Origin: an uncultured Phycisphaeraceae bacterium | GTDB taxonomy: Bacteria > Planctomycetota > Phycisphaerae > UBA1845 | Length of the DNA stretch: 64,000 nt | Reading direction: 5' to 3' | Assembly: GCA_964405925.1 (NCBI GenBank) | Contig: CAYOQG010000002.1 | Coordinates: forward strand, 2,132 to 66,131 | Part shown: one piece after another, positions 1 to 64,000 of the stretch | Layout of the letters: each line of letters begins with the position of its first letter | How positions within the stretch are numbered: the first letter of the stretch is position 1 | Notes under the pieces: generated by a model | What the model was told of the DNA's origin: nothing | The model's input: the letters and a program-made list of their open reading frames with translations, nothing else | Database searches by the model: none | Program-made: the position numbers and the translations under genes

Positions 1-794
1 CGACGGTCGAAGACGATTGTCGGCTGTTCACGGAAAGTTGAGAGAACGACCGCCTCGACCGTTGTGACCAGCTCCGGAAGACGGAACCGCCTGGCGACCT
101 GGGCGGCGCTGCCGCGCAAGGCCCGTTCGTTGCCGTGAGGGATGACCTCTGCGTGTGGAACGTCGACGACGCGCGCGGAGCCATCCGCATCTTGGATTTC
201 GAGCCTGATGAAATCCGTTGAGCTTTTGGGCTCGCGGTCCTCATGCAACAAGCCCCGAACGACGTACTCCTTCTCTAGAGGAAGTTGATCGACCCACGCC
301 TGGAATTGGGCCCGCCCGGCATCGTCCGCCATGCCATGAAGGCGGTTGTAGGCACCCTCGACGGCCGGCCAATTCAGTTCGTGAAGTGTACTGCCGTACT
401 GCTCAAAAGAGTCCGCGTCGGTGGCAGCCTGATAAACCCGCATCAGATCCGCCCGAATTCGATCGAATGTCAACGCGGGAGCGTTGAGGGTGTAGTAGCT
501 TGGCGTAGCTGCCCGACCGGCCTCGCGGTCCGCTGCCGTCTGCTCCAAGTCCCGCACCTGAAAATCGACGTCGGCGTAGATCGGGTGCTCGACGCGCTGA
601 CCGATCGAATAGCCGAGTGTCATCTCCCCCAACAGAGCAATAACCGAAATGGCGATCAAGAACAGCAGGCTGGTGAGCATCGACCAGGAAAACAACCGCG
701 CAGAGAACCGCTGTTGCCACGTTCCGGAGACCTTGGCCCGCCGTTCACGCACTTGCTTGCGTCTGCTCTTGCCTGTATTCGCCGACAAAGCCAT
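1..794 (-). CDS. 5' part of a membrane-protein gene that runs off the left edge. It is absent from the ORF track because no stop lies in the window. Positional candidate for the 7TM-HD (PgpH/YqfF-like) gene that often follows phoH.
   Basis: The reverse strand from ATG 794..792 reads MALSANTGKSRRKQVRERRAKVSGTWQQRFSARLFSWSMLTSLLFLIAISVIALLGEMTLGYSIGQRVEHPIYADVDFQV..., with one clear TM helix. I checked every tta/cta/tca on the + strand and none is in this frame down to base 1. The gene is on the same strand as phoH and just downstream of it. The HD domain would lie outside the window, so the family call is contextual only. Confidence 0.45.
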   Translation of the reverse strand, partial: MALSANTGKSRRKQVRERRAKVSGTWQQRFSARLFSWSMLTSLLFLIAISVIALLGEMTLGYSIGQRVEHPIYADVDFQVRDLEQTAADREAGRAATPSYYTLNAPALTFDRIRADLMRVYQAATDADSFEQYGSTLHELNWPAVEGAYNRLHGMADDAGRAQFQAWVDQLPLEKEYVVRGLLHEDREPKSSTDFIRLEIQDADGSARVVDVPHAEVIPHGNERALRGSAAQVARRFRLPELVTTVEAVVLSTFREQPTIVFDR

Positions 795-913
795 GGTGCT
801 AGGTCCGACACAAAGTCGTCTTACCGGAGAGACAGGCGTTTATCGGCTGGATCGAGTGATACGCTCGACACGGCCGAGGGCTCGACCCACGCGTTACATG
901 CCCGGCACGATTA

Positions 914-1855
914 TCAGACGCTCGGTCCGTTCCGCCCATAAGCCTCTACAATTCGCTGAACGAGCGGGTGCCGAACGATGTCACTGCGACCCAGGCGCAA
1001 CACAGCCACCCCACGGATTCCCTGAAGCCGGTCTACCGCATCGGTAAACCCGCTCGTCTCTCCAGTGGCCAAATCGCTCTGACTGTCATCACCCGTCACG
1101 ATCATCTTGCTGTGATGCCCGAGCCGGGTCAGAAACATCAACATCTGTCCCGTCGTCGCATTCTGCGCCTCGTCCAAAATGATAGCTGCGCTGTTCAGGG
1201 TCCGCCCGCGCATGAAAGCAAGCGGGACCACCTCAATTACGTCGTTTTGCATGAAACGTTTGATCTGCTCAAACGTCATCATGTCGTGCATCGCATCGAA
1301 CAGCGGACGCAAGTAAGGGTTTACCTTGGCCTGCAGATCACCGGGCAAGTAGCCTAGCTTCTCCCCAGCCTCCACCGCGGGTCGCACAAGAACGATACGC
1401 TTGATCTTGTGGTGCTTCAGTAGTGACACCGAAACCGCAACCGCCAAGTAGGTCTTCCCCGTCCCTGCCGGACCGAGGCAAAAAGCCAGGTCGTTCTGCG
1501 CAATCGCCTCGACGTATCGCCGCTGACCTTCAGTCTTTGGGACCACCGACGTTGATTTCAGGAATACGTCGATCGGCACGTCCGAGGCAGGACGACCGTT
1601 ATTCGCCGCCAGCTCGATCGCCACGTGAACCTCTTCATCTGAGATATCGGGCCGAGACCGGAGCAGCCGCTGAAGCTCCTCGATCACCCCTGCCGCTTTC
1701 TGCACTTCATCGTTGCAGCCACTGACGTGAACCGCGTTATCGCGAGCGCAGATCTTGACGTTAAACGCAGCACGAATCAGACGAAGGTTCCGGTCTGCTG
1801 TTCCATAGAGGGAAACGCGGCGTGACGGATCCTCGATGGGTATCGTCTTTTCCAA
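914..1855 (-). CDS. phoH: PhoH-family ATPase (PhoH/YbeZ-like)
   Basis: Contains a Walker A motif (GPAGTGKTYLAVAVSV), then LVRPAVEAGEKLGYLPGDLQAKVNPYLRPLFDA and IILDEAQN, which is the typical PhoH signature. Length is 313 aa. Confidence 0.9.
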   Translation of the reverse strand: MEKTIPIEDPSRRVSLYGTADRNLRLIRAAFNVKICARDNAVHVSGCNDEVQKAAGVIEELQRLLRSRPDISDEEVHVAIELAANNGRPASDVPIDVFLKSTSVVPKTEGQRRYVEAIAQNDLAFCLGPAGTGKTYLAVAVSVSLLKHHKIKRIVLVRPAVEAGEKLGYLPGDLQAKVNPYLRPLFDAMHDMMTFEQIKRFMQNDVIEVVPLAFMRGRTLNSAAIILDEAQNATTGQMLMFLTRLGHHSKMIVTGDDSQSDLATGETSGFTDAVDRLQGIRGVAVLRLGRSDIVRHPLVQRIVEAYGRNGPSV

Positions 1856-1937
1856 ACGTTATCGCTTTGTCAGATCGACAGTCGGGTTACGTCCTATCCT
1901 ACCTGCCTGCGGCTGGCACCTAAGTCCCACTGGGAGC

Positions 1938-2900
1938 TTACACCACGTTAAACACTGCCGTAAGGAGAAACCACGCAACAGGTAACGCTAGCACCGGGCT
2001 GTCTATCAAATCAAGTATACCTCCATATCGAGGGATCAGCTCACCTGAATCTTTAGTGCCAGCGTCACGCTTAAAGCTAGACTCGAATAAATCCCCAACT
2101 TGACCCGCGATTGACAGGAGGGCCCCGATCAAGAATGCCCAGCCGACCGGCCCGAAGCTCCCAGCGGCGGCCAATTCGCCGTGTGAACGTAACACCTGGA
2201 CCTCCCCATCCCCCGCGGCGTAGGCGAAACCAGCCGCCGCCAACCCGCTTGCCAACAGCCCACCGACGGTCCCCTCAACCGTTTTTCCTGGGCTCAGCCT
2301 AGGGGCGAGTTTATGCTGGCCAAACGCCGACCCCACGAAATAGGCTCCGATGTCGGAGGCCTTTATCGTCAGGAGGGCGATGAGTAACAGCCAGGCCCCG
2401 TCGTCTCCCGGGACATCACGCCCACACCGAAGCTGGACGCCGAATGACGCTAGGAAACCAAGGTAAAAGATTGGGGTGCATGTCGCCCCGAAATCCCGCA
2501 TAGCGCCATCTGGATTGTGACGCCACACGGTGAGGACCGCGGCCCCAGCCACGGCAACCATCAAGACCAACAGCTCCCAGTACAGCCCCTCGACGGCCAC
2601 GGGAAACTCTCCGAGCCAACCAGCGGCCGACAACCAGGGACACAGCACTAGTGCTGCGACCATGACGCAGGCGAACTTAAGGTGTGGCCGTGCCGCCGTA
2701 CCGCGCAGCAGCCGCCCTAGCTCCAACGTCCCCAACAGGGCGAGCAGCAAGAATAGCAGGGGAATCACGCTGCCCTGCGATAGCAACTCACCCAGAGCAT
2801 TGTCGAAGGCCTCCGATTCCTGGGCGATCTTGATATCGACAGTAAAGGCGAGCACCAGCACCGCGATCGCCAGTGCCCCGTATGCCATTCGTTGAATCAT
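1938..2900 (-). CDS. cdsA: Phosphatidate cytidylyltransferase (CDP-diglyceride synthase)
   Basis: The C-terminal signature SDIGAYFVGSAFGQHKLAPRLSPGKTVEGTVGG...FKRDAGTKDSGELIPRYGGILDLIDS is present, and the protein has multiple TM helices. The tracked ORF (to 3371) has an Arg/Ser-rich non-protein-like N-terminus. I place the start at MIQRMAYGALAIAVL (cat at 2898..2900). Confidence 0.85.
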   Translation of the reverse strand: MIQRMAYGALAIAVLVLAFTVDIKIAQESEAFDNALGELLSQGSVIPLLFLLLALLGTLELGRLLRGTAARPHLKFACVMVAALVLCPWLSAAGWLGEFPVAVEGLYWELLVLMVAVAGAAVLTVWRHNPDGAMRDFGATCTPIFYLGFLASFGVQLRCGRDVPGDDGAWLLLIALLTIKASDIGAYFVGSAFGQHKLAPRLSPGKTVEGTVGGLLASGLAAAGFAYAAGDGEVQVLRSHGELAAAGSFGPVGWAFLIGALLSIAGQVGDLFESSFKRDAGTKDSGELIPRYGGILDLIDSPVLALPVAWFLLTAVFNVV

Positions 2901-3177
2901 GGCGGATGTTGATCCTGTGCCAGATGCCCAGCCCCGACGTACGTCGGGAGAACACCGCAGCACAATAATGGCCACCCGCTTTGCTGTCCAACCGGCGACG
3001 GCCAGCCGGGTGGCCCAGACCATCCGCGAGGACTTTGAGGCTTGGCGAGACCGTCGTTTACAGACAATCTGAGGCGTTGCCTCATCACGGGATTGCCGTT
3101 CGTCTAGTAGCACGCCTAGAATCTCCCGCACGTGGTCCAACAGGCATGCGCGGGCGAATAGATGGAGTGAGAGAGGA

Positions 3178-5616
3178 ATGAGTGGGGCGTTTTGTCCAGT
3201 CTTAGCGTGGTTGGGAGTTGTCGCAGCGACCGACACTCCCAGACTGGACCTTGCCCGTGAGTTCGAACGTCTCGCGGCCGGAGCCGGCCCGCCCGAGCAA
3301 GAGGTCGTCGATGATCTTGCCAGCCACGGACTCGAAGCGCTCGCCTTCCTGTTTGAGTCATTCGACGACATTGATCACATGGCCAAGTCATGGTTTCGCG
3401 AAATGGTCGTCCCGAAGCTGCCGCCGGGAGAAACGAGCAAGGTCCTGGTCGACGAGTTTCGTCGGGGGACTGAGGTCCTCGAGCAAGTCATCCGCCTGCA
3501 AGATCGCGAAGAACAAGACGGGAGATCACAGGCACTCGAGACCGCCTACGCCAGAATCGAGAGCCGGTACCGCCGGTGGCAGTGGAGTGCCGAAACCATC
3601 GGCACCCTGGGTCATAGCGAAGATTACGACGTCATCTACGCGGTCTACCGTCGGTTTATGAGGATCAAGAAGCCCCACTACTATTTGGCTCGCGCGCTGT
3701 ATGACATCGACCCCGATCGGGCGGTTCGCGACTTCTCGTCACTGGTTGGTGAGACGGACGATGGGCTCAGACTGAAAGGCATCGCGTCGTTTCGGCAAGT
3801 AGGCCACGTGCCGGGTTGCGAGACAGTTGCGCGCCTCATCGATGATCCGATCGAAGAGATACGTCGCCAGGCCCAGCAACTCATCTACCGACTCGACATG
3901 GAGTGCCTTGATGTTCTGATCGCGCTCAGCGGCCACCAGGATCTGCACGTGCACGAGGCGGCTAACCAACGATTGCAGTGGCTCGCCTACATCCCTGAGG
4001 CTCACGTGAAGGAACTGATGTCGATGGCAGACACACGTCAGAAGTGGGCTACCGTCTGGCGGAACTGGTGGAGCAGGGGTCGACACCTTTCGGAAGAAGA
4101 TCGGCGGCGCAACGGGTTAGCCGTGGGGCTTCGTTTGGCTGAGGACAACCTGGACAAGAAACTCCTGAGCTTTCTCAGCGGCTTCCCAGCCTCTCCCGAG
4201 GTCTACCCGATCCTACATCGTGCACTGACTGACGCGGATCCATCCTTGAAGAAGTGGGGTGGGGACGCCCTCCGAAGGATGGTCGGGCAAGGGGACAGTC
4301 GGGCGGTTGAGTTTCTGATCGACTACTGCACGAAGCGACCGCTCGAAGAGACGATTGCATTTGTCAACACATTGGCTAAGACCGCCGATCCCCGGGCAGT
4401 TGAGGTTTTGCTGCGTATGTTGGAGGAAGATCCGGGCGAGAACCAGACCTGGCCTCGGCAAGTTCTGTATGCATTGGGGAGCACCGGGGATCGCCGTGCC
4501 GTCGCGCCGGTTCTCCGTTGGCTTCTTGAGAAGACCGACGGCTCCGAACAGATCGCCGCGACGGTCCTTCCGCAGCTTGAAGGCGCCGAGTCAGTTCAAC
4601 CTCAGTTATTGCAGCGACTATTGCGCGAGCCGAACCACAACACACGCTACGCCCTCCGAAAAGCGATGGAAGCCATCGGCGGTGAGGGTTTTGCGGCTGA
4701 GCTCGTTCGTGTTCTTCCCCAGGCGGATACCGGCGATGAGACCTTCGCGGGACCGCAGAAGGATGTGCTGCTCCTTATGGAAGTGTATCCCGATCCGGCG
4801 GCGAAGCCGCTTTTGTTGGGGCTGCTCGAGACGGACAATCGCTTTTCACACCTTTACGCAGCTCGCGTGCTTGGAAAGCTCGGCGATGATGCTGGCGTGC
4901 CCTTGCTTCTGCGAGATCTATTCACAAAGCACCCGGTCCCGTTTCATTATCACGCCCATGACGTGGGTCAGGCGCTCAAGGACATTGGCGCCCCAGATAC
5001 GCGGGAACGACTGGAAGCGCTTTATCACACAGTCCAGGGAGAGGATCGCATTCGCGTCTTACGCGTCATCGCCCAACAGGAGGACCCTTCGTACTTGCCG
5101 TTCCTCACGGGGTTGATCGACAAGTCCGACGATCCCGCGGTGGTGTCCGGAGCAGGGTTTGCGGTCGCACAACTGATTTACAGCGTCAACAACGACAGGC
5201 GGAAGCAGCATGTTGCGATAACCGAGGAGCGGCTTGCTACAGCTACACTCGCCCTCCGGTGGGCATTCCACGACGAGCGTATGCGCGCCGTCGACGGACG
5301 CTTCCCGGACCACGGCCTACTACAAAAGAGGCAGGGTGCGGTGCTGAAAGTTGGGCGATACGAGCACCTTCTGTACACATCAAGCACCAAGACGCTTCGC
5401 AGACTTTCGCCGGAGAACGCTGATGACGCAGAGCTCATCCAGTTGGCCAAGCCTCGGTCTGAGGATTCGTTCGCTTATGGGGAGGTAACCTGGACGGAGT
5501 ACGGCGAGTTCCTGACCCTCAGCCTGGGAATCGACTATGGCGGAGCCAGCTACCTGTTCAGGACTAGAGCCGGGCGTTGGATTCCGGTCTGTTACGTCGG
5601 TGGTTGGATCGAGTGA
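3178..5616 (+). CDS. HEAT-repeat domain protein (function unknown)
   Basis: Recurrent HEAT/PBS-lyase-like repeats occur at regular spacing, for example DPRAVEVLLRMLEED, GDRRAVAPVLRWLLE and GDDAGVPLLLRDL. The gene is divergent from cdsA. The start codon is not verified. Confidence 0.7.
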   Translation: MSGAFCPVLAWLGVVAATDTPRLDLAREFERLAAGAGPPEQEVVDDLASHGLEALAFLFESFDDIDHMAKSWFREMVVPKLPPGETSKVLVDEFRRGTEVLEQVIRLQDREEQDGRSQALETAYARIESRYRRWQWSAETIGTLGHSEDYDVIYAVYRRFMRIKKPHYYLARALYDIDPDRAVRDFSSLVGETDDGLRLKGIASFRQVGHVPGCETVARLIDDPIEEIRRQAQQLIYRLDMECLDVLIALSGHQDLHVHEAANQRLQWLAYIPEAHVKELMSMADTRQKWATVWRNWWSRGRHLSEEDRRRNGLAVGLRLAEDNLDKKLLSFLSGFPASPEVYPILHRALTDADPSLKKWGGDALRRMVGQGDSRAVEFLIDYCTKRPLEETIAFVNTLAKTADPRAVEVLLRMLEEDPGENQTWPRQVLYALGSTGDRRAVAPVLRWLLEKTDGSEQIAATVLPQLEGAESVQPQLLQRLLREPNHNTRYALRKAMEAIGGEGFAAELVRVLPQADTGDETFAGPQKDVLLLMEVYPDPAAKPLLLGLLETDNRFSHLYAARVLGKLGDDAGVPLLLRDLFTKHPVPFHYHAHDVGQALKDIGAPDTRERLEALYHTVQGEDRIRVLRVIAQQEDPSYLPFLTGLIDKSDDPAVVSGAGFAVAQLIYSVNNDRRKQHVAITEERLATATLALRWAFHDERMRAVDGRFPDHGLLQKRQGAVLKVGRYEHLLYTSSTKTLRRLSPENADDAELIQLAKPRSEDSFAYGEVTWTEYGEFLTLSLGIDYGGASYLFRTRAGRWIPVCYVGGWIE

Positions 5617-5756
5617 CTTCGTTTTTTCGCGGGAGCGGTTTGCCGGTGTCGGGCGTTGTTGTCTTGTTTGCTCGCCGCTCAGACGCCCTGACGTAGAGAC
5701 GCCCGAGCTCCAAGGGTTGACGGAGCGGTGAGGGCCTGATTCAATCCCGTCTTGCA

Positions 5757-5829
<73 letters not shown>

Positions 5830-5978
5830 TTGCCGTTTGGGGCCTCTGAGCCTGCGAAAACACCGTTTCCTCCAGTTGATGCCCCGTGACCATCCTCCGC
5901 GTTTGCGACGCTTTGCGAGTCGATGCGAGAGCTTGCTGCACCGCATTCTGCGGCGATTTCCGAAGTGGTCGGATTGAC

Positions 5979-6500
5979 CGATTCGTCTGCAAGGCCCGCG
6001 GCTCGATCGAACATTTCGTTGGTCACTTGCACGTAGTGCTCGCGGGTAATCGCCTCACTGTGTCCCAGCCAAGCCGACACCGCATGTTTCGGAAACCGCT
6101 CGGACCACTCGGTCTCGCAGAATCGGGGCAGAACCTGGAAGCGGCGGCCAAATGGCAAGATGCTTCAGACGAGGCTGCACAACAAGCCTGTGGGGAGAGA
6201 CCCATCAGTCAAATCGGGTCGGCGGTTTTTCTGGTAAGCGGAACGCAGACACCCGGTGGGAATGCGGGTTTGGGGATCCGCCTTCGGGTTGTTGACGGCT
6301 CGGCGCACTTCCGCCTGCAAGGTTGGGGCGTGGATCGACGATATGTCGAAAGGTCGTGTGAGAGTTTGCTTCTCAGTCGCCGTCGGACTTCCCACGGTAG
6401 CGGAACTGACCCGGGTACCCGCGTCGCCGGTTGCCGAAGGGGTCCATGACGGACAGCGGTCTAATCGTGGAGGTCGCAGGCCTCCACCGGCTCGATAGAG
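5979..6500 (-). pseudogene. Eroded tyrosine recombinase (phage-type integrase) abutting tRNA-Lys
   Basis: The C-terminal catalytic region is recognisable: ...CETEWSERFPKHAVSAWLGHSEAITREHYVQV (the LGHS...HY motif). ORFs 6165..6629 and 5763..6158 are in the same frame, separated by one in-frame stop (6165..6167). Upstream only degenerate integrase-like spacing remains (SPTATEKQTLTRPFDI...), and no intact N-terminal domain is visible. The 5' limit is approximate. Confidence 0.55.
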
Positions 6501-6507
6501 AGCGCAC

Positions 6508-7455
6508 GTGCGTGGTTCCCTGCGCCGAACGGCTATGAAGAAAACAGAAAACGCAGCACAACGCCCCAGGCTAAGGCACGGACTGGCAATGGGACAGGCA
6601 TTGCCGTGTCCCATCTGTGACAACCTCAAGGTACAAGTGGTCCACTTTCCCGCAAATCCGGAGCCGTACCCGAACTGCCCGCCCTGGCCCGCACACGAGA
6701 AGTTCCATTGCGACGCATGCCATTACGTCTGGAGCAATCGCTTTACCGGACTCGACCTGACAGCCTATGGTCACGAATACGTCAATGCCAACTCCGATGT
6801 GCAACGCGTGCCCAACGAGAGGATGACGGACTCGCCTAAGTTGTTGGATTTGCTCTTGGGCTGGACCGACGGCAGGCGATTTCTTGAGTGGGGTGTTGGC
6901 TTCAATACACCCTACATCGAGGAGGTCAGGTCGCTGGAGATCGACCTGTGGGCGTGTGACATCAGCGAGGCAGTTCCCTACGGCGGGCATGTGGTGAAAC
7001 TGCCTGAGGAGTCTCACAGACTCACTGCCGCACCGTTTGACGGCATTTTCAGCCAGGACGTGGTCGAGCACTTCAACGACCCCGTAAAAGACTACCAGCG
7101 GTTGCGGGCGACGCTTCGCCCGGGCGGGCTGCTGCTATCGAGCACGCCCGTCTTGGAGCATGTCTGGAACGGGCGAGAACCGGTGCCCGATCACATATGG
7201 TTGTGGACGCCTTGGCATTCATCCCTGTGCTCCTCACGGTCGATGGCGATGCTGGCGGCCAAAGCCGGGCTCGACTTCGTGGCCACGATCCCGGTTCCGA
7301 CGATCTGCGGTCGGGCGTTTCTCCTCCGCCGACCAGACGGCCAGGACGCTCGATGGGACATGACCCGCACGGGCACACCGCAGACCGTCGCTCTACGCCA
7401 AAAGCTACAGAGCTACATTGCAGCGCGCCCCTGGCCGAGAAGGGCAGACTCCTAA
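6508..7455 (+). CDS. Class I SAM-dependent methyltransferase with an N-terminal Cys-rich (zinc-ribbon-like) segment
   Basis: Methyltransferase-like motifs are FLEWGVGFN (motif I-like), LWACDIS, FDGIFSQDVVEHFNDP and LRPGGLLLSSTP. The N-terminus has CPICDN...CDACHY. The real start may be MGQALPCPIC at 6589. Confidence 0.7.
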   Translation: MRGSLRRTAMKKTENAAQRPRLRHGLAMGQALPCPICDNLKVQVVHFPANPEPYPNCPPWPAHEKFHCDACHYVWSNRFTGLDLTAYGHEYVNANSDVQRVPNERMTDSPKLLDLLLGWTDGRRFLEWGVGFNTPYIEEVRSLEIDLWACDISEAVPYGGHVVKLPEESHRLTAAPFDGIFSQDVVEHFNDPVKDYQRLRATLRPGGLLLSSTPVLEHVWNGREPVPDHIWLWTPWHSSLCSSRSMAMLAAKAGLDFVATIPVPTICGRAFLLRRPDGQDARWDMTRTGTPQTVALRQKLQSYIAARPWPRRADS

Positions 7456-7631
7456 GCCGAGTGTTCCTATCCCTCGCGCCGCAGGGCGGGGAACTGAGTT
7501 CTCACCGATCAGTCCTTCCGCTTTCCTAGCGGAGAGGAGCGGGCACCGCCCCGCACCCGATGCCGACGAGTTGTGGCATCAGACGACGCCCCGGCAACGC
7601 ACTTGCTGTCACTCCCGGGCAGAGCGCGACG

Positions 7632-7997
7632 TCACTGCGAATCGCTTGCGGGGGATGCGCCACTCAGTTCGTCCAACAGGGCGACGGCCCGGCGAAGGTG
7701 GGGGATCACGATCGATCCGCCGACGATGAGGCCGACGTTGAAGATCTCAAAAAGCTGCTCGTCCGTCGCCCCCAGCTCCTTGCAGCGAATGACGTGGCAG
7801 GCAATGCAATCGTCGCAGCGCAGGACCATCGAGGCGGACAAACCCGCAAGCTCCTTGGTGAGCGGGTCAAGGGCACCCTCCTGGTAGGCTTGCGTATCCA
7901 ACGTGAAAAACCGATTGATCGACCGGTTCTTCTGACCCAGAATCCGCTCGTTCATCCTCTCCCGGAATTCCCGAAACTCGCCCAATCGTTCGCTCAT
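7632..7997 (-). CDS. Carboxymuconolactone decarboxylase (AhpD-like/CMD) family protein
   Basis: LDPLTKELAGLSASMVLRCDDCIACHVIRCKELGATDEQLFEIFNVGLIVGGSIVIPHL shows the CxxC-containing CMD fold signature. I chose the start at MSERLGEFREF (cat at 7995..7997). Confidence 0.75.
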   Translation of the reverse strand: MSERLGEFREFRERMNERILGQKNRSINRFFTLDTQAYQEGALDPLTKELAGLSASMVLRCDDCIACHVIRCKELGATDEQLFEIFNVGLIVGGSIVIPHLRRAVALLDELSGASPASDSQ

Positions 7998-8246
7998 GCC
8001 GATCGCTCCGTCTCGCGCCGGGCCCGACGTTGCGTCGGGACCCCAAAGCACCTCGTCTGGGTCTGGTCAGGCAGCCCCTCTGGACTTTCGGTCTGTGTTG
8101 GGTTATCAGGGATGCCGATCGCAGCCCGCGTCGAGCATAGCACGGGTTCAGACAACGAGAAACCTGTCGCCTCCACGCGAGGGCAGGGCGATCATAGCGA
8201 CTTACAGGAGGACCTATGCCGACGTGGTCGCAACCGAGTTATATCG

Positions 8247-8558
8247 ATGATTCCGCTGATTGAAGACAACCGCCAAGCCATCGAAGCCCTGTGCCGGAAG
8301 TACCACGTAGCCAAGTTGGAGGTCTTCGGCTCGGCGGCTGACGAGACCATGCACACAGCGCGCAGCGACGTGGACTTCCTCGTCGAATTCGAACCGGGCG
8401 CAGACCTGGGCCCGTGGATGTCCGCGTACTTCGACCTGAAGGACGGGCTCCAGGGTGTGCTCGGTCGCCCGGTAGACCTGGTCATGGTTGGGGCGTTGCG
8501 GAACCCGTACTTTATCAAAGAAGTCAATCGAACGAGAAGTCTTGTTTATGGATCCTAA
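8247..8558 (+). CDS. Nucleotidyltransferase-domain protein (MNT-type antitoxin-like)
   Basis: KLEVFGSAADETMHTARSDVDFLVEF is the GS...D.D minimal NTase motif. The small size (103 aa) is typical of the MNT partners of HEPN toxins. Only the 3' third of tracked ORF 7560..8558 looks protein-like. Confidence 0.75.
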   Translation: MIPLIEDNRQAIEALCRKYHVAKLEVFGSAADETMHTARSDVDFLVEFEPGADLGPWMSAYFDLKDGLQGVLGRPVDLVMVGALRNPYFIKEVNRTRSLVYGS

Positions 8559-8628
8559 GCCCATCAAGCTGCTGAACGACGTTGTTGATCGCGCCATGTT
8601 AATATACTACGCAGTGTCTGGGCTTTGA
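8548..8628 (+). pseudogene. Truncated HEPN (DUF86-like) toxin remnant, 26 codons
   Basis: An ATG overlapping the MNT stop (ttATGgatccTAA) opens MDPKPIKLLNDVVDRAMLIYYAVSGL*. This resembles the N-terminus of DUF86/HEPN partners and then stops. The call rests on position and a short motif only. Confidence 0.4.
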
Positions 8629-8866
8629 CTGTGTTCTTGATGTTAGATTCCAAAGATGTGTTCAAGCGCGAACCGTGCGCCCACCGCTGACGATGGCGAT
8701 GTGACGCGCGTGCGGCAACTTGCCGCCCCCTTGGTCGTGGGTGTCGGCAACTTTGTGGCACGAAGTGCAGGAACCTGCGTGGAGTTTCGGGATATTGGCT
8801 GAACCCGAGAGACAGCGTTGGGCACCGACCCGGTTTCTGCGACACGAGAAGACACTGTCAACAAGT

Positions 8867-9682
8867 ATGGATACAGCCATCGTCGTAACCGATGCTGGCC
8901 GGGCGCACATCAAGGTCATGCGGAACAACGAAGGCCCACACGCTCTCGCGTGCGAGCTTGTGTGTACGCAATTGGCGGAGTGGTTCAAGCTTCCAACGCT
9001 GGAGCGGACAATAATTGTGCTGGAAGATTGTGATACCTTCGACCTGAACAAAGGGCGTTGCGCGCATCCGGGATCAGCCTTCAGCACACGTACTGTCCCC
9101 AACGCCCACCCGTGGAGTGGGGCGGAGTCCGAGTTGAAGCGGGTCATCAACCGAGAGGCGATCACACGACTGGTTATATTCGATACGTGGATACGCAACG
9201 ATGATCGGTACCCACCCCAGAACGATGCCGGCCAGCGTCAATCGGATTGGACGCCTAGGCATGAGAATGTCCTGCTCGCGCAAGCGCCTGGAATGACTGG
9301 GAAGCTGAGGCTGATCGCGATGGACTTCAGTCGGGGCCTGACAAGGGGCAAGGAGCTTCCGGGCGATCTTGCAGCGCACAGTGCGCGGCGAGACGAGAAC
9401 ATCTATGGGTTGTTCCCTGAATTCAAGACCTTCGTAAAGCAGGATCTTGTGGACGGCGCGGTCAAGGAGCTCAAGATGTTGAAGCGGGGTACGGTCGAGA
9501 ACGCCGTGCAGGCGATTCCGGAGGAATGGGAGGTCAGCGCCTCCGCACGACGTACGGTCGGGGATTTCCTCTGCGAGCGTGCAAGTTACCTGGCCGATAC
9601 GATCAAAGCCCGGCTCGCGCCGCTATGCTATGCACAGGAGGAGCTTCCGTTTGAGGAGACGCGGTCCCAGGGGGAGGCATGA
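8867..9682 (+). CDS. HipA-like kinase-family protein
   Basis: LVIFDTWIRNDDRYPPQN...ENVLL...LRLIAMDFSRG matches the catalytic-loop pattern of HipA-like kinases (FD.WI.N.DR...N...iD). The start is taken at MDTAIVVTDAGRAHIKVM (8867). There is a 4-nt ATGA overlap with the next gene. Confidence 0.7.
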   Translation: MDTAIVVTDAGRAHIKVMRNNEGPHALACELVCTQLAEWFKLPTLERTIIVLEDCDTFDLNKGRCAHPGSAFSTRTVPNAHPWSGAESELKRVINREAITRLVIFDTWIRNDDRYPPQNDAGQRQSDWTPRHENVLLAQAPGMTGKLRLIAMDFSRGLTRGKELPGDLAAHSARRDENIYGLFPEFKTFVKQDLVDGAVKELKMLKRGTVENAVQAIPEEWEVSASARRTVGDFLCERASYLADTIKARLAPLCYAQEELPFEETRSQGEA

Positions 9683-10500
9683 TCATGAAAGCGCACAAAG
9701 CCTATTACTCGTTGATCCAGTACTGCCCTGACCGCGGCCGTGCAGAGGTCGCGAATGTAGGGGTCCTGGTCTTGTGCCCTGCGCTGCAATTCGTTGATGC
9801 ACGAACAAGCACAAACAACCAACGTGTCACGGGCGTCTTTGGCAGAGGAACATTCGACAGTTCGTGGCTTAACGCTGTAAAGCGATCGTTTGTGGACGCG
9901 GTCCGCAAACAATCCGACCGAATGCGATCACTCGACGACGTAGAGGCTTTGGCTGGCAGGCTCGCAAATGACCTAATACTGACAGCGCCGAGAGTCATGC
10001 GCAGCGAGAAACCGGCAGCCGACCTCAAAGCGCTCTTTTCCGAATACGTTCAGAGGTTTGCGCCCAGACGGCCCGAGCCCATACCAAATTCGGTACGGAG
10101 CCTCGACCAGGTCTTCCGACAGTTGGAGGGTAAGCGAAAGTCAGTGCGAGTGGGGTGCACGTTCGACGTTCCGAGCTATCCGCACAAGGTCCATGCTGAC
10201 TACGCCTACAACAACAGTCATACGAACCTCGTCCGTCTGCTAAGAATCGGACGGAGTCCGGCGCAAGCGTTCGCAACTGCAGTGCACCTTGGTGGCGAGA
10301 GCATCTATGTTGACAAGCATCTAAAGGTACAGAACCACAGTGCAAAGCTCGTCGTCGTGGCTGCGCCGGAGAACGCCTCGATCGCCAAAAGCACTGAACC
10401 ACAACTCGCGAAACTGTTTCGGGACTATCGAACTGCCAACTTGATCCGGTCCGCAAAGGTACCAGAGTTCGCAGAACGAGTAGAAAAGGAAGCGCACTAG
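9679..10500 (+). CDS. DUF3037-like protein
   Basis: The N-terminus YYSLIQYCPDRGRAEVANVGVLVLCP is the characteristic DUF3037 opening. The gene is translationally coupled to the HipA-like gene. Confidence 0.7.
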   Translation: MIMKAHKAYYSLIQYCPDRGRAEVANVGVLVLCPALQFVDARTSTNNQRVTGVFGRGTFDSSWLNAVKRSFVDAVRKQSDRMRSLDDVEALAGRLANDLILTAPRVMRSEKPAADLKALFSEYVQRFAPRRPEPIPNSVRSLDQVFRQLEGKRKSVRVGCTFDVPSYPHKVHADYAYNNSHTNLVRLLRIGRSPAQAFATAVHLGGESIYVDKHLKVQNHSAKLVVVAAPENASIAKSTEPQLAKLFRDYRTANLIRSAKVPEFAERVEKEAH

Positions 10501-10669
10501 ACGGCCATCTGGAAGCCCACGTCCGAAGGCGTATAATGGTTCTAAGCCTTGGCGAGGCCCAGGCGCGGACCTTGGTACGTGGCGGGCATGTCGCCACACG
10601 CACCTGGCGATTTCCAAGCGCCCGGGAGCACAGGGAGAGCGATTCTGACCCTGGGATGGCGATTCAGAT

Positions 10670-10876
10670 ATGGCGGACGTTGAACCGAAGCGATCGTTAT
10701 ATTTCATCCAGGAAATCATCGAGGATGACCTGGAGACCGGGAAATGGGATGGGCGGGTGCACACGCGGTTTCCGCCGGAGCCGAACGGGTATTTGCACAT
10801 CGGCCACGCGAAGTTGATCTGTTTGAACTTCGGGCTTGCGGCTCAGTCCGTAGGGTGCATCTTGATGCACCTCTGA
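10670..10876 (+). pseudogene. 5' fragment of a second glutaminyl-tRNA synthetase gene (first ~60 codons)
   Basis: [59 protein letters not shown] aligns with residues ~5-64 of the intact glnS at 11535 and includes the HIGH motif. Homology stops exactly at 10849, where a REP hairpin begins. Confidence 0.8.
10850..10871 (-). repeat. REP element copy 1 (palindromic GGTGCATC-AA-GATGCACC core)
   Basis: gtagggtgcatcttgatgcacc is the reverse complement of ggtgcatcaagatgcaccctac, which is identical to copy 3. It lies just 3' of the RAYT stop. Confidence 0.8.
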
Positions 10877-10891
10877 ATGCTTCGGTTCGCA

Positions 10892-11430
10892 TCACTCGGG
10901 CGCGTCGGGCAGATCGATGGGGGAACTTCCGGGCCAGTTAGGGTCGAGCCATCCGTTCCTGATGAAGCGGTGGACGCTTGACCAGGGCCAGCTACGCGGG
11001 TCATCAACGTGCCCGTGCTTGACCGGGTTCAGATGAATGTAGTCCACATGCCGCTGCCAGTCCTGTTCGTCGCGGATGGTGTGCTCGAAGAACCGGCGCT
11101 GCCAAACGGAGCGTTCGTGGGTACGGCGTCCAAGACGCGCCCGGTCGGTTTGCCGCAGGTTTGCCAAAACCCTCTGCGTGAACAGGGTCTTGATTAATCT
11201 CCACAAAGCCGAGTAATCTACCCGTCCGCCGGCTTCATGATCACGTGGAGATGCTCCGGCAACAAAACTACGGCGTCGATGTCAAACGGCCAACGCCGGC
11301 GAGCTTCGCGGAACGCGCTGGAGAGCAGGCGGCGACAATTGGGGTCGTCGAACCACGGGCGTCGCCCGTGCGTTACGACCGTGAAGAAACAGGTTGCGCC
11401 GCCGGCTTTCCACCGGTGGTAGGTCGGCAT
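10892..11430 (-). pseudogene. REP-associated tyrosine transposase (RAYT, IS200/IS605 TnpA-like), frameshifted
   Basis: The HUH motif (LPEHLHVIM) is in ORF 11218..11430 and the catalytic-Tyr motif (YIHLNPVKHG) is in ORF 10892..11206. The expected ...KPADG-DYSALWRLIKTLF junction is broken by 2 extra nt (ggg TA gat tac) near 11214..11217, which creates a TAG. Confidence 0.75.
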
Positions 11431-11458
11431 GGCGGACGATTATAGGGTCGTGGTTCGC

Positions 11459-11480
11459 GGTGCATCAAGATGCACCCTGC
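11459..11480 (+). repeat. REP element copy 2
   Basis: ggtgcatcaagatgcaccctgc is a perfect 8-bp hairpin with a 2-nt loop. It lies 5' of the RAYT gene. Confidence 0.8.
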
Positions 11481-11493
11481 GTTGTGCCAAGAT

Positions 11494-11515
11494 GGTGCAT
11501 CAAGATGCACCCTAC
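11494..11515 (+). repeat. REP element copy 3
   Basis: ggtgcatcaagatgcaccctac lies 14 nt after copy 2 and is inverted relative to copy 1. Confidence 0.8.
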
Positions 11516-11534
11516 GGCGAGGACGTATCGCAAC

Positions 11535-13310
11535 ATGCCATCAAACGACGAAAAGCGATCTTTGAATTTCATCCGGGAAATCATCGAGGATGACCTGGAG
11601 ACGAATAAGTGGGACGGGCGGGTGCATACGCGGTTTCCGCCGGAGCCGAACGGGTATCTGCACATCGGCCATGCCAAGTCGATCTGTTTGAACTTCGGGT
11701 TGGCGGCTCAGTATGGTGGGAAGTGCAACCTGCGGTTCGACGACACCAACCCGGTCAAGGAAGAGGAGGAGTACGTCGAGTCGATCAAAAAGGACGTACG
11801 CTGGCTGGGGTTCGACTGGGAGGATCGGCTTCTTTTCGGCTCGGATTACTTCGAGCAGATGTACGAATATGCTGTCCAGCTCATCAGAACCGGCAAAGCC
11901 TATGTCTGTGGCCTGACACCCGACCAGACCAAGGACTATCGCGGCACGTTGACCAGGCCCGGCAAGAAGAGCCCCTATCGCAACCGCTCGATCGAAGAGA
12001 ACCTCGATCTGTTTACGCGAATGCGGGCCGGTGAGTTCCCCGACGGATCGAAGACGCTACGAGCCAAGATCGACATGGCTCATGCCAACATGAACATGCG
12101 CGATCCGGTCATGTACCGCATCCTCCACGCCCGCCACCATCGTACCGGTGACAAGTGGTGCGTTTATCCCATGTATGACTGGGCGCACGGGTTGGAGGAC
12201 TCGATCGAAGGGATCACCCATTCGATCTGTACGCTCGAATTCGAGGATCATCGGCCTTTATACGATTGGTTCATCGATGCCATCAACGAAGGCCGCGGTC
12301 CAGGCAGCCAGTGGGGCGAGAAAATCGTCCACTCACAGCAGATCGAGTTCGCCCGTCTGGACCTGACCTACACGATCATGAGCAAACGGAAACTGCTGGA
12401 GCTGGTGCGCGAGGGGCGCGTCAGGGGCTGGAACGACCCAAGAATGCCTACAGTTTCCGGTATGCGGCGACGCGGGTATACCCCGGAGTCGATACGCAAG
12501 TTCTGTGACCGCATCGGTGTGGCCAAGTTCAACAGTGTCATCGATATAGCGCTTTTGGAACACTGCGTTCGGGAGGATTTGAACAAGCGGGCGCCGCGGG
12601 TGATGGGGGTGCTGAAACCGCTCCGGGTGGTCATCGACAATTATCGGGAGGATCAAGTGGAAGAGCTCGACGCGGTCAACAACCCGGAAGATCCCTCGGC
12701 GGGGACCCGGAAGGTGCCGTTTTCACGGGTTCTTTACATCGAAAAAGACGATTTTCGCGAGGACCCGCCCAAGAAGTTCTTCCGCTTGGCACCGGGTCGC
12801 GAGGTGCGGCTGCGATATGCCTACTTCGTGACGTGCGTGGACGTCGTAAAGGACGTGCAGACCGGAGAGGTGGTCGAGCTGCATTGCACGTATGACCCGG
12901 CTTCCCGCGGTGGTGATTCGCCCGATGGTCGAAAGGTGAAAGCCACCCTCCACTGGGTTTCCGCAGCCCACGCCGTGCCGGCGGAGGTTCGGTTATACGA
13001 TCATCTCTTTACGAAACCGGATCCCGAGGACGTTGATGAGGAAGGAGCTGACTATAAGAGCAACCTCAATCCGAACTCGCTGGTGACGCTCGCTGACTGC
13101 CAGGTCGAACCGAGTCTTGCGGGGGCGACGCCCGGCAGTCGCTATCAATTTGAGCGTCAGGGATATTTTTGCGTCGATCCCGATTCGTCGGGAGGTGGAC
13201 TTGTTTTCAACCGTACAGTGCCACTCCGTGACAGTTGGGCAAGGATTGAGAAGGGCATGTCGCTTGCCGTGTCCGGAGGTCAAGGTGATTCGCAGTCCGC
13301 TGCGGACTGA
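11535..13310 (+). CDS. glnS: Glutaminyl-tRNA synthetase
   Basis: Contains HIGH ([14 protein letters not shown]) and a KMSKS-like motif (IMSKRKL), and has GlnRS-type length (591 aa). The tracked ORF start (11394) lies in the REP cluster, so the start is set at [12 protein letters not shown] (atg 11535). Confidence 0.9.
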
Positions 13311-13397
13311 AGCCTGCGGCGCGGTGCACCGTGGCTGCCCCCTTACCCTGCCCTCTCCGCCAAAAGAGAGAGAGGAGCCAACGCCTAGGACCCCGCG

Positions 13398-13622
13398 ATG
13401 AACGAGAAGGAGCGCACGGCAGAGATCAGGTCGGCTGTTCGCGGTGAAGCGGACGCCCTTCAGCGATTGCTTGTCGACTACTATGCGCCGCTTCGTAAAC
13501 CTGTGGGGGGCAGAGTCGAACCTTCGATGCGTCGCCACATCGATCCGGACGACGTGCTGTAGGAGACCTACGCCGCGGCATACGCCGTTGAACGGCATCG
13601 AAAGGACCGCGCGGGCTCATAG
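13398..13622 (+). pseudogene. Possible remnant of an ECF sigma-70 factor (region 2 only, in-frame TAG)
   Basis: MNEKERTAEIRSAVRGEADALQRLLVDYYAPLRK...HIDPDDVL-TAG-ETYAAAY resembles the start of ECF sigma region 2 (DDVLQETY). It has a stop where Q is expected (13560..13562) and another stop at 13620..13622. It is short and weak. Confidence 0.35.
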
Positions 13623-13672
13623 CACACGGCTCAACGGGGTGCGAGTCGGGAGGATAGTGCTGGAGTTGGGTG

Positions 13673-14308
13673 TCAAAAGTCTGCGTCTGCGCCCAGTTGC
13701 CCGGCCTTTTGCTGCAGCATCGTAATGATGGCCTGCCACTTTTGGGTCACCTCGTGAAACTCATATTGGAGGATATCGGCGAGCAGGACGTAGTCGCTTA
13801 CTCGCAGGGCGTCGCGGACCTGGAGGAGTACCTCCTTGGGTCTGCTGAGCAAACTAACAAGCGGTTCCTCGTGGACGGTGGTCTGCTCCGCGCTGAGTTG
13901 CAGCATCTCGATAGATTTAGCCACGGCATCGTGAATCTGCTGCCAGACGCGCAGGCACCCACCCAACGCTTCGGCCGCCTCGACGACGTTGCCCTCGGTG
14001 AGCAGCCCGGCTACACGCTGGCACTCCGCGTCGGTGTCCGCGAGACATACCGAAGCCTGCTCCATGGCGTCCAGCACCAACTGGTGACGTGTCCCTGTAA
14101 AGACCTCAAGTCGCTGCACGGACGATACGCGTCTTTGCAGGACGTCAGCCATGTCTGTGCTGGGGATGTCCCGGCCATCACAGCGGACGGCGATGACGAC
14201 GTCGCCAGGGGTGCACATGTTGGCCTGGATGAGCACTAGCACATCCTGCAGGGTATCGTCCTCGGCGAATGTGGTCTCGCGCGGATGGTCGTCGAGAAAG
14301 ATCTCCAC
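13673..14308 (-). CDS. Hypothetical protein (211 aa)
   Basis: The composition is protein-like and the ORF is uninterrupted. The opposite-strand ORF 13670..14239 looks like its shadow. No family is recognised. Confidence 0.6.
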   Translation of the reverse strand: MEIFLDDHPRETTFAEDDTLQDVLVLIQANMCTPGDVVIAVRCDGRDIPSTDMADVLQRRVSSVQRLEVFTGTRHQLVLDAMEQASVCLADTDAECQRVAGLLTEGNVVEAAEALGGCLRVWQQIHDAVAKSIEMLQLSAEQTTVHEEPLVSLLSRPKEVLLQVRDALRVSDYVLLADILQYEFHEVTQKWQAIITMLQQKAGQLGADADF

Positions 14309-14430
14309 TTTGTTCTCCCATAGGCGCGATTAGACGTCGTCCGAGTCGTTACCGCCCCTCATCAAGTATCGGCCTAACCACGGGTCCCTCCACAGCTCAG
14401 CCGTCGTAGGGAAAACATCTCACGACGGAC

Positions 14431-15186
14431 TCAATCCGACTTACGTTTGAAGGGCGGCGGGATCTTCCAATCCCCCAACAGGCTCACCATATCGGCGACA
14501 CCGATTGGCCTGGGCAGGGCGTACAACTCGCCGAAGCGCACCCCCGCCAGGATGCCCTCCGCCCCCGCCAGTGAACGAATGTAGTGCTCGACGCCCGCAA
14601 ACCGCTGTTCGTCAAACTGCGATCGGTAGCAACGGACGGCCTCGACCTTCTGATCAATGGTATCAGTGATATCGACGACAAACTGCGAATGCCAATGCGT
14701 CACCTCGGATGCGAAGCGAACGGGCCGGTATACGAGATGGTCAACGCGGAACGGTTCCGTGTTGTCGAACCGCTCGTCCCACTTCGTGAGCTGTGAGTAG
14801 AACCGGGCTGCCTCGGTGATGAGCTGTCCCTGATAGTGGTCTGGCGACGCAGCGGGCGTCCGACCGGCCATCCCGACCAGAATCTTGGGGCGGTACTGCC
14901 TCAAGGCCGTCGCCATCGCGTACCGCGCTTGGGGTCCGTCCATGAGGGTACGGTTTTCGAGGCCGAGCATCTCGCAGACCTGAACGCCGAGGATCTCGGC
15001 TGCAGTCTGCATCTCCTTGATCCGCGTTTCTCGCGTACCATGAGGGGTCGGCTCACCGTCGGTCATGTGCAACATACCGACGCGATAGCCGAGCCGGACA
15101 AGCTTGGCGATGGCCCCCCCCATGCCAATCTCGAGATCGTCGGGATGGGGAGCAGTAAACACAATGTCAAGCGGGGTATCCGTCAT
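14431..15186 (-). CDS. PIG-L/LmbE-family deacetylase (BshB1-like)
   Basis: IVFTAPHPDDLEIGMGGAIAKL...DGEPTPHGT...ASPDHYQ shows the PIG-L zinc-binding signature (HPDD...H.DH). The start is set at MTDTPLDIV (cat 15184..15186). Confidence 0.8.
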   Translation of the reverse strand: MTDTPLDIVFTAPHPDDLEIGMGGAIAKLVRLGYRVGMLHMTDGEPTPHGTRETRIKEMQTAAEILGVQVCEMLGLENRTLMDGPQARYAMATALRQYRPKILVGMAGRTPAASPDHYQGQLITEAARFYSQLTKWDERFDNTEPFRVDHLVYRPVRFASEVTHWHSQFVVDITDTIDQKVEAVRCYRSQFDEQRFAGVEHYIRSLAGAEGILAGVRFGELYALPRPIGVADMVSLLGDWKIPPPFKRKSD

Positions 15187-15381
15187 ATCACCTTGGCTCC
15201 GCTCCTTCTGCGTGAGTGTTCGGACGTACACGCGACTATAGGCCGCAAGCCGAATAAGGACAACGGCGCTTGAGGGACGGGATCCGGTCATGCTCCGGCT
15301 CTCGGCGAGCCAGTCCGCGCAGTCTCCTTGTCTCAGGATCGGGCCCTGGCGTTGAGGAGAGCTCGACGCTACAACTACGGC

Positions 15382-15870
15382 ATGAGGAAAGAGATCCGAG
15401 ACGCCGACCGCGAACAGGTGGCCGAGTTCATCGAAAGGCACTGGCATAGCCGCATGGTGATGAGCCATGGTCGCAGCTTCTACCCCCACAAGGAGCAGGG
15501 CTTCATCGAGCTCCGCGATGGCAAGATTGTGGGTCTGTTGACCTATAGCATCGATCAGGACGCGATGGAGATGCTTACTCTCAACAGCACGCTGGAAGGC
15601 CAGGGCATCGGGTCATCTCTGATCCTCAGCGCGATCGAAAAGGCGCGCCACGAAGGTTTGAGACGAGTCTGGCTTACCACGACTAACGACGCCATGCGGG
15701 CGATCAGTCTCTATCAGCGCCTGGGATTCCGGCTCATCGAGGTCAACGTCGGCGTCATTGACGAAGCCAGGAAGGTCAAGCCGCAGATCCCCGAGGTTGG
15801 TGAGCGGGGGATACCCATCCACGACGAGATCGTGATGGAGCTCAAGATCAAGCCTTATCTCGACGGGTGA
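15382..15870 (+). CDS. GNAT-family N-acetyltransferase
   Basis: The acetyl-CoA-binding motif is QGQGIGSSLILSAIEKARHEGLRRVWLTTTNDAMRAISLYQRLGF. The start is chosen at MRKEIRDAD (15382). Confidence 0.8.
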   Translation: MRKEIRDADREQVAEFIERHWHSRMVMSHGRSFYPHKEQGFIELRDGKIVGLLTYSIDQDAMEMLTLNSTLEGQGIGSSLILSAIEKARHEGLRRVWLTTTNDAMRAISLYQRLGFRLIEVNVGVIDEARKVKPQIPEVGERGIPIHDEIVMELKIKPYLDG

Positions 15871-16105
15871 TCGATCGCGGCGAGGCGGGCGCCCGTTTTG
15901 GAGCGCCCAGTGAGTCATCGCCTCTTTCCCCCGTGTGCGATGCCCGTCTCGACATAAGGGCGCAACGGATCGACCAAGGGCCATGGGGCCGCCACCGTAC
16001 TCGCTGAGCCGGCTACGACAGCATATAAGTCTCTCGCGACAAAGCCCGATCAGATCGTAATAGTGGAGGACGGGAGTTGGCAGTCTTGAGATCAGGAGTT
16101 GGCAG

Positions 16106-17152
16106 ATGAGCGACCCGGCGACGTCGCTTTCATCCCAGGGAGATTGGCGTAGCGGCCGAACCGAGGCCGTCCGAGAGTTCTTGGCCAAGTACGCGCCCAG
16201 CGAACACGATGACCTCCTCCTGCAAATGTTGGTCACTGTTTGCCGTCTGGCCGCTGACGGTGCGGATCGGGGCGACTTGAAGATCCTCAACGCCGCTTTG
16301 AGAGAGCTGCGCTATGCCTTCAAGGTGTTCGCCCCATACATCGAGGTGCCTAAAGTCACGATTTTCGGCTCTGCTCGCACATCGGAAAAGCACCCTCAGT
16401 ACCAAGAAGCTAAGAAGTTTGCAGAGCTTATCCAGCGGCAGGGATGGATGGTGATCACGGGGGCGGGCCTGGGAATCATGCGGGCCGGTCATCAGGGGGC
16501 AAGACGGGAAGCGAGCTTTGGCGTGGCCATCAGCCTGCCCTTTGAACAGGAGACCAATACGATCATCGCAGACGATCCCAAGCTCATCAACTTCAGGTAC
16601 TTCTTCACCCGAAAGCTGATGTTCGTGAAGGAGGCAGAGGCGATCGTGCTGTTCCCAGGGGGGTTTGGAACGTTGGACGAAGGGTTCGAGTCGCTGACCT
16701 TGGTGCAGACGCTCAAGGCAGCACCCGTCCCGATCGTGCTGTGCGAGGAGCCAGGGGGAACCTATTGGCGAGGGTGGAGAAGGTTCGTGGAAACCGAACT
16801 GCTGGCGAATGGGATGATCGACGTGGAAGACTTGAACTTGTTTCATATCACCGACCGGGCGGAGAGTGCCGTCCAGGAGGTGGTGAGTTTTTACCGTCGT
16901 TACCATTCGTCGCGGTATGTGGGCGAAACGCTGGTTTTTCGATTGAACAGCCGTCTCGATGTCGAAACACTATCCGAGATTAACGACACCTTCGCCGATA
17001 TTATCAGACGGGGGCGTTTCGAACAGACCGACGGACCAGTCGAGGGCGAGGACGACGCCTATCCGGCCAAACCAAGGCTGGCGTTTGCGTTTGATCGGCG
17101 AAGCGCCGGGCGGCTTCGGTTGTTGATCAACCGAATCAACGAACGCCCATAG
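16106..17152 (+). CDS. LOG-family (TIGR00730-type) nucleotide nucleosidase-like protein
   Basis: VTIFGSAR...ITGAGLGIMRAGHQGA...FPGGFGTLDEGFESLTLVQT shows the LOG-family signature PGGxGTxxE. Confidence 0.75.
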   Translation: MSDPATSLSSQGDWRSGRTEAVREFLAKYAPSEHDDLLLQMLVTVCRLAADGADRGDLKILNAALRELRYAFKVFAPYIEVPKVTIFGSARTSEKHPQYQEAKKFAELIQRQGWMVITGAGLGIMRAGHQGARREASFGVAISLPFEQETNTIIADDPKLINFRYFFTRKLMFVKEAEAIVLFPGGFGTLDEGFESLTLVQTLKAAPVPIVLCEEPGGTYWRGWRRFVETELLANGMIDVEDLNLFHITDRAESAVQEVVSFYRRYHSSRYVGETLVFRLNSRLDVETLSEINDTFADIIRRGRFEQTDGPVEGEDDAYPAKPRLAFAFDRRSAGRLRLLINRINERP

Positions 17153-17243
17153 CTTTGGTTTTGTGCTCTAGATCCGGCGCGTCAGCCTGCTTGTGGTCCC
17201 GACGCGTGTTAGGACTACGCCTGTATAAGGGGGAGCTTCTTCT

Positions 17244-18332
17244 ATGTCTTCCGAACCGGCCCGCGACGGCGGGGAAACGACCGGTGGCACGCCTGACGAC
17301 GTGGCCATCGTTGAGAAACTGGCCAACGCCTACCAGCAGATCCGATCCGAGCTGGGCCGTGTCATCGTTGGACAGGAGGCTGTCATTGAGCAGCTCCTGA
17401 TCGTACTGTTTTCGAGAGGCCACTGCATTCTGGAAGGTGTTCCCGGGCTGGCGAAAACGCTGCTGGTCAGCACGCTCTCGCGGCTGCTCTCCTTGAGTTT
17501 TTCGCGAATTCAGTTCACACCCGACCTGATGCCATCAGACATCACCGGTACTGAAGTCATTGAGGAGGATCGAGGCACGGGTTCGCGTTCGTTGCGGTTC
17601 GTGAAAGGGCCGGTGTTTGCGAATGTGGTTTTGGCAGACGAGATCAACCGCACGCCGCCCAAGACACAGGCTGCTTTGCTCGAGGCGATGCAGGAAAATC
17701 AGGTCACCGCGGCGGGCTTCCCGCATAAGCTGCCCAAGCCGTTCTGTGTGCTGGCGACCCAAAACCCGATCGAGCAGGAAGGGACCTACCCCCTTCCCGA
17801 GGCTCAGCTGGACCGGTTCATGTTCAAGGTGCGCGTCGACTATCCGTCGGAGGAGGAAGAGGTTCAGATCGTACGGATGACAACGGCGCCGCAGGACATC
17901 GAGCTGGAGCGGACGCTGGCCGCCCGCGACATTCTTGCCCTTCAGGATATCGTACGGCGGGTCCCGTGCGCCGATCATGTCATCCGGTATGCCACCAGGA
18001 TGACACGCTTGACGCGGGTGGATAAGGGTGACGTTCCGCAGTTTATCAAGGACTACGTCGCATGGGGCGCCGGACCCCGCGCCTCACAAAACCTCGTGCT
18101 AACCGGCAAGGCCCGGGCGATCCTCAAGGGAAGATACTACGTGTCCACGGAGGACATCGGGGCCGTGGCGCACCCGGTTCTGCGTCACCGCGTGCTGACC
18201 AATTTCAACGCAGAAGCTGACGGGGTGCAGAGCGACGATCTCATTGATCAGCTAATTGAAGTTGTAGGGGTCGAGGAGGAATCGGGAATAGACACGGCCA
18301 TGGCGAGCCGCGTGTTTGCGGACAGTGACTGA
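17244..18332 (+). CDS. MoxR-like AAA+ ATPase
   Basis: Contains Walker A (GVPGLAKT), Walker B (VVLADEINR) and [23 protein letters not shown], which is the AAA_3/MoxR signature. Confidence 0.9.
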
Positions 18333-18445
18333 AAACGCCAGCAAGTGGGCTGGCCGGTGATCTGCCGAACAGGTGCACGACCCAGGCCTGATCCGGAGAA
18401 TGGCCCTTTGCGGGCACTCGTCGTATATCCAACCCGAAGCGTTCC

Positions 18446-19390
18446 ATGGAATCATCCGATCTCGACTATCGACGTTACCTCGATCCTGCGGTGCTCGCAA
18501 AGATCAGCGGTCTGGAGCTGCGGGCACGGTTGATCGTCGAGGGGTTTTTCAGTGGAATACACCACAGCCCCACTCACGGGGCATCGGTCGAGTTCGCCGA
18601 TCATCGGGCGTACACCCAAGGCGATGATCTTCGCTACATCGATTGGAAGCTGTACGGAAAGACCGACAAGTATTACATCAAGGAATTCGAGCAAGAGACC
18701 AATCTGAACCTGATGTTGGTGGTCGACAACAGCGAGTCGATGCACTACCGGTCGTCAGAAGCGAGTATGACGAAGTACGATTATGCGACGGCAGCAGCCG
18801 CAGCCACCGGATATCTCGCGGCTCAGCAGCAAGATTCCGTCGGGCTGACCCTCTTCGACGAGCATCTGACGGCGTTTATCAGACCCTCCAACGGCACCCT
18901 GCATTGGAAAACGCTCGTAAAGGAGCTAGCCAGTCAAACCCGCCGGGCCAAGACCTCGATGGAACGCGTGCTGCACGAACTGGCGGAGCGCATAGGCCAC
19001 CGCATGCTGATCATTCTGATCAGTGATCTCTTCGACGAGCCCCGGCGAACGCTGAGGGGTCTGAAACACTTGCGGTATATCCAACAAGAGTTGGTCGTTT
19101 GGAACATTTGGGAACCGGCAGATCTCAGACTGCACTTCAGAGGTCCGGTGATGTTTGACGGTCTGGAGTTGGCGGGCAAGCTCCTGATCGATCCCCGCTC
19201 GCTGCGGACGCGGTACGTGGAGGAGGTCGGACAATTCCAAAGTGAGCTTCGGTCGGGGTGTGGGCACATGCAGATCGACTATGTCCTGTTTGACACCGCG
19301 GCATCGCTCGACACTGCCTTGAGCGGCTACCTGGCCACACGAAGTGCGAGGCTTCGGCAACGCTCGTCGCGGGTTTTGGGAGCAGGATAA
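18446..19390 (+). CDS. DUF58-domain protein (MoxR partner)
   Basis: GASVEFADHRAYTQGDDLRYIDWKLYGKTDKYYIKEFEQETN is the DUF58 hallmark. The gene follows MoxR. Confidence 0.85.
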   Translation: MESSDLDYRRYLDPAVLAKISGLELRARLIVEGFFSGIHHSPTHGASVEFADHRAYTQGDDLRYIDWKLYGKTDKYYIKEFEQETNLNLMLVVDNSESMHYRSSEASMTKYDYATAAAAATGYLAAQQQDSVGLTLFDEHLTAFIRPSNGTLHWKTLVKELASQTRRAKTSMERVLHELAERIGHRMLIILISDLFDEPRRTLRGLKHLRYIQQELVVWNIWEPADLRLHFRGPVMFDGLELAGKLLIDPRSLRTRYVEEVGQFQSELRSGCGHMQIDYVLFDTAASLDTALSGYLATRSARLRQRSSRVLGAG

Positions 19391-21733
19391 GTGGTGATGG
19401 GAGCCATCCTGTCGCAAGTTTTTCCGTTTGTGCATCCTGGGCTGGCTGCCGCCGCCCTGGCGATGGGTTTGATTCCGATCCTGGTCCATCTGGTCAATCG
19501 ACGTCGCTATGTGCGGCTGCCGTGGGCAGCCATGAAGTTTCTGCTGGCAGCCCATCGTCGAAGTGCGCGGCGGGTACGACTCGAGCAATGGCTGCTGCTT
19601 CTTACGCGGGTGAGCCTGATCGTGCTGGTGGGCTTCGCCCTGGCTCGACCTTATCTACCGGGGTCTTTTATCCTGCCGTTTCCATCGGCCCGGGTCCACC
19701 GGGTGCTGCTTGTAGACAACTCGCTATCCATGAAGGCCAAGACCGAGGATGGCCAATCTCGCTTCGAGCTTGCCAGAAGTTACGCGGAGGCGTTGCTCGA
19801 GTCATTGCCCCGAACCGATGCTGTCAGCGTTGTGACACTGGCCGATCCGGCGGAAGCGGTCATCGCCCAAGCGGCTTATGACCGCCGGTTTGTCCGTGAG
19901 CGGCTTGCCGCCATCGAGGTGACCCAGCGGGCCACAGATACGGTGGGGGCAATTGGCCTGACTTTGGAAATCATCGAGGATTCGCCGCTTCCTGCTGGCA
20001 ACCAGGTCGTATATATAATCTCCGACTTCCCGGAGTACATCTGGGCGTCTGCGACACCGGTGAATCCTACACCGGCGGTGCGGATGACGCGACAGCTTGC
20101 TGACACGCTTGTGGATTCCTCCTCGGACTTGGTGCTCTTCATCGCCGCATCCGCCCGGCGGCCCATCGAAAACCTCAGCATCGCCAGCCTGACCACGGGA
20201 TCGTCACTGACGGCGGTTGGGTTTCCGGTTGAACTGATCGTTGACATCGAGAACCACAATGCAATGAGTGTCCCTGACGCTTCCCTGCAGATTCGACGAG
20301 ACGGAGAGATCATCCGACAGGAGCCGCTACCTCGCCTGCAGCCGCAGAAAGCGACGCGGGCGGTCATCACCACAGCTTTTGGCACACCCGGAACCCATCT
20401 GATCGAAGCCCGCGTCTCACCCACCGCAGGCGGGCTGGCCAGTGAGGATTGGGATGCGTTGGCGGACGACGACTTCCGCTATCTCTCCATCGACATACAC
20501 ACAACCAGCCCCATCCTGCTGGTCGACGGACGACCCGGTGGATCTGCGCCCGCGGCGGGCCAGACGGGATATCTTGCCATGGCTTTGGCACCGCAACAGC
20601 GGCAGCTGGGACCTCGCCAAGCCGGCTGGCCAGCGGTGCTGGCACCCAAGGTGATCACCGAGTCAGAGCTTGGTGGTGAGGTGCTCGCCGACTACGACGC
20701 CGTGATGCTGTGCAATGTGCAGCGGCTACCCAAGGAGATCTGGAATCGGTTGGAGCGATTCGTGGATCAGGGCGGTGGGCTCATGGTCTTCGGGGGAGAC
20801 CTAGTTAGCGCGGACAATTACAACCGCTTTGGCTACGCCGACGGAGCCGGTGTGCTGCCGGGTAGGATCGGCGACCCACGCCCAGGGGGCTTATGGTCTT
20901 CGAAACGGGACACATGGGTGCAGTTCAAAGGGGATGGACTTGAGCATCCGATCGTCGCGGAGTTTGCAGAGGTGGCCGAGAGTGGGTTGTTCTCGGCCCG
21001 GATTCAGAACTACCTCCCCCTCGAGCCGGAATCTGGCAAGGCAGACACCGTGCTGAGATATACGAACGACGATCCGGCACTAGTGGCGAGCAGCTTTGGC
21101 GCAGGACGGGTCCTGCTGTGCACGACCACGGCCAACATGGACTGGACGAACCTGCCTGCCAGGGGAGACTACGTTTCGCTCATGCTAAACGCTGTGGCTT
21201 ACCTTTCCCCCACGCGCGGCCAGCATCGAAATGTTATGGTTGGAGGGGTGTTCCGGGAGCCGTTGACGCCAATCGAGAGCTCGATGTCACTGCGAGTCAC
21301 TTCCAGCGACGGAGTGGTCTCGCAGCCATCTTTGGTTCCCTACGCTTCGGGACTTGCCCTGGAGTATGGGCCGATAGAGCGCGCGGGCGCCGCCACCGTC
21401 TCGATTGGCCCCACAGTGAGGACGTTCACGGCCAACGTGGACGTTGACGAATCCCGTCTTGCACACATGGACGCGGAGAGGCTGACCCGTCTTATTGATC
21501 GACCGCTGGAAGTGATTGACGCCCCGCCGCGGCGGGTTCCAGCAAGGGTGGTCCCCGCTCGAGGGCGATCGGCAGAGTTGTCCTCGATTCTGTTCTACTT
21601 GGTTGTCGGATTGTTGTTCGCCGAGATGACGTTGGCGATGTGGTTTGGCACACGATCAACGCAGGAGTCGCCGGCCCGCCGCCGCAGCGGGTCTCGGGCC
21701 AGCCGAACTGTTTTCGCCCGCAGGCGGGCATAG
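19391..21733 (+). CDS. BatA-type membrane protein (aerotolerance-regulator N-terminal domain)
   Basis: The N-terminus LAAAALAMGLIPILVHLVNRRRYVRLPWAAMKFL is the BatA_N-type TM motif. The protein is large with a C-terminal TM. The start is GTG 19391 or ATG 19397. Confidence 0.7.
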   Translation: MVMGAILSQVFPFVHPGLAAAALAMGLIPILVHLVNRRRYVRLPWAAMKFLLAAHRRSARRVRLEQWLLLLTRVSLIVLVGFALARPYLPGSFILPFPSARVHRVLLVDNSLSMKAKTEDGQSRFELARSYAEALLESLPRTDAVSVVTLADPAEAVIAQAAYDRRFVRERLAAIEVTQRATDTVGAIGLTLEIIEDSPLPAGNQVVYIISDFPEYIWASATPVNPTPAVRMTRQLADTLVDSSSDLVLFIAASARRPIENLSIASLTTGSSLTAVGFPVELIVDIENHNAMSVPDASLQIRRDGEIIRQEPLPRLQPQKATRAVITTAFGTPGTHLIEARVSPTAGGLASEDWDALADDDFRYLSIDIHTTSPILLVDGRPGGSAPAAGQTGYLAMALAPQQRQLGPRQAGWPAVLAPKVITESELGGEVLADYDAVMLCNVQRLPKEIWNRLERFVDQGGGLMVFGGDLVSADNYNRFGYADGAGVLPGRIGDPRPGGLWSSKRDTWVQFKGDGLEHPIVAEFAEVAESGLFSARIQNYLPLEPESGKADTVLRYTNDDPALVASSFGAGRVLLCTTTANMDWTNLPARGDYVSLMLNAVAYLSPTRGQHRNVMVGGVFREPLTPIESSMSLRVTSSDGVVSQPSLVPYASGLALEYGPIERAGAATVSIGPTVRTFTANVDVDESRLAHMDAERLTRLIDRPLEVIDAPPRRVPARVVPARGRSAELSSILFYLVVGLLFAEMTLAMWFGTRSTQESPARRRSGSRASRTVFARRRA

Positions 21734-21740
21734 GCTAAGC

Positions 21741-24221
21741 ATGACAGGGCTTATAGAGTGGCTTCTTGACCTGCAGAACATACGACTAGGTCGGGATGCG
21801 CCTCTGATTCTTAGGTGGAGTGACGCCGTCGAGGCATGGAAGCTCCTCGCCATCGGGCTTGCGGCGGTGACGCTGGTGACCCTTGTGTATCGACGCGAGC
21901 GAGTCTCGCCTGCACGCAAGACGGTGCTCGCCGCGCTGCGCTGCGGCCTCATCGCCCTGGTCGTCGCCGTATTGTGTCAGCCGTCACTGGTCCTGCAACA
22001 AGACCGCATCGAGCCTTCACATGTCGCCCTGCTGTTGGACACTTCGTTGAGCATGCGGACGAACGAATCGTATCGCGATGAGACGCTCGCCGAGGCGGTG
22101 GCACGTGGTGCGGGCCTTGAGGATGTCGGCGAGCTGGGGAATTACTCCCGGCTCGGGCTTGTCCAGCGGGCCCTTACGCGGGATGGCGGCGCCCCCCTTC
22201 GACAACTGCTCACGCGCAACGGCGTTCAGCTTTACACCTTCGGCAGCCATGTCGAGACTCAGGGATTCGCGGCTGATCCAGATGGAACAGAAGAGCTGGC
22301 CGCCGCCGTGCAGAGCGTCGAAGCGTGGGAGCCCGGCACAGACCTAGCCAACGCGATTCACCACGTCATCGAGAAGGCCCAGGGACGGCGGCTGGCTGCT
22401 GTTGTCTTGGCTTCCGATGGGCAAGCGACCTCCCCCACGGACCTAAAGGACACCCTGGACCAAGCACGGGATCGGCAACTACCGGTTTTGCCCATTCGGA
22501 TCGGCTCGACGGCGAAGCTGCGTGACAGCGAAATCGTGTCAGTTCGGGCAGAGGAGAGCGTCTTTGTGGACGACATTGTGGCCGTCGAGGCTCAGGTCGC
22601 GGCGCGCGGATTGGCGGAACCGACTCCCCTCGAGATTCGGCTGGTCGACAACCGAGATGACACTGTCCTGGCGTCTGAGTCGTTGCTGTTTGATCCACCT
22701 TCGGATTTGGCCACGGTCGAGCTGCGGATAAAACCAGAGAAGACCGGCCCGGCCAGCTACCGTGTCGAAGTATCCCCCCTACCGGATGAGCTCACGGCCG
22801 AGAATAACGCCCAGCGGGTCGACATCCGGATCCTCGACAACCGTTTGCGTGTGCTCTATGTTGAGGGTTACCCGCGCTATGAATACCGCTACCTCAAGAA
22901 CGCTTTGTTGCGCGAGAAAACCGTGGAGCTCAGCGTATTGCTGCTCGAGGCGGACGAGGTGTTTGTCCAGGAAGGCAGCGACCCGATCCGCCGCTTCCCG
23001 GAGACGCCTCAGGAACTCAACCAATACGACGTGGTGCTTTTCGGCGACGTCGACGTTCGTGCCGGATGGTTGACACAAGCTCAGATGGACATGCTGTTGG
23101 ATTTCGTGGGCAACGAAGGTGGTGGGTTTGGCATGATTGCCGGGGAACGCTTCGCCCCGCATCGTGTTCTCGGGACGGTGCTGGAGAAGCTGATTCCGGT
23201 CCGGATCGATCCTTCCTTTCTCGGGCGTTACGATCGAGCGCTTTTATCTGGATTCCACCCACGTCTTACGCCCGAGGGCCGACAAAGCCGGGTCTTTCGT
23301 TTCGAAGCCGACCGCGATGAGAGTCAGCGGGTCTTCGAGGCGTTGCCTGAGCTGTTTTGGATTGCCCGTACCCTCGGTGAGAAACCCGGGGCGTCGGTTC
23401 TGGCCGAGCACCCGACACTGCGAACCACATCGGGCCCCATGCCGCTTGTTGTCACGAGTCGATACGGGGGGGGCAGAGTTTTCTTTCAAGCGACGGACGA
23501 CACGTGGCGCTGGAGACGTCACACCGGTGAGCTATTGCACGATACGTATTGGGTGCAGGTCGTCCGGGAGCTGATGCGGAGCTCGCGGGTGTCACTGGAT
23601 CGTCGCTTTGAGATTAGAACAGATCGGCGTCTTTACCCCTACGGGTCACCCGTTCGGGTCCAGGTCGAGGTCTATGACTCGCATGTTCTTTCGCAGCTTG
23701 GCAATAACATTCAGCTTAATGTCCGGGGATTAGATGTCGCACCCACGGATCTTAACAGGACAGCTCATGACCCGACGTTGCCGAGGGGCGCGCAAACGAG
23801 CGTGAGTGATCTTGTGGGACGGTTTCCGGTGCTGCGTCTGGCGGCTGAATCGAGCCTGTTTGAAGGGACATGGATACCTCCTTCACCGGGCCGTTTCGCC
23901 ATCGAGGTCGCGGATCTGCCCGCCGCGGCGCGCCCGGGTGAGGCTCCGCCGTCCGCGCAGGTTCGTGTGGAAATACCCAACCTTGAGGCCCAGGCACCGG
24001 AGGCGGATCACGACGTGTTGGAGCGCATTGCTCGTGCCACAGGCGGGCAGGTGATTGAGTTGGACGCCCTCCAAGAGGCGTTTGGCATGGTTCGAGACCG
24101 GAGCGTGCGTGTTCCGGACGACATTGTCGAGCCATTGTGGGATTCCAGGTTGGTTTTGATGCTCTTCACAGCAATGATATCACTGGAATGGTTGCTTCGA
24201 AAGCTATTTGGCTTGGTTTGA
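21741..24221 (+). CDS. Membrane-anchored VWA-domain protein (BatB-like)
   Basis: HVALLLDTSLSMRT is a VWA MIDAS-like DxSxS motif. The protein has N-terminal and C-terminal TM segments. The start is set at MTGLIEWLL (21741). Confidence 0.7.
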   Translation: MTGLIEWLLDLQNIRLGRDAPLILRWSDAVEAWKLLAIGLAAVTLVTLVYRRERVSPARKTVLAALRCGLIALVVAVLCQPSLVLQQDRIEPSHVALLLDTSLSMRTNESYRDETLAEAVARGAGLEDVGELGNYSRLGLVQRALTRDGGAPLRQLLTRNGVQLYTFGSHVETQGFAADPDGTEELAAAVQSVEAWEPGTDLANAIHHVIEKAQGRRLAAVVLASDGQATSPTDLKDTLDQARDRQLPVLPIRIGSTAKLRDSEIVSVRAEESVFVDDIVAVEAQVAARGLAEPTPLEIRLVDNRDDTVLASESLLFDPPSDLATVELRIKPEKTGPASYRVEVSPLPDELTAENNAQRVDIRILDNRLRVLYVEGYPRYEYRYLKNALLREKTVELSVLLLEADEVFVQEGSDPIRRFPETPQELNQYDVVLFGDVDVRAGWLTQAQMDMLLDFVGNEGGGFGMIAGERFAPHRVLGTVLEKLIPVRIDPSFLGRYDRALLSGFHPRLTPEGRQSRVFRFEADRDESQRVFEALPELFWIARTLGEKPGASVLAEHPTLRTTSGPMPLVVTSRYGGGRVFFQATDDTWRWRRHTGELLHDTYWVQVVRELMRSSRVSLDRRFEIRTDRRLYPYGSPVRVQVEVYDSHVLSQLGNNIQLNVRGLDVAPTDLNRTAHDPTLPRGAQTSVSDLVGRFPVLRLAAESSLFEGTWIPPSPGRFAIEVADLPAAARPGEAPPSAQVRVEIPNLEAQAPEADHDVLERIARATGGQVIELDALQEAFGMVRDRSVRVPDDIVEPLWDSRLVLMLFTAMISLEWLLRKLFGLV

Positions 24222-27200
24222 CACCCCTGTCGGAAGCATGGAGCAGTACCAGCTAGTTCGACGTCTTACCGTGCTACGGGCGAGCGTGCAGCGCCGGCTG
24301 GTTGTGTACGGCGTCTGCGTTGTGCTGACAGGTTGTGTCACTGGGTTCTTGCTGCTCGTGCTGCTGGATTGGCTGCTCCACCTTCCGTCGCTGTTGCGAA
24401 GCGCGTTGGCATTGGCCTTTTTGGCTGGATGGGTGACCGCTTCGGTGCACTGGGTCTTTCGCCCATTGCATGCCCGACTCGGGATTGCACAGATTGCCTC
24501 TCAGTTGGAGAGGCATTTCAAGCCGCTGCAGGATCGGCTGACCAGCAGCGTGGACTTCCTTGAGCACGGCAACGCGGGCTCGACCAGCATGATGCAGCAG
24601 GTGGTCGACGGGACCGAACAGATCATCCGCAACGTCGCCCTGGAGTCGGCGCTGACGTTTGGGCCGCTGGTAAGGCGTGGTCTTCTCCTCTTGGCTGCCA
24701 GTTGCGCGTTGGCTACCCTTCTGTGGGCCGCACCCAGCTGGGCACGAACGGGACTATTTCGGTATGTCCACCCCTGGGGGGGCATCGAGTGGCCGCGACG
24801 CGTTGCCATACTTCCCTTGACTGGGAATCAGATCGTTGCCGTAGGTGACTCACTCACGACCCGCATGCGCGTGCAGCGCGGTCTGAACGCCAGATTGCGG
24901 GCGATCGTACGACTTCGTGAACGTGACGGCGCAACATACACACTGGCCATGCAGCGCGAAACGGACGACACATTCTATGCCGGCATCGACACCGTCGCGG
25001 AGGATCTGACCTACTGGTTCGAAGCGGGTGACGACACGACAGCACGAAATCCCTACACGATTCGTGTGGTGCGGCGGCCGGAGGTGGTCGAGGCCTTGGC
25101 CCTGATCGAACCGCCCGCCTACGCGATGGACCCGTCACCTCGCATGCACGACTTGTTCGACGGGGCGGTCCGCGCTCCGATTGGCGGGCACGTACGCGTG
25201 AGGCTGCGAACGAACAAACCGGTTGCATCCGATCCTTCTCGCCGCGGCGGTCGGCTTGTGGGCTTGCGCACCGAAGCCGGTGAGCTGATTCCCCTCGACG
25301 TTGATCCAAGCGACCAACACGGGCAAGCCGGGCCACCGGTGCTCACCACACGATTTCGTGTGGATCGCGACATGCAATTCCGGGTGGAGCTTGTGGATGA
25401 GCACGGTTTCGAGAATCGCGGCGCTGCGACGCATTCCATCATCGCCGTCCCGGATGCAGCTCCAACAGTCACGATCGTTGAGCCCAAGGGCCCCGTAGAC
25501 TTGACACCACAGGGATCCGTCCCGCTGGTCATTCGTGTCCAGGATGATTTCGGTGTCGAGCAGCTGGTGCTTGAGTTCGAGCAACCTGGTGGCAAGCCGC
25601 ACACGATGCCCCTGACGGACGACCTCGAAGTTGCGGAGGATGGGGAGACTGTCGAGGGCACCGCCCGTTATCTTTGGAATGTCGCTACGATGGCACTTTC
25701 TCCGGGTGACGTGCTGGTGTATTGGGCCGCGGCCACCGACAACCGCGTCACCGACCATGAGACCGGCCAAACCGCGCACTCCGCCCCCATGCAGATCAAG
25801 ATCATCAGCGACGTGGAATTCAGCATCCGGCTTCGAAGTGATATCGCGCTAATCGAAGCCCGAATTCGCCAGGTGGCGCTCGATCAGGCGAGCTTGCTTG
25901 ATCGCACGGCGGCACTGAGACAAAGCCCGGAAAAGCATGACCCTCTTGACCCTGCCCAACGGGAGACGGCGGGTGACCTCGCTGGTCGACAGGCCCGTCT
26001 TGTGACGCGGGTACGTGACCTCATCCGCGGCGGATTTGACAAGCTCCTTGAGCAGCTCGAGCATAATCGTACGGCTGACCAAGAGGTTCGCACCCACATC
26101 GTTCGTCTTAGCGAGGTGCTTCGACAGACAGCAGACGGACCCATGACTATTGCAAGCGTCGAGCTCGACGAGGCCCGCGAGCGCACCCGGCCGGACGAAC
26201 AGCAGGCCGGGCTGATCGAGGCCACGCGGCAGCAGCAAGTTGTCATCGATCGCCTGCGCGGCGTTCTAAGATTGATGTCGCAATGGGGGAGCTTCCACGA
26301 ACTCGTGACCAGAGCCCGGAGCTTGCTCGATCGGCAAGCGGACCTGAAATCGCAGACGGCTGATCTCGGAAAACAGACCCTGGGCAAACCTGTCGACGCG
26401 TTGACCGAGACGGAAGCGAGCACGTTGCGACAGAATGCCCGACAGCAGGATCAGCTCGCCGATGAGGTGGAACAGCTCGTCGAGAAAATGATGCGGCTTA
26501 TGGAGAAGGCGGAGCAGGAAGAGCCGTCCGATACAGATTCCGTTGACGCGGCACTCCGGGCGTCTCGGGCCCACAACGTGGCCAAACATGCACGGGCTGC
26601 GTCCGAGGCGATTTCGAGCAATCGGACCGCGGCAGCCACCGTCGAGCAGAAGGCCACTGCCACAGCTCTACGAAAGATGATCGCAGCCCTGCGCGAGCGT
26701 GAGAGCCGACAGCTTGAACAACTGCAAAAGCGGCTGGGACAAATAGAGCAACTCATTGCTGCGATGATCGAGGATCAGGAGGCGCTGCGAAACGCAACCC
26801 ATGAGGCGACCTTCATCGAAGCGGACGACGCCGGATATGCGGTGCTTGAAGAGGAGCAGCGAACACTGCGCCGAAACACCGAGCTGTTGGGCGATGACTT
26901 GGCTTCCGCACCCGCCGCGGCGGGCACACAGCGCGTGAGTCAGTTGGTCCGTCAAGCAGCGCTGCCGATGGAAACGGCTGAGACCGAATTGCGGAAGCGT
27001 CAACCCGCCCTGGCGACTGTCGCCCAGGACGAGGCCCTGACCACGCTCAACGACGCTCTGACGCTGGTGAGGGAGCTCGCCCAAGAGACGGCGCAGGAAG
27101 CCCTGAGACGTTCGCTCGCTCAGATCCGTGAAGACCTCGAAGAGATCCTCGCCTTGCAGACCGAAGTGAACGCAGGTATCGATAGCCTCGTGAAGGGCAT

Positions 27201-27759
27201 CTCCCACGGAGGGCGTATCAGCCGTGTGGAGACGCGGGCGGCGTCCAAGTTGGCCCACATGCAGTCGGATACACGCTCCATGGTCGATGCCCAGCTCCCA
27301 GACTATGAGAGGGTCCCAGTATACAAATGGGCTCTCGAACGGGTGGCCAAGTGGATGGAAATCAGCCGGACCCGCCTCAGCTCGCCTGGAGCACGCCAGA
27401 TCGATGAGGATCTCCTCGTTGTTGTCAACCGCATCGCTGTCGAGCTGAGAAGGCTCATTCGTGCCATCCAAGAGACAGAATCGCTTCCCCTCGATATGGA
27501 GTTTGTTGAAACGGACACCGGTGGTGGACAGGGCCAAGGTGAGCTGGTAACCGATCGGCCAGTGCCCACCGTGGCAGAGCTTCTCGTGCTCAAAGCCCTG
27601 CAAACCGACATCAACGACCGTACGCAAGAGCTGCAGCAGTCATTCGATATCGACGAGGCCACAGAGCAGCAGTTGCGCGAGCTGAGGGTCCTTGGCGAGG
27701 ATCAGGCCGAATTGCGCCGGCTGGCGGAGAGGGTCACAGAGCAGGCCCAGCATCCGTAG
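24208..27759 (+). CDS. Large membrane-anchored coiled-coil protein of the Bat-type operon (DUF4175-like guess)
   Basis: The N-terminal TM pair is followed by ~600 aa of Q/E/R/L-rich coiled coil. The start is TTG 24208 or ATG 24239. The family name is a guess from operon context. Confidence 0.6.
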   Translation: MAWFDTPVGSMEQYQLVRRLTVLRASVQRRLVVYGVCVVLTGCVTGFLLLVLLDWLLHLPSLLRSALALAFLAGWVTASVHWVFRPLHARLGIAQIASQLERHFKPLQDRLTSSVDFLEHGNAGSTSMMQQVVDGTEQIIRNVALESALTFGPLVRRGLLLLAASCALATLLWAAPSWARTGLFRYVHPWGGIEWPRRVAILPLTGNQIVAVGDSLTTRMRVQRGLNARLRAIVRLRERDGATYTLAMQRETDDTFYAGIDTVAEDLTYWFEAGDDTTARNPYTIRVVRRPEVVEALALIEPPAYAMDPSPRMHDLFDGAVRAPIGGHVRVRLRTNKPVASDPSRRGGRLVGLRTEAGELIPLDVDPSDQHGQAGPPVLTTRFRVDRDMQFRVELVDEHGFENRGAATHSIIAVPDAAPTVTIVEPKGPVDLTPQGSVPLVIRVQDDFGVEQLVLEFEQPGGKPHTMPLTDDLEVAEDGETVEGTARYLWNVATMALSPGDVLVYWAAATDNRVTDHETGQTAHSAPMQIKIISDVEFSIRLRSDIALIEARIRQVALDQASLLDRTAALRQSPEKHDPLDPAQRETAGDLAGRQARLVTRVRDLIRGGFDKLLEQLEHNRTADQEVRTHIVRLSEVLRQTADGPMTIASVELDEARERTRPDEQQAGLIEATRQQQVVIDRLRGVLRLMSQWGSFHELVTRARSLLDRQADLKSQTADLGKQTLGKPVDALTETEASTLRQNARQQDQLADEVEQLVEKMMRLMEKAEQEEPSDTDSVDAALRASRAHNVAKHARAASEAISSNRTAAATVEQKATATALRKMIAALRERESRQLEQLQKRLGQIEQLIAAMIEDQEALRNATHEATFIEADDAGYAVLEEEQRTLRRNTELLGDDLASAPAAAGTQRVSQLVRQAALPMETAETELRKRQPALATVAQDEALTTLNDALTLVRELAQETAQEALRRSLAQIREDLEEILALQTEVNAGIDSLVKGISHGGRISRVETRAASKLAHMQSDTRSMVDAQLPDYERVPVYKWALERVAKWMEISRTRLSSPGARQIDEDLLVVVNRIAVELRRLIRAIQETESLPLDMEFVETDTGGGQGQGELVTDRPVPTVAELLVLKALQTDINDRTQELQQSFDIDEATEQQLRELRVLGEDQAELRRLAERVTEQAQHP

Positions 27760-27784
27760 TCGAGCATAGAACGGCGGTATAAGT

Positions 27785-28603
27785 ATGGTAAAGCTAGGCA
27801 AATCCAGAAGAAGCGACGTATTATTGACACTAAACCGCACGCCGAAACCGTGTCCTGGCCCCCGCGTGCGGCGAGTCGAGCGACGTACGGGAATCACGCC
27901 CAGGCCCGCTGCTCGTCACTGGTGCGACCGGTGGACCGCCTGTAACCCTTGCACAGCTGTAAGCAGGTTCCTCGAGACGGTCGTATTGGTCCTTGCGGTC
28001 ATGTTTCCTCTTGCAGTCGCGTGGGGGCAGGATGGTCCAGAGCCGAAGAGTCGGCGTGATGTTGACCTGCCACGGGAGGCCGACAAGAAGGTTGGTGAAC
28101 GCCTCATTCGCAAAGCCACTGGGGAAACCGACGACGATCTGATGGCCGAAATTCTGCGCATGATGGGCGAGTCGAGTCACAAACTCGAGATCGATTTCAA
28201 CCCAGGCGACGATACCCAGGCGTTGCAGGCTCGCATCGTCGAAGAATTGGATGAGGTCATCAAGGTGGCGGCATCGCGTCGACGCCCTCGCTTGCGTTCC
28301 CTGTCTGCGGATAGTTCCGACAAGCGTCGGAGACCCGGCGGGAAGCCGGACGCGTCCGAGAAACCGACAGATTCGGGCCAAGCCGGCGAAGAATCCACGG
28401 CTGGTACGACCACGGAGGGAAACACACCGACGACAGATACCGACCGCATGCAGGGCGATCTGCGAGAGTTGCGGAGGACCTGGGGTCATCTGCCTGCGCG
28501 CGAACGTGAGGAGGTAATTCAAGGTGTCGGCGAGACTTACCTTCAGCGCTATCGCGATTGGATCGAGCGCTATTACCGAGCGTTACAGGAATCTGAGGAA
28601 TAG
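27785..28603 (+). CDS. Hypothetical secreted/charged protein
   Basis: A signal-like segment (VVLVLAVMFPLAVAWGQ) is followed by a charged region that ends YLQRYRDWIERYYRALQ. The real start is probably internal, near 27960. Confidence 0.5.
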   Translation: MVKLGKSRRSDVLLTLNRTPKPCPGPRVRRVERRTGITPRPAARHWCDRWTACNPCTAVSRFLETVVLVLAVMFPLAVAWGQDGPEPKSRRDVDLPREADKKVGERLIRKATGETDDDLMAEILRMMGESSHKLEIDFNPGDDTQALQARIVEELDEVIKVAASRRRPRLRSLSADSSDKRRRPGGKPDASEKPTDSGQAGEESTAGTTTEGNTPTTDTDRMQGDLRELRRTWGHLPAREREEVIQGVGETYLQRYRDWIERYYRALQESEE

Positions 28604-28622
28604 GCGAAGTGTGGTGTCAGCC

Positions 28623-29660
28623 ATGGGGCAGTTCGTTAGAGTTCAGATTGTGATCCTCTCCGGGGCGTTACTTACCCTTTGGGGGACGGACTCCTCAGCT
28701 GCCCCGCCGCGACGGACTGCGACCGCACTGACGTCCGAAGTCACCCCTGAGCATCGCGCGGCTGTGGAGAGGGGTCTTGTTTGGCTGGCCGGACAGCAAG
28801 CCTCGGACGGCTCGTATGGAGGGCTGTCTCACTATGGACCCCATGTCGGCATCACCGGGCTCGCCGCCCTGGCGTTCATCTCCGACGGCAACACGCCTGG
28901 ACGCGGTCGATATGGAGAAACAGTCGAGAGAGCACTCGGCTTTGTCCTGGCCCACAGTTCGGAGAGTGGTCTTCTGGCAGCGGAAACGTCCCACGGTCCC
29001 ATGTATGGACACGGTTTTGCCACATTGTTTTTGGCCGAAGTGTACGGGATGACACCGCGGTCAGACGTCCGCGAGACATTGCGCAAAGCGGTTCGTTTGA
29101 TCGCCAGCACGCAGAACGACGAGGGGGGATGGCGCTATCAGCCGGTTCGCCACGACGCGGATCTTTCGGTCACGATATGTCAGATTATGGCACTGCGGGC
29201 AGCTCGAAACGCTGGAATTTATGTGGACCGGCGGATCATCGACCAGGCCATCGAGTACGTGAAGGCAAGCCAGAACTCCGACGGTGGATTCCGCTACATG
29301 CTGAACTCCGGCGGATCCGCGTTTGCCCGATCCGCCGCGGGGGTGGCTGCCCTACAATATGCCGGGGTCTATGGAGGAGAAGAGATCGGGCGAGGCCTAG
29401 AATATATCAGGCGGTTTACACCGCCACAGGAACAGACGGTTGGCCACTACTTCTACGGCCACTACTACGCCGCACAAGCTATGTTCCTCGCGGGCGACGA
29501 GTACTGGAATGTGTGGTGGCCAGCCATTCGAGCGGAACTCGTGCAAAAACAGGGTCCGGAAGGTTTCTGGCGAGGACAGGCCGGGCAGGAATATGGAACA
29601 GCCATGGCGTTGATCATCCTGCAGATGCCGAACCGATTGCTGCCCATTTTCCAGAAATAG
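28623..29660 (+). CDS. Prenyltransferase/squalene-oxidase-repeat (terpenoid cyclase-like) protein
   Basis: Repeated QxxDGGW-type motifs are present: QASDGSYGG, QNDEGGWRYQ, QNSDGGFRYM and QGPEGFWRG. The start is at MGQFVRVQ (28623). Confidence 0.75.
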   Translation: MGQFVRVQIVILSGALLTLWGTDSSAAPPRRTATALTSEVTPEHRAAVERGLVWLAGQQASDGSYGGLSHYGPHVGITGLAALAFISDGNTPGRGRYGETVERALGFVLAHSSESGLLAAETSHGPMYGHGFATLFLAEVYGMTPRSDVRETLRKAVRLIASTQNDEGGWRYQPVRHDADLSVTICQIMALRAARNAGIYVDRRIIDQAIEYVKASQNSDGGFRYMLNSGGSAFARSAAGVAALQYAGVYGGEEIGRGLEYIRRFTPPQEQTVGHYFYGHYYAAQAMFLAGDEYWNVWWPAIRAELVQKQGPEGFWRGQAGQEYGTAMALIILQMPNRLLPIFQK

Positions 29661-29662
29661 TC

Positions 29663-30934
29663 ATGCTTATGCAGAGACGACATTGCACTTTCGTACGCCG
29701 ACGTCAACGGTCCGCGGCGGCGCGTGTCTGCCGGTGCCTCTTGGCCGTCATTGCCGCGCTGGGACTGACGCCCCCGTTGGACACGTTGGCGGAAACAGAC
29801 GGAGTCATTGTCAGCGTCAAGACCGTCTCGCTGGACCTCGTCGAGGGGCAGCTGATCAAATTGTCGTTGGAAGACGGGTTGCTGCTCGAGGGGGCAGGCG
29901 CTGAGAGGCAGCACATCCCCATGAAGGATCTGGTATCTCTCAGGACCGGTGTGCCGGTCTCCATACGACCACACCAGGGCTATACCCTCCAATTCGCCAA
30001 TGGCGACGTGCTGCATGGAGACATCGCCGAAGGCGACGGTACGAGTGTCGTAGTCGAGACTCCGACATTCGGACGCCTCAAAGTCCCACTTGACTCGCTT
30101 GCACAAATGGTTGCCGCGGTTGCGACGCGATCGAGCCATCGCGACACCGCATCTTGGTTTGTACAGAAGAGCGCACTGGTGGAGGATGCCGTCCTTTTGA
30201 CGAATGGTGATGTCCTGCAGGGGTTTGTCGATTCGGTCGATGCGATTGGGATCACCATAGAGAGCGGTCTCGGCGACACGGTTGTGCCGCATCGCCTAGT
30301 CGTTGCCATGAGGCTGGCATCCCCTCAGTTGGGCTCACCGAGCCTGCCGCACGTGCTTGCTACGTTTCAAAGCGGATGCCGCCTTACGTTGACGGATCTC
30401 GACTGGGCCGGCCGCGCCACCGAAGCCCGCCTGTGGCGGACCGGTGGACCGCGGATCCAGTTTGCCGCCGATCAGGTCGTGAGGATCGAATTTGTGGGTG
30501 GGCGATGGGAATGGCTCACCGCCCATCACCCGATCAGCTTCGAGCATACACCGATGTTGTCGGTTGGATGGGAGTACGCCGTCGACCGCAACGTGCTCGG
30601 CGGACCGATCGAGGTCGACGGGCAAAGGTTCGACCACGGTGTAGGTGTGCACAGCCGGTCCCGGCTGATCTATGATCTTCAGGGCACGTACCGCGAATTC
30701 GTCACCTCGTTCGGAATCGACGATGACAGCGGACCGCATGCCGACGTGTCCGTCTCGATCTTCGTCGACGGACAGCGAGGCCTCACGCAAGAGCATGTCC
30801 GGCGCGGCAAGCTCTATGGGCCTGTCCGGATCGACACTCAACGGGCCAACCGGATTGAGTTGGTCGTCGACTTCGGTGAGAACGGATACATCCAGGACCG
30901 GTTCAACTGGGTCGAAGCCGCGCTCATCCGTTAG
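29663..30934 (+). CDS. NPCBM/NEW2-like domain protein
   Basis: The C-terminus is HGVGVHSRSRLIYDL...FGIDDDSG...VSIFVDGQ...RIELVVDFGENGYIQDRFNWVEAALI. The start is set at MLMQRRH (29663), because tracked ORF 28781..30934 merges it with an out-of-frame shadow of the previous gene. Confidence 0.7.
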   Translation: MLMQRRHCTFVRRRQRSAAARVCRCLLAVIAALGLTPPLDTLAETDGVIVSVKTVSLDLVEGQLIKLSLEDGLLLEGAGAERQHIPMKDLVSLRTGVPVSIRPHQGYTLQFANGDVLHGDIAEGDGTSVVVETPTFGRLKVPLDSLAQMVAAVATRSSHRDTASWFVQKSALVEDAVLLTNGDVLQGFVDSVDAIGITIESGLGDTVVPHRLVVAMRLASPQLGSPSLPHVLATFQSGCRLTLTDLDWAGRATEARLWRTGGPRIQFAADQVVRIEFVGGRWEWLTAHHPISFEHTPMLSVGWEYAVDRNVLGGPIEVDGQRFDHGVGVHSRSRLIYDLQGTYREFVTSFGIDDDSGPHADVSVSIFVDGQRGLTQEHVRRGKLYGPVRIDTQRANRIELVVDFGENGYIQDRFNWVEAALIR

Positions 30935-31493
30935 TGTGCTCATAGGCCATTCAGCCCACCAAAGTGGGCACTGCGGCCTCCCCGCATGCGGTCGCTCCCC
31001 GCTGCGCCCGCCTTGTCCGCACATTATCGGCCGTACCGGATGGGGACATGGTGCGGTGGGTCGCCGTGTCCTGCTCCGACTCCTGTGCAATACATGGTTC
31101 AAACGCGTCTCACCCAGGGAAAGGCAGGACAGAACGGACAGACTGCTGTCTCCCAATTGCCGAGCGGCCGATAAACCACGCTGTCTTTGCGGGTCAGTCC
31201 GAGAAGGCGCCCCCCCGGTCTGAACGCCCCGCGCCCGGCAGCACCTATCAGACCACATCCAGGACAAGATCTGCGCTTGCAAACGGGCTTTACGCGGGCT
31301 AACCTCTATAAATTGCGCGATCAACTGAAAAAGGGGGAATTCTCTGCCCACTCGTGGAATGGGGAACCGCGCAATCTCGCCTGCGGCGAGGCGGCTTGGG
31401 CGTCAGGAGGGAATCTCCGCATTGTGTGGCAGGCACCTGCCTGCGGATGATCCGCGTCCGCCACCGCGGACGGGGTTTTCGGGAGGAAAGAAT

Positions 31494-34400
31494 ATGAAGA
31501 CAGTCTCTGTCTCGAGGACACTTTTCACTTGCGTTTGGCTAGCTACCTGCGCACTCGTCGTAGCGGGTGATACACCGACCCACCTGCGACGGGCTGACGC
31601 CGCCGTCCTCGAACCGGTGCGGACCGAGAAGGTTGATGCCAAGTCTGGCCCGACATCGATGAGTCCAACGCGAGCGCTCACCGGCAGCGACTCCATCGCC
31701 TCGATCAAGCTGGCGACAGAGCGGCAGAAAGCGGTGGCACGCCCTGCCGAGCACTCACCTGCGGAAAAGCCAACCGACCGTGCCGATCACACGCAGGTAC
31801 ACGCCCGCTCCGAGTCGCCCGGAGCGCCTCGATCAGCCGTGTTGAAGGAGGAAACCGGCGGGTGTGGGCCCGAGTGCGATCTGTGCTGGATCGGGACACC
31901 CTTTGAGAATGACTGCCCCTGGGAGTGGGAGGATGACGGGGAATGTGACTGCGGGTGTCAGTTCCCTGATACCTCCGACTGCTTCGGACCTACGGGCGCG
32001 TGCTGCAATCCCCAGATTTCGAGCAACGAGTGCCTTCTAGACACGCTCTCGGTTGCCTGTCTGAGTGCAGGTGGAGCGTATATGGGTGATTGGAGCACGT
32101 GCATTGGGGCCAACTGCCCCCATCGGTGTGATCATTACGGGCTGCCTTGCGAATACTGCTACCTGGACACGATCTACGAATCCGCCTGCCCCACGCAATG
32201 GCAGGGAGACGGTTTCTGTGATTGTGGGTGCCAATTCACCGACACCGTCGACTGCCTTGGTGGAGTCGATCTGCCCGATCTGGTCATCCAGAGTTCCAGC
32301 CGAAGCCCCGCGACGGGGGTCGTCCCGGGTGGGACTGTCACCCTCTCGGATACGGTCGGGAACGAGGGCACCGCGGCAGCAGGCACGGAATTCTGGGCCA
32401 CGTGGTTCATTTCTCAAGATATAAACGTCACCACCGATGACTACGAGTGGGCCTACCACGATGTGGCATGCTGTCTGCAGCCGGGACAGACGGCCGGCGG
32501 ATTCGGCGATGTGCCCTGGCCGAATGTGGCTCCATATAACACGGCGGGACAGATTTACTATGTTGCGGTTATGGCTGACGACCTTAATGAGGTTCTCGAG
32601 CTCGACGAGTCCAACAACTGGGGCGCGGTCTGGCCTGTGGTCCTCGCAGGCGGCAGCACGGGCTGCCCCGGGGACGGCCTATGCTGCGAGGCGCACGCCG
32701 GAACCGGTTGCCAGGACCTGTCCTGCTGTGAGATCGTCTGTGCCTCGAATTCGTTTTGTTGTGATGTGGCGTGGATTCAAGCGTGCGCCGATCTCGCAAA
32801 CAACCTCTGCCCCGAACTCTGCTCCGGCCACGAAGCGTGTCCGGGTCAGGGAGACTGCTGCTCACCGAACGGCACGGTCGGTTGTGAGGATGCGACGTGC
32901 TGCAACATCGTATGTGCGGGAGATCCCTTCTGCTGCGACACCGAATGGGACGCAACCTGCGCCATCGCGGCAGAGGACCTCTGTGCCAGTTGCCCCGGGT
33001 ACGAACCAGACGCGTACGAGCCTGACAACACGCCTGTAACCGCAACGGTTGTCGGTTGCGGAGAGGTCCAGACACATACAATCCCGGTGAACGGGGACGT
33101 GGATTGGTTTGCCATTTCCCTGGACACGGGCGACGATCTCACCATCGAGACGTTCAATCTGGCGGGGGCAAACCCGGACACCGTCTTGGAGCTATATGAC
33201 AGCGGATGCACGTTGCTCATCTCTGACGATGACGGCGGTTCGGAGCTGTGGGCCTCTCGTATCCAATGGACGGCCAGCTATACCGGAGTCTATCTGATCA
33301 AGGCCCGTACCTTCGGAGGTGAGATCGATCACTGTGACGACCAGGGCGGCGGGCTGAAATCTTGCCAGTACGACATCGCCTTCGAATGTGGGTTCTGCTG
33401 CGATCCGCCTTTGCAGCCGGGCGACCGAGTCAGACTCTCGGGCGCCAACCCGGGCGGGGCGGTGAACCTTCCGGCGGGTGCCTGCGGAACCGTAGCCTGT
33501 TGTGATTCCGACGACCCTGCCCTGCCGATTCTTGTCAGTTGGGACAACTGGACAGACGGCCACAACAACACCGGACCTTGCGACACGACGCCGACACCCT
33601 TCCCCGATAATTCCGGCTGGTGGATGGCGTGTGATCAGATGCTGCTCGACGAGACCTGCGGGTCATGTCCGCCGCCGCCGGCGCCGGCTAACCCGACCCC
33701 GGTTGATGAAGGTACGCAAGTGCCCGTCGATGTGACGTTGTGCTGGGATGGGCTCGGTCAAACTGCCAAGGTCATCTACGGGGCGGATGATCGGCTGGAT
33801 GTGTACGAGGTCTCGGATCCGTCGCTTCGAGCGGTTGCCGACTCGACCGTGGGTCTTGTAACGAGGTCGCAACTGACGGAGAACCCGGACGGATCGTATT
33901 CATTACCGGCCACCCCCACGTTCGCCCAGTACATGCTCTCTGAAACGGGGTTGCCGCTGTGTGCGTCGGAGCCATTCCCTGATCAGCCCGTGCCTGCGTA
34001 TTGCTCCGGGTTCTTGGTCGGCCCGGATCTGATCGCCACCGCGGGACATTGCCTTGTCAACGCCGGCGAGTGCGCTACCAGAGCCTTCGTATTCGGGTTT
34101 GATATGGCCGATGCCAGCACACCGGTGCTCACCTATCCCGAAGACGACGTCTACTTCTGCGCTCAGATTGTCGGTCGTGTTCAGGTCGGTGACGGTCCCG
34201 ATTGGGGTGTCATACGCTTGGATCGACCGGTCGTGGGTCATACTCCGCTGCCGATTCGCCGCGCCGGGACCGTCCCGACCGGGCAGTCGCTCGTGATGAT
34301 TGGGCATCCGGTCGGCCTGCCAACCAAGATCGCCGGCGGAGCAACGGTCCGAGACAATAGCCCGGCATCCTACTTCCAGGCAAACGTCGATGCCTATGGT

Positions 34401-35294
34401 GGGAACTCCGGATCAGCCGTCTTCAATGCGACAACGCTGGAGGTGGAGGGTGTGTTGGTCCGCGGAAACGCCGATTTTGTCGAGAGCGGAGGATGCGTGG
34501 TGTCCCATCAGTGTCCGGACAGCGGGTGCCCGACGTGGGAGTCAGCCACGCGCGTCACAGAGTTTGTTCATCTGATCCCAGAGATCCAGACTCGCGAATA
34601 TGAGATCCAGTTCGAGGACTGTGATGGCATGGCTATGGCCATCACCGCAACCACAACCGAGAGCTGCTGGGCGCCGCCGACGTTGGACCCGGGCACGCGA
34701 TACTGCTGGCAGGTCACGGCCAAGAATGCTTGCGGTGAGACACCTGGACCGGTCTGGTCGTTCACCACCGTCTGTGATACGAACCTGACCACTGCAATGC
34801 CCGGCTACGACGAGAGTCTGTGGCGCTCTGCGAACAACATCGTCCGGCTGACATTTGACCAGGACATCAACGTGCCCAACGAAGGTGAGCTGTTAATCCG
34901 CGAGTTGCTCGACGGCGGCCTGTTCGGGCCAGATTTGTCGTCCTCCTTTACCGTCACCGTGGAAAACGACAACGGTGGACATCCGCGCGTACTGAAGATT
35001 CAGGAGAACGGCACGGCGCTGACCCACCGTACGTGGTATGGTATCTCCAGTCACTCGTGGGGCAGCGTGTGCGACTTCGAGGTGCACTACGTCGTTCAGG
35101 TTGGCGACGCGAGCAATGATGCCCAAGTGCTTGCGTTTGACGTGAGCGCCATCAATAGTGAGATCCCAACGTTCAGCGCAGCCGACGATGATCGCTGGGA
35201 CATCAACGGAGATGGCCGCATCCTGGCCTTCGATGTCAGCGTTACGAACGGAAGCATCCCGTCGTTCAACGTTGCGAAGCCAGGCGGGCATTAG
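31494..35294 (+). CDS. Giant secreted trypsin-like (V8/Glu-specific-type) serine protease with Cys-rich repeats, a pre-peptidase C-terminal-like domain and a dockerin-like tail
   Basis: An RBS (gggaggaaag) precedes ATG 31494, followed by the signal peptide MKTVSVSRTLFTCVWLATCALVVAG. The catalytic triad context is TAGHC, DWGVIRLD and GGNSGSAVF. The PPC-like segment is DAYEPDN...GDVDWFAISL. The C-terminal DINGDGRILAFDVS is dockerin/EF-hand-like. Confidence 0.8.
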   Translation: MKTVSVSRTLFTCVWLATCALVVAGDTPTHLRRADAAVLEPVRTEKVDAKSGPTSMSPTRALTGSDSIASIKLATERQKAVARPAEHSPAEKPTDRADHTQVHARSESPGAPRSAVLKEETGGCGPECDLCWIGTPFENDCPWEWEDDGECDCGCQFPDTSDCFGPTGACCNPQISSNECLLDTLSVACLSAGGAYMGDWSTCIGANCPHRCDHYGLPCEYCYLDTIYESACPTQWQGDGFCDCGCQFTDTVDCLGGVDLPDLVIQSSSRSPATGVVPGGTVTLSDTVGNEGTAAAGTEFWATWFISQDINVTTDDYEWAYHDVACCLQPGQTAGGFGDVPWPNVAPYNTAGQIYYVAVMADDLNEVLELDESNNWGAVWPVVLAGGSTGCPGDGLCCEAHAGTGCQDLSCCEIVCASNSFCCDVAWIQACADLANNLCPELCSGHEACPGQGDCCSPNGTVGCEDATCCNIVCAGDPFCCDTEWDATCAIAAEDLCASCPGYEPDAYEPDNTPVTATVVGCGEVQTHTIPVNGDVDWFAISLDTGDDLTIETFNLAGANPDTVLELYDSGCTLLISDDDGGSELWASRIQWTASYTGVYLIKARTFGGEIDHCDDQGGGLKSCQYDIAFECGFCCDPPLQPGDRVRLSGANPGGAVNLPAGACGTVACCDSDDPALPILVSWDNWTDGHNNTGPCDTTPTPFPDNSGWWMACDQMLLDETCGSCPPPPAPANPTPVDEGTQVPVDVTLCWDGLGQTAKVIYGADDRLDVYEVSDPSLRAVADSTVGLVTRSQLTENPDGSYSLPATPTFAQYMLSETGLPLCASEPFPDQPVPAYCSGFLVGPDLIATAGHCLVNAGECATRAFVFGFDMADASTPVLTYPEDDVYFCAQIVGRVQVGDGPDWGVIRLDRPVVGHTPLPIRRAGTVPTGQSLVMIGHPVGLPTKIAGGATVRDNSPASYFQANVDAYGGNSGSAVFNATTLEVEGVLVRGNADFVESGGCVVSHQCPDSGCPTWESATRVTEFVHLIPEIQTREYEIQFEDCDGMAMAITATTTESCWAPPTLDPGTRYCWQVTAKNACGETPGPVWSFTTVCDTNLTTAMPGYDESLWRSANNIVRLTFDQDINVPNEGELLIRELLDGGLFGPDLSSSFTVTVENDNGGHPRVLKIQENGTALTHRTWYGISSHSWGSVCDFEVHYVVQVGDASNDAQVLAFDVSAINSEIPTFSAADDDRWDINGDGRILAFDVSVTNGSIPSFNVAKPGGH

Positions 35295-35750
35295 GCTCAG
35301 GCTCCTGAACGACGTGAGAGTCTGGATAGCTGAGTGTCACGTGGGGCCCATTGGCTTTAGTGCCGAGTCGTTGACAGACGAACTGGACCGTATCCGTGCT
35401 GGTACGTGGATCTCGGTTGGCGACAGGACTCTTCGCCAGCCGGGGTCCAGCAAAACGTTGCGATTGGCTTGTGTCTGCGGCTGCGGGGGAGGGCGTTTGT
35501 TCAAGACAGAGACCGCTCTGAGACAGGCTCTGTTTCGGCGTCCCACTTGATGTCCCGCTCTTCCCTCTTGGTAAGGCGAGACAAGGCGAGGACCCGTCGG
35601 GCGACTTCGGATTACACCGGCAGATGGTTGGAGCTCGTTTCCGGTCTGTTCGCATAGTCGAGAGGACGCCGGTTTTCTGATTGACCGTCGCCGAGCGACC
35701 GATATGATGGGTTGATGGCATCTCTGACACTGCTGGTTGTAGCCCTCGCT

Positions 35751-36103
35751 GGGGGCGAATGGGTTCGACCGGGTGAGTGGAAGGGAGTGTGGCGTGCCGA
35801 GGTTGTCAGGGGGCCTCGTAAAACACCTGACGAAACTGTATATGGCGACTACACGTACGCCATGGCTGCCTAAAAAGTAGGTGGCCCGCTGAGCAGGAGA
35901 CGCCCGCTATCCTGTGAAGCGCTGATTTGTGGGCTAGCCTGCAGGTGACGCCTGACCGCTCGTGGGCGAAATGACAGTCGGGCTGGGGTCGGCACGAGCT
36001 TGTCAGCCGGCGCTTGCCGACTCGAGATCCAAACGACTGACTACGCACGTAGAAGCACTCCTGGAACCGCCGCGGGACGGGGGTTCGATTCCCCCCGCCT
36101 CCA
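35751..36103 (+). ncRNA. ssrA: tmRNA (SsrA)
   Basis: The 5' end is GGGGGCGAATGGGTTCGACCGGG and the 3' end is GGACGGGGGTTCGATTCCCCCCGCCTCCA. The acceptor stem GGGGGCG/CGCCTCC includes the G3:U70 alanine identity pair. An internal tag-like reading frame ends ...DYTYAMAA-TAA. Length is 353 nt and no CCA is encoded. Confidence 0.9.
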
Positions 36104-36108
36104 TTAAC

Positions 36109-36133
36109 TAAACCCTTGTCAATAAAGGGTTTA
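36109..36133 (+). terminator. AT-rich perfect hairpin immediately 3' of tmRNA (terminator and/or att-associated)
   Basis: TAAACCCTT-gtcaata-AAGGGTTTA has a 9-bp perfect stem. There is no T-tract, so its function is uncertain. Confidence 0.4.
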
Positions 36134-36175
36134 CGTCGACGAAAAACAGTGTCCCCAGTCAGTCCCTAGTGATTC

Positions 36176-37489
36176 TCACTTTAATGGGCCTTTCTGGGTC
36201 AACAACGCGTCGTCGATACCACTCTCGAACTTGGCGTACTCAGCGTGGAATGCGAATCGGTCCAGCCCACGATAATGGTCGTGGATGGGGTCGGCGGCGT
36301 GGCCCATTGCCACCTTCGAGACCTCGCGACGAATCTTGCTGACGTGTGCCCGGGTCCGGTGGTAGTGCCGCAGCCAATGCCATCGAAGCAGTGACCAGGG
36401 CTTACCCGTCTTCGGGTGCTTGTCCACGAGGACGCCGGCTTCAAGCGCGTAGCGTTTCAGCCGCATGAGCGTCCTGTTGCCTGCAACCTGATTGCCCGCT
36501 TGGCTCATGAAGACCCAGTCCGAAGCCTGGCCGAGGCCCATCGAGCCAATCACGCGAGCCAGCCGATCCGTGATATGGACCGGTCGGCGAGCCGCTCGGC
36601 TCTTGGGTATCCATAGGCCATCTGCCGTCAGGCAGCGTTTACGTAGCTCAGGGCGAACTCGATCGAGGTCGGGCCGCTTGATATCCAGGATGATCTCGCG
36701 CTCCTCCAGGTCGATGTCACCGACCTGAAGGAACTGGATCTCCTGAAACCGGAAGCCGCCCTCGCAGATGAAGATGATCAGGTTCACGATCTGCGTATCG
36801 AAGTGCTTCGCAGCAACTTCGATAACCGCGTTGATCTGATCCGGGTAGATCGTCGGCGGTGGCAACGTGTGCGTCGGCAAGCGGTCAAGCTCGGCCTGGC
36901 GACCGGGCGCCGCCGGGTTCGGACCGGGCATGAGCTTACGCTTGAAGACGACATACCCGTAGAAGTTGTGCACGGCGTCCATGTAGTGATTCGCCGTACA
37001 GGGACTCACGCCGGCTTCGTTCCGCAGGTGGGTTTGGAACTTGGCCAGCAATCTCGGGTTGACGTCTTGCACGAAGAGCAACCGCCTTTTCTCCATCCAC
37101 GTTCGCAGGCAGCTCAATCTGCCCTTGAGCTTCGTAATGTAGTCGTGGCTTCGACCCAGCGTCTCGATGTATCCGATGAAGGCATCGACCACCGGGCCCA
37201 TCCGTGTTCGCTGCGGCTCTCGTTCCTGCTCCGGGTAGTGTCGCTGCTTGAAGAGCTCTTCACTCTTGCGAGCCGCGACGAGCCGAGCGAACGAAAGATC
37301 CGTCTCGCGAGTGCTCCTGCTAATCCCTTTTTTGTAAGCGCGACTCCGGCCACGTCGACCGGATGCCGTTGGCTTCGCCAGCTCCCAGTACATCTGCCAG
37401 TAAGGGCTGCGCGGGGTTAGAAAGAGCGTGACCTCGCCGACGCGTTCCGACTTAGTCCACGCGTTCTTGCGCGCCTCCTTTCTCGCCAT
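36176..37489 (-). CDS. int: Tyrosine recombinase / phage-type integrase
   Basis: The C-terminal catalytic region is LLRWHWLRHYHRTRA...VAMGHAADPIHDHYRG (R..H..R/H..Y). Length is 437 aa and the gene is adjacent to ssrA. Confidence 0.9.
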   Translation of the reverse strand: MARKEARKNAWTKSERVGEVTLFLTPRSPYWQMYWELAKPTASGRRGRSRAYKKGISRSTRETDLSFARLVAARKSEELFKQRHYPEQEREPQRTRMGPVVDAFIGYIETLGRSHDYITKLKGRLSCLRTWMEKRRLLFVQDVNPRLLAKFQTHLRNEAGVSPCTANHYMDAVHNFYGYVVFKRKLMPGPNPAAPGRQAELDRLPTHTLPPPTIYPDQINAVIEVAAKHFDTQIVNLIIFICEGGFRFQEIQFLQVGDIDLEEREIILDIKRPDLDRVRPELRKRCLTADGLWIPKSRAARRPVHITDRLARVIGSMGLGQASDWVFMSQAGNQVAGNRTLMRLKRYALEAGVLVDKHPKTGKPWSLLRWHWLRHYHRTRAHVSKIRREVSKVAMGHAADPIHDHYRGLDRFAFHAEYAKFESGIDDALLTQKGPLK

Positions 37490-37492
37490 GCG

Positions 37493-37819
37493 TCACCTCC
37501 TTTTCCCGGAGATGCGCGGTTTACGGCGAAACTCTACCTGACCACTCTTGATCCCGTTGAGCCATTTCATCAGCTCGGGCAGGCGGTGGTACCACCGGTT
37601 CCCGAGCCGGAAACACGGGATATGAGTGTACGCGCGCTCCTGGCACCAGTCCACGATGGTTTTCGGGGACTTGCCCAGGACCGTGGCGAGTTCCGCCGAG
37701 GTGCACGGGTCCGAAAGGGTCGAAAGCTGCGGGTTGGCATTTGCCGGCGCGGACAGCGCCGGGCCAGAAGCAGTACCCTGAGTTGCGGCGTATCCCTGGT
37801 TGGCTTGCTCGGTCATCAT
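37493..37819 (-). CDS. xis: Excisionase-type helix-turn-helix protein (HTH_17/AlpA-like)
   Basis: TSAELATVLGKSPKTIVDWCQERAYTHIPCFRLGNRWYHRLPELMKWL fits the excisionase-family DNA-binding pattern. Its stop is 3 nt before the int start. Confidence 0.7.
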   Translation of the reverse strand: MMTEQANQGYAATQGTASGPALSAPANANPQLSTLSDPCTSAELATVLGKSPKTIVDWCQERAYTHIPCFRLGNRWYHRLPELMKWLNGIKSGQVEFRRKPRISGKRR

Positions 37820-37947
37820 TCACCCTCCGAGGCAACACGGCCTTTCGGGTTTCGCCGGACGTTGTCCGGCTGCGGCGCGTCCGGGCTGTTTTTGTCGGGC
37901 TGGGTGAGACCCCCTGGACGACCACCGGTCGCCTCGCCATGTGGGGC

Positions 37948-38295
37948 TCAGGTGGGATGGGACGCTTCTCGCGGAGCGACGAGGACGCTACCGCCGATAC
38001 GGAGGCCGACGAAGTCGCGCAAGCGCCGGCGCAATTGGCTTCCGCCTCCTACATCGCGAAGAAACACCGGCAATCTGTACTCGATGCACTCCGCAACGCC
38101 GGCGAGGTCGGCCTCGCTGAATACGATTTCGCGCTCTGGCAAGCTCGTATAGGCGGCGTCGTGGAAGAGCAGAAGCGCCGCGGTGATGGCGAACATCTCC
38201 GCATCGTTGGGCAATCTGCCGCCGGCGTCCGCGTCGAAGAAGCGTGTGCCAGTGAGGTCGTATTGGAGCATGGCATTCGTCCCCCCTTCCGACAT
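37948..38295 (-). CDS. Hypothetical protein (115 aa)
   Basis: An open frame lies between the neighbouring minus-strand genes. No family is recognised, and its coding status is only moderately supported. Confidence 0.45.
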   Translation of the reverse strand: MSEGGTNAMLQYDLTGTRFFDADAGGRLPNDAEMFAITAALLLFHDAAYTSLPEREIVFSEADLAGVAECIEYRLPVFLRDVGGGSQLRRRLRDFVGLRIGGSVLVAPREASHPT

Positions 38296-38301
38296 TGCGG
38301 T

Positions 38302-38580
38302 CTACGAAGCCGGTGTCGGGGCAGTGTCCTCGATCTCACGGAGCATCAGGTGCTCGTAGGCTTTGGAGACGACAAGCCCGAGCTTCGGCAGCTCGTCGGG
38401 TCGGAAGTAGGTCGTTGTCTTCCACTCGCCCGACTTCTCGTCTCGGTAGCGCTTCTGGATTCGGATGCTGTGCTGGGGAACGTTGCGTCCGTTCAGCGCT
38501 GTGGTCTTCGTCCAGATGGCAGCGACGACCGTCCCGGCTCGAAACTCATTGGTCGGCTTGTCTGATGGTCCGTTTGGCAT
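38302..38580 (-). CDS. Small conserved element protein, paralogue of 59434..59670 (possible PC4/YdbC-like ssDNA-binding fold)
   Basis: An RBS (aaggagaacaaga) precedes ATG 38580. FRAGTVVAAIWTKT...HSIRIQKRYRDEKSGEWKTTTYFRPDELPKLGLVVSKAYEHL parallels FGRIKAVIWGNE...HNVQIRRLYKDGDEWKQSDSFGRDDLPLVAKVADMANTWI. The fold assignment is a guess. Confidence 0.6.
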   Translation of the reverse strand: MPNGPSDKPTNEFRAGTVVAAIWTKTTALNGRNVPQHSIRIQKRYRDEKSGEWKTTTYFRPDELPKLGLVVSKAYEHLMLREIEDTAPTPAS

Positions 38581-38642
38581 TCTTGTTCTCCTTCGCATGT
38601 TCGCTACTATGCGTACACTGATCGCAAAAAAACATCGGGCCT

Positions 38643-39425
38643 CTACCCGCCTGCAATACGTTCTTCCGTGGGGCTGAAAAGGTCGTAACGTTTGGCGATG
38701 CCGGCTACGATGTCGATGGATTCGAGGCCTGCGTCCTTGCCGGCGGGGCTAAGCAGGCGATCGACCATGTTCTGCGGCAACAGCGGGCCCGCGTTCGAGA
38801 TCCGCGGCTGAATCTCACAACAACGATAGACGGCGGTCGAGAGCGAAACCTCAAAGCGACGGGTAATCAGCGGGAGTAGGCGTTTGCGCCAGAGCCATTC
38901 GGACTCGGGTGTTGCCTGCATGAGTTGGAGCGTGCAGCGGGCCCGATCCATGCCGTGTTGGTCATAGAGGCGTCCTAGCTCTCGCTCTAACAGCGGAAGC
39001 GGGACCAGGAAGGCGGCCGCAAATCGATCCGCTTCACGTTCAAGCTTTCCCGGAGATCCCGGTCCTTCGGCCGGTGTCTCGTGAAAAACGTCGCGGGCCC
39101 TGGCGTGCAGCGTCAGGTGCCCGAGCTCGTGAGCGCACGTAAAGCGACATCGCCCTTCGTGTTCCGTGACGCGCTCGTCGATGAGGATCTCCCGTTCTTT
39201 GGCGAATGTGGCCCCAAGGACATCGTGGCCGAGGTGCGAGAGATCGCTAATGCCGAAGCGTATACCGAGCGGCCCTTCGATCCAGTCTTCGACGGGGACG
39301 GGTAGGGGAATCTCCTCCAGCCCGAGCTTCCTACGGCATCGTTCGAGGCATGTCAGCGCGCGGGTTTCGATCATCCGTCTACCGTAACGGGGCTGAAAAA
39401 CCTTAGCTCGCGTAAGCTCGGCCAC
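38643..39425 (-). CDS. ImmA/IrrE-family zinc metallopeptidase (DUF955)
   Basis: The HEXXH motif occurs in the context CAHELGHLTLH. The gene is directly downstream of an XRE repressor gene. Confidence 0.8.
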   Translation of the reverse strand: MAELTRAKVFQPRYGRRMIETRALTCLERCRRKLGLEEIPLPVPVEDWIEGPLGIRFGISDLSHLGHDVLGATFAKEREILIDERVTEHEGRCRFTCAHELGHLTLHARARDVFHETPAEGPGSPGKLEREADRFAAAFLVPLPLLERELGRLYDQHGMDRARCTLQLMQATPESEWLWRKRLLPLITRRFEVSLSTAVYRCCEIQPRISNAGPLLPQNMVDRLLSPAGKDAGLESIDIVAGIAKRYDLFSPTEERIAGG

Positions 39426-39439
39426 GTATCACCTTTTGA

Positions 39440-39823
39440 TCAACGCCGCTTGTCCCCGGTCATTCGCTTCGCTTGGCCGATGAGGCGGTCCCATTGCTCA
39501 GGCGTGAGCTTTCGGGCCGTGCGCAGAAACTCGGGCACCTTCGCGGCCGTAGTGGCGTCCTGGTTGGCAACTTCCGCCACGACGGTGTCGGCCCGCTGCC
39601 AGCCTGATCGCAGGTCAGCCTCCGGCATGCCGTACGCCGCAGCGATTCTCTTGAGCAAGTCCTCCGAGGGTGTTCGGCGCCCCTTCTCGATGTCCGTCAG
39701 ATGGGCTGGCGCGATGCCGAGAATTCTCGCCATCTCGCGCAAGCCCTTCTTGAGTGTTTCCACACGTTGTGCTCGGAGGACCTCGCCGATGGGTTGTTGT
39801 CTGTATGGTCTCTTCTGGGCCAT
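39440..39823 (-). CDS. XRE-family HTH transcriptional regulator (ImmR-like)
   Basis: LREMARILGIAPAHLTDIEKGRRTPSEDLLKRIAAAYG is a classic XRE HTH. The start is set at MAQKRPYRQQ (cat 39821..39823). Confidence 0.8.
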   Translation of the reverse strand: MAQKRPYRQQPIGEVLRAQRVETLKKGLREMARILGIAPAHLTDIEKGRRTPSEDLLKRIAAAYGMPEADLRSGWQRADTVVAEVANQDATTAAKVPEFLRTARKLTPEQWDRLIGQAKRMTGDKRR

Positions 39824-39864
39824 TATCGTGCTCTCCAATCCAATCGTTCGCTTACATGCTAACA

Positions 39865-40467
39865 TCAGATTGGGGCCGGGTCAAGGCTCTGACCATTTTT
39901 TTCTGCGAGCGGTGTCCGGCGGACGAACACGGGGGCCGAAGCGGGTGGCGGCTTTCGGTATGCGTACCGGCGAAGACTCAGTACTGGTGCGAAGAGATAA
40001 GTGGCAATGCAGGCGATGTAGCCAAGATACGCGACCTCGACCGATTCCGGCCGGCCAAGTGACTGAAACAGGCAAGCGCAGCCCCAGAGCATGGCCTCGC
40101 AAGCGGTAAGGAGGGCCAGAATCGTCCCCTGGCCCGATCGGCCTGCGGCTTTCCTGCGGTTTGGGTGGCGGGACTGGAAGACCAGCAGTTCCTCCCTCGC
40201 AAGCTGGTTCACCGAGCGTTCGATCTCGTCAATGCGACGGAGGTGGTCTTCTTTCGCCCGAGCGTGGGCGACGGTGGTCGTCAGAAGCCATGCAAACGCC
40301 GCCGGTATCGGCTCTACCTGCTGTACGAGAGGGTGTACCGCAAACACATCTTGCTGTTCGCTTACGGATGCTGCAAAGTCAATCGCGGCACAGCCAGTAT
40401 CTTCACGTTCTGCGTACAAAGGGCCGGGGCGGCGAAATGACAACCACCCCGGTGCTGTGTTGGACAA
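39865..40467 (-). CDS. Hypothetical protein with C-terminal TM segments
   Basis: Hydrophobic stretches are ILALLTACEAMLWGCACLF and YLGYIACIATYLFAPVL. No family is recognised and coding status is uncertain. Confidence 0.45.
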   Translation of the reverse strand: MSNTAPGWLSFRRPGPLYAEREDTGCAAIDFAASVSEQQDVFAVHPLVQQVEPIPAAFAWLLTTTVAHARAKEDHLRRIDEIERSVNQLAREELLVFQSRHPNRRKAAGRSGQGTILALLTACEAMLWGCACLFQSLGRPESVEVAYLGYIACIATYLFAPVLSLRRYAYRKPPPASAPVFVRRTPLAEKNGQSLDPAPI

Positions 40468-40546
40468 TCGCAGCCCGCGCTACGAGCGCGATGACTTCTG
40501 CTCAGCCGACGCCGTGTCGGTCGGCTTCGCTGTCCGCTCAACTGCC

Positions 40547-41185
40547 TTATGACTCGGGGCCGTCTTGTCGGCCGCTTGGGCCTCCTTCTTCTTCGTGCTC
40601 TTGCTCGCCATCTCGGTCTTCGTGCAATGACCGTTCGTCATCGTCCACCTCTCTTTCTCTGGTTCCAAGAAGAACTTCCGCTCGCGAGTAGTACTTCCTC
40701 AAGGTGTCCCGCGAGCCTGCCCAGTAAATGCATGCAACTGCGAGAATCCCACAATCCAACGGGTCCAAGTCGGCGATCGGACGCCCAGCCACGACAAGGC
40801 GGGCCGCGAATAGAAAGAGCATGACAACCAGCATATTTGCGTAGAACTGGTAGTATCTGTAGTGATTGTCGATGAGGGCCTCGAACGCTCCCAGGCACTC
40901 CTGGAGCCTGGAGTCGTCCCAAGCAGGCCTTCGGATGCCGGTCACTTCGTGCAGGCGGTCGACGATTACCCAGCGAATAGTGCTGGCCGTGAGGCCTGCG
41001 ACCACCGACGCGAGGGTGACGTAAAGGAACCCCCCCACCGATGCTGAGTCGCCAGAGGCCACCGATGACGCGAGGAGCCACGCCCTCAGCGTCGGTGAGA
41101 AATGGCTGACGCCCCAGAGGCTGACGAAACCCGGCAGAACGAAAGCGATCAACAGACCGAAGTTCTTGCCCGAGACCTCCATCAC
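40547..41185 (-). CDS. Hypothetical multi-pass membrane protein with an acidic tail
   Basis: About four TM helices are visible (FGLLIAFVLPGFVSLWGV, FLYVTLASVVAGLTAS, ANMLVVMLFLFAARLVV, CGILAVACIYWAG). The C-terminus is EREVDDDERSLHEDRDGEQEHEEE. Confidence 0.6.
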   Translation of the reverse strand: MMEVSGKNFGLLIAFVLPGFVSLWGVSHFSPTLRAWLLASSVASGDSASVGGFLYVTLASVVAGLTASTIRWVIVDRLHEVTGIRRPAWDDSRLQECLGAFEALIDNHYRYYQFYANMLVVMLFLFAARLVVAGRPIADLDPLDCGILAVACIYWAGSRDTLRKYYSRAEVLLGTREREVDDDERSLHEDRDGEQEHEEEGGPSGRQDGPES

Positions 41186-41340
41186 GGCCGCCCTCCTTCG
41201 GGCAACCGGTAAGCACCTGACTGAAACAAGCGGCCGTCAACGGGCGTCTCCTCGCGGCGGTGACGGTCAGGCCGTCTCCTCCGTACGTACGATTTTATGC
41301 ATATTAAATCAGACATCAACCCCAAAAAAAGAAAGTTGGT

Positions 41341-41607
41341 TCAATCCGCGGGACGACGGATCGGCGGCGGGCCCGGGAGGATCCAAATCCGGCCCGACTC
41401 GCCCGTTTCCGAGTCTTGAAAGTACAGGTCGACACCTTCCTCTCTGGCCTTAAGCAGATCGTTGTAGACCATTATGGCCTCGCGGATTACCTCCGCGACG
41501 GATTCCTTGCCCGTGAGGCTCTGCAGCCGTTTGAGGTCCTTCAGCCCCTCGTTCGGGAGCCACAGGGTGAATCGGGTCTTCTTCGCTCCGGCTCTTCGTG
41601 GGCTCAT
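41341..41607 (-). CDS. Ribbon-helix-helix (CopG/Arc-like) protein
   Basis: KTRFTLWLPNEGLKDLKRLQSLTGKESVAEVIREAIMVY follows the RHH beta-alpha-alpha pattern. Confidence 0.6.
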   Translation of the reverse strand: MSPRRAGAKKTRFTLWLPNEGLKDLKRLQSLTGKESVAEVIREAIMVYNDLLKAREEGVDLYFQDSETGESGRIWILPGPPPIRRPAD

Positions 41608-41786
41608 GCCTCAACTCCCGTTGGCAATGGATATGCAAATGATATGCATTTTCGCCCGACCGTACAAGCCACACGCGACGACCGTGCAAAGCACTGTGCG
41701 ACCGACGGGGGGATCACCCGGGAGGTGGTCCGTTCCAGGATGAAGAGAGGTCCGGTGGTGCGTGAACCTTTCTTCGTTGCGTACAA

Positions 41787-41897
41787 ATGGTCAATAGACC
41801 CCTCCTTCTGTTTGTGGCTGTGCTCCCAGAGCGCGGTCAGCGACGGGAAGCTCTCGTCGGGTCTGCGGCGAAACAACTCGTTGTGGGCGCGCCCTCG
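41787..41897 (-). pseudogene. N-terminal fragment of a DUF932-like gene (paralogue of 58473..59183)
   Basis: RAHNELFRRRPDESFPSLTALWEHSHKQKEGSID aligns with RAHNELFRRGPDERFDSLVDLWQHCHDEKERSVD of the intact copy, and the nucleotide similarity is also visible. There is no start codon in frame and homology is lost after ~37 codons. Confidence 0.6.
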
Positions 41898-42149
41898 TGC
41901 ACCAGAAGGCTGGTGCCTGACACGCCCCGCGCGTGAGAAAACGCCAGCATGAGCTGACAATTGCTGCGCGGTACGGTAGGAATGCGGAGCGGGTCTTGAA
42001 CCCGTGGTCGTCACGAACGTCAACACGTTGCCGTGGCGCCGTACAAATGGGCGGCATCACTCGGTAAACCCGGCCTCACCAGCCGGGCTAAGAGAGCGGT
42101 CTCACCAACCGCTACGGTGCTACCCGTAGAGCCGGACCGCGTCGAGAGG

Positions 42150-44574
42150 GTGCGCCGTGGTGCGCACCGAGTGAATTCCCGAGTAAATCGGGTGGAGTTC
42201 AGGGACGGACTCCGAGGCGAACCAGCTTACCTGGAGCCGAAAGGTGATGGGGACAAGAGCATGCTGGTGAAGCGGAGGGCGCCGGAAGGCGTGTATGGAG
42301 TCGCTCCGCAACGCCTGAGCGATAAGGTTAAGGCTGGATTGCTTGAACCCCAATGTCCAGCGGTAGAAGCGCAGACCCGTCGGCAGCACGCTTGAGGCCG
42401 GCGCCGCCGACAGCCACGGAATCCGCCTCTCATCCGTGGTAGTCCCTGGTTGGCGGGCGATGCGCAGTGAGCGCATCCAAGGGCATGAGTGGGGAACCTA
42501 CGTCGCTCTAGAACGTTCCTCGGTGACGAAACACGGGATCGCCTAAGGGGCGCGAGCCCTAAGGTGACGGAGTCCTCGTAGTAGTCGTGGGAGTAACGCC
42601 CCGCCAGGGAGAACGGGAAAGCCGTTCACAGGGCGAAGGGGGACAGGTAGTTGTGATGTCAGATCCATGAGGTACGCGAGATGCGGACAGCCGAAACGGT
42701 ACTGAACATCCTACGTGAGAGGGCAACGTGGTTTGCCCGTGGAAGGGCTGTATCGACAGCTCTACCGAACTGACCTGTACCTGCGTGCCTACGCGAAGCT
42801 ATATGCGAACGACGGCGCGCTGACAGCAGGCGTAACGGAAGAAACGGTGGACGGGATGTCGCTGGCGAAGATTGACGCCATCATCGTGGCACTACGGCGC
42901 GAGGCCTATCGCTGGACGCCGGTGCGGCGGACGTATATCCCGAAGAAAAACGGCAAGTTGCGGCCGTTGGGTATGCCGACTTGGAGCGACAAGCTTCTTC
43001 AGGAAGTGATACGTTCGCTCCTGGAGGCGTACTACGAGCCGCAGTTCAGCCATCGCTCACACGGTTTCCGTCCGGGACGCGGCTGTCATACGGCGCTTCG
43101 GGAGATACAAACGAATGGGACAGGAACCAAGTGGTTTATTGAAGGCGACCTATCAAAGTGCTTCGATCGCATCGATCACTCGGTGCTGATGAGCATTCTC
43201 GCCGAGCGAATCCACGATAACCGGTTCCTTCGCCTGATTCGCAATCTCCTGGACGCCGGATACTTGGAGGACTGGCAGTTCAACGCCACTTATAGCGGAG
43301 TGCCGCAAGGTGGTGTGATCAGCCCGTTACTTTCAAATCTGGTACTGGACAAGTTGGACGAGTTCGTCGAGACGAAGCTGATCCCGGCATACACACGGGG
43401 CCACCGCAGGAAGACCTACGCTCCTTATGTCGCGCTGACCGTTGCGGCGTCGCGGGCGCGGAAACGCGGGGATCATGAACGGGCCAAAACGCTCATGCGC
43501 GAGGCTCGACGGCTTCCCTCCAGGAAGCCGGAAGACCCCAACTACCGGCGCCTGTGGTACGTGCGGTATGCCGACGACTTCCTGCTCGGACTCATCGGCC
43601 CGAAGGCCGAGGCAGAAGAGATCAAGCGGAAACTCGCCTCGTATTTACGTGACGAGTTGAAGCTTGAACTCAACAGGGACAAGACGCTCATCACGCATGC
43701 GCGGGATGGGCGGGCGAAGTTCCTGGGGTACGAGGTGCATACGATGCACGCCGACGATCAGCGCGACCTTCGTGGTCAGCGTGGCATCAACGGCGGTATC
43801 GGGCTGCGCGTCCCGCGACACGTGATTAACGAGCATTGTGCTCGGTATATGCGACGCGGGAAGCCGGCGCACCTGCCTGAGCGACTGAACGACAGTGCAT
43901 ACAGCATGATCGTTCGCTATCAGGCAGAGTACGGAGGCCTCGTGCAGTATTACCGGCTGGCGTACAACCTGCATACGCTTCAGCGATTGAAGTGGGTCAT
44001 GGAGGTGTCGCTGGTCAAGACGCTGGCCAACAAGTTCCGCACGACCGCCCGGAAGGTTTACCGGCGGTTTGGAACGCGCCTGGAAACACCGGACGGCACG
44101 TACAAGGTGCTGCAGGTGGAGGCGCCGCGTGGCCCCGGCAAAGAGCCGTTACGGGCTCATTGGGGGGCCATCCCGTTGAAGCGGAACCCCTGGGCGGCGG
44201 TCTGCGAATCCGAGCGGAAGATTTGGAGCGGTCGTAGCGAGTTGCTGGAACGGCTGTTGGCGCAGAAATGCGAGCTTTGTGGTGGACCGGATGATATCGA
44301 AGTCCATCATATTCGAAAGCTCGCCGATGTGCGCAAGAAAGGCCGCTCCCGGCCCAAGTGGATGGAAATCATGGCGGCACGCCGGCGTAAGACTCTCGTG
44401 GTCTGTCGGGCGTGTCATGATGAAATCCATCATGGGCGCTACGACGGAGCTGCGGTCGCGTAGTGCAACTACTGGAGAGCCGGGTGATAAGGAAACTATC
44501 ACGCCCGGTTCGGAGGAGAGGTGTTGGAAAAGCGTCCCGATGCACGGGGATGGCTCGCTGGCATCTTATCCTAC
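42150..44574 (+). mobile_element. Group II intron 1 (RT/maturase/HNH-encoding)
   Basis: The 5' end is GTGCGCCGTGG at 42150. Domain V is at 44477..44511 (GAGCCGGGUGAUAAGGAAACUAUCACGCCCGGUUC). The DVI-like 3' end is ...CAUCUUAUCCUAC at 44574. The intron is collinear with intron 3 in domain I. Confidence 0.8.
42715..44463 (+). CDS. Group II intron reverse transcriptase/maturase with a C-terminal HNH endonuclease domain
   Basis: RT motifs are present (KKNGKLRPLGMPTWSDKLLQ, GVPQGGVISPLLSN, YVRYADDFLL). The maturase X region is YGGLVQYYRLAYN. The HNH domain is CELCGG...VHHIRKL...CRACHDEIHHG. It shares the run YRWTPVRRTYIPKKNGKLRPLGMPTWSDKLLQEVIRSLLEAYYEPQFS with the RT at 56155..57963. The tracked start is a GTG, and the expected ATG (42681) is in another frame. 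Confidence 0.85.
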   Translation: MRGQRGLPVEGLYRQLYRTDLYLRAYAKLYANDGALTAGVTEETVDGMSLAKIDAIIVALRREAYRWTPVRRTYIPKKNGKLRPLGMPTWSDKLLQEVIRSLLEAYYEPQFSHRSHGFRPGRGCHTALREIQTNGTGTKWFIEGDLSKCFDRIDHSVLMSILAERIHDNRFLRLIRNLLDAGYLEDWQFNATYSGVPQGGVISPLLSNLVLDKLDEFVETKLIPAYTRGHRRKTYAPYVALTVAASRARKRGDHERAKTLMREARRLPSRKPEDPNYRRLWYVRYADDFLLGLIGPKAEAEEIKRKLASYLRDELKLELNRDKTLITHARDGRAKFLGYEVHTMHADDQRDLRGQRGINGGIGLRVPRHVINEHCARYMRRGKPAHLPERLNDSAYSMIVRYQAEYGGLVQYYRLAYNLHTLQRLKWVMEVSLVKTLANKFRTTARKVYRRFGTRLETPDGTYKVLQVEAPRGPGKEPLRAHWGAIPLKRNPWAAVCESERKIWSGRSELLERLLAQKCELCGGPDDIEVHHIRKLADVRKKGRSRPKWMEIMAARRRKTLVVCRACHDEIHHGRYDGAAVA

Positions 44575-44738
44575 CGCTTATCCGGTTCGACGGAGGCTCT
44601 GCAGAGTAATCCCGTCTTTCGGAGTAATCCTGCAGTTCTATCCGATATGCGAATGACATTTTGAACCGGGGCGACGGAGACACGCCTCGTCGAGCCGTGA
44701 GGTCTTGCGGAACGACGAGGTCGTAGCAGTTGAAGTAG

Positions 44739-47321
44739 GTGCGTCTCGACGCTTCGAGACAAATCCTGCCAAGGGGGTTCGGGCCGAAGCCCACTTCGCG
44801 TGGGCCCACTCGGGTGGAAGGCTCGTCAGGTTCGTTCAACCTCTGCCAGCGTGGGGAGTTCGCAGCGTGGTGACGCGCGCGACCGGGCTTGGACCAAGCT
44901 CGGGGACCCTCGTCAAGCACGAGGGCTACGAAAAGCTCAGGGCGCGGCGCTAGGCCGCGTGGCAATGTTGGCGAGAGCCAACCTGGATTGGAGGAAAATC
45001 CAGTCCTCACCCCAGCGAAGTTCGGCGATTGCCAGCCGAACGGGCAATAGCTTCTGGGGGACAACGGCGAGTCGTGCGGGGAAGCTATCTCCCCAAGATG
45101 CGAACGTCGTGGATAGCTGATATGGCTAGCCGGTTATTGGCAAACTCGAGGTTCCTAGAATTCGCTGAACACGCTCGACGCTCAGGCGATAACGATAGCA
45201 AATGGAGCGTGGAGGACGAAGCGGACGGGTCGTTGAGCTTACTCGTCCCTCGTATGGCTTCGGTCATGCGGGCGCTCGGTGGTTCCTCAACATCACCATC
45301 GAGCCAGTTCTCAAGCGCGGTACGCCGCGTCAAGGAACCGGAAGAGAGTCTAAGTCAGCGGGCAAATTGCCACGCGAGCAACGCCGGAACCCGACGGTGC
45401 TTCCTCGATTAGGCGAGGATAGGTCGGTAGATGACCAATGCATCGTTCGGGGGCAGCGAGACCGTAGTACTCAGAGACGGTAGGACCGATCACATGGGGA
45501 AGGGTCTCAGGTTCAGTGGTTCCAGATGATTTGGAAACGGGCGGCTGTAGGCCGCCGAACATGGAGGACCATGATCGACGTAACCAAAGAAATGGAACAT
45601 CTGTTTCGCTTGTCGAAACGCGAGCCCGGCAAGCGTTTCAACCGGCTCTGGGCCGTCGTGACGGCGCCGGAGTGGTTGACGCACGCTTGGGCGCAGATCC
45701 GGGGTAACCGGGGCAGCCGAACGGCCGGTATCGATGGCGATACGGCCGCCGGCATCGACCCGGCCCGGATCGACTCGTTATCCAGAAGTCTGCAGGCGGG
45801 CACGTACCGGCCAAATCCGGTGCGTCGCGTCTACATTCCGAAGGGCAACGGGAAGTTGAGGCCGTTGGGAATCCCGACGATCGAAGATCGCATAGTGCAG
45901 CAGGCCTTGCGCATGGTGCTCGAACCGATCTTCGAAGCGGACTTTCTCGACTGCTCTCATGGCTTCCGTAGGAAACGGAGTGTTCATACGGCGTTACATG
46001 ACGTCGCGGTGGCGTACCCTCGCACGAGTTGGATCGTCGAGGGCGACATCGTCGGATGCTTCGATAACATTCCGCACGGAAAGCTATTGGAAGCAGTGCG
46101 CCGCCGCGTGGCGGACGTGAAGGTTGTCAGCCTGATCGGGCGTTTTCTCAAGGCTGGGTATATGGAGGATTGGGTGTATCACAGGACGTATAGTGGGACG
46201 CCGCAAGGAGGCATCGTTAGCCCGCTACTGTGCAACATCTTCCTCCACCAACTGGATGAGTTCATGGCCCGGGAGCTTGAGGCGAATCGACGGCAGACCG
46301 CTCGGGAGGCCTCTCGGCGTGTGTCGAAGGGGTACCAGCGTGTCAGCCGCGAGCTTCGCAAGCGGCGCATGCAATTGAAGCGGGCGTCACGCGCGGAGCG
46401 TCGAGTGCTTCTGGATGAACTCGGCCAGTGGGAGAAGCAGCAGCGACGAGAGCCGTACTTCACGGAACGCCATCCGTGCAAGTTTGGCTACGTGCGCTAT
46501 GCCGATGATTTTGTCGTGATGGTCAACGGCACCAAGGAGGACGCCGAGGCCGTGAAGCGACAAGTAACGGACAAACTGGAGTCGATGGGACTGACGCTCA
46601 GTGATGAGAAAACTAAGCTCACCCACTGGCGAAATCCCGTGACGTTCCTGGGTTTTAACGTCCAGGGACGGCCACGACCGAAGGGCGTCCAGATTACGGC
46701 CATCTTCTCAATCCCACCGGAGAAAGAACGTCAGGTTCTTCGGGAGATCAAGACGGTCTGTAGTTGGAACCAGTTGCCGGAAGCCGACGTGATGTGTCGC
46801 GTCGGCGCGATCTACCGGGGCTGGTGCAACTACTACCGGTTCGCCAGCGGACCGCAGAGCGTGTTCAGCCGCGTGTCGTATCAGGCCTGGTGGCATTATG
46901 TGCGTTATTTGGCGCGTAAGCGCCATGCGCGCATTCCCCAGGTCCTTCGGCACGAGAAACGTGCTGGGCGCCTGCGCACGCTGACGGTGAAGGGACGTAC
47001 GGTGCAGACATTCCATACGAAGTCGGACGGTAAGGACTACTCTCTGAACATTGTTCCTCCAACCACGAGGAGCATTTGGATGGTACCCAAGCCAGACGGC
47101 TGGAATGTCGACCTGCGGCCTCTTCCACCCGATGAGTGGACCCGTTGGCAATACCGGATGAAGCGTTCGACAAACTGGCCACCGCCGACACGTGGGGCGA
47201 TGGTCGAGAGCAGTAATTGGACTGGAGCGCCGGATGCGCGGAAACGTGCTTGTCCGGTGCGGGAAGGGCTGCATGAAAACCAAGCTTCGTGAGAAGTCCA
47301 GGCGTCATGCTTCCACTTCAT
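44739..47321 (+). mobile_element. Group II intron 2 (different lineage; the RT lacks an obvious HNH domain)
   Basis: The 5' end GTGCGTCTCGACGCTTCGAGAC is at 44739. Domain V is at 47227..47260 (GCGCCGGAUGCGCG-GAAA-CGUGCUUGUCCGGUGC, with a CGC triad). The DVI helix is GGGAAG/CUUCC-A-C with a bulged A at 47315. The 3' end is estimated at 47321 (+/-2). The boundaries were hand-folded. Confidence 0.6.
45526..47292 (+). CDS. Group II intron reverse transcriptase/maturase
   Basis: RT motifs include GIDGDTAAGID, KGNGKLRPLGIPTIEDRIVQQAL, GTPQGGIVSPLLCNIFL and YVRYADDFVV. The maturase region is YRGWCNYYRFAS. The C-terminal codons overlap domain V. The start may be M at 45571 or 45592. Confidence 0.85.
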   Translation: MIWKRAAVGRRTWRTMIDVTKEMEHLFRLSKREPGKRFNRLWAVVTAPEWLTHAWAQIRGNRGSRTAGIDGDTAAGIDPARIDSLSRSLQAGTYRPNPVRRVYIPKGNGKLRPLGIPTIEDRIVQQALRMVLEPIFEADFLDCSHGFRRKRSVHTALHDVAVAYPRTSWIVEGDIVGCFDNIPHGKLLEAVRRRVADVKVVSLIGRFLKAGYMEDWVYHRTYSGTPQGGIVSPLLCNIFLHQLDEFMARELEANRRQTAREASRRVSKGYQRVSRELRKRRMQLKRASRAERRVLLDELGQWEKQQRREPYFTERHPCKFGYVRYADDFVVMVNGTKEDAEAVKRQVTDKLESMGLTLSDEKTKLTHWRNPVTFLGFNVQGRPRPKGVQITAIFSIPPEKERQVLREIKTVCSWNQLPEADVMCRVGAIYRGWCNYYRFASGPQSVFSRVSYQAWWHYVRYLARKRHARIPQVLRHEKRAGRLRTLTVKGRTVQTFHTKSDGKDYSLNIVPPTTRSIWMVPKPDGWNVDLRPLPPDEWTRWQYRMKRSTNWPPPTRGAMVESSNWTGAPDARKRACPVREGLHENQAS

Positions 47322-47974
47322 ACCATGAAAGGCCCGCAAGGGCTTGCTGGTCATGCCAAGCAGAGACGGTGCCAAACCGCGAACAATCTGTGTCGAAGGG
47401 TAAGCGGAGCTTCTTGTTTCGTACGCTGAAATCATGAGGTGGCACAGCCACTTGGCTGACCGCTCATGGAAACTATGCCGTCGCGGAAGCACGGACATAC
47501 GACGCAGACCCGGCCGGTAACACGGTCTAGCAACGTGACTGATTGGTGGACAACTGCTGCTAATCCGGGAAGCTCTGCAGCCGCCGGGGTCGTGCCCGGT
47601 GCGCGACACTTGCGCTTGCTCGCAAGAGGTCGGTCGCGTGATTCAAACGCTGCAGAGTGGGAGTGTGGCTCAAGTAGAAGTCCCGAGGAGTCGGGAGCGG
47701 ATTCCGCTGCAAGGCAGTGGCGGGCCGTTTGTGCGTCCGGGTGGTGCCGGATGCGTGGCAACAACGAAAGGGCTGACGGGTATTGATAGCTCGTTTGTAC
47801 GGTGTGCCGGTGCGGAATCGATCCGCAGCGGTCTTCTGGCGAGGTGGTTATGTGGTCACACGCGACCGGCGCGGGAGCGCTGGCCGCATGTGGCGATGTA
47901 CTGACGGTGATAGCCGACGTGCGCCTTGCGCATGCTGGCTGATCGTGTGGTGCTTCGCGCTGCTTCTTATTACT

Positions 47975-48011
47975 GGGCGCGGTCAACTTGGAAACAAGTG
48001 TGACCGCGCCC
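47975..48011 (+). other. Long near-perfect hairpin (16 bp, one bulge, GAAA loop)
   Basis: GGGCGCGGTCAACTTG-GAAA-CAAGT(G)TGACCGCGCCC. There is no T-tract. It lies at the end of a ~650-nt ORF-poor stretch and just upstream of the 48083 operon. Confidence 0.5.
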
Positions 48012-48082
48012 GGTCTGCTGCGCGGGGCGCGTAAGGAATGGCAGTTTGGAAGGAGGTTTCTCGTGTACGACGGAGGATAATC

Positions 48083-48292
48083 ATGGGTTGGTGGAAAACG
48101 GTAAACGGCGGCGTGATCGGTGATCCGGCCGCGGACTACATCGAGCGGCTTGCGAGCATGGAGCTGGTTTTCGTCGAGCCGGCCGACTTACCCTGGAAGG
48201 TACGGGAGTGCCTGGCGGCGCTCTACCTGGAGGGCATCGGTCGGCCGCCGACGGACGACGACCTGCGCGCATTGCTCTCGTTCTGCGGGTGA
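48083..48292 (+). CDS. Hypothetical small protein (69 aa)
   Basis: An RBS (cggaggataatc) precedes ATG 48083, and the sequence is protein-like (MGWWKTVNGGVIGDPAADYIERLASMEL...). Confidence 0.5.
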   Translation: MGWWKTVNGGVIGDPAADYIERLASMELVFVEPADLPWKVRECLAALYLEGIGRPPTDDDLRALLSFCG

Positions 48293-48349
48293 GCCGATTG
48301 CTGAAGGTTGGTCGTGCACCAACAAGGTTGAAACGCGGCTTTCGGGATT

Positions 48350-49081
48350 GTGCCGATGAACAATCCCACCTTGTTGATGCAGGAATCTCGGGTCGAGATA
48401 ATGGGGAAGAAGCGAGCTGAATACCGATGCGTTGCGACCTCTATCGAAGGGTTCGTGCAGCAGGTTGCTGTGCAGTACTTGCGGCACGGGTACTGGTTCT
48501 ACGTGGCCGGACGTGTTCCGGACTACAAGGACCCGCGGGCTGTCGACGCCAAGCTCATCAAGAAGTACGGCATCGATGTGTCGCGTTCCGAGCGAGCACG
48601 TCGCAAACGAGCCGGCTTGGCAAACATGCAGTACATCTGTCATGATCGCTTTTTCCTCCTCATGGCTACGCACGGCCAGCACCGCTTCTTCGAAGAAGAG
48701 GCCGACGAGATCCGCGACGCCCGCCGCGTGTCCATCAAGTACGCCGGCTACAGCCTGTCGTTCCGCAACGGTCGGGTGTGTGTGCGTATCGACCAAGAGG
48801 AATACAAGCGGCTCAAGTCCCTGATGCTCGACCTGGCCTGCCGGCGAACTGCGGACAGGCTCGCATCTACGTTCTGGTCAATACCGTATGAGCCTTATGC
48901 GCCGGTCCGGCAGCAGCTCTTACAGATCTGGCGAGCCGTAAACCGAGCTCGGAACGAGGCGGGTTGCCGACGGGTGCCTATCGAATGCGTGCGCTGGAAG
49001 CGGCGTACGGTGAGGGCGTTTGAGGAGCCGGCTCGCGTGCAGACTGTGGAAGAGTCTTCAAACCTGGAGCAAGCTGCGTGA
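48350..49081 (+). CDS. Hypothetical element protein (243 aa), family not recognised
   Basis: The composition is well balanced, for example WFYVAGRVPDYKDPRAVDAKLIKKYGIDVSRSERARRKRAGLANMQYICHDRFFLLMATHG. There is a 4-nt overlap with the next ORF. Confidence 0.65.
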   Translation: MPMNNPTLLMQESRVEIMGKKRAEYRCVATSIEGFVQQVAVQYLRHGYWFYVAGRVPDYKDPRAVDAKLIKKYGIDVSRSERARRKRAGLANMQYICHDRFFLLMATHGQHRFFEEEADEIRDARRVSIKYAGYSLSFRNGRVCVRIDQEEYKRLKSLMLDLACRRTADRLASTFWSIPYEPYAPVRQQLLQIWRAVNRARNEAGCRRVPIECVRWKRRTVRAFEEPARVQTVEESSNLEQAA

Positions 49082-49569
49082 TGAGGATTACGAGAAGGGA
49101 TCTCACGTCGACAGCCCGGCTTCTGGCGGTGCGAAAACTCGCCGCCACCGAGCTTGACGACGAGACGTTGGTGGCCGTTGCCGAGCGGGCGTTAGCAGAG
49201 GGGCGAAAGCCGGCGGCGTTATTCCAGTGGATGCTGTCTCACCCGGAGTCGTGGGCGTGGGTGAGCGAAGAGGATAGAGCAGGGGCTCGGAAGCGGCTCT
49301 CAGAGTATGGAAGGGCCAAGCGTGGAGCGAAAGCCCGTCCGGTTCATGCGAAGCGGTCACAGACCGAGTGGGGCTCGTTCGGTCTTAAGCGGTTTTACGG
49401 AGTTGACATCAACTCAAAACGGTATGCATCTTCGGGATGGGAAGCCGAAGCGGCGGCAACCGCGGAGGCTTGGGAGAGGCGACTTCGCCGGCGAGCGTTT
49501 CGGGAGAGAGTCGAGAGGCTCGTGGGTGTCCTCGTGGTCGGGCTTGCCGTACTTTGGCTCTTCTTTTGA
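49078..49569 (+). CDS. Hypothetical protein with a C-terminal TM anchor
   Basis: The gene is translationally coupled (GTGATGA) to the upstream gene. The C-terminus is LVGVLVVGLAVLWLFF. Confidence 0.55.
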   Translation: MMRITRRDLTSTARLLAVRKLAATELDDETLVAVAERALAEGRKPAALFQWMLSHPESWAWVSEEDRAGARKRLSEYGRAKRGAKARPVHAKRSQTEWGSFGLKRFYGVDINSKRYASSGWEAEAAATAEAWERRLRRRAFRERVERLVGVLVVGLAVLWLFF

Positions 49570-49592
49570 GAGGCTCGTCGGGAAGCGACGGG

Positions 49593-49949
49593 CTATGCTG
49601 GCTGAGCCTTACGTTTGGTCGAGACGAACCGAATCTCGACTCGCTTATCGAGTGCGGCGGCGATGCGGCGTAGGACGGCGAGCGAATGGCCTTCATAGTC
49701 GGCGTCCTCAAGCCGACAGATGGCCGACGCGCTGGTGCCGACGAGCTTCGCTAACCTGCGTTGGGATAGCCCGGCGTTAGTGCGGAGGTCGTAAATCTTC
49801 TGGGCAATATCGAGGTTCGCCTCTTCTTCCGCCACGGAGGCAAGACGCTCGGGGTCGTTGCCGATGTAGCGGTCGTAGAGGTACTGAACGGCGTCAGATT
49901 TGGCCTTGCGCTTGTTGACGTTCTTCTTCGTGGCTTTCTTGTTGCTCAT
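49593..49949 (-). CDS. XRE-family HTH antitoxin (HigA-like)
   Basis: LRTNAGLSQRRLAKLVGTSASAICRLED is an XRE HTH. The gene has a 4-nt overlap with the upstream toxin gene. Confidence 0.8.
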   Translation of the reverse strand: MSNKKATKKNVNKRKAKSDAVQYLYDRYIGNDPERLASVAEEEANLDIAQKIYDLRTNAGLSQRRLAKLVGTSASAICRLEDADYEGHSLAVLRRIAAALDKRVEIRFVSTKRKAQPA

Positions 49950-50323
49950 GATTCGTCCTCGGGTTTGAACGTGTGGCTCGCAGGGTCTCGTTCAAACTCC
50001 TTCTTCCGTTCGACGGCTTTGTCGATTTCCATCGGCGGCACCCGTCGCTCTTTGGTCAGGCCGTGCGAGACCACGGTAGCTCTGCGGCCATGAAAGAAGT
50101 AAAGCATGCGGTAGTTGATACCTTCCAGGCCGACCCGTAGCTCATAGATATCGTCCCGCAGATAGTCTGCAATCGGACGGCGCAGCTCGTGGCCGAACTC
50201 CCGAAGTCGCTTGAGCCGGGCGAGGCACTTGTTCTGTGCCTTGGCCGACAAGCCGTCGAGCCATTCGACCAACGGGACGGTCCCATCGTCCTCCTTGAAA
50301 AAAACGAGCTCAATACGCGGCAT
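49946..50323 (-). CDS. RelE/ParE-superfamily toxin (HigB / Gp49-like, DUF891-type)
   Basis: VFFKEDDGTVPLVEWLDGL...IYELRVGLEGINYRMLYFFHGRRATVVSHGLTKE is the typical phage Gp49/HigB-like pattern. The toxin-first order matches HigBA. Confidence 0.8.
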   Translation of the reverse strand: MPRIELVFFKEDDGTVPLVEWLDGLSAKAQNKCLARLKRLREFGHELRRPIADYLRDDIYELRVGLEGINYRMLYFFHGRRATVVSHGLTKERRVPPMEIDKAVERKKEFERDPASHTFKPEDES

Positions 50324-50593
50324 CCCTGCCTCCTATATGTTATCAAATTTGAGAACAAAGTCAAGCGGTTTTTCGGGTGGTTCTTGCCGGACAGTCCGAA
50401 AACACCGCTTACGCAAGCCGTGGCCGATATTCTACGCGAGCGGAAGCGTCCGAACCAGAGGGGGCGCCCGAGATCGGGGCCGGTGTCGTTCGTCGTGTAC
50501 CGGATGGAGCACAACGTAGCCCGGGGCGTACCATGCGGTGGTGACCGTTATGCGGTGTCAGGATGCTGGGGGACTGGGGCTATCGGCGGCCGG

Positions 50594-51736
50594 CTAGATC
50601 GGCACGTCGTGGGAGGCGCTCTCGGATGTCCGGCGGCGGCGCTTGTCGTAGATCTGCGTTGTCGTGATGTGGCGGTGGCCGAGGAGTTCCTGGACCTTCA
50701 CGATGTCGACGCCAGCGTCTAGAAGCAAGGTCGCCACGGTGGCCCGCAGGGAGTGCGGGGTGTAGATGCACCGTATCCTTGTCGTTCCATCCGGGTCCGC
50801 GTGCTCCTTCATGGCACCGGGTAGGCGCTCAAGATAGCTCATGATTAGCTTGTACATCGTTACGGGGGCAAGAGCCCGGTTCCCGAGTCTCTTGCTCCGT
50901 GGGTTCAGCCTGACTCTGAAGAGGGCGCCGCTCGTGATGCCGGCCTGTTCGATGTACTGGCTAATGGCGTCCGCAGCGACGAAGTTGAGGCCGATGGTGC
51001 GCCGCTTCTTGCCTTTATCACCGACGCGGATCGTAGCCCCTACGCCCTCCTGGTGCAAATCCGCCACTCTGAGCTGCAATCCGGTGGTCAACCGGCACCC
51101 GCTGTAGAGATAGCACTTGAGGATGGCCCGGTCACGGTAGTCAAGCACGTTGTCGCCGCTGGGCAGTACCATCAACTGCCGAGCCCGGGTGACCGTAAGG
51201 GCCTTGGTCTCGTCCACCGGATCGGTCGATTCGCGGGAGATGAACTGGGCGTGCGCCGGATTGGGCACAACGATCGGCAGCCGCATGTCCGCTGCGGCGT
51301 TGGCCAGATACTTGTAGAAGCTGGAAACCGACGAAACCCGTCGGTTTAGCGTTTTCGGCGCGGCGCCGCTTGCGATGAGTTCGTCCCGCCAGTTTTGGAC
51401 GTCGGCGACCGACGCGGCAAGCATTCTCCAGGCCTCGTTCGGCCAGGTTATACCGAGAAACTCGATCAACGAGCGCAGATCCTGACGGTAGGCCCGCTGG
51501 GTGTGAGCACTGCTACGGCGGGTGACCCAGGTCTCGAAGGCCTCGGCCACAGAGAAGTAGAAGCGTTCAACGCGAGAGCGAACCTGGGGCGTGTCATTGC
51601 CGACGAGAATTCGGGGCAGTTCTTCGGTGTCGCGAACAACGGGCAGCGGTTTGTTCAATGGGCCTCCATGCCAATGATGTGTCACTACAAGCGGGGATCT
51701 CTGAGAAAGATAACAGATTTTATCTTTCCTGGTCAA
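50594..51736 (-). CDS. Tyrosine recombinase (XerC/D-like site-specific integrase), second copy in the element
   Basis: The N-terminal SAM-like segment is HTQRAYRQDLRSLIEFL. The catalytic C-terminus is TPHSLRATVATLLLDAGVDIVKVQELLGHRHITTTQIY. Confidence 0.9.
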   Translation of the reverse strand: MTRKDKICYLSQRSPLVVTHHWHGGPLNKPLPVVRDTEELPRILVGNDTPQVRSRVERFYFSVAEAFETWVTRRSSAHTQRAYRQDLRSLIEFLGITWPNEAWRMLAASVADVQNWRDELIASGAAPKTLNRRVSSVSSFYKYLANAAADMRLPIVVPNPAHAQFISRESTDPVDETKALTVTRARQLMVLPSGDNVLDYRDRAILKCYLYSGCRLTTGLQLRVADLHQEGVGATIRVGDKGKKRRTIGLNFVAADAISQYIEQAGITSGALFRVRLNPRSKRLGNRALAPVTMYKLIMSYLERLPGAMKEHADPDGTTRIRCIYTPHSLRATVATLLLDAGVDIVKVQELLGHRHITTTQIYDKRRRRTSESASHDVPI

Positions 51737-52028
51737 GGAAGAAAAGTGTCAGCATCTCGGCACTCCTGTAGCCGTGCGGAGGTGCCGTGACGAGTTGCTG
51801 ATGTGGTTCGGAACGAACTCCGAATAGACCACGCGCGGATTGGGTGACGCCGCGTGTATGCCCCTCGGCGCGGAATCCGGGGTCCTGTCGCAAGCCGGCC
51901 GAGAACAGCGCTGACAGTGGTCCGCGGCAGCCTTCGGGCATGGAGGGAGCGGTTTCCAGGTCATCCACCTAGAAGCCAGCGTATTTCAGGGCGATCGATT
52001 GCAGCGCAAAGCCGAGGCAGTTGTGTGG

Positions 52029-54668
52029 TCAGGGATTGGGGCCGGTGGCTGCCGCCTCGAAGTTAGCATAGTCCTCGAGATCTACGTCGAAATCCGCGTC
52101 CGTGTCGAAAAAGTCGCGACATGCCGCTTGAGGGATCAGGAAGGCAGGCGTCTCGGCGCCTCCGCTGAAGCACTTCATAAACGCCGCAAAATCACGCAAA
52201 TCCACATCACCGTCACGGTCGTAGTCGGCGAGCGCAGTGACGACCACCACATCTGCCGCTCCCATGTGAGCTCCGTTGGTGGCTGTTATGATGGTCGATC
52301 CGACCCGGTGACCCGTAACAACGCCTTCGGCATCCACGGTGGCAACTTCCGGGTCGGATGTCTCGTACGTGGTTCCCAATGATGCGGGTGTCAGATCTCG
52401 CTCGACTCCATCGTCGTAAGTGCCCATGACCGTGACGGCTTGTGTGGGCGCAAAGGCGAACAGGTACAGCATCTCCGGCCCCACGGAGATGCCGGTCAGC
52501 GAAGCGCCGACATCAACCTGGAGCAATAGCTCGACCGCCTCCGCGAAGTTCTGCTTGGCATCAAACGCAAAAGCCCCCAACCGAACCTCGCCGATCGAGT
52601 TCGCCGGTACGTCGATTAGCACGTCGAACGGCGCTTCCTCGTCAATCGCGGCATCGTTATCGGAGACTACCATCACGCGCACGGGAACAAAGCCTCCGGT
52701 ACCCTGAACCGTTACGGATAGCTCAGCCCCCGGCGTGACCGGGGTCCCTGGGAGTGGACTAACGATCTGAATCCCATCCTCAACGGCATGGGTCTGCTGT
52801 GGAAGCACGAACAAGGGGGTGCCGTTGCTTCGAAGAGCTCGGGGCGGAAACTCCGACGCAAATGTATCGCTGTTCACCTGAGCATTAAGGAGCTCAACCG
52901 CCCGATCGCTGATCCGCGTTTCGGCAGTCACCGTGGTATGAATCCCGAGTGCGAGCGGTACCATATTCAGCCCATAGACGCTGGTTTGGCTTGAACCAGT
53001 TCCCAACCCACCTTCCTGGCTGATGCGACCGACGATGAAGTCGTGTTGGAGTTCGGGAGGAAACAGGTCTTCAGGCAGTACGCCAAAGAACCGTAGTATG
53101 GTCAGCAACGTGCTCATCTCCGCCGGAAGGAGGCTCTCCATCCCCGCTTGGAGGATGTCAGACCCGCCTACACCCACGATGGCATGGGCCTGGACCTCTG
53201 CACCTGGCAGGTTTGACAAAACGTCACTGCTCGGTTGAAGATCTTCTACAGCACCGCAATCCACACAATGACGAATGAGTCGCATTGCTCTGTTGAAGAC
53301 CACCCCGTACAAGGGGTCGTTACTATACGCCATCAAGATGACCGCCAACGGAGACCCCAGGTGTGGCGTGTCCACTGTGATCAGTTTGTGGATGTCCCCC
53401 TCCCCGAAATTGTCGTTGCGGATGTAGTAAGCGTTGATGTTGCCGATGTACATGCGAGAGAGCAAGCCGCCCATGCTATGCCCGAAGACGTCCGCCTGAG
53501 TTGCGGCAATCCCCTGCTCACGCAACATTTCCACAGCCCGGGCGACACCCCAGCGGGCGAAACGCACATTACTGACAAAATGATCCGCGTGGTAAGGCCT
53601 GTAATCCTGGCGGCAAACGGTGAACCGTGGATCATTCACCAGCGCCCAAGTCCACGTGTCCCTGTCCGACCAAAGCCCGTGAAGGAGCATCACCGGCGGG
53701 CGGACGAGGTCGATTTGGCGAGTTGCGGTTATTTCAACGCTACCGCCGTCCGGGGTGAAAGTCATGTCTATGTTGATGGGACGCTCCACCAAGTTCTCAT
53801 CGGCCGGCGCCCGCACGAAGTCCTCCGGGGCGGTCAAGACCGCAAAGGCCATGTGCCGCCCGTCCGCTAGCTCCACGGTGGAGACCGACAGAGTTGTGAC
53901 GTGCTCGCGCCCGCCCGGCGTGCTCAATGTCCCCACGTCTGCCGGTGAACCGTTTTCATCCGAGACCCGAAACTCGACGCTCCCGGGTCCGCCCACTTCT
54001 GCCCGAACGAGGACACACGTGACCCCATCTCCCGCGAGACCCACAATCAGGCGCCCACCGGACGCCAGTTCGTTCGGATCACCAGCAACGTCACCTTGGT
54101 CAATCAACTCCGGGTTGGGATCGACGACCTCAATCTGCGCTACGCCTCTGACTATTGAGACATATACTCCACCCCGGTTGCCATCGTACCAACCTTTATG
54201 ATCAGCCGGGAGTAGGATTACCTCTTGCCCGGCGTCGAGAGTGACATCGACATGCATCCCCACGCCTGCTGCTTCTGCATTCTGGGCAGTTGTCCAGTAG
54301 CACCCGTTGTCGAGACCGAAATCAGGAGCATAAGGAGACTCGTACGGACAGTCCTGCGGAGGACAGGTCGACCATGGGGAGCGGTCGATATAACCCCAGA
54401 CGCGTGTGGTCCACCCCCAACACACCTGCGAGCCCGGGTCTGAACAATAGGGCTCCGGAAAAGATGCGTCGCAGCTCCAGGGGGACCAAGCACCTGCCGC
54501 AATCGTAAACCTGTATGTCCCTGAAGAATCCGGATGCCAACGCACCCCACTCAGCGAGTCCCCGGGTACGTATATATCTGTTATATCTGTCTGGGCGGCC
54601 GGGACAGGTAACACGGACATTGCTTGAGCAAGAGCTATCTGGAGATACAGAACTGGTAGGTTGCGCAT
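52029..54668 (-). CDS. Secreted alpha/beta-hydrolase (lipase/esterase-like) with a Big_2 Ig-like domain and a C-terminal dockerin-like motif
   Basis: The signal peptide is MRNLPVLYLQIALAQAMSVLPVPAAQ. The nucleophile elbow is VFGHSMGGLL, preceded by MLLHGLWSD. The Big_2-like segment is ETSDPEVATVDAEGVVTGHRVGSTIITATNG. DYDRDGDVDLRDFAAF lies near the C-terminus. The start is set at 54668. Confidence 0.8.
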   Translation of the reverse strand: MRNLPVLYLQIALAQAMSVLPVPAAQTDITDIYVPGDSLSGVRWHPDSSGTYRFTIAAGAWSPWSCDASFPEPYCSDPGSQVCWGWTTRVWGYIDRSPWSTCPPQDCPYESPYAPDFGLDNGCYWTTAQNAEAAGVGMHVDVTLDAGQEVILLPADHKGWYDGNRGGVYVSIVRGVAQIEVVDPNPELIDQGDVAGDPNELASGGRLIVGLAGDGVTCVLVRAEVGGPGSVEFRVSDENGSPADVGTLSTPGGREHVTTLSVSTVELADGRHMAFAVLTAPEDFVRAPADENLVERPINIDMTFTPDGGSVEITATRQIDLVRPPVMLLHGLWSDRDTWTWALVNDPRFTVCRQDYRPYHADHFVSNVRFARWGVARAVEMLREQGIAATQADVFGHSMGGLLSRMYIGNINAYYIRNDNFGEGDIHKLITVDTPHLGSPLAVILMAYSNDPLYGVVFNRAMRLIRHCVDCGAVEDLQPSSDVLSNLPGAEVQAHAIVGVGGSDILQAGMESLLPAEMSTLLTILRFFGVLPEDLFPPELQHDFIVGRISQEGGLGTGSSQTSVYGLNMVPLALGIHTTVTAETRISDRAVELLNAQVNSDTFASEFPPRALRSNGTPLFVLPQQTHAVEDGIQIVSPLPGTPVTPGAELSVTVQGTGGFVPVRVMVVSDNDAAIDEEAPFDVLIDVPANSIGEVRLGAFAFDAKQNFAEAVELLLQVDVGASLTGISVGPEMLYLFAFAPTQAVTVMGTYDDGVERDLTPASLGTTYETSDPEVATVDAEGVVTGHRVGSTIITATNGAHMGAADVVVVTALADYDRDGDVDLRDFAAFMKCFSGGAETPAFLIPQAACRDFFDTDADFDVDLEDYANFEAAATGPNP

Positions 54669-55689
54669 CGTGTCATCCTCCCGTTCCGGGCGCCCGGCGA
54701 CACCGGCGCGACGTGACTCCGGTGAGAAGCACCGGTCGCTGATCACCCGATCTCACAGCACGGCCATGACGGTGTTGCTGGCTTGGCCTTCGCCGGCTTT
54801 GTTGACCGCGATGACGCGGTATTCCCATTCCTTGCCGCGCTCCTGATTCGAGTAGGTAATCCTCGCTTTGGCTCGGTGACAGTCCGGTCAGATGCGGCGG
54901 TTTCCGGCCGATGCTTGGCGGCCGGTCCATCCGACGCGCCAAGCCCCCTCGCAGCCGTCGCGTCCGCCGAGGCTGCCCTGTCAACGCGATGCCGCTATCG
55001 TACACAATCGCCGAACGTGCGCCAACCAGAGATGGGGGCGGTTCGAGTGAGAATTGAACGCGATCGACCAAGATGGTGGGCGTTCCGGCGGGCGGGAGCG
55101 ACGCGGGAACATAGGTTCGCTCGGTGTCGATGGCCCGGCTCCGTGGGTCCGCCGATTCATTTGCCTAAATGGGGATCGGCGTCAAGTCACGCCGTTAAAG
55201 CCGCCGGGGCGAATCTGCAGACGCGAACCCTGGTAGCGGCGCCGGCCAAATGGGACGTGCGTCAGCGCAAACGCGCGGACCGTTGCGGCTACGCCCTCAA
55301 GAAAGCGGGCGCCGAGCTTATCTCCCACAACGTCGCATTCGAATTGGATGATCTGCAGGCTCTCAATGACCGCATCGAGGTTCTCGCCGAGAGATGTTGA
55401 GAACTGTCGCTGATGCGACGGCTCAACAGGCTCATAATCCGTTCGGTTGTCCATAATCCCAGCATGCCATAACTCGGGGTCCGGTTGCAACCCAATCGTG
55501 CTGTGCGTTCGTCGTATGCAGAAAAAACGAGAAGTCCAGTCTCCTTTACTGAGTGGAGAGCACAGCGATGAATCGCCCGGCGCGGGTGGAGCGCGGACAC
55601 GTAGCGTGCGCTGCTGATGACGAACGAGGAAGAGAGATTCGGTGGTGCGGTGAACCTTCTTCCGTTCGCCTGGGCCTCGGCGGCCGATC

Positions 55690-56073
55690 TCAGGCTGCAA
55701 GGGCCAGGAGTTGGCCGGCCTTCTCGTCGGCTTCGGTTCGGTCGCCGGCGTTTGCGAACTTGCCGGAGAGCCGCGTCAGCGCGTCCACGATCGAGAAGAT
55801 CGTAAACCGCCCCCGCTGCTCGGCAATCTTCAGCGCCTCTTTGGCCAGCGTGCGAGTGATCCCGTGCTTGGCGAGTGTCTTGGCGACTTCTTCGGCGTCG
55901 TCGCCAAGCTTCGTCTGCATGGCTTGCTTGATCACCCGAGCGAAGCCGTCGCGTCGCGCGTCCCGTTGCTCGACCAGATTCAGAATGATCTGGCGAATCT
56001 GGTTCAACGACTCGTGCACGTTGGCCGTGTGTTTGCGGCTGAATTCCACGACTTCGACCGCATCCCAGACGAT
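55690..56073 (-). CDS. DUF932-like protein, exon 2 (127 codons plus stop)
   Basis: It begins ATC GTC TGG GAT (IVWDAVEVVEFSRKH...) immediately after the intron 3 3' end. It is in frame with exon 1 when 58473 is joined to 56073. Confidence 0.75.
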   Translation of the reverse strand: MVWDAVEVVEFSRKHTANVHESLNQIRQIILNLVEQRDARRDGFARVIKQAMQTKLGDDAEEVAKTLAKHGITRTLAKEALKIAEQRGRFTIFSIVDALTRLSGKFANAGDRTEADEKAGQLLALAA

Positions 56074-58472
56074 GTAGAGTAGATGGCTGACGAGGTATTC
56101 CGACGAATCGGAACCCTTTTCCAACCATCCCTCCCCGAACCGGACTTGACCCTTTCAGATCATCCGGCTCTCCAGTGTCTTCGCGTCCTTGCGTGTCCTT
56201 GTCGGGCGTCCGTCGTGGATCGCCCGATGACAAGCGTGGCAAACCACCAGGGTCTTGCGACGGCGCGCGGCCATCACCCGAACCCACAGCGGTTTGTCCG
56301 ACCGTCCCGGCCTGCTCAAATCCTTGAGCGCGCGAATGTGATGGACCTGAACGGTTTCCCGTGATCCACACAACTCGCACTCATCGGCAAGCAGGCGTTG
56401 AACCAGTTCCGCCATGTTGATCATGGGAACCGGTTCGCGGTCGACAAGTTCTGTGTCGAGCCTCCGGGCCAAGGATATGGCACCCCAGCGAGCAATCAAC
56501 GGCGGTTTGTCGCCGCGATCGATCCGAACTTCCAGCACCCGTCGGGGGCCGTGCTCGGTCTCGATCGTTGTGCCGTACCGGTCGTAGATCTTCGGAACGC
56601 TGATCCGCAACTTGGCGGCCAGCGTCCGCATCAACGAACCGTGCATGGCCCATTTGAGCCGACTGAAGTCACGAGTGTTGTGAGCCATGATGTAGTAATT
56701 CACGATGCCTCGATACACACTCTGATGCTGGGCCACGATGTCAAACACCGAATGCTCCAGTAGTTCAGGGCGGTGTGCCGGTCGACCGTGTTTTACATAC
56801 GGCTCACTCTTAGCTCGGATGACGTCCTTTGGCACCCTCAGGCCAATGACTCCGTTAACGGATCGTTGTCCATTGGTGTGCTTCCGGTCGTCCTGCGTCA
56901 CGCACAGGTCGTAGCCGAGGAATCTCGCCTTCTCCGAGCGCCCATGCGTGATGAGCGTTTTCTCTTCGGAGAGTTCCAGCTTGAGCTGCTCCCGAAGGAA
57001 TGAGCCAAGCTGGTGCTTGATGCCCTCAGCCTCCTGGCGTGTCCCAACGAATCCCAGCAGGAAATCATCGGCGTACCGAACGTACTTGAGCCGCCGATAC
57101 TCCGGGTCGTCCATGACTCGCGACGGAAGCTGCTGCGCCTGCTTGAAAAGCCGGCGGGCCTCTTCCTCACGTCCCAGACGCCGGAGATACCGCGACCGAT
57201 GGTACAACCGTCCGTACTCCGGATTCGGTTTCCGATCATTTCCCCGGGTGTTCACCGGGATGAGCGTCTGCTCGACGAACTTGTCCAGCCGGTCAAGGTA
57301 GATATTACTGAGGATGGGGCTCACGATTCCCCCTTGCGGCGAGCCGCTGAGGGTGCCGTGATACTTCCAGTCCTCCAGGTATCCAGCCTTGAGTAGGTTC
57401 TCGATCAACCGCAAGAAGCGATTGTCGAGGATTCTCTCGCAGAGCATCGATACCAGGACCGTATGGTCGAGATTATCGAAACAGCCGCGGATATCCCCTT
57501 CGATGAACCAAACCGTTCCTCTCCAGTTGAAGTAGATTTCCCGCAGGGCCGTATGACAGCCACGGCACGGCCGAAACCCGTGGGAATGATCGCTGAATTG
57601 CGGCTCGTAGTACGCCTCCAGGAGCGAGCGAATCACTTCTTGCAGAAGCTTGTCGCTCCAAGTGGGCATGCCCAACGGGCGCAGTTTCCCGTTCTTCTTC
57701 GGGATGTACGTCCGCCGAACCGGCGTCCAGCGATACCGCTCGAAGCGCAAAGCATCAATGATGTCCTGAATCTTCGTAAGCGACATTCCGTCAACGGTTT
57801 CTTCCGTGACACCGCGCGTCATGGCCCCGTCGTTGCGGTAAATCTTCCCATACGCCTGGAGATACAGCGCCGGCTTGTAGAGTTGCCGATACAGATTCTG
57901 TAGCGGCAATCCACGCTCGCCACGACTACGGATGATGTTCAACAAGACTTCGGCGTTTCGCATCCTGCGTACCCTGGTCTCCTGAACATCGAAGACACCT
58001 GCCTCCCTTCGCCATGTGGTCGGCTTTCCCGACCTCGGACTACTACGGAGGCTCCGTCACCTTAGGGCTCGCGCCCCGTAGGCGATCCCGTATTCCCTAA
58101 TCGTTAGCATTCACAGCGTGACTTAGGCGCCCCGTTCGTCCCCTTGAGCGGTCTCCTTGACCGCCGCCTGCGGACCAGAAGGTCCGACGGCAATCACATA
58201 ATCCGTCGTCAGCCCGCAGCATCGCTAAGCGTGGTCGCGATGGATGTGCGCAATGCATCACCGGAGACTGGGATTCAGGCAGTTTAGCTTTCGCCATATC
58301 ACGCGGGTCTTGCGGCACTCTGCCGTACACGCTTTCCGACAGCCACCGCTTTACCAGCATGCGATTGTCCCCCTTGGCTTTCGCCGCAAGGTAGGCTGGT
58401 TAACCCAGGAGGTTTCCTTCTGAACCTCCTCCCGACTGTGTCGGGTCTCTAACGACTGGTGAAACGGCGCAC
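56074..58472 (-). mobile_element. Group II intron 3 (paralogue of intron 1) inside the DUF932-like gene
   Basis: The minus-strand 5' end is GTGCGCCGTTTCACC at 58472. Domain V is at 56137..56170 (GAGCCGGAUGAUCUGAAAGGGUCAAGUCCGGUUC). The 3' end is ...CCAUCUACUCUAC at 56074. Length is 2399 nt. Confidence 0.85.
56155..57963 (-). CDS. Group II intron reverse transcriptase/maturase/HNH endonuclease
   Basis: The N-terminus is intact (MRNAEVLLNIIRSRGERGLPLQNLYRQLY). RT motifs are SPQGGIVSPILSN and YVRYADDFLL. The X domain is YRGIVNYYIMAHN. The HNH domain is CELCGS...VHHIRAL...CHACHRAIHDG. Confidence 0.9.
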   Translation of the reverse strand: MRNAEVLLNIIRSRGERGLPLQNLYRQLYKPALYLQAYGKIYRNDGAMTRGVTEETVDGMSLTKIQDIIDALRFERYRWTPVRRTYIPKKNGKLRPLGMPTWSDKLLQEVIRSLLEAYYEPQFSDHSHGFRPCRGCHTALREIYFNWRGTVWFIEGDIRGCFDNLDHTVLVSMLCERILDNRFLRLIENLLKAGYLEDWKYHGTLSGSPQGGIVSPILSNIYLDRLDKFVEQTLIPVNTRGNDRKPNPEYGRLYHRSRYLRRLGREEEARRLFKQAQQLPSRVMDDPEYRRLKYVRYADDFLLGFVGTRQEAEGIKHQLGSFLREQLKLELSEEKTLITHGRSEKARFLGYDLCVTQDDRKHTNGQRSVNGVIGLRVPKDVIRAKSEPYVKHGRPAHRPELLEHSVFDIVAQHQSVYRGIVNYYIMAHNTRDFSRLKWAMHGSLMRTLAAKLRISVPKIYDRYGTTIETEHGPRRVLEVRIDRGDKPPLIARWGAISLARRLDTELVDREPVPMINMAELVQRLLADECELCGSRETVQVHHIRALKDLSRPGRSDKPLWVRVMAARRRKTLVVCHACHRAIHDGRPTRTRKDAKTLESRMI

Positions 58473-59183
58473 ATGATTCGCGCAGATCGACTGGTACCAG
58501 AACGTTTGGACGCCGACCGAGCGCCGACCCACCTCCGAGTTCCAGAGGAAAAACCCCGGCGCGAAAGCCTCGCCGTCGATCTCCGCCCAGCCGGCCGGGT
58601 CGATCAGGAAACAGAACATGTCCTGTTCACCGCAGTACAGTCCGCTGGCACGCGACTCCTCGGGCTCCGGGTCGGGGTCAAACGGGATGTCGTCATCCAC
58701 CGTGGAACCCGTCGGCTGCGGTATACCGGCCTTTTGCGGCGGCTGAAAGTCCGTGGCAAACTCCCGGACCATCGTGAGCAGGTCCGCGTTGTAGAGCCGC
58801 GTGTAGCTGGCACCATGGATGGCCCGCACGGTGTTGTCCATGGTCAGCGCCTGCAGCGGCTTGCCGTCCGAGGGCAGCGTCTCGAAGAAGACGCGGCCCG
58901 CCGTCTCGGCCGACACTTTGTTCAGCGTGTCCTTGCTCACCCCGGCCAGGCGGCAGAGCTGCGAGTAGCTCCAGTCGTTCATGTCGAACGTGCCGTCCTG
59001 GCCGAGCGCGAGCTGGAAGCGGCCGCCGACAGGCTCGGCCTTGATCCCCTGCGGCGGATGCCAGCGGTCGACCGACCGCTCCTTCTCGTCGTGGCAATGC
59101 TGCCACAGGTCGACGAGTGAATCGAAACGCTCATCGGGACCTCGTCGAAACAATTCGTTGTGTGCACGTGTGAGGTTTTGCAT
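58473..59183 (-). CDS. DUF932-like protein, exon 1 (237 codons)
   Basis: An RBS (aaggagaatccg) precedes ATG 59183. The sequence reads MQNLTRAHNELFRRGPDERFDSLVDLWQHC...FWYQSICANH, followed by the intron GTGCG. The family name is recalled from ICE/plasmid 'DUF932' proteins and has not been searched. Confidence 0.8.
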
Positions 59184-59433
59184 CGGATTCTCCTTCTAAA
59201 GAGTACGGTTCTAGAACCTTCAATAGACCTTCTGTCGCACCACCGGTCTCTCTCGACCACCTCGTGTGTACAGAGCACGCAGGCCGACGAGAGATATCGA
59301 GGTGTCGTCTACACGATTCGATTGAGAAGGAACGACAGAACCAGCGCACCTTGCGGGATGAAGTGAGACGCGCGGGCCGCGAGTCGAGGGGGCGAGCATG
59401 CTGCGGTGGGGAACCCTCGAATCGAGACGCTGG

Positions 59434-59670
59434 TTAGACTTCGTCCTGGGCCCGTTGATGGATCCAGGTGTTGGCCATGTCGGCCACCTTGGCGACGAGT
59501 GGCAGGTCATCACGACCGAACGAGTCGCTCTGCTTCCATTCGTCGCCGTCCTTGTACAAACGGCGGATCTGCACGTTGTGTCGAAAGCCGCCATTCTCCG
59601 TTTCGTTACCCCAGATAACTGCCTTGATCCGGCCGAAGCGGATCTCGTGTACAGGTTTCTCGTTACTCAT
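59434..59670 (-). CDS. Small conserved element protein, paralogue of 38302..38580 (possible PC4/YdbC-like)
   Basis: An RBS (aggagtgaaggcg) precedes ATG 59670. The sequence reads MSNEKPVHEIRFGRIKAVIWGNETENGGFRHNVQIRRLYKDGDEWKQSDSFGRDDLPLVAKVADMANTWIHQ. Confidence 0.65.
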   Translation of the reverse strand: MSNEKPVHEIRFGRIKAVIWGNETENGGFRHNVQIRRLYKDGDEWKQSDSFGRDDLPLVAKVADMANTWIHQRAQDEV

Positions 59671-60600
59671 CGCCTTCACTCCTACTTGCTCGACGGCAAC
59701 GGCACATGCGTGCCCATCGGCGTCGTTGCTGTTCACGTTCCGGTTATCTACGCGCAAGCGCGCACAACTCCGTTCCTTCCAAACAACCCTTGCAGCATGG
59801 CGCCCCCTCAGGCGGCGTGGACAGATCACTGCACAAGCCGTGGGAAGAGGCGGTCTCCTCGATGATCGAATTCAGGGGTCCGCCGAAGCCGGCGGGGATG
59901 GGAAAGAACAACTTGAGCATGGAGAGTAGCATTTTCGCAGTGGATCGGTCAAGTTCCCCTACGAGATTATGCCACACTGATGGCATCCAAGGATTAGCGC
60001 GCCGACGTGGTTGAACCGCCTACAGCTTTCCGCTTTGCTTCCGGCGACGGACGAGCTGGCGCAGTCTGCCGGTGCCGGCTCCACGGATTCGCCTGCTCCT
60101 GCTCACGAATTCGTTGAATCTGTTTCGCTGATCTGATGCATTGATGCGTCACCGCCGCGTCGACGCCCTGTCCGTAATGACGCGTCCGAATGGCGTCCCG
60201 GGCGGCAGGCGTGGGAAGCGGGGCGTGGCGCCCAGGCATGCCCGCGTTGAGCAAAGGTGCGGATACGTGGTGGCGAGAATCGTTACAGTGAGAGTGAACC
60301 CGGCTCTCTCGCGGGCGCCTGATGGGTGTCCAAGCCCAAGCGGGGGGAGCCGTTTCTGTTTGCTTAACGGGGCAAACCCCCTGGACCGACGTCTCCCCGG
60401 TATGACGAGGGGCGTGCGGGGGTCTCGACCTGGGCACGGGCGGGCTACGTGACCGTCGGAGGGTCCGACGGGGCGTCGCCTATCTCCCGCTGAATCGCCG
60501 TGTCCAAACACACGGGGACGCGGTGCGCGGTATAATATGGTTGACGGACCCCGTGGTCCTCGCTGCTCTTTGTCAACCGAATAGCGACCGACTCGAAAAG

Positions 60601-60667
60601 GCAACAACCCCGTCAGGGGTTTGCGATGGGCCTCTAGCCGGTGGGGCCTGGATAAATCGAATCGGCA
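60601..60667 (+). repeat. ~66-nt intergenic repeat, copy 1
   Basis: gcaacaaCCCCgtcaGGGGtttgcgatgggcctctagccggtggggcctggataaatcgaatcggca differs from copy 2 at ~8 positions. It starts with a short GC hairpin. Confidence 0.75.
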
Positions 60668-60809
60668 AGTCGGGCGAACCGACGACCTGCCGTCTAGTTC
60701 CCTCATCCACTTCGCCTCGTTGACGTCCTGCATCGCAGGGCGTGAGCGGTGTGGTGTGGAGCCCTCGCACGGGCTGCTTGGTTAAACCTATAAAGCGTGA
60801 GGAAACGTC

Positions 60810-61061
60810 ATGGACCATGATGTAGCTTACAAGGATGAAAAAAACGCATGCTGGTGGTGTCGGAGAGTCTACGATGCCAAAGGCGTGAAGCTAATATGCG
60901 GTGACTGCGTGATGGAGTTCGGTCGAGCTGAAGAGGAAGCGGACCGACTTTGGAGTCGAGTCTGCGATCACCTTGATCGCTCGAACGGAATCCGACCGAG
61001 CGTGGTCCTGTTGATGGCGGTTGCGTGGTTGGCAGTCACGCTCATGGAGTCGCTGTTGTGA
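60810..61061 (+). CDS. Hypothetical small protein with a Cys4 (zinc-ribbon-like) motif and a C-terminal TM
   Basis: An RBS (gtgaggaaacgtc) precedes ATG 60810. The Cys motif is CWWC...CGDC and the tail is VVLLMAVAWLAVTLM. Confidence 0.45.
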   Translation: MDHDVAYKDEKNACWWCRRVYDAKGVKLICGDCVMEFGRAEEEADRLWSRVCDHLDRSNGIRPSVVLLMAVAWLAVTLMESLL

Positions 61062-61337
61062 GCGGCGGCTCTACGGGTCCGGTTTCGCCGACCCCGCCCC
61101 CACCCTCGTGGGGGCATCTTTGCGCACAATCCTGTTGCGGGTTTCTGACGCTCCTTTCGCCGGTGAGGCATGAACAAACCGAAGCGGCGATTCCCAATAC
61201 ACGGGGCGAACATCCGCCTCCCGCACCTACAGCGCTGCCGTGGTCGAAGGCGACCGCGGTTGCGGTGGTGGTGTCGAGCCCACGTACGGGCTGGTTTTTG
61301 CGGTTTTTTGCGAACCAAAAAACTGGAGGAATCCACC

Positions 61338-61661
61338 ATGATTAAATGGATGTTGAGATGCCTATGGCTGATTATTTGGGGAAAACCGAACCCGCGCCTA
61401 GCGACGGACATACCGCTGACGCACATCGGCAGCGAGAATTGCAAGCCGATTCGCAGCGGCAGGATGGTCGTTCAGGTCTTCATGAACCGCCGGGCGAACG
61501 GCTCGGTGGAACCCAAGTTTCGGCTCAAACGTGCAGCGGGAAAGGACGGTAAGACGTTGGTCGATAACTTCTACCTGAAGGACCTCGACGATGCCGGGCG
61601 TGGTCTGATTCGGGCCAAGGCCTGGGCTCTGGATTACCTGGAGCTCGAGGATCCGTCCTGA
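61338..61661 (+). CDS. Hypothetical protein (107 aa)
   Basis: An RBS (ctggaggaatccacc) precedes ATG 61338, so the tracked ORF 61170..61661 probably starts too early. No family is recognised. Confidence 0.55.
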   Translation: MIKWMLRCLWLIIWGKPNPRLATDIPLTHIGSENCKPIRSGRMVVQVFMNRRANGSVEPKFRLKRAAGKDGKTLVDNFYLKDLDDAGRGLIRAKAWALDYLELEDPS

Positions 61662-61662
61662 G

Positions 61663-61730
61663 AGCAACGACCCCGCAAGGGGTTTGCTATGGGCCTCTAG
61701 CCGGCGGGGCCTTGAATAAATCGAACCGGC
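61663..61730 (+). repeat. ~66-nt intergenic repeat, copy 2
   Basis: gcaacgaCCCCgcaaGGGGtttgctatgggcctctagccggcggggccttgaataaatcgaaccggca begins 2 nt after the stop of the 61338 gene. Confidence 0.75.
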
Positions 61731-61801
61731 ACCAAAAACCTGGTGGCCGGTTCAGGCCGGCCCCCAGCCCTGTGTCAGCCATTATGATGGAGCGTTGTCC
61801 C

Positions 61802-61891
61802 ATGAAAACGAAAGATGATATCCTCATCTTCCTCTTCTGGTTCACGGTTCTTCTTGTGGTTGCTATCCGCCATTCTTGCCAGTGCGGGTAA
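61802..61891 (+). CDS. Candidate 29-aa hydrophobic peptide
   Basis: A GGAG lies 9 nt upstream of ATG 61802. The peptide is MKTKDDILIFLFWFTVLLVVAIRHSCQCG*. The coding stretch is unusually AT-rich and a strong intrinsic terminator follows. It is too short for the ORF track. Confidence 0.4.
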   Translation: MKTKDDILIFLFWFTVLLVVAIRHSCQCG

Positions 61892-61909
61892 GGGTTTTTT
61901 CCAGGTTTT

Positions 61910-61939
61910 CCCCGGCGCGTTCTGCTCCGGGGTTTTTTT
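61910..61939 (+). terminator. Rho-independent terminator
   Basis: CCCCGG-cgcgttctgct-CCGGGG is followed by seven T residues (TTTTTTT). Confidence 0.6.
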
Positions 61940-61971
61940 ATAGCTTGAACTTTACGACTGCGCAAGATCGG

Positions 61972-63174
61972 CTACGGGTTGAGCTTGCCGTCCTTCAGCC
62001 ATATCGGGGCAAGTTCCTTAAACAACTGCCAATCTGCTCGGAGACGGTCCCACGCCTCCTTGTCATCGCCGGGTGTCTCGGGCCACGGCGGCCGGTCGTT
62101 GGCGTTGCCCATCATGCCCCCGAGGGTCACGCCGCGGGCGACCTGGACGAAACTCTCAAAATCGTTGACTGCGTTGTAGCGATGCAACCTTCGGACTGAT
62201 ATGGGGCCGGGCTCTGAATCTCGAGGGGCCATGCCTTTGCTGCCGCGCGCACCCGTCTCCCACCAGCCGTCGGCAAGAAACGGGGCAAACTTCTTTTGGA
62301 TGCCCTCGTCGCTGGCGAGTGTGCGCAGTCTCTCCTGCTTGGCGGCCGCCGCTTTGCGGATCGACTCGGCCTCGATCTCTTTGCGCTGGCTCTCAAGCTG
62401 AATTTCAAGCTGCGCCTTCTGGGCCTCTCGAATCTCAGCGTCCTTCCTGCGCTGAATTCCCAGAAGCTCTTCCGTCGTTTCTCGTTCGGCCTCTTCGCGT
62501 GCGGCGCTTAGCCTGCGAATGCGCTCGGCCATAAAATCCTCGTTGGCCCGGTCCATCGCCTCTTGGAGAGTGATCGCCGCAGGTTCCGCGGAGCGTTTGG
62601 CGCTGGCCAGCATGCCTTCGATCGTCTTACGGCCTCGCTGGTAGGGCGCAATGGCGTCAGCAATCTCACTCTTGAGGACGTCAAGCTCGGTATACACCTG
62701 GTCATCAGGCTTGAAGATGGAATCGCGGTTCTTCAACGCCTCGTTCGCATGTTGCAGGATCGGCATCAGGCGTGCGCGAAAGGCTGGTGCGGCGGCGGCC
62801 GCAACACGCTCGGTGTTGTACTCGCGCGCAAAGGCGTTCACGTAGTCGCGATTTGCCGCCAGAAACCTGCCATTCTCGTCGGTCAGGAGCGGTTCGATGC
62901 GCTCTTGCCACGCAGCCAGTTCGGCGTCGAACTGATCGATCGACCGCAGGCACTGGTCGGCCCGCTGCTTGACGGAGCGTCGGCCCGTTTCCGCAAGCAT
63001 CCATTGTTCCTTCTGAGAATCGAGAAATGTGGCCTGTTCCTCAGGAGTCCGATCGACTGCCGCCGTGCCCCCTCCGGACGGAATCACAGCCCGTACAACC
63101 AGGGCGACGGCTATGACGCCGGCCAGACCGATGAGGCCGTACTTGATGATCATCTGTTTGTGTTCCACGTTCAT
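61972..63174 (-). CDS. Membrane-anchored coiled-coil protein (transfer-region hypothetical)
   Basis: The N-terminal TM is IIKYGLIGLAGVIAVALVV, followed by long E/R/A/K coiled-coil segments. There is a 4-nt overlap with the upstream T4CP gene. Confidence 0.65.
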   Translation of the reverse strand: MNVEHKQMIIKYGLIGLAGVIAVALVVRAVIPSGGGTAAVDRTPEEQATFLDSQKEQWMLAETGRRSVKQRADQCLRSIDQFDAELAAWQERIEPLLTDENGRFLAANRDYVNAFAREYNTERVAAAAAPAFRARLMPILQHANEALKNRDSIFKPDDQVYTELDVLKSEIADAIAPYQRGRKTIEGMLASAKRSAEPAAITLQEAMDRANEDFMAERIRRLSAAREEAERETTEELLGIQRRKDAEIREAQKAQLEIQLESQRKEIEAESIRKAAAAKQERLRTLASDEGIQKKFAPFLADGWWETGARGSKGMAPRDSEPGPISVRRLHRYNAVNDFESFVQVARGVTLGGMMGNANDRPPWPETPGDDKEAWDRLRADWQLFKELAPIWLKDGKLNP

Positions 63175-64000
63175 GATTCGGGTCCTTCAAGTTGGTCAAT
63201 TCGGCTTTCGAGTTTGTCCAAAAGAGCTGTTCGGGCGCGCTCCTGTTCGATCGGGCCCTCGCTCGGCGGTTCGCCTGGGACGGGACTCGTCGACTGGAGC
63301 GGCGTATGAGTAGGCTCGGCGATCGTGGGGGTGATGGTGCCCTCGGCTTGTTCTGGCCATTGGGCGGATTCTCGGGCACGGTAGTCGCGAAGCGGTATGT
63401 GGTACTCACAGCGCATGGGGAAAGTATACCCGCCGAACTGTGTGTAGCCTCGGCTGCGAGTGATGTGCACGAGGCTATGCATCTCGGCGTCGCCGGCTTC
63501 GATGATGTCGTTGCGGCGAAGGACCGGGCCGATCTGCTCTTTGATGTGGATGGGCGTAGTGCTGGCGTCGCCGAAGCCGGGCGGGCGCGGCCCCATGTGG
63601 CCGGCCTCGAAGTCGTCCAGATCGACCCGCCAATCAGCCATGTGATAGAGCGCCTCTCCTGAAGCGTCCATGACCGCTTTCTGCTGAGCCAGGTCGCTGG
63701 CGGAGAAGACCTGCTTGAAGCGGGTGTTGCCCTGCACGACGGGGATCAGGTTACCCGCCGGCGGCTTGTCGAGCTGCGAGAGGTTCTGATGGGAGAGGAT
63801 GCAGTTGAGATGATTGTGGCGGGCCTGTTCCAGAATGATGGCGAGGTTCTCGGTGACGATCTGTTGGAACTCGTCGATGACCACGTACACCGTGAAATCT
63901 GCGAACCCGCGTCTAACGGAAGCCGCGAGCAGCGAGAACAACGCCAGTTTGGCGATTTCGGCAACGCTCCTCTCCTCTATCGACGAGGCCAGGGAGAAGT
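63171..64000 (-). CDS. Type IV coupling protein (TraD/TraG/VirD4-like), C-terminal part; the gene continues beyond the window
   Basis: Contains a Walker B-like motif (TVYVVIDEFQQ) and the ILSHQNLSQL motif typical of T4CPs. The frame stays open from 63941 to base 64000 (...LASSIEERSVAEIAKLALFSLLAAS) in my hand translation. Confidence 0.75.
   Translation of the reverse strand, partial: FSLASSIEERSVAEIAKLALFSLLAASVRRGFADFTVYVVIDEFQQIVTENLAIILEQARHNHLNCILSHQNLSQLDKPPAGNLIPVVQGNTRFKQVFSASDLAQQKAVMDASGEALYHMADWRVDLDDFEAGHMGPRPPGFGDASTTPIHIKEQIGPVLRRNDIIEAGDAEMHSLVHITRSRGYTQFGGYTFPMRCEYHIPLRDYRARESAQWPEQAEGTITPTIAEPTHTPLQSTSPVPGEPPSEGPIEQERARTALLDKLESRIDQLEGPES

Follow-up and report, generated by a model that had tools for sequence, protein, structure and literature searches.

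Positions 42037-47804 of the window (the whole 64,000-nt stretch of DNA that was analysed) very probably represent one circularly permuted (CP) group II ribozyme, roughly 950 nt long and of a rare kind that excises a very small RNA circle, into which two mobile group II introns have inserted, the first of which belongs to a lineage that homes naturally to D5 of CP ribozymes. Read from its 5' end, the host comprises a closing-helix strand, P1, P2, D5, D6, a 22-nt linker, the GGGCG 5' splice site, D1, D2, D3 and the second closing-helix strand, and is followed on the same strand by a 69-aa open reading frame (ORF) and acpG (table 1). Direct support comes from the sequence anatomy, from covariation, from collinearity with uninterrupted homologues, from the recurring insertion in D5 and from EBS1-IBS1 pairing. 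CP ribozymes and twintrons are each known, and we found no report of their combination or of introns specialised on D5.

The initial annotation had recognised a nest of several intron-type elements at this locus, and the two mobile introns, each with a D5-D6 unit matching RF00029, together with the host ribozyme bear this out. It had also proposed that the flanks of intron 1 join into a further D5. The joined sequence GAGCCGGACCGCGUCGAGAGG|CGCUUAUCCGGUUC indeed adopts a D5 hairpin with a D6-like hairpin on its 3' side (-41.2 kcal/mol, z = -3.3). The D5 is group II-like, having an AGC triad, a bulge and a tetraloop, and the D6 carries a bulged branch A as well as the nearly invariant element GUUCUAUCCGAU. 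The lower helix of D5 was thought to be identical in all three elements at the locus; the sequences GAGCCGGA, GAGCCGGG and GCGCCGGA are similar only. An exact-pattern scan of the genome contigs for the joined D5 found nothing.

Removal in silico of 42150-44574 and 44940-47321 leaves a cleaned sequence of 974 nt, which aligns end to end with uninterrupted loci in related genomes (83% identity in G218, 82% in G021, 80% in G088, 77% in G106 and 65-72% in more than 20 others). Of 279 genomes from the same order as this one, 80 contain matches, always with acpG next in line, and CP ribozymes are thus abundant in this order. In uninterrupted homologues, D5-D6 lies at the 5' end, ahead of a short linker, the invariant GGGCG and D1-D3; a covarying helix closes the ends, acpG lies downstream, and the boundaries of the permuted unit are the same in more than 20 genomes. 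RF00029 (Intron_gpII) matches above the gathering threshold were obtained in 12 of 15 uninterrupted loci, where they lie only near the 5' end; scores of 45.8 and 48.7 bits were obtained for uninterrupted homologues of the joined sequence. The group II D1-D4 families of Rfam (E <= 10) gave no match for any element and are hence uninformative on D1.

Structural support comes from a 23-sequence alignment, on which 94.7% of cells pair, versus 79.6% after shuffling and 33-41% when the structure is slid. Compensatory changes are present in 175 of 285 pairs, including those of the helix that joins the termini and of the helix between the pre-D5 segment and the 3' end. The P1 loop and its partner near the 3' end covary in 22 of the 23 sequences, with three different Watson-Crick pairs (UCACCA/UGGUGC in 13, UUACCA/UGGUAA in eight and UAACCA/UGGUUA in one), and the basal stem of D1, CGGA/UCCG (44675-78 with 47564-67), covaries. 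The linker is 13-32 nt long across the family. A candidate host EBS1 loop, CUUGUUUC at about 47411-47420, pairs perfectly over 5-6 bp with the 3' end of the linker in 11-12 of the 23 sequences, and with one mismatch in the window.

Table 1. Positions of the host ribozyme, its two invaders and the downstream genes in the window
Feature	Position	Strand	Evidence and remarks
End-closing helix, 5' strand	42037..42051	+	Pairs with 47790-47804; 15 pairs, nine with compensatory changes (23 sequences)
P1 hairpin	42069..42087	+	6/6 stem pairs covary; loop UCACCA (42076-42081) pseudoknots with UGGUG (47742-47746)
P2 hairpin, loop CUCACCAA	42095..42113	+	Two helices in covariation analysis; P2 covaries
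Pre-D5 segment ACCCGU	42122-42127	+	Pairs with ACGGGU 47776-47781 near the 3' end
D5, 5' part GAGCCGGACCGCGUCGAGAGG	42129..42149	+	Ends 2 nt after the GAGA loop; covariation helix; contains IBS1 GAGAGG 42144-42149
Mobile group II intron 1	42150..44574	+	5' GUGCG; EBS1 CCUCUC 42426-42431; D5-D6 44475-44574 (RF00029, 54.3 bits)
D5, 3' part CGCUUAUCCGGUUC	44575..44588	+	Fold of joined sequence, homologue alignment, covariation
D6	44591..44646	+	Bulged branch A 44640 (unpaired); 3' splice site after ...CCGAU 44646; 99.6% of cells paired, six covarying pairs
Linker AUGCGAAUGACAUUUUGAACCG between 3' and 5' splice sites	44647..44668	+	Predicted 22-nt circular RNA product
5' splice-site motif GGGCGACGGAGA and 5' part of D1	44669..44939	+	GGGCGAC invariant; includes hairpin 44685-44720 and internal GGUGCG 44738-44743
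Mobile group II intron ("intron 3")	44940..47321	+	5' GGGCGCGG; D5-D6 47225-47321 (RF00029, 54.4 bits); IEP 45526-47292
D1, 3' part, start ACCAUGAAAGG	47322..47567	+	Homologue alignment and covariation
D2	47572..47658	+	Three helices; 15 pairs with compensatory changes
J2/3 GUGGGAG, D3 (47666-47775; AGUAGAAG and pseudoknot-partner hairpin) and ACGGGU (47776-47781)	47659..47781	+	Covarying helices
End-closing helix, 3' strand	47790..47804	+	Same covarying helix as 42037-42051
Conserved 69-aa ORF between ribozyme and acpG	48083..48292	+	tblastn matches at the same position in about 14 homologous loci
acpG homologue, 243 aa	48350..49081	+	Matches published AcpG alignment rows at 57% identity (106 aa, E 5e-44) and at 65% (80 aa)

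The homologues bear directly on the reading given in the initial annotation, that the host is the D5-D6 stump left by the decay of a canonical group II intron, that intron 1 struck this stump, and that an unrelated third intron starts in the downstream exon with GTGCG 44739, the whole being a retrohoming hotspot or graveyard. Its observation that neither an RT nor D1 lies upstream of the joined D5 stands, GTGCG 44739 does resemble a 5' splice site, and three D5-D6 units (the two RF00029 matches and the joined one) are present. We nevertheless regard a stump as extremely unlikely. The uninterrupted version that had been recommended as a search target exists in 22 homologues, yet it is a permuted ribozyme, in which D1-D3 lie downstream of D5-D6 and the whole 950-nt unit is kept; long-range covarying helices also connect the D5 side with the distant 3' end. 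In these 22 loci the counterparts of 44647-44939 run directly into those of 47322 onward, which places the second insert at 44940-47321 and makes it an insertion within D1 of the same host ribozyme rather than a separate element 165 nt further on. Two observations back the start at 44940, an EBS1-IBS1 pairing that spans 7 bp and relatives beginning with GGGCGCGGCGC, whereas the bases following GGUG at 44738 are variable or deleted among homologues; both this motif and the 8-bp hairpin at 44685-44720, which had been placed outside the host, are internal to its D1. Nor is there excess decay in the host sequence to suggest a graveyard, the window departing from 4 of 283 family-invariant columns and uninterrupted members from 0-13. 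For annotators, a D5-D6 match lacking an upstream D1 is thus not necessarily a dead intron, and a GTGCG downstream of it is not necessarily a 5' splice site.

Tandem introns truncated at both ends would likewise give the order D5-D6, exon, D1-D3, and group II introns can work in pieces. The host might thus consist of two truncated ORF-less canonical intron halves placed head to tail (a 3' half, a short exon and a 5' half), or of a split trans-acting intron. We consider this very unlikely, given the identical boundaries in so many genomes and the pairing of the outer ends by a covarying 15-bp helix, with ACCCGU/ACGGGU and the loop-loop pseudoknot also bridging the ends. Moreover, the host shares the GGGCG 5' splice site of the published CP class (PMC8637638), acpG is syntenic, and no splicing event restores flanking coding exons.

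Comparison with the published class further supports the assignment of the host to the CP group II ribozymes ("T-large" RNA; Roth, Weinberg, Vanderschuren, Murdock and Breaker, iScience 2021, PMC8637638), for two members of which, Cte-1 and Gdi-1, cryo-EM structures have been reported (PMC13717195). D5-D6 precedes D1-D3 in one contiguous RNA, and the splice sites are in reversed order, with the invariant ..CCGAU, the linker and the invariant GGGCGAC following one another. In common with the published class (PMC8637638), the host is about 900 nt long, has no internal ORF and has the order P1-P2-D5-D6-linker-D1-D2-D3. Also shared are the GGGCG 5' splice site (the consensus of the published class), a 3' splice site ending in ..U, a short linker predicted to leave as a circle (15-86 nt in the published predictions), a pseudoknot between the P1 loop and the 3' end, the adjoining acpG and a placement on mobile DNA. 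The motifs AAAGCUCAA..UG.AA, CUAA..GGGAA, GGGAG.GUG...AGUAG.A and CGAAAG are found in the same order in both.

In contrast, the planctomycete-type clade has a canonical-looking D5-D6 that passes the RF00029 model, which the Thermus pTT8 member fails to do, as well as motifs absent from the published CP RNA alignment and, unlike the published class, a long helix pairing both termini. No published CP member has been reported as interrupted by mobile introns. For the pseudoknot between P2 and D2, the best supported in the published class, no consistent complementarity was found in the host family. Searching the family profile against the published CP rows and pTT8 (nhmmer) gave four collinear weak matches to published rows, the best at a nonsignificant E of 0.079. 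A covariance model of the D3 block, R1, scores 128.6 bits on the window (a self-match) and 14 bits on Thermus pTT8 at a non-homologous place. It also detects plasmid pK2D_1 (39.6 bits, E 5e-10) and the Firmicute plasmid pA26H1 (Planococcus; 21.1 bits, E 7e-5), in both cases upstream of acpG-like genes.

Ll.LtrB in ltrB is an example of the mobile bacterial group II introns that retrohome site-specifically under the guidance of EBS1-IBS1 pairing. Both invaders resemble introns of the Ll.LtrB type in having an RT/maturase ORF in D4, D5-D6, an EBS1 complementary to the final 6-7 nt of the 5' exon, and a homing site in highly conserved sequence. They differ in that the target is the RNA gene of another group II-type ribozyme, and the second invader differs further in starting with GGGCG rather than GUGYG and in having no endonuclease domain. 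Intron 1 is a mobile group II intron with a 5' GUGYG, and its intron-encoded protein (IEP) has RT, X and HNH domains (RVT_1, Intron_maturas2, HNH) and runs from 42681 (native ATG) or 42715 (GTG, the start of the long frame) to 44463. The intron interrupts host D5 in the upper helix, on the 3' strand and 2 nt past the GAGA tetraloop, confirming the earlier suggestion that a mobile group II intron has entered the catalytic helix of a second group II-type ribozyme. The comparison of the 5' exon with EBS1 candidates that had been recommended gave a match, EBS1 CCUCUC pairing with IBS1 GAGAGG, and covariation in the sister lineage (GUGAUU/AAUCAU versus GUGGUU/AACCAC) confirms where EBS1 lies. An EBS2-IBS2 pairing of GGCGC 42279 with GCGUC was considered and dropped, being unsupported in relatives.

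The proposal that D5 is itself the target of an intron proved correct, and the insertion is recurrent. Four more CP copies, from two other genera, have a related intron at this D5 position (G023:C88, G023:C90, G216:C66 and G216:C3); one contig, G216:C3, matches positions 20-125 of the family HMM, then contains the intron, and then matches positions 127-946. The contig-end CP fragments G188, G238, G158 and G023:C67 contained no further intron ends. By their RT proteins, the D5-homing introns group in one clade (support 90/93), with introns homing to DUF932 as its sister. Given the shared site in other genera, the RT clade and the EBS1 pairing, we infer that this intron lineage homes into CP D5. 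A further-reaching reading, plausible though short of probable, is that the lineage is specialised on the catalytic D5 helix of CP ribozymes and still active. In invaded copies the active site of the CP ribozyme would then exist only once the invader, here together with the second one in D1, had spliced out, and production of the small circle would depend on splicing of the mobile introns, a natural ribozyme-within-ribozyme switch. The lineage is read as still active because two divergent CP copies in one genome, G023:C88 and G023:C90, carry introns whose first 54 nt are 98% identical.

The second invader splits an almost invariant helix of host D1 (AAGCUCA|ACCAUG), and its EBS1 UGAGCUU (45234-45240) pairs over 7 bp with IBS1 AAGCUCA (44933-44939). 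It possesses D5-D6 and an RT/maturase ORF, and its IEP contains RT and X domains (RVT_1 and GIIM). No nucleotide relatives were found in the order, and the protein relatives lie outside CP RNAs. At 51-64% identity, the closest relatives of its IEP share the start of the second invader, and more distant ones start with GUGCG; the GGGCG start is therefore more likely a quirk of a sublineage, and a kinship of this intron with CP ribozymes on the basis of its start was rejected.

Both invaders have probably entered the ribozyme gene by reverse splicing, each site being base-paired by the invader's EBS1, and the host would be foldable only once both had left the primary transcript, which would make the arrangement a double twintron with a CP ribozyme, and not a gene intron, as its outer partner. 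If the locus is transcribed, the invaders splice in advance of the host and the rejoined D5 is active, then by analogy with characterised CP members branch A 44640 would attack the 5' splice site (44668|44669), and the freed end of the linker would in turn attack the 3' splice site (44646|44647), releasing the 22-nt linker as a circle. The first twintron to be described, in psbF of the Euglena gracilis chloroplast, is summarised as a group II intron in domain V of another (Copertino and Hallick 1991, in PMC8393795), and bacterial twintrons have been described from Thermosynechococcus (PMC2882425) and Trichodesmium (cited in PMC8393795). As in psbF, a group II intron lies inside D5 of another group II ribozyme, and the outer element would fold only after the inner one had spliced. 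The present nest differs from those twintrons in having a free-standing permuted ribozyme as its outer element, in combining two different invaders in one host, and in the reuse of the D5 site by one intron lineage across genera, which marks a homing site and not a one-off event. Elements are nested here, but the outer one has no flanking coding exons, and the nest would work like a twintron without being one in the strict sense.

The nest may be nonfunctional in this genome because the RT frame of intron 1 is broken near codon 14, where the G-run at 42721-42723 has lost 2 nt relative to the G023 copy and the frame shifts; the copies in G023 and G216 are intact. A dead relic would have the same anatomy, with an intron 1 that no longer splices and a mutated D5 that inactivates the CP ribozyme, and we give this a real but lesser chance. 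The rejoined D5 is aberrant relative to all 22 homologues, with one extra C and a conserved U.G pair changed to C/A; two of the four departures from family-invariant columns and the 1-nt insertion fall in D5, and this locus is the only CP copy in the assembly. Against a relic, the remainder of the ribozyme is as conserved as in uninterrupted members, and intron 1 keeps its EBS1, its D5-D6 (54.3 bits) and an open frame of 582 codons from GTG 42715. The RT of a paralogous intron at 58472-56074, 69% identical to that of intron 1, might act in trans, and the homopolymer difference could be an assembly error.

Since their description in 2021, CP ribozymes have come to be studied structurally and as tools for circular RNA. 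The locus identifies CP ribozyme genes as targets of mobile introns in their own right, with one intron lineage homing to the most conserved catalytic helix. It also offers natural material for asking whether CP ribozymes are expressed and under selection, whether an interrupted D5 is rebuilt by splicing, and how intron RNPs recognise a target that closely copies their own D5.

The 243-aa ORF downstream of the ribozyme matches the published AcpG rows with E values of 5e-44, 4e-36 and 3e-8. Comparison of the AcpG-like family profile with the Thermus AcpG alone (hhalign) gave a nonsignificant E of 0.2, and tblastn with the ORF returned no match reaching pTT8. Searches of Pfam and NCBIfam gave no match for this ORF, the 69-aa ORF or an RHH-like ORF. 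The association of acpG with CP ribozymes extends to the host family, where about 25 homologous loci carry the gene in this downstream position.

The initial annotation took the RNA that hosts intron 1, a mobile group II intron, for a decayed 3′ stump. The flanks of intron 1, once joined, read GAGCCGGACCGCGUCGAGAGG and CGCUUAUCCGGUUC; with the following 58 nt they fold into the D5 and D6-like hairpins that this annotation had proposed; the latter carries a bulged A, and the fold ends ...CCGAU at 44646. When related genomes were searched with the joined flanks for an uninterrupted version, one was found in G021, a genome of another genus (87% identity; Intron_gpII, 45.8 bits). At this locus the homologue of window positions 44647–44939 is directly contiguous with that of 47322 onward, and the conserved unit reaches ~47800. 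Deleting 42150–44574 and 44940–47321 in silico left a host sequence of 974 nt that aligns end to end with loci in G218 (83% identity), G021 (82%), G088 (80%), and G106 (77%), as well as with more than 20 other loci at 65–72%, and has matches in 80 of 279 genomes of the order. Since uninterrupted homologues are collinear with all 974 nt, the host is not a stump. In 12 of the 15 uninterrupted loci, RF00029 has a single match, which falls ~100 nt inside the 5′ end of the unit.

An RNAalifold structure of 285 pairs was obtained from an alignment of 23 sequences, including 22 uninterrupted homologues. Standard pairs were present in 94.7% of cells, as against 79.6% with the 3′ letters shuffled and 33–41% with the 3′ partner slid by 1–3 columns, and 175 pairs had compensatory double changes. 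The P1 loop and the 3′ hairpin loop covary (UCACCA/UGGUGC, n=13; UUACCA/UGGUAA, n=8; UAACCA/UGGUUA, n=1). A candidate host EBS1 (loop ~47411–20) pairs perfectly with the 3′ end of the linker in only 11–12 of the 23 sequences.

Features of the interrupted ribozyme and of group II units in the window
Feature	Position	Strand	Remarks
Intron 1	42150–44574	+	GTGCG to ...CCUAC; encodes RT-maturase-HNH protein
Second invader, mobile group II intron	44940–47321		first bases GGGCGCGG; D5-D6 match ends 47321
Group II D5-D6 unit (RF00029)	44475–44574	+	Rfam match
Group II D5-D6 unit (RF00029)	47225–47321	+	Rfam match
Group II D5-D6 unit	56074–56172	-	Rfam match
Host helix joining both termini, 15 bp	42037–51 with 47790–47804		9 covarying pairs
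Host P1 and P2 hairpins			between terminal helix and ACCCGU
Host ACCCGU	42122–27		pairs with ACGGGU, 47776–81
Host D5, then D6			branch A at 44640
Host linker	44647–44668		22 nt in window; 13–32 nt across homologues
Host invariant motif			GGGCGACGGAGA, directly after linker
Host D1, large			closing pairs CGGA/UCCG, 44675–78 with 47564–67
Host D2, then GUGGGAG, then D3			after D1

Circularly permuted (CP) group II ribozymes are ~900 nt RNAs with the domain order D5-D6-D1-D2-D3, internal and reversed splice sites (5′ site GGGCG, 3′ site NU), a short linker freed as a 15–86-nt circle, P1 and P2 stems, a P1/3′-end pseudoknot, no internal ORF, and an associated gene, acpG (Roth et al. 2021; PMC8637638). 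The predicted architecture of the host is that of this class, and the published alignment rows have motifs in common with it in identical order; the motifs of the host clade were not found in the published CP RNA alignment. A 243-aa ORF (48350–49081) matches the published AcpG alignment rows (57% over 106 aa, E 5e-44; 65% over 80 aa), and its homologue lies downstream of the ribozyme in ~25 homologous loci. Direct comparison with the CP member of Thermus pTT8 gave no significant statistics, but a D3-block covariance model matches two plasmids: pK2D_1 of Planctomycetes bacterium K2D (E 5e-10), directly upstream of an acpG-like gene and with a D5-D6 match 800 nt farther upstream, and a Planococcus plasmid (E 7e-5), just upstream of an acpG-like gene. 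From the shared architecture, motifs, and acpG we therefore place the host, on sequence grounds, in the CP class as a putative divergent clade.

The AcpG homologue was modelled with AlphaFold (pLDDT 86.5, pTM 0.78). In the PDB, the two top matches to this model, 8t2s_D (E 3.5e-3) and 8fli_B, are both protein chains from group II intron RNPs; after these come other RT and RdRP palm-type polymerases. TM-scores are low (0.3–0.4) and none of the matches reaches E 1e-3; the model gives a weak hint that AcpG may be a reduced intron RT/maturase. Between the ribozyme and acpG lies a 69-aa ORF without a family match (48083–48292), conserved there in ~14 homologous loci, and between the ribozyme 3′ end and this ORF a very stable long hairpin (47950–48030; −59 kcal/mol, z = −7.6), present in G021 too.

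Intron 1 has an EBS1, CCUCUC (42426–31), complementary to GAGAGG (42144–49); covariation seen in the sister lineage confirms where this EBS1 lies. In four more CP copies, from two other genera, related introns sit at the same point, 2 nt past the GAGA loop. In genome G023, introns on contigs C88 and C90 are 98% identical to intron 1 over their first 54 nt, and their CP copies are 92% and 72% identical to that of the window. A related intron occupies the same D5 position on contig C66 of genome G216, and a single contig, G216:C3, carries family-profile positions 20–125, a 70%-identical intron, and then positions 127–946. The RT proteins of the D5-sited introns form a clade (support 90/93) whose sister comprises introns in a DUF932-type gene, at window 58472–56074 and in G096. 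The D5 of the CP ribozyme is therefore the homing site of the intron 1 lineage and not a chance target, in keeping with the original suggestion that this intron targets domain V of another element.

The second invader does not begin at GTGCG (44739), as first annotated: this lies inside host D1, where the bases after GGUG are variable or absent in homologues, and the inserted element is 44940–47321. Its EBS1, UGAGCUU (45234–40), pairs with AAGCUCA (44933–39), and 7 of the 9 pairs of the D1 helix that it splits never vary in the alignment. Its closest protein relatives (51–64% identity, from a Pyrinomonadaceae MAG) occupy a different site. The invader and its closest relatives (loci L051 1885 and L052 1882) begin GGGCGCGGCGC instead of GUGYG, and more distant relatives start GUGCG (GUGCGCCACGAGG). 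Its starting pentamer is identical to the CP-class 5′ splice site. No other instance of it in a CP ribozyme was found.

Beyond the observed anatomy, boundaries, pairing rules, and recurrence, analogy with characterised CP members suggests that both invaders would first be lost from the primary transcript through their own splicing. The rejoined RNA would then fold, A44640 would attack the 44668/44669 junction, and the 3′ OH of the linker would attack 44646/44647, freeing a 22-nt circle. CP ribozymes (described in 2021) and twintrons are each known already, the latter including, according to PMC8393795, an intron in domain V in Euglena psbF. In full-text literature searches, no publication turned up that describes mobile introns within CP ribozymes or reports the CP class from planctomycetes.

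The window ribozyme, the only CP copy in its assembly, departs from 4 of 283 family-invariant columns (other members, 0–13); two of these departures and a 1-nt insertion are located in D5. Adjoining the intron insertion, this D5 (42137–42138, 44580) has an extra C, and C/A instead of the family-invariant U.G pair. The RT frame of intron 1 is disrupted: a G-run (GGG 42721–42723; region 42715–42730) has lost 2 nt relative to the G5 run of the 89%-identical G023 copy, which puts the native ATG (42681) and the 582-codon ORF in different frames. The deletion could be a genuine inactivation or an assembly error; the RT frames in G023 and G216 are intact.

An 88-aa ribbon-helix-helix-like ORF on the minus strand (window 41341–41640, start 41607), with a palindromic ATATGCAAATGATATGCAT just upstream of its start, is not conserved beside the ribozyme in G021. 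The 11-mer CGTACAAATGG, from the 5′ strand of the closing helix (42040–42050), occurs again 260 nt upstream (41780–41790), both times preceded by CGTTG, perhaps left over from an earlier copy or from a rearrangement. A decayed CP ribozyme with large internal deletions is present in a genome of the same genus (G005:C152, L004 1493–1660); its first D1 hairpin follows immediately on P1, P2, and the 5′ half of D5.

Follow-up and report, generated by a model that had tools for sequence, protein, structure and literature searches.

A complete, apparently active and probably Ll.LtrB-like group II intron interrupts a conserved DUF932 gene in planctomycete island DNA

In the window (the whole 64,000-nt stretch of DNA analysed here), a DUF932 gene on the minus strand is split between codons 237 and 238 by a 2399-nt group II intron (58472..56074). 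The intron is complete and apparently active. Our main reading, to which we give a probability of roughly 85%, is that a complete and mobile Ll.LtrB-like group II intron retrohomed into the sense strand of the DUF932 gene of a planctomycete integrative element. Its splicing and its mobility in vivo are inferred, as would be any regulatory role for the reliance of the gene on splicing. The features of the locus are as follows (here and below, a slash within a sequence or a pair of positions marks a junction):

58473..59183, minus strand: DUF932 exon 1, 237 codons, ending ...CANH, with an AGGAG Shine-Dalgarno-like motif upstream (tblastn, aa 1-238; alignment with the intron-free allele L004)
56074..58472, minus strand: complete group II intron, 2399 nt, from 5' GUGCGCC to CUACUCUAC 3' (boundaries from the empty-site allele and the Rfam 3' end)
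58247..58252, minus strand: EBS2, UGCGCA, intron nt 221-226, in a hairpin loop, pairing with IBS2 UGCGCG at exon positions -12..-7
58192..58198, minus strand: EBS1, GUGAUU, intron nt 276-281, with the adjacent 5' U (58198), in a hairpin terminal loop
56155..57963, minus strand: intron-encoded protein (IEP), 602 aa, with RT, maturase (X) and HNH endonuclease domains (Pfam; LtrA match)
56137..56170, minus strand: domain V, 34 nt, with the AGC triad (RF00029 alignment; RNAfold -17.9 kcal/mol)
56074..56136, minus strand: domain VI, with a bulged A at 56080 (structure line of the Rfam alignment)
55690..56073, minus strand: DUF932 exon 2, 127 codons plus stop, beginning AUC GUC UGG GAU (IVWD) (L004 alignment; tblastn)

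The intron begins with GUGCG (58472..58468), which fits the group II GUGYG rule, and ends in ...CUAC at 56074, in agreement with the 3' AY rule. On the minus strand, the Rfam model RF00029 recognises 56172..56074 at 61.8 bits (gathering score 40; E = 1e-9), the last base of the match being exactly 56074. The first-pass annotation had described an exon 1 ORF that starts at 59183 on the minus strand, reads ...FWYQSICANH, runs on into GTGCGCCGTTTCACC and stops after 7 codons; it had also placed there a canonical group II 5' end, a 34-nt domain V over the IEP stop and a domain VI ending at 56074. All these coordinates hold, and the Infernal-type check of the intron ends that it had suggested, run with the covariance model, put the 3' end at the very same base. 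The 3' end is also the same in the copies at L001, L002, L003, L006 and L008. Note that the IEP stop codon (UGA) sits within the terminal loop region of domain V, and that the bulged A at 56080, as drawn in the Rfam structure line, lies 7 nt upstream of the 3' splice site and is the presumed branch point. Full-intron copies, 82-92% identical, were found at other loci. When intron copies were folded together with RNAalifold, 147 pairs were predicted, 53 of them maintained via double changes, which suggests that the ribozyme fold is under selection.

IBS2 and IBS1 make up the last 12 nt of exon 1 (UGCGCG followed by AAUCAU). In the window copy EBS1 pairs with IBS1 at 6/6 positions and EBS2 with IBS2 at 6/6, and both EBS elements fall within loops predicted by RNAalifold. 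EBS1 pairs 6/6 in all seven copies compared, and the U/C difference among them at exon position -4 is compensated by an A/G change in EBS1; EBS2 pairs at 4-6 of 6 positions over the same seven, and two of its positions covary with the exon (GCGCA facing UGCGC, AGGCA facing UGCCU). Thus, the pairings with the exon end ...UGCGCGAAUCAU, which the earlier reading had proposed to look for, were located and covary between copies. In addition, U(58198) pairs with A(+1) of exon 2 as a candidate delta contact. Its equivalent in a paralogous intron of the same window (intron 1) is G-C(+1), a covarying pair that supports this assignment.

The IEP ORF was found intact, as had been claimed, with its catalytic motifs present (YADD at aa 297; CxxC...HH...CxxC at aa 529-578). 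Pfam matches covered RVT_1 (1.7e-30), Intron_maturas2 (1.2e-14) and AI2M-like_HNH (1e-14), and the score against TIGR04416 was 268.9 bits, for an equivalog cutoff of 300. Its nearest solved relative is LtrA of Ll.LtrB (5g2x), matched over the full length including the En domain (E = 2.8e-122); the next PDB relatives are IIC and CL-type RTs (1e-29 to 1e-39), matched in the RT fingers alone. The U directly upstream of EBS1 is complementary to the opening base of exon 2, as delta-delta' pairing requires. The best PDB match and this pairing, rather than phylogeny or a full structural comparison of the RNA, place the intron probably in the Ll.LtrB-like (mitochondrial-like/IIA-type) lineage, and an EBS3 of the IIB type is compatible with the data.

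Removal of the intron would rebuild the host gene. As had been predicted, joining 58473 to 56073 keeps the reading frame, and the 711 + 384 nt encode a product of 364 aa. This product has 2980 homologues, the top one 79% identical over 100% coverage. An alignment of homologues across CANH/IVWD had been proposed as a check; more than 100 full-length homologues run gapless through CxNH/IVWD, with N236, H237, V239, W240 and D241 invariant around the junction, and no block of the protein is more conserved than the one that holds the insertion point. Two family matches, to Pfam DUF932 (aa 205-292) and to PHROG 1362, each cross the junction. Against Pfam PF06067 the joined product scored 22.0 bits (cutoff 23) and its homologue P0001 23.3 bits; 67 of 73 close homologues matched DUF932 at E < 1e-3, and several carry the NCBI name DUF932 domain-containing protein. 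The AF2 model of P0001 (pLDDT 78.5) matches phage DUF932 proteins over the full length (E = 3e-14, TM 0.57-0.61). A PDB fold search gave no significant match for the DUF932 protein (best E = 0.14), a PDB sequence-profile search returned weak histone-fold matches alone (E = 0.06-0.3, aa 283-330), and we found no literature report on DUF932 function. Compared with the intron-free allele, dN/dS was 0.078 for each exon, which points to strong purifying selection on both, although much of this signal may have accumulated before the intron arrived, if it did so very recently. The host DUF932 gene thus does not appear to have decayed.

We propose a series of events whose steps follow the established group II intron pathway. 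A pre-mRNA of ~3.5 kb would be transcribed from the split DUF932 gene, and the 602-aa IEP would be translated from domain IV and bind the intron. With exon 1 held by the IBS1-EBS1 and IBS2-EBS2 pairings, the bulged A at 56080 would attack the 5' splice site (58473/58472), after which the released exon 1 would attack the 3' splice site (56074/56073). The products would be an mRNA that encodes the 364-aa DUF932 protein, with the predicted ligated-exon junction ...UGCGCGAAUCAU/AUCGUCUGGGAU... (in longer form ...GCGAAUCAU/AUCGUCUGG...), and a lariat RNP. The lariat RNP would then reverse-splice into intron-less DUF932 alleles at UGCGCGAAUCAU/AUC, and the HNH domain would nick the opposite strand for target-primed reverse transcription. 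Unspliced RNA codes for a 244-aa truncated protein alone, which lacks the conserved C-terminal third, so expression of DUF932 depends on splicing. The first-pass annotation had seen in this dependence a possible coupling of the intron to its element. The structural dependence is real, but the idea is an established one, since expression of the ltrB relaxase gene that hosts Ll.LtrB also requires splicing (PMC1874635, PMC7293003, PMC6003770).

The first-pass annotation had also set the intron against the usual habitats of its kind (outside ORFs, after terminators or within other mobile DNA), but the case is no exception. The DUF932 gene is carried on an island with integrases, next to a tmRNA gene (35751..36106), so the intron resides in mobile DNA, as is normal for group II introns. 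Tyrosine integrases are encoded at 36176..37489 and 50594..51736, and an integrase next to a tmRNA-type attachment site is what was found here, as at the end of an ICE; a search of the window for an att repeat matching the tmRNA 3' end was negative. At 63171..63941 there is a weak, sub-cutoff match to TraG-D_C (E = 0.0018), the genes at 59.4-64 kb gave no PHROGs or NCBIfam match, and no relaxase or T4SS genes were seen in the window, which stops at 64000. A related locus encodes a DUF87/TrwB-type ATPase, ParB_N and helicases, and no relaxase was seen there. The label of ICE gene, previously given to the DUF932 gene, is therefore backed by the integrase and one weak TraG/TraD-type match but not by any relaxase or T4SS gene in the window.

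The island also contains a truncated second copy of DUF932, plus nested and tandem introns in non-coding DNA, and given such decay the element may by now be inactive. These remains would fit a dead insertion, the intron no longer splicing and the knocked-out DUF932 gene surviving as a pseudogene in a decaying island. In the same direction, the rve_3 transposase exon that flanks the copy at L001 has an in-frame stop, so copies can persist in dead genes. However, the window copy has an intact IEP ORF with catalytic motifs, a domain V, a domain VI branch A and a 5' GUGCG that are all canonical, full pairing of both EBS elements, and two uninterrupted exons with the low dN/dS given above. We consider a dead insertion improbable.

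Two other introns of the window were also inspected. Intron 1 interrupts domain V of a further group II intron, and its flanks rebuild that domain; the outer intron appears to be only a 3' remnant. Six-frame translation of the flanks gave no ORF across either intron 1 or intron 2, so a gene split by them was rejected, and neither of the candidate 5' ends of intron 2 (GUGCG at 44739 and 45074) has a matching EBS1. A sigma-70 consensus scan found no promoter-like site and a terminator scan a single terminator-like site, no better than chance; both scans are uninformative for Planctomycetota.

The site was next compared with other alleles. In L004, the intron-free allele from another metagenome, positions 224..1049 correspond to 59300..58473 of the window and positions 1050..1523 to 56073..55600. 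Since the two alignments adjoin (1049/1050), the empty site is contiguous exactly at the predicted junction, where it reads ...TTTGCGCGAATCAT/ATCGTGTGGGAT... An allele at 90% identity is thus empty. Five further loci carry a related intron after the same codon, L006 and L008 being the two whose contigs reach the 3' junction, and the protein P0121 terminates in the same read-through peptide, VRRFTSR. Occupied DUF932 sites, counted in the DNA examined for homologue loci matching one degenerate pattern, are very few beside the 2980 protein homologues, and the association of intron and DUF932 recurs in at least two planctomycete classes. Outside DUF932, two near-identical intron copies lie inside a transposase gene, and the copy in the rve_3 transposase gene (L001) is 92% identical and shares the GAAUCAY/AUC core.

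Every occupied DUF932 gene found holds its intron at the identical position, which a single entry into an ancestral DUF932 gene, followed by vertical inheritance and no repeated homing, would predict just as well. Other comparisons speak against so old a resident. Same-codon introns are 80-89% identical in DNA and their exons merely 63-71%: between the window and L006 the values are 82% for the intron and 66-67% for the exons, for L007 87% and 71%, and for L008 about 89% and 63-71%. The empty allele at 90% identity, the few occupied sites among so many homologues and the near-identical copies in an unrelated transposase gene are also against it, and we regard vertical descent from one ancient insertion as highly improbable. 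Recent retrohoming is instead indicated by the excess of intron over exon identity, by the 650-nt ORF-less derivative that occupies the DUF932 site of L008 and by the transposase-gene copies. This intron lineage favours one site, within a conserved coding motif of the DUF932 family, and is found there in diverged genes.

Could the dependence on splicing be adaptive, with splicing efficiency (through temperature, stress or the level of IEP) setting the level of DUF932 and thereby the activity of the element? Such a regulatory role finds encouragement in the structural dependence itself, in the insertion within the most conserved block of the protein, in the recurrence across planctomycete classes and in the precedent of Ll.LtrB and its relaxase (PMC7293003, PMC6003770). 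Nevertheless, few sites are occupied and alleles are normally empty, which suits a parasite better than a regulator; homing elements usually target conserved motifs to secure a conserved DNA target; and DUF932 lacks any functional assignment. We therefore think a regulatory role unlikely. Equally speculative is a broader scheme, in which an Ll.LtrB-like lineage would have specialised on the invariant C-x-N-H/I-V-W-D block of DUF932, using integrative elements as vehicles across Planctomycetota, with splicing efficiency gating the DUF932-dependent maintenance or transfer of the element. If true, it would provide a second, independent coupling of the intron/relaxase type. To our knowledge, there are no studies of conjugation or of group II introns in Planctomycetota.

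Whatever the merit of these schemes, the retrohomed, Ll.LtrB-like intron that we favour is a clean, previously unreported instance of a well-known arrangement. Because an intron in a mobile-element gene with splicing-dependent expression is already established for Ll.LtrB, the understanding of group II introns is unchanged; our literature search found no group II introns in DUF932 genes or in Planctomycetes. The locus offers a model case, a fully delimited group II intron within an ORF, for which filled, empty and ORF-less alleles occur naturally and covariation of EBS and IBS can be seen. Moreover, the intron flags the C-x-N-H/I-V-W-D block as the most constrained part of a DUF932 protein widespread in phages, plasmids and islands, and the intron-plus and intron-minus forms of the gene would constitute a natural switch for probing DUF932 function.

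Ll.LtrB, from the conjugative elements (pRS01, sex factor) of Lactococcus lactis, is the closest known system. As here, its IEP combines RT, maturase and HNH/En domains, it uses EBS1 and EBS2 plus a delta adjacent to EBS1, and it occupies the sense strand of a mobile-element protein gene whose expression needs splicing (PMC1874635, PMC7293003). In contrast, the host gene here encodes a DUF932 protein where Ll.LtrB has a relaxase gene, the host organism, Phycisphaerae-like, belongs to the planctomycetes instead of the firmicutes, and the intron, known from sequence alone, resides in a chromosomal island that has integrases but, as far as the window shows, neither relaxase nor T4SS. Twintrons and ORF-less derivatives from Trichodesmium (PMC4649490) and Thermosynechococcus (PMC2882425) resemble, respectively, intron 1 nested in domain V and the 650-nt derivative at L008; unlike in those systems, the outer intron is here apparently only a 3' remnant. 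Finally, as with introns described as 'hiding' in mobile elements (PMC7306698), the intron sits in integrated mobile DNA next to integrases and has sister copies in a transposase gene and in another group II intron. It differs from them in its preferred site, the DUF932 motif, which brings it nearer to a specificity of the organellar or homing-endonuclease style.

Our analysis confirmed, at every coordinate, the first-pass annotation of a group II intron lying in phase inside a DUF932-like gene, and supported its interpretation with qualifications as to the ICE and the coupling of splicing to element function. From its start at 59183, the minus-strand ORF runs through ...FWYQSICANH into GTGCGCCGTTTCACC and meets a stop 7 codons on. 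When 59183..58473 (711 nt) is placed directly before 56073..55690 (384 nt), the two read as one 364-aa product without a frame shift. For this product there are 2980 homologues. Among the best 120, all are 341-397 aa long except the 244-aa truncated ORF of the window itself; nearly all of the 120 show 95-100% query coverage and 62-79% identity, and many are annotated as DUF932 and come from Planctomycetes or Phycisphaerae genomes. A 20-sequence alignment runs through CANH/IVWD without a gap, and the junction falls in the protein's most conserved block, N236, H237, V239, W240 and D241 being invariant.

In support of this, two other proteins fall in the same 90% cluster as the truncated ORF. P0121, which is partial and comes from a different metagenome, terminates in the identical intron read-through ...CANHVRRFTSR, and P0124 is an uninterrupted 364-aa member. 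In L004, the DNA encoding P0124, window positions 59300..58473 correspond to 224..1049 and 56073..55600 to 1050..1523. This empty site is contiguous exactly at the predicted junction (...tgcgcgaatcat, then atcgtgtggg), and the intron is therefore 58472..56074, 2399 nt long.

On the joined protein, the Pfam DUF932 match (aa 205-292, spanning the junction) scores 22.0 bits, just below the cutoff of 23. DUF932 is matched by 67 of 73 close homologues, and the AlphaFold model of the closest one (pLDDT 78.5) matches phage DUF932 proteins over its full length (E = 3e-14, TM ~0.6). Between the window allele and the empty allele there are 81 synonymous and 26 non-synonymous changes, with a dN/dS of 0.078 for each exon taken separately; thus, neither half resembles a decaying pseudogene. 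Note that aa 283-330 (window about 55790..55935, minus strand) form a helical C-terminal region with weak histone-fold-like matches, all below thresholds (NCBIfam archaea_histone, E = 0.004; PDB archaeal histones, E = 0.06-0.3), and that 'histone H3/H4' is the JGI name of one homologue.

The intron carries an intron-encoded protein (IEP) and the following features:
57963..56155, minus strand: IEP ORF, 602 aa (RVT_1, E = 1.7e-30; Intron_maturas2, 1.2e-14; AI2M-like HNH, 1e-14)
56172..56074, minus strand: group II domains V and VI (Rfam RF00029, 61.8 bits, gathering score 40, E = 1e-9)
58197..58192 (intron nt 276-281), minus strand: EBS1 GUGAUU, in a hairpin loop, 6/6 pairs with AAUCAU at exon -6..-1
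58252..58247 (nt 221-226), minus strand: EBS2 UGCGCA, in a separate hairpin loop ~50 nt upstream of EBS1, 6/6 pairs with UGCGCG at exon -12..-7

As first described, the IEP ORF is intact, with the YADD and CxxC/HH/CxxC HNH motifs retained, and its stop codon falls in the loop of domain V. The intron starts with GUGCG, and the RF00029 match terminates precisely at 56074. A 34-nt helix bearing the AGC triad forms domain V; in domain VI the A at 56080 is bulged, and the 3' splice site is seven bases away. Since a six-base EBS match is by itself weak evidence, with several chance matches within 520 nt, six related copies from other loci were brought in for comparison. Among the seven copies, C for U at exon position -4 is accompanied by G for A in EBS1, and UGCCU for UGCGC in the exon by AGGCA for GCGCA in the EBS2 loop; the EBS1 pairing is 6/6 in all seven, and the EBS2 pairing 4-6 of 6. 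For domains I-III of the related copies, RNAalifold predicted 147 pairs, 53 of them retained through two-sided changes, and placed both EBS motifs in loops. The U directly 5' of EBS1 can pair with the first base of exon 2, A(+1), and the equivalent in intron 1, a paralogue in the window, is G-C, a putative IIA-type delta-delta' contact. LtrA, the IEP of the Lactococcus intron Ll.LtrB (5g2x), aligns end to end with the IEP (E = 2.8e-122), whereas the match to IIC and chloroplast-like RTs is limited to the RT fingers. From this similarity and one tertiary pair, rather than phylogeny, we conclude that the intron is probably Ll.LtrB-like (ML/IIA-type).

Genome and metagenome collections were searched with a pattern that joins degenerate codons for W-[FY]-Q-x-[VI]-C-x-N-H to GTGCG. 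All five further loci found are DUF932 genes with a related intron after the identical codon, and two of the five, L006 and L008, have the 3' junction on the contig. L006, from a Pirellulales MAG (a class different from that of the window's Phycisphaerae-like relatives), has a 2403-nt intron flanked by ...CGNH and IVWD. L008 (Ga0210366_10036898, about 544..1193, minus strand) has a 650-nt derivative that keeps domains I-III, V and VI and the start codon of the IEP but has cleanly lost the ORF itself; this ORF-less intron would need a maturase in trans. Relative to the window, the intron DNA of the pattern loci is 80-89% identical and the host exons only 63-71% (in L006, 82.2% for the intron, 66.5% for one exon and 67.0% for the other), which speaks against co-inheritance and for lateral homing into DUF932 genes that have diverged.

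Copies 92% identical to the intron also interrupt an rve_3 integrase-core transposase gene (L001, 560..2957, and L002; ENA ERZ25073475/4), on the sense strand and in frame (...ECLNH, then IIVLNEAHLRRIL). The target core GAAUCAY/AUC is common to both sites, and the upstream exon of the transposase gene contains an in-frame stop. In L003/L005 (Phycisphaerae MAG JAUWNI010000128.1, 1000..4200), DUF932 exon 1 and the intron are followed by the rve_3 transposase 3' half (MIVFNEAHLRRIL...) and not by DUF932 exon 2; the cause is either recombination of two intron copies with each other or chimeric MAG assembly across the 2.4-kb repeat.

The surroundings of the split gene contain:
35751..36106: tmRNA gene
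36176..37489: tyrosine integrase, directly after the tmRNA gene
38643..39865, minus strand: ImmA/IrrE (Peptidase_M78) and Xre-type HTH pair
41790..41891, minus strand: second DUF932 gene fragment (aa 6-39, 68% identical, E = 1e-10)
42150..44574, plus strand: intron 1 (flanks 42129..42149 and 44575..~44645), inserted in domain V of another group II intron
~44739..47321, plus strand: intron 2, of a different lineage, starting ~90 nt past the outer intron's 3' end
49593..50323, minus strand: Gp49/HigB-like and HTH_37/HigA-like pair
50594..51736: second integrase, 14 kb beyond the first

An HTH_17 protein and then the ImmA/IrrE-Xre pair follow the first integrase; this pair and the HigB/HigA-like one are typical mobile-element regulatory and toxin-antitoxin modules. 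The second integrase precedes a 905-aa hydrolase/Big_2 protein and the split DUF932 gene; beyond these lie unknown genes and, at the window end, a weak TraG/TraD-type match. It looks as if two islands are stacked at the tmRNA site; a search of the window for a direct repeat of the 3' end of the tmRNA gave none. The second DUF932 fragment ends after ...SIDH, ~260 nt from the nested introns, and the first island apparently once had its own DUF932 gene, since destroyed. On long contigs, uninterrupted DUF932 homologues neighbour ParB_N, UvrD and DEAD helicases, a DUF87/TrwB-type ATPase and an integrase. The integrases and mobile-type neighbours thus make the DUF932 gene part of an integrative mobile element. 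That this is an ICE, as had been proposed, is plausible; no relaxase or T4SS was seen in the window, which ends at 64000. Residing in mobile DNA, the intron conforms to the usual habit of group II introns (PMC7306698).

Once joined, the flanks of intron 1 (GAGCCGGACCGCGTCGAGAGG and CGCTTATCCGGTTC) fold into a 35-nt domain V of canonical type (-20.1 kcal/mol), with a DVI-like helix after it; the EBS1 loop of intron 1, CCUCUC, makes 6/6 pairs with the flank GAGAGG. Its IEP (42715..44463, 582 aa) is 59% identical to that of the DUF932 intron. The arrangement is nested and twintron-like, and the outer intron seems to be a 3' remnant only. Intron 2 encodes a 588-aa IEP without an HNH domain (45526..47292), 36-38% identical to the other two, and has domains V/VI at 47225..47321 (Rfam); for its 5' end, a matching EBS1 was sought for both GUGCG candidates and none was found.

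By analogy with the established Ll.LtrB-type mechanism, the DUF932 pre-mRNA would include the intron, and the IEP, translated from domain IV, would help it fold; branching at A56080 and exon ligation would then restore the 364-aa frame. Empty DUF932 sites could be invaded by the lariat RNP through reverse splicing, HNH nicking and target-primed reverse transcription. Unspliced, the gene could yield only the 244-aa truncated protein. The proposal that splicing couples the intron to its element is reasonable, but already established in principle: splicing of Ll.LtrB controls relaxase level and conjugation (PMC1874635, PMC7293003, PMC6003770). Moreover, the few occupied sites fit a parasite on a conserved target better than a regulator.

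In our literature search, no publication dealt specifically with group II introns of Planctomycetes or with such introns in DUF932 genes. Of the known systems, Ll.LtrB in ltrB comes closest; it resembles the DUF932 intron in IEP architecture, in sense-strand insertion in a mobile-element ORF and in the dependence of host-gene expression on splicing, predicted from sequence in the DUF932 case. The two differ in host gene (DUF932 here, the ltrB relaxase there), phylum and element type. While unsurprising to a specialist, the DUF932 intron makes a very clean case: filled, empty and ORF-less alleles all occur naturally, and the phylum is unstudied.
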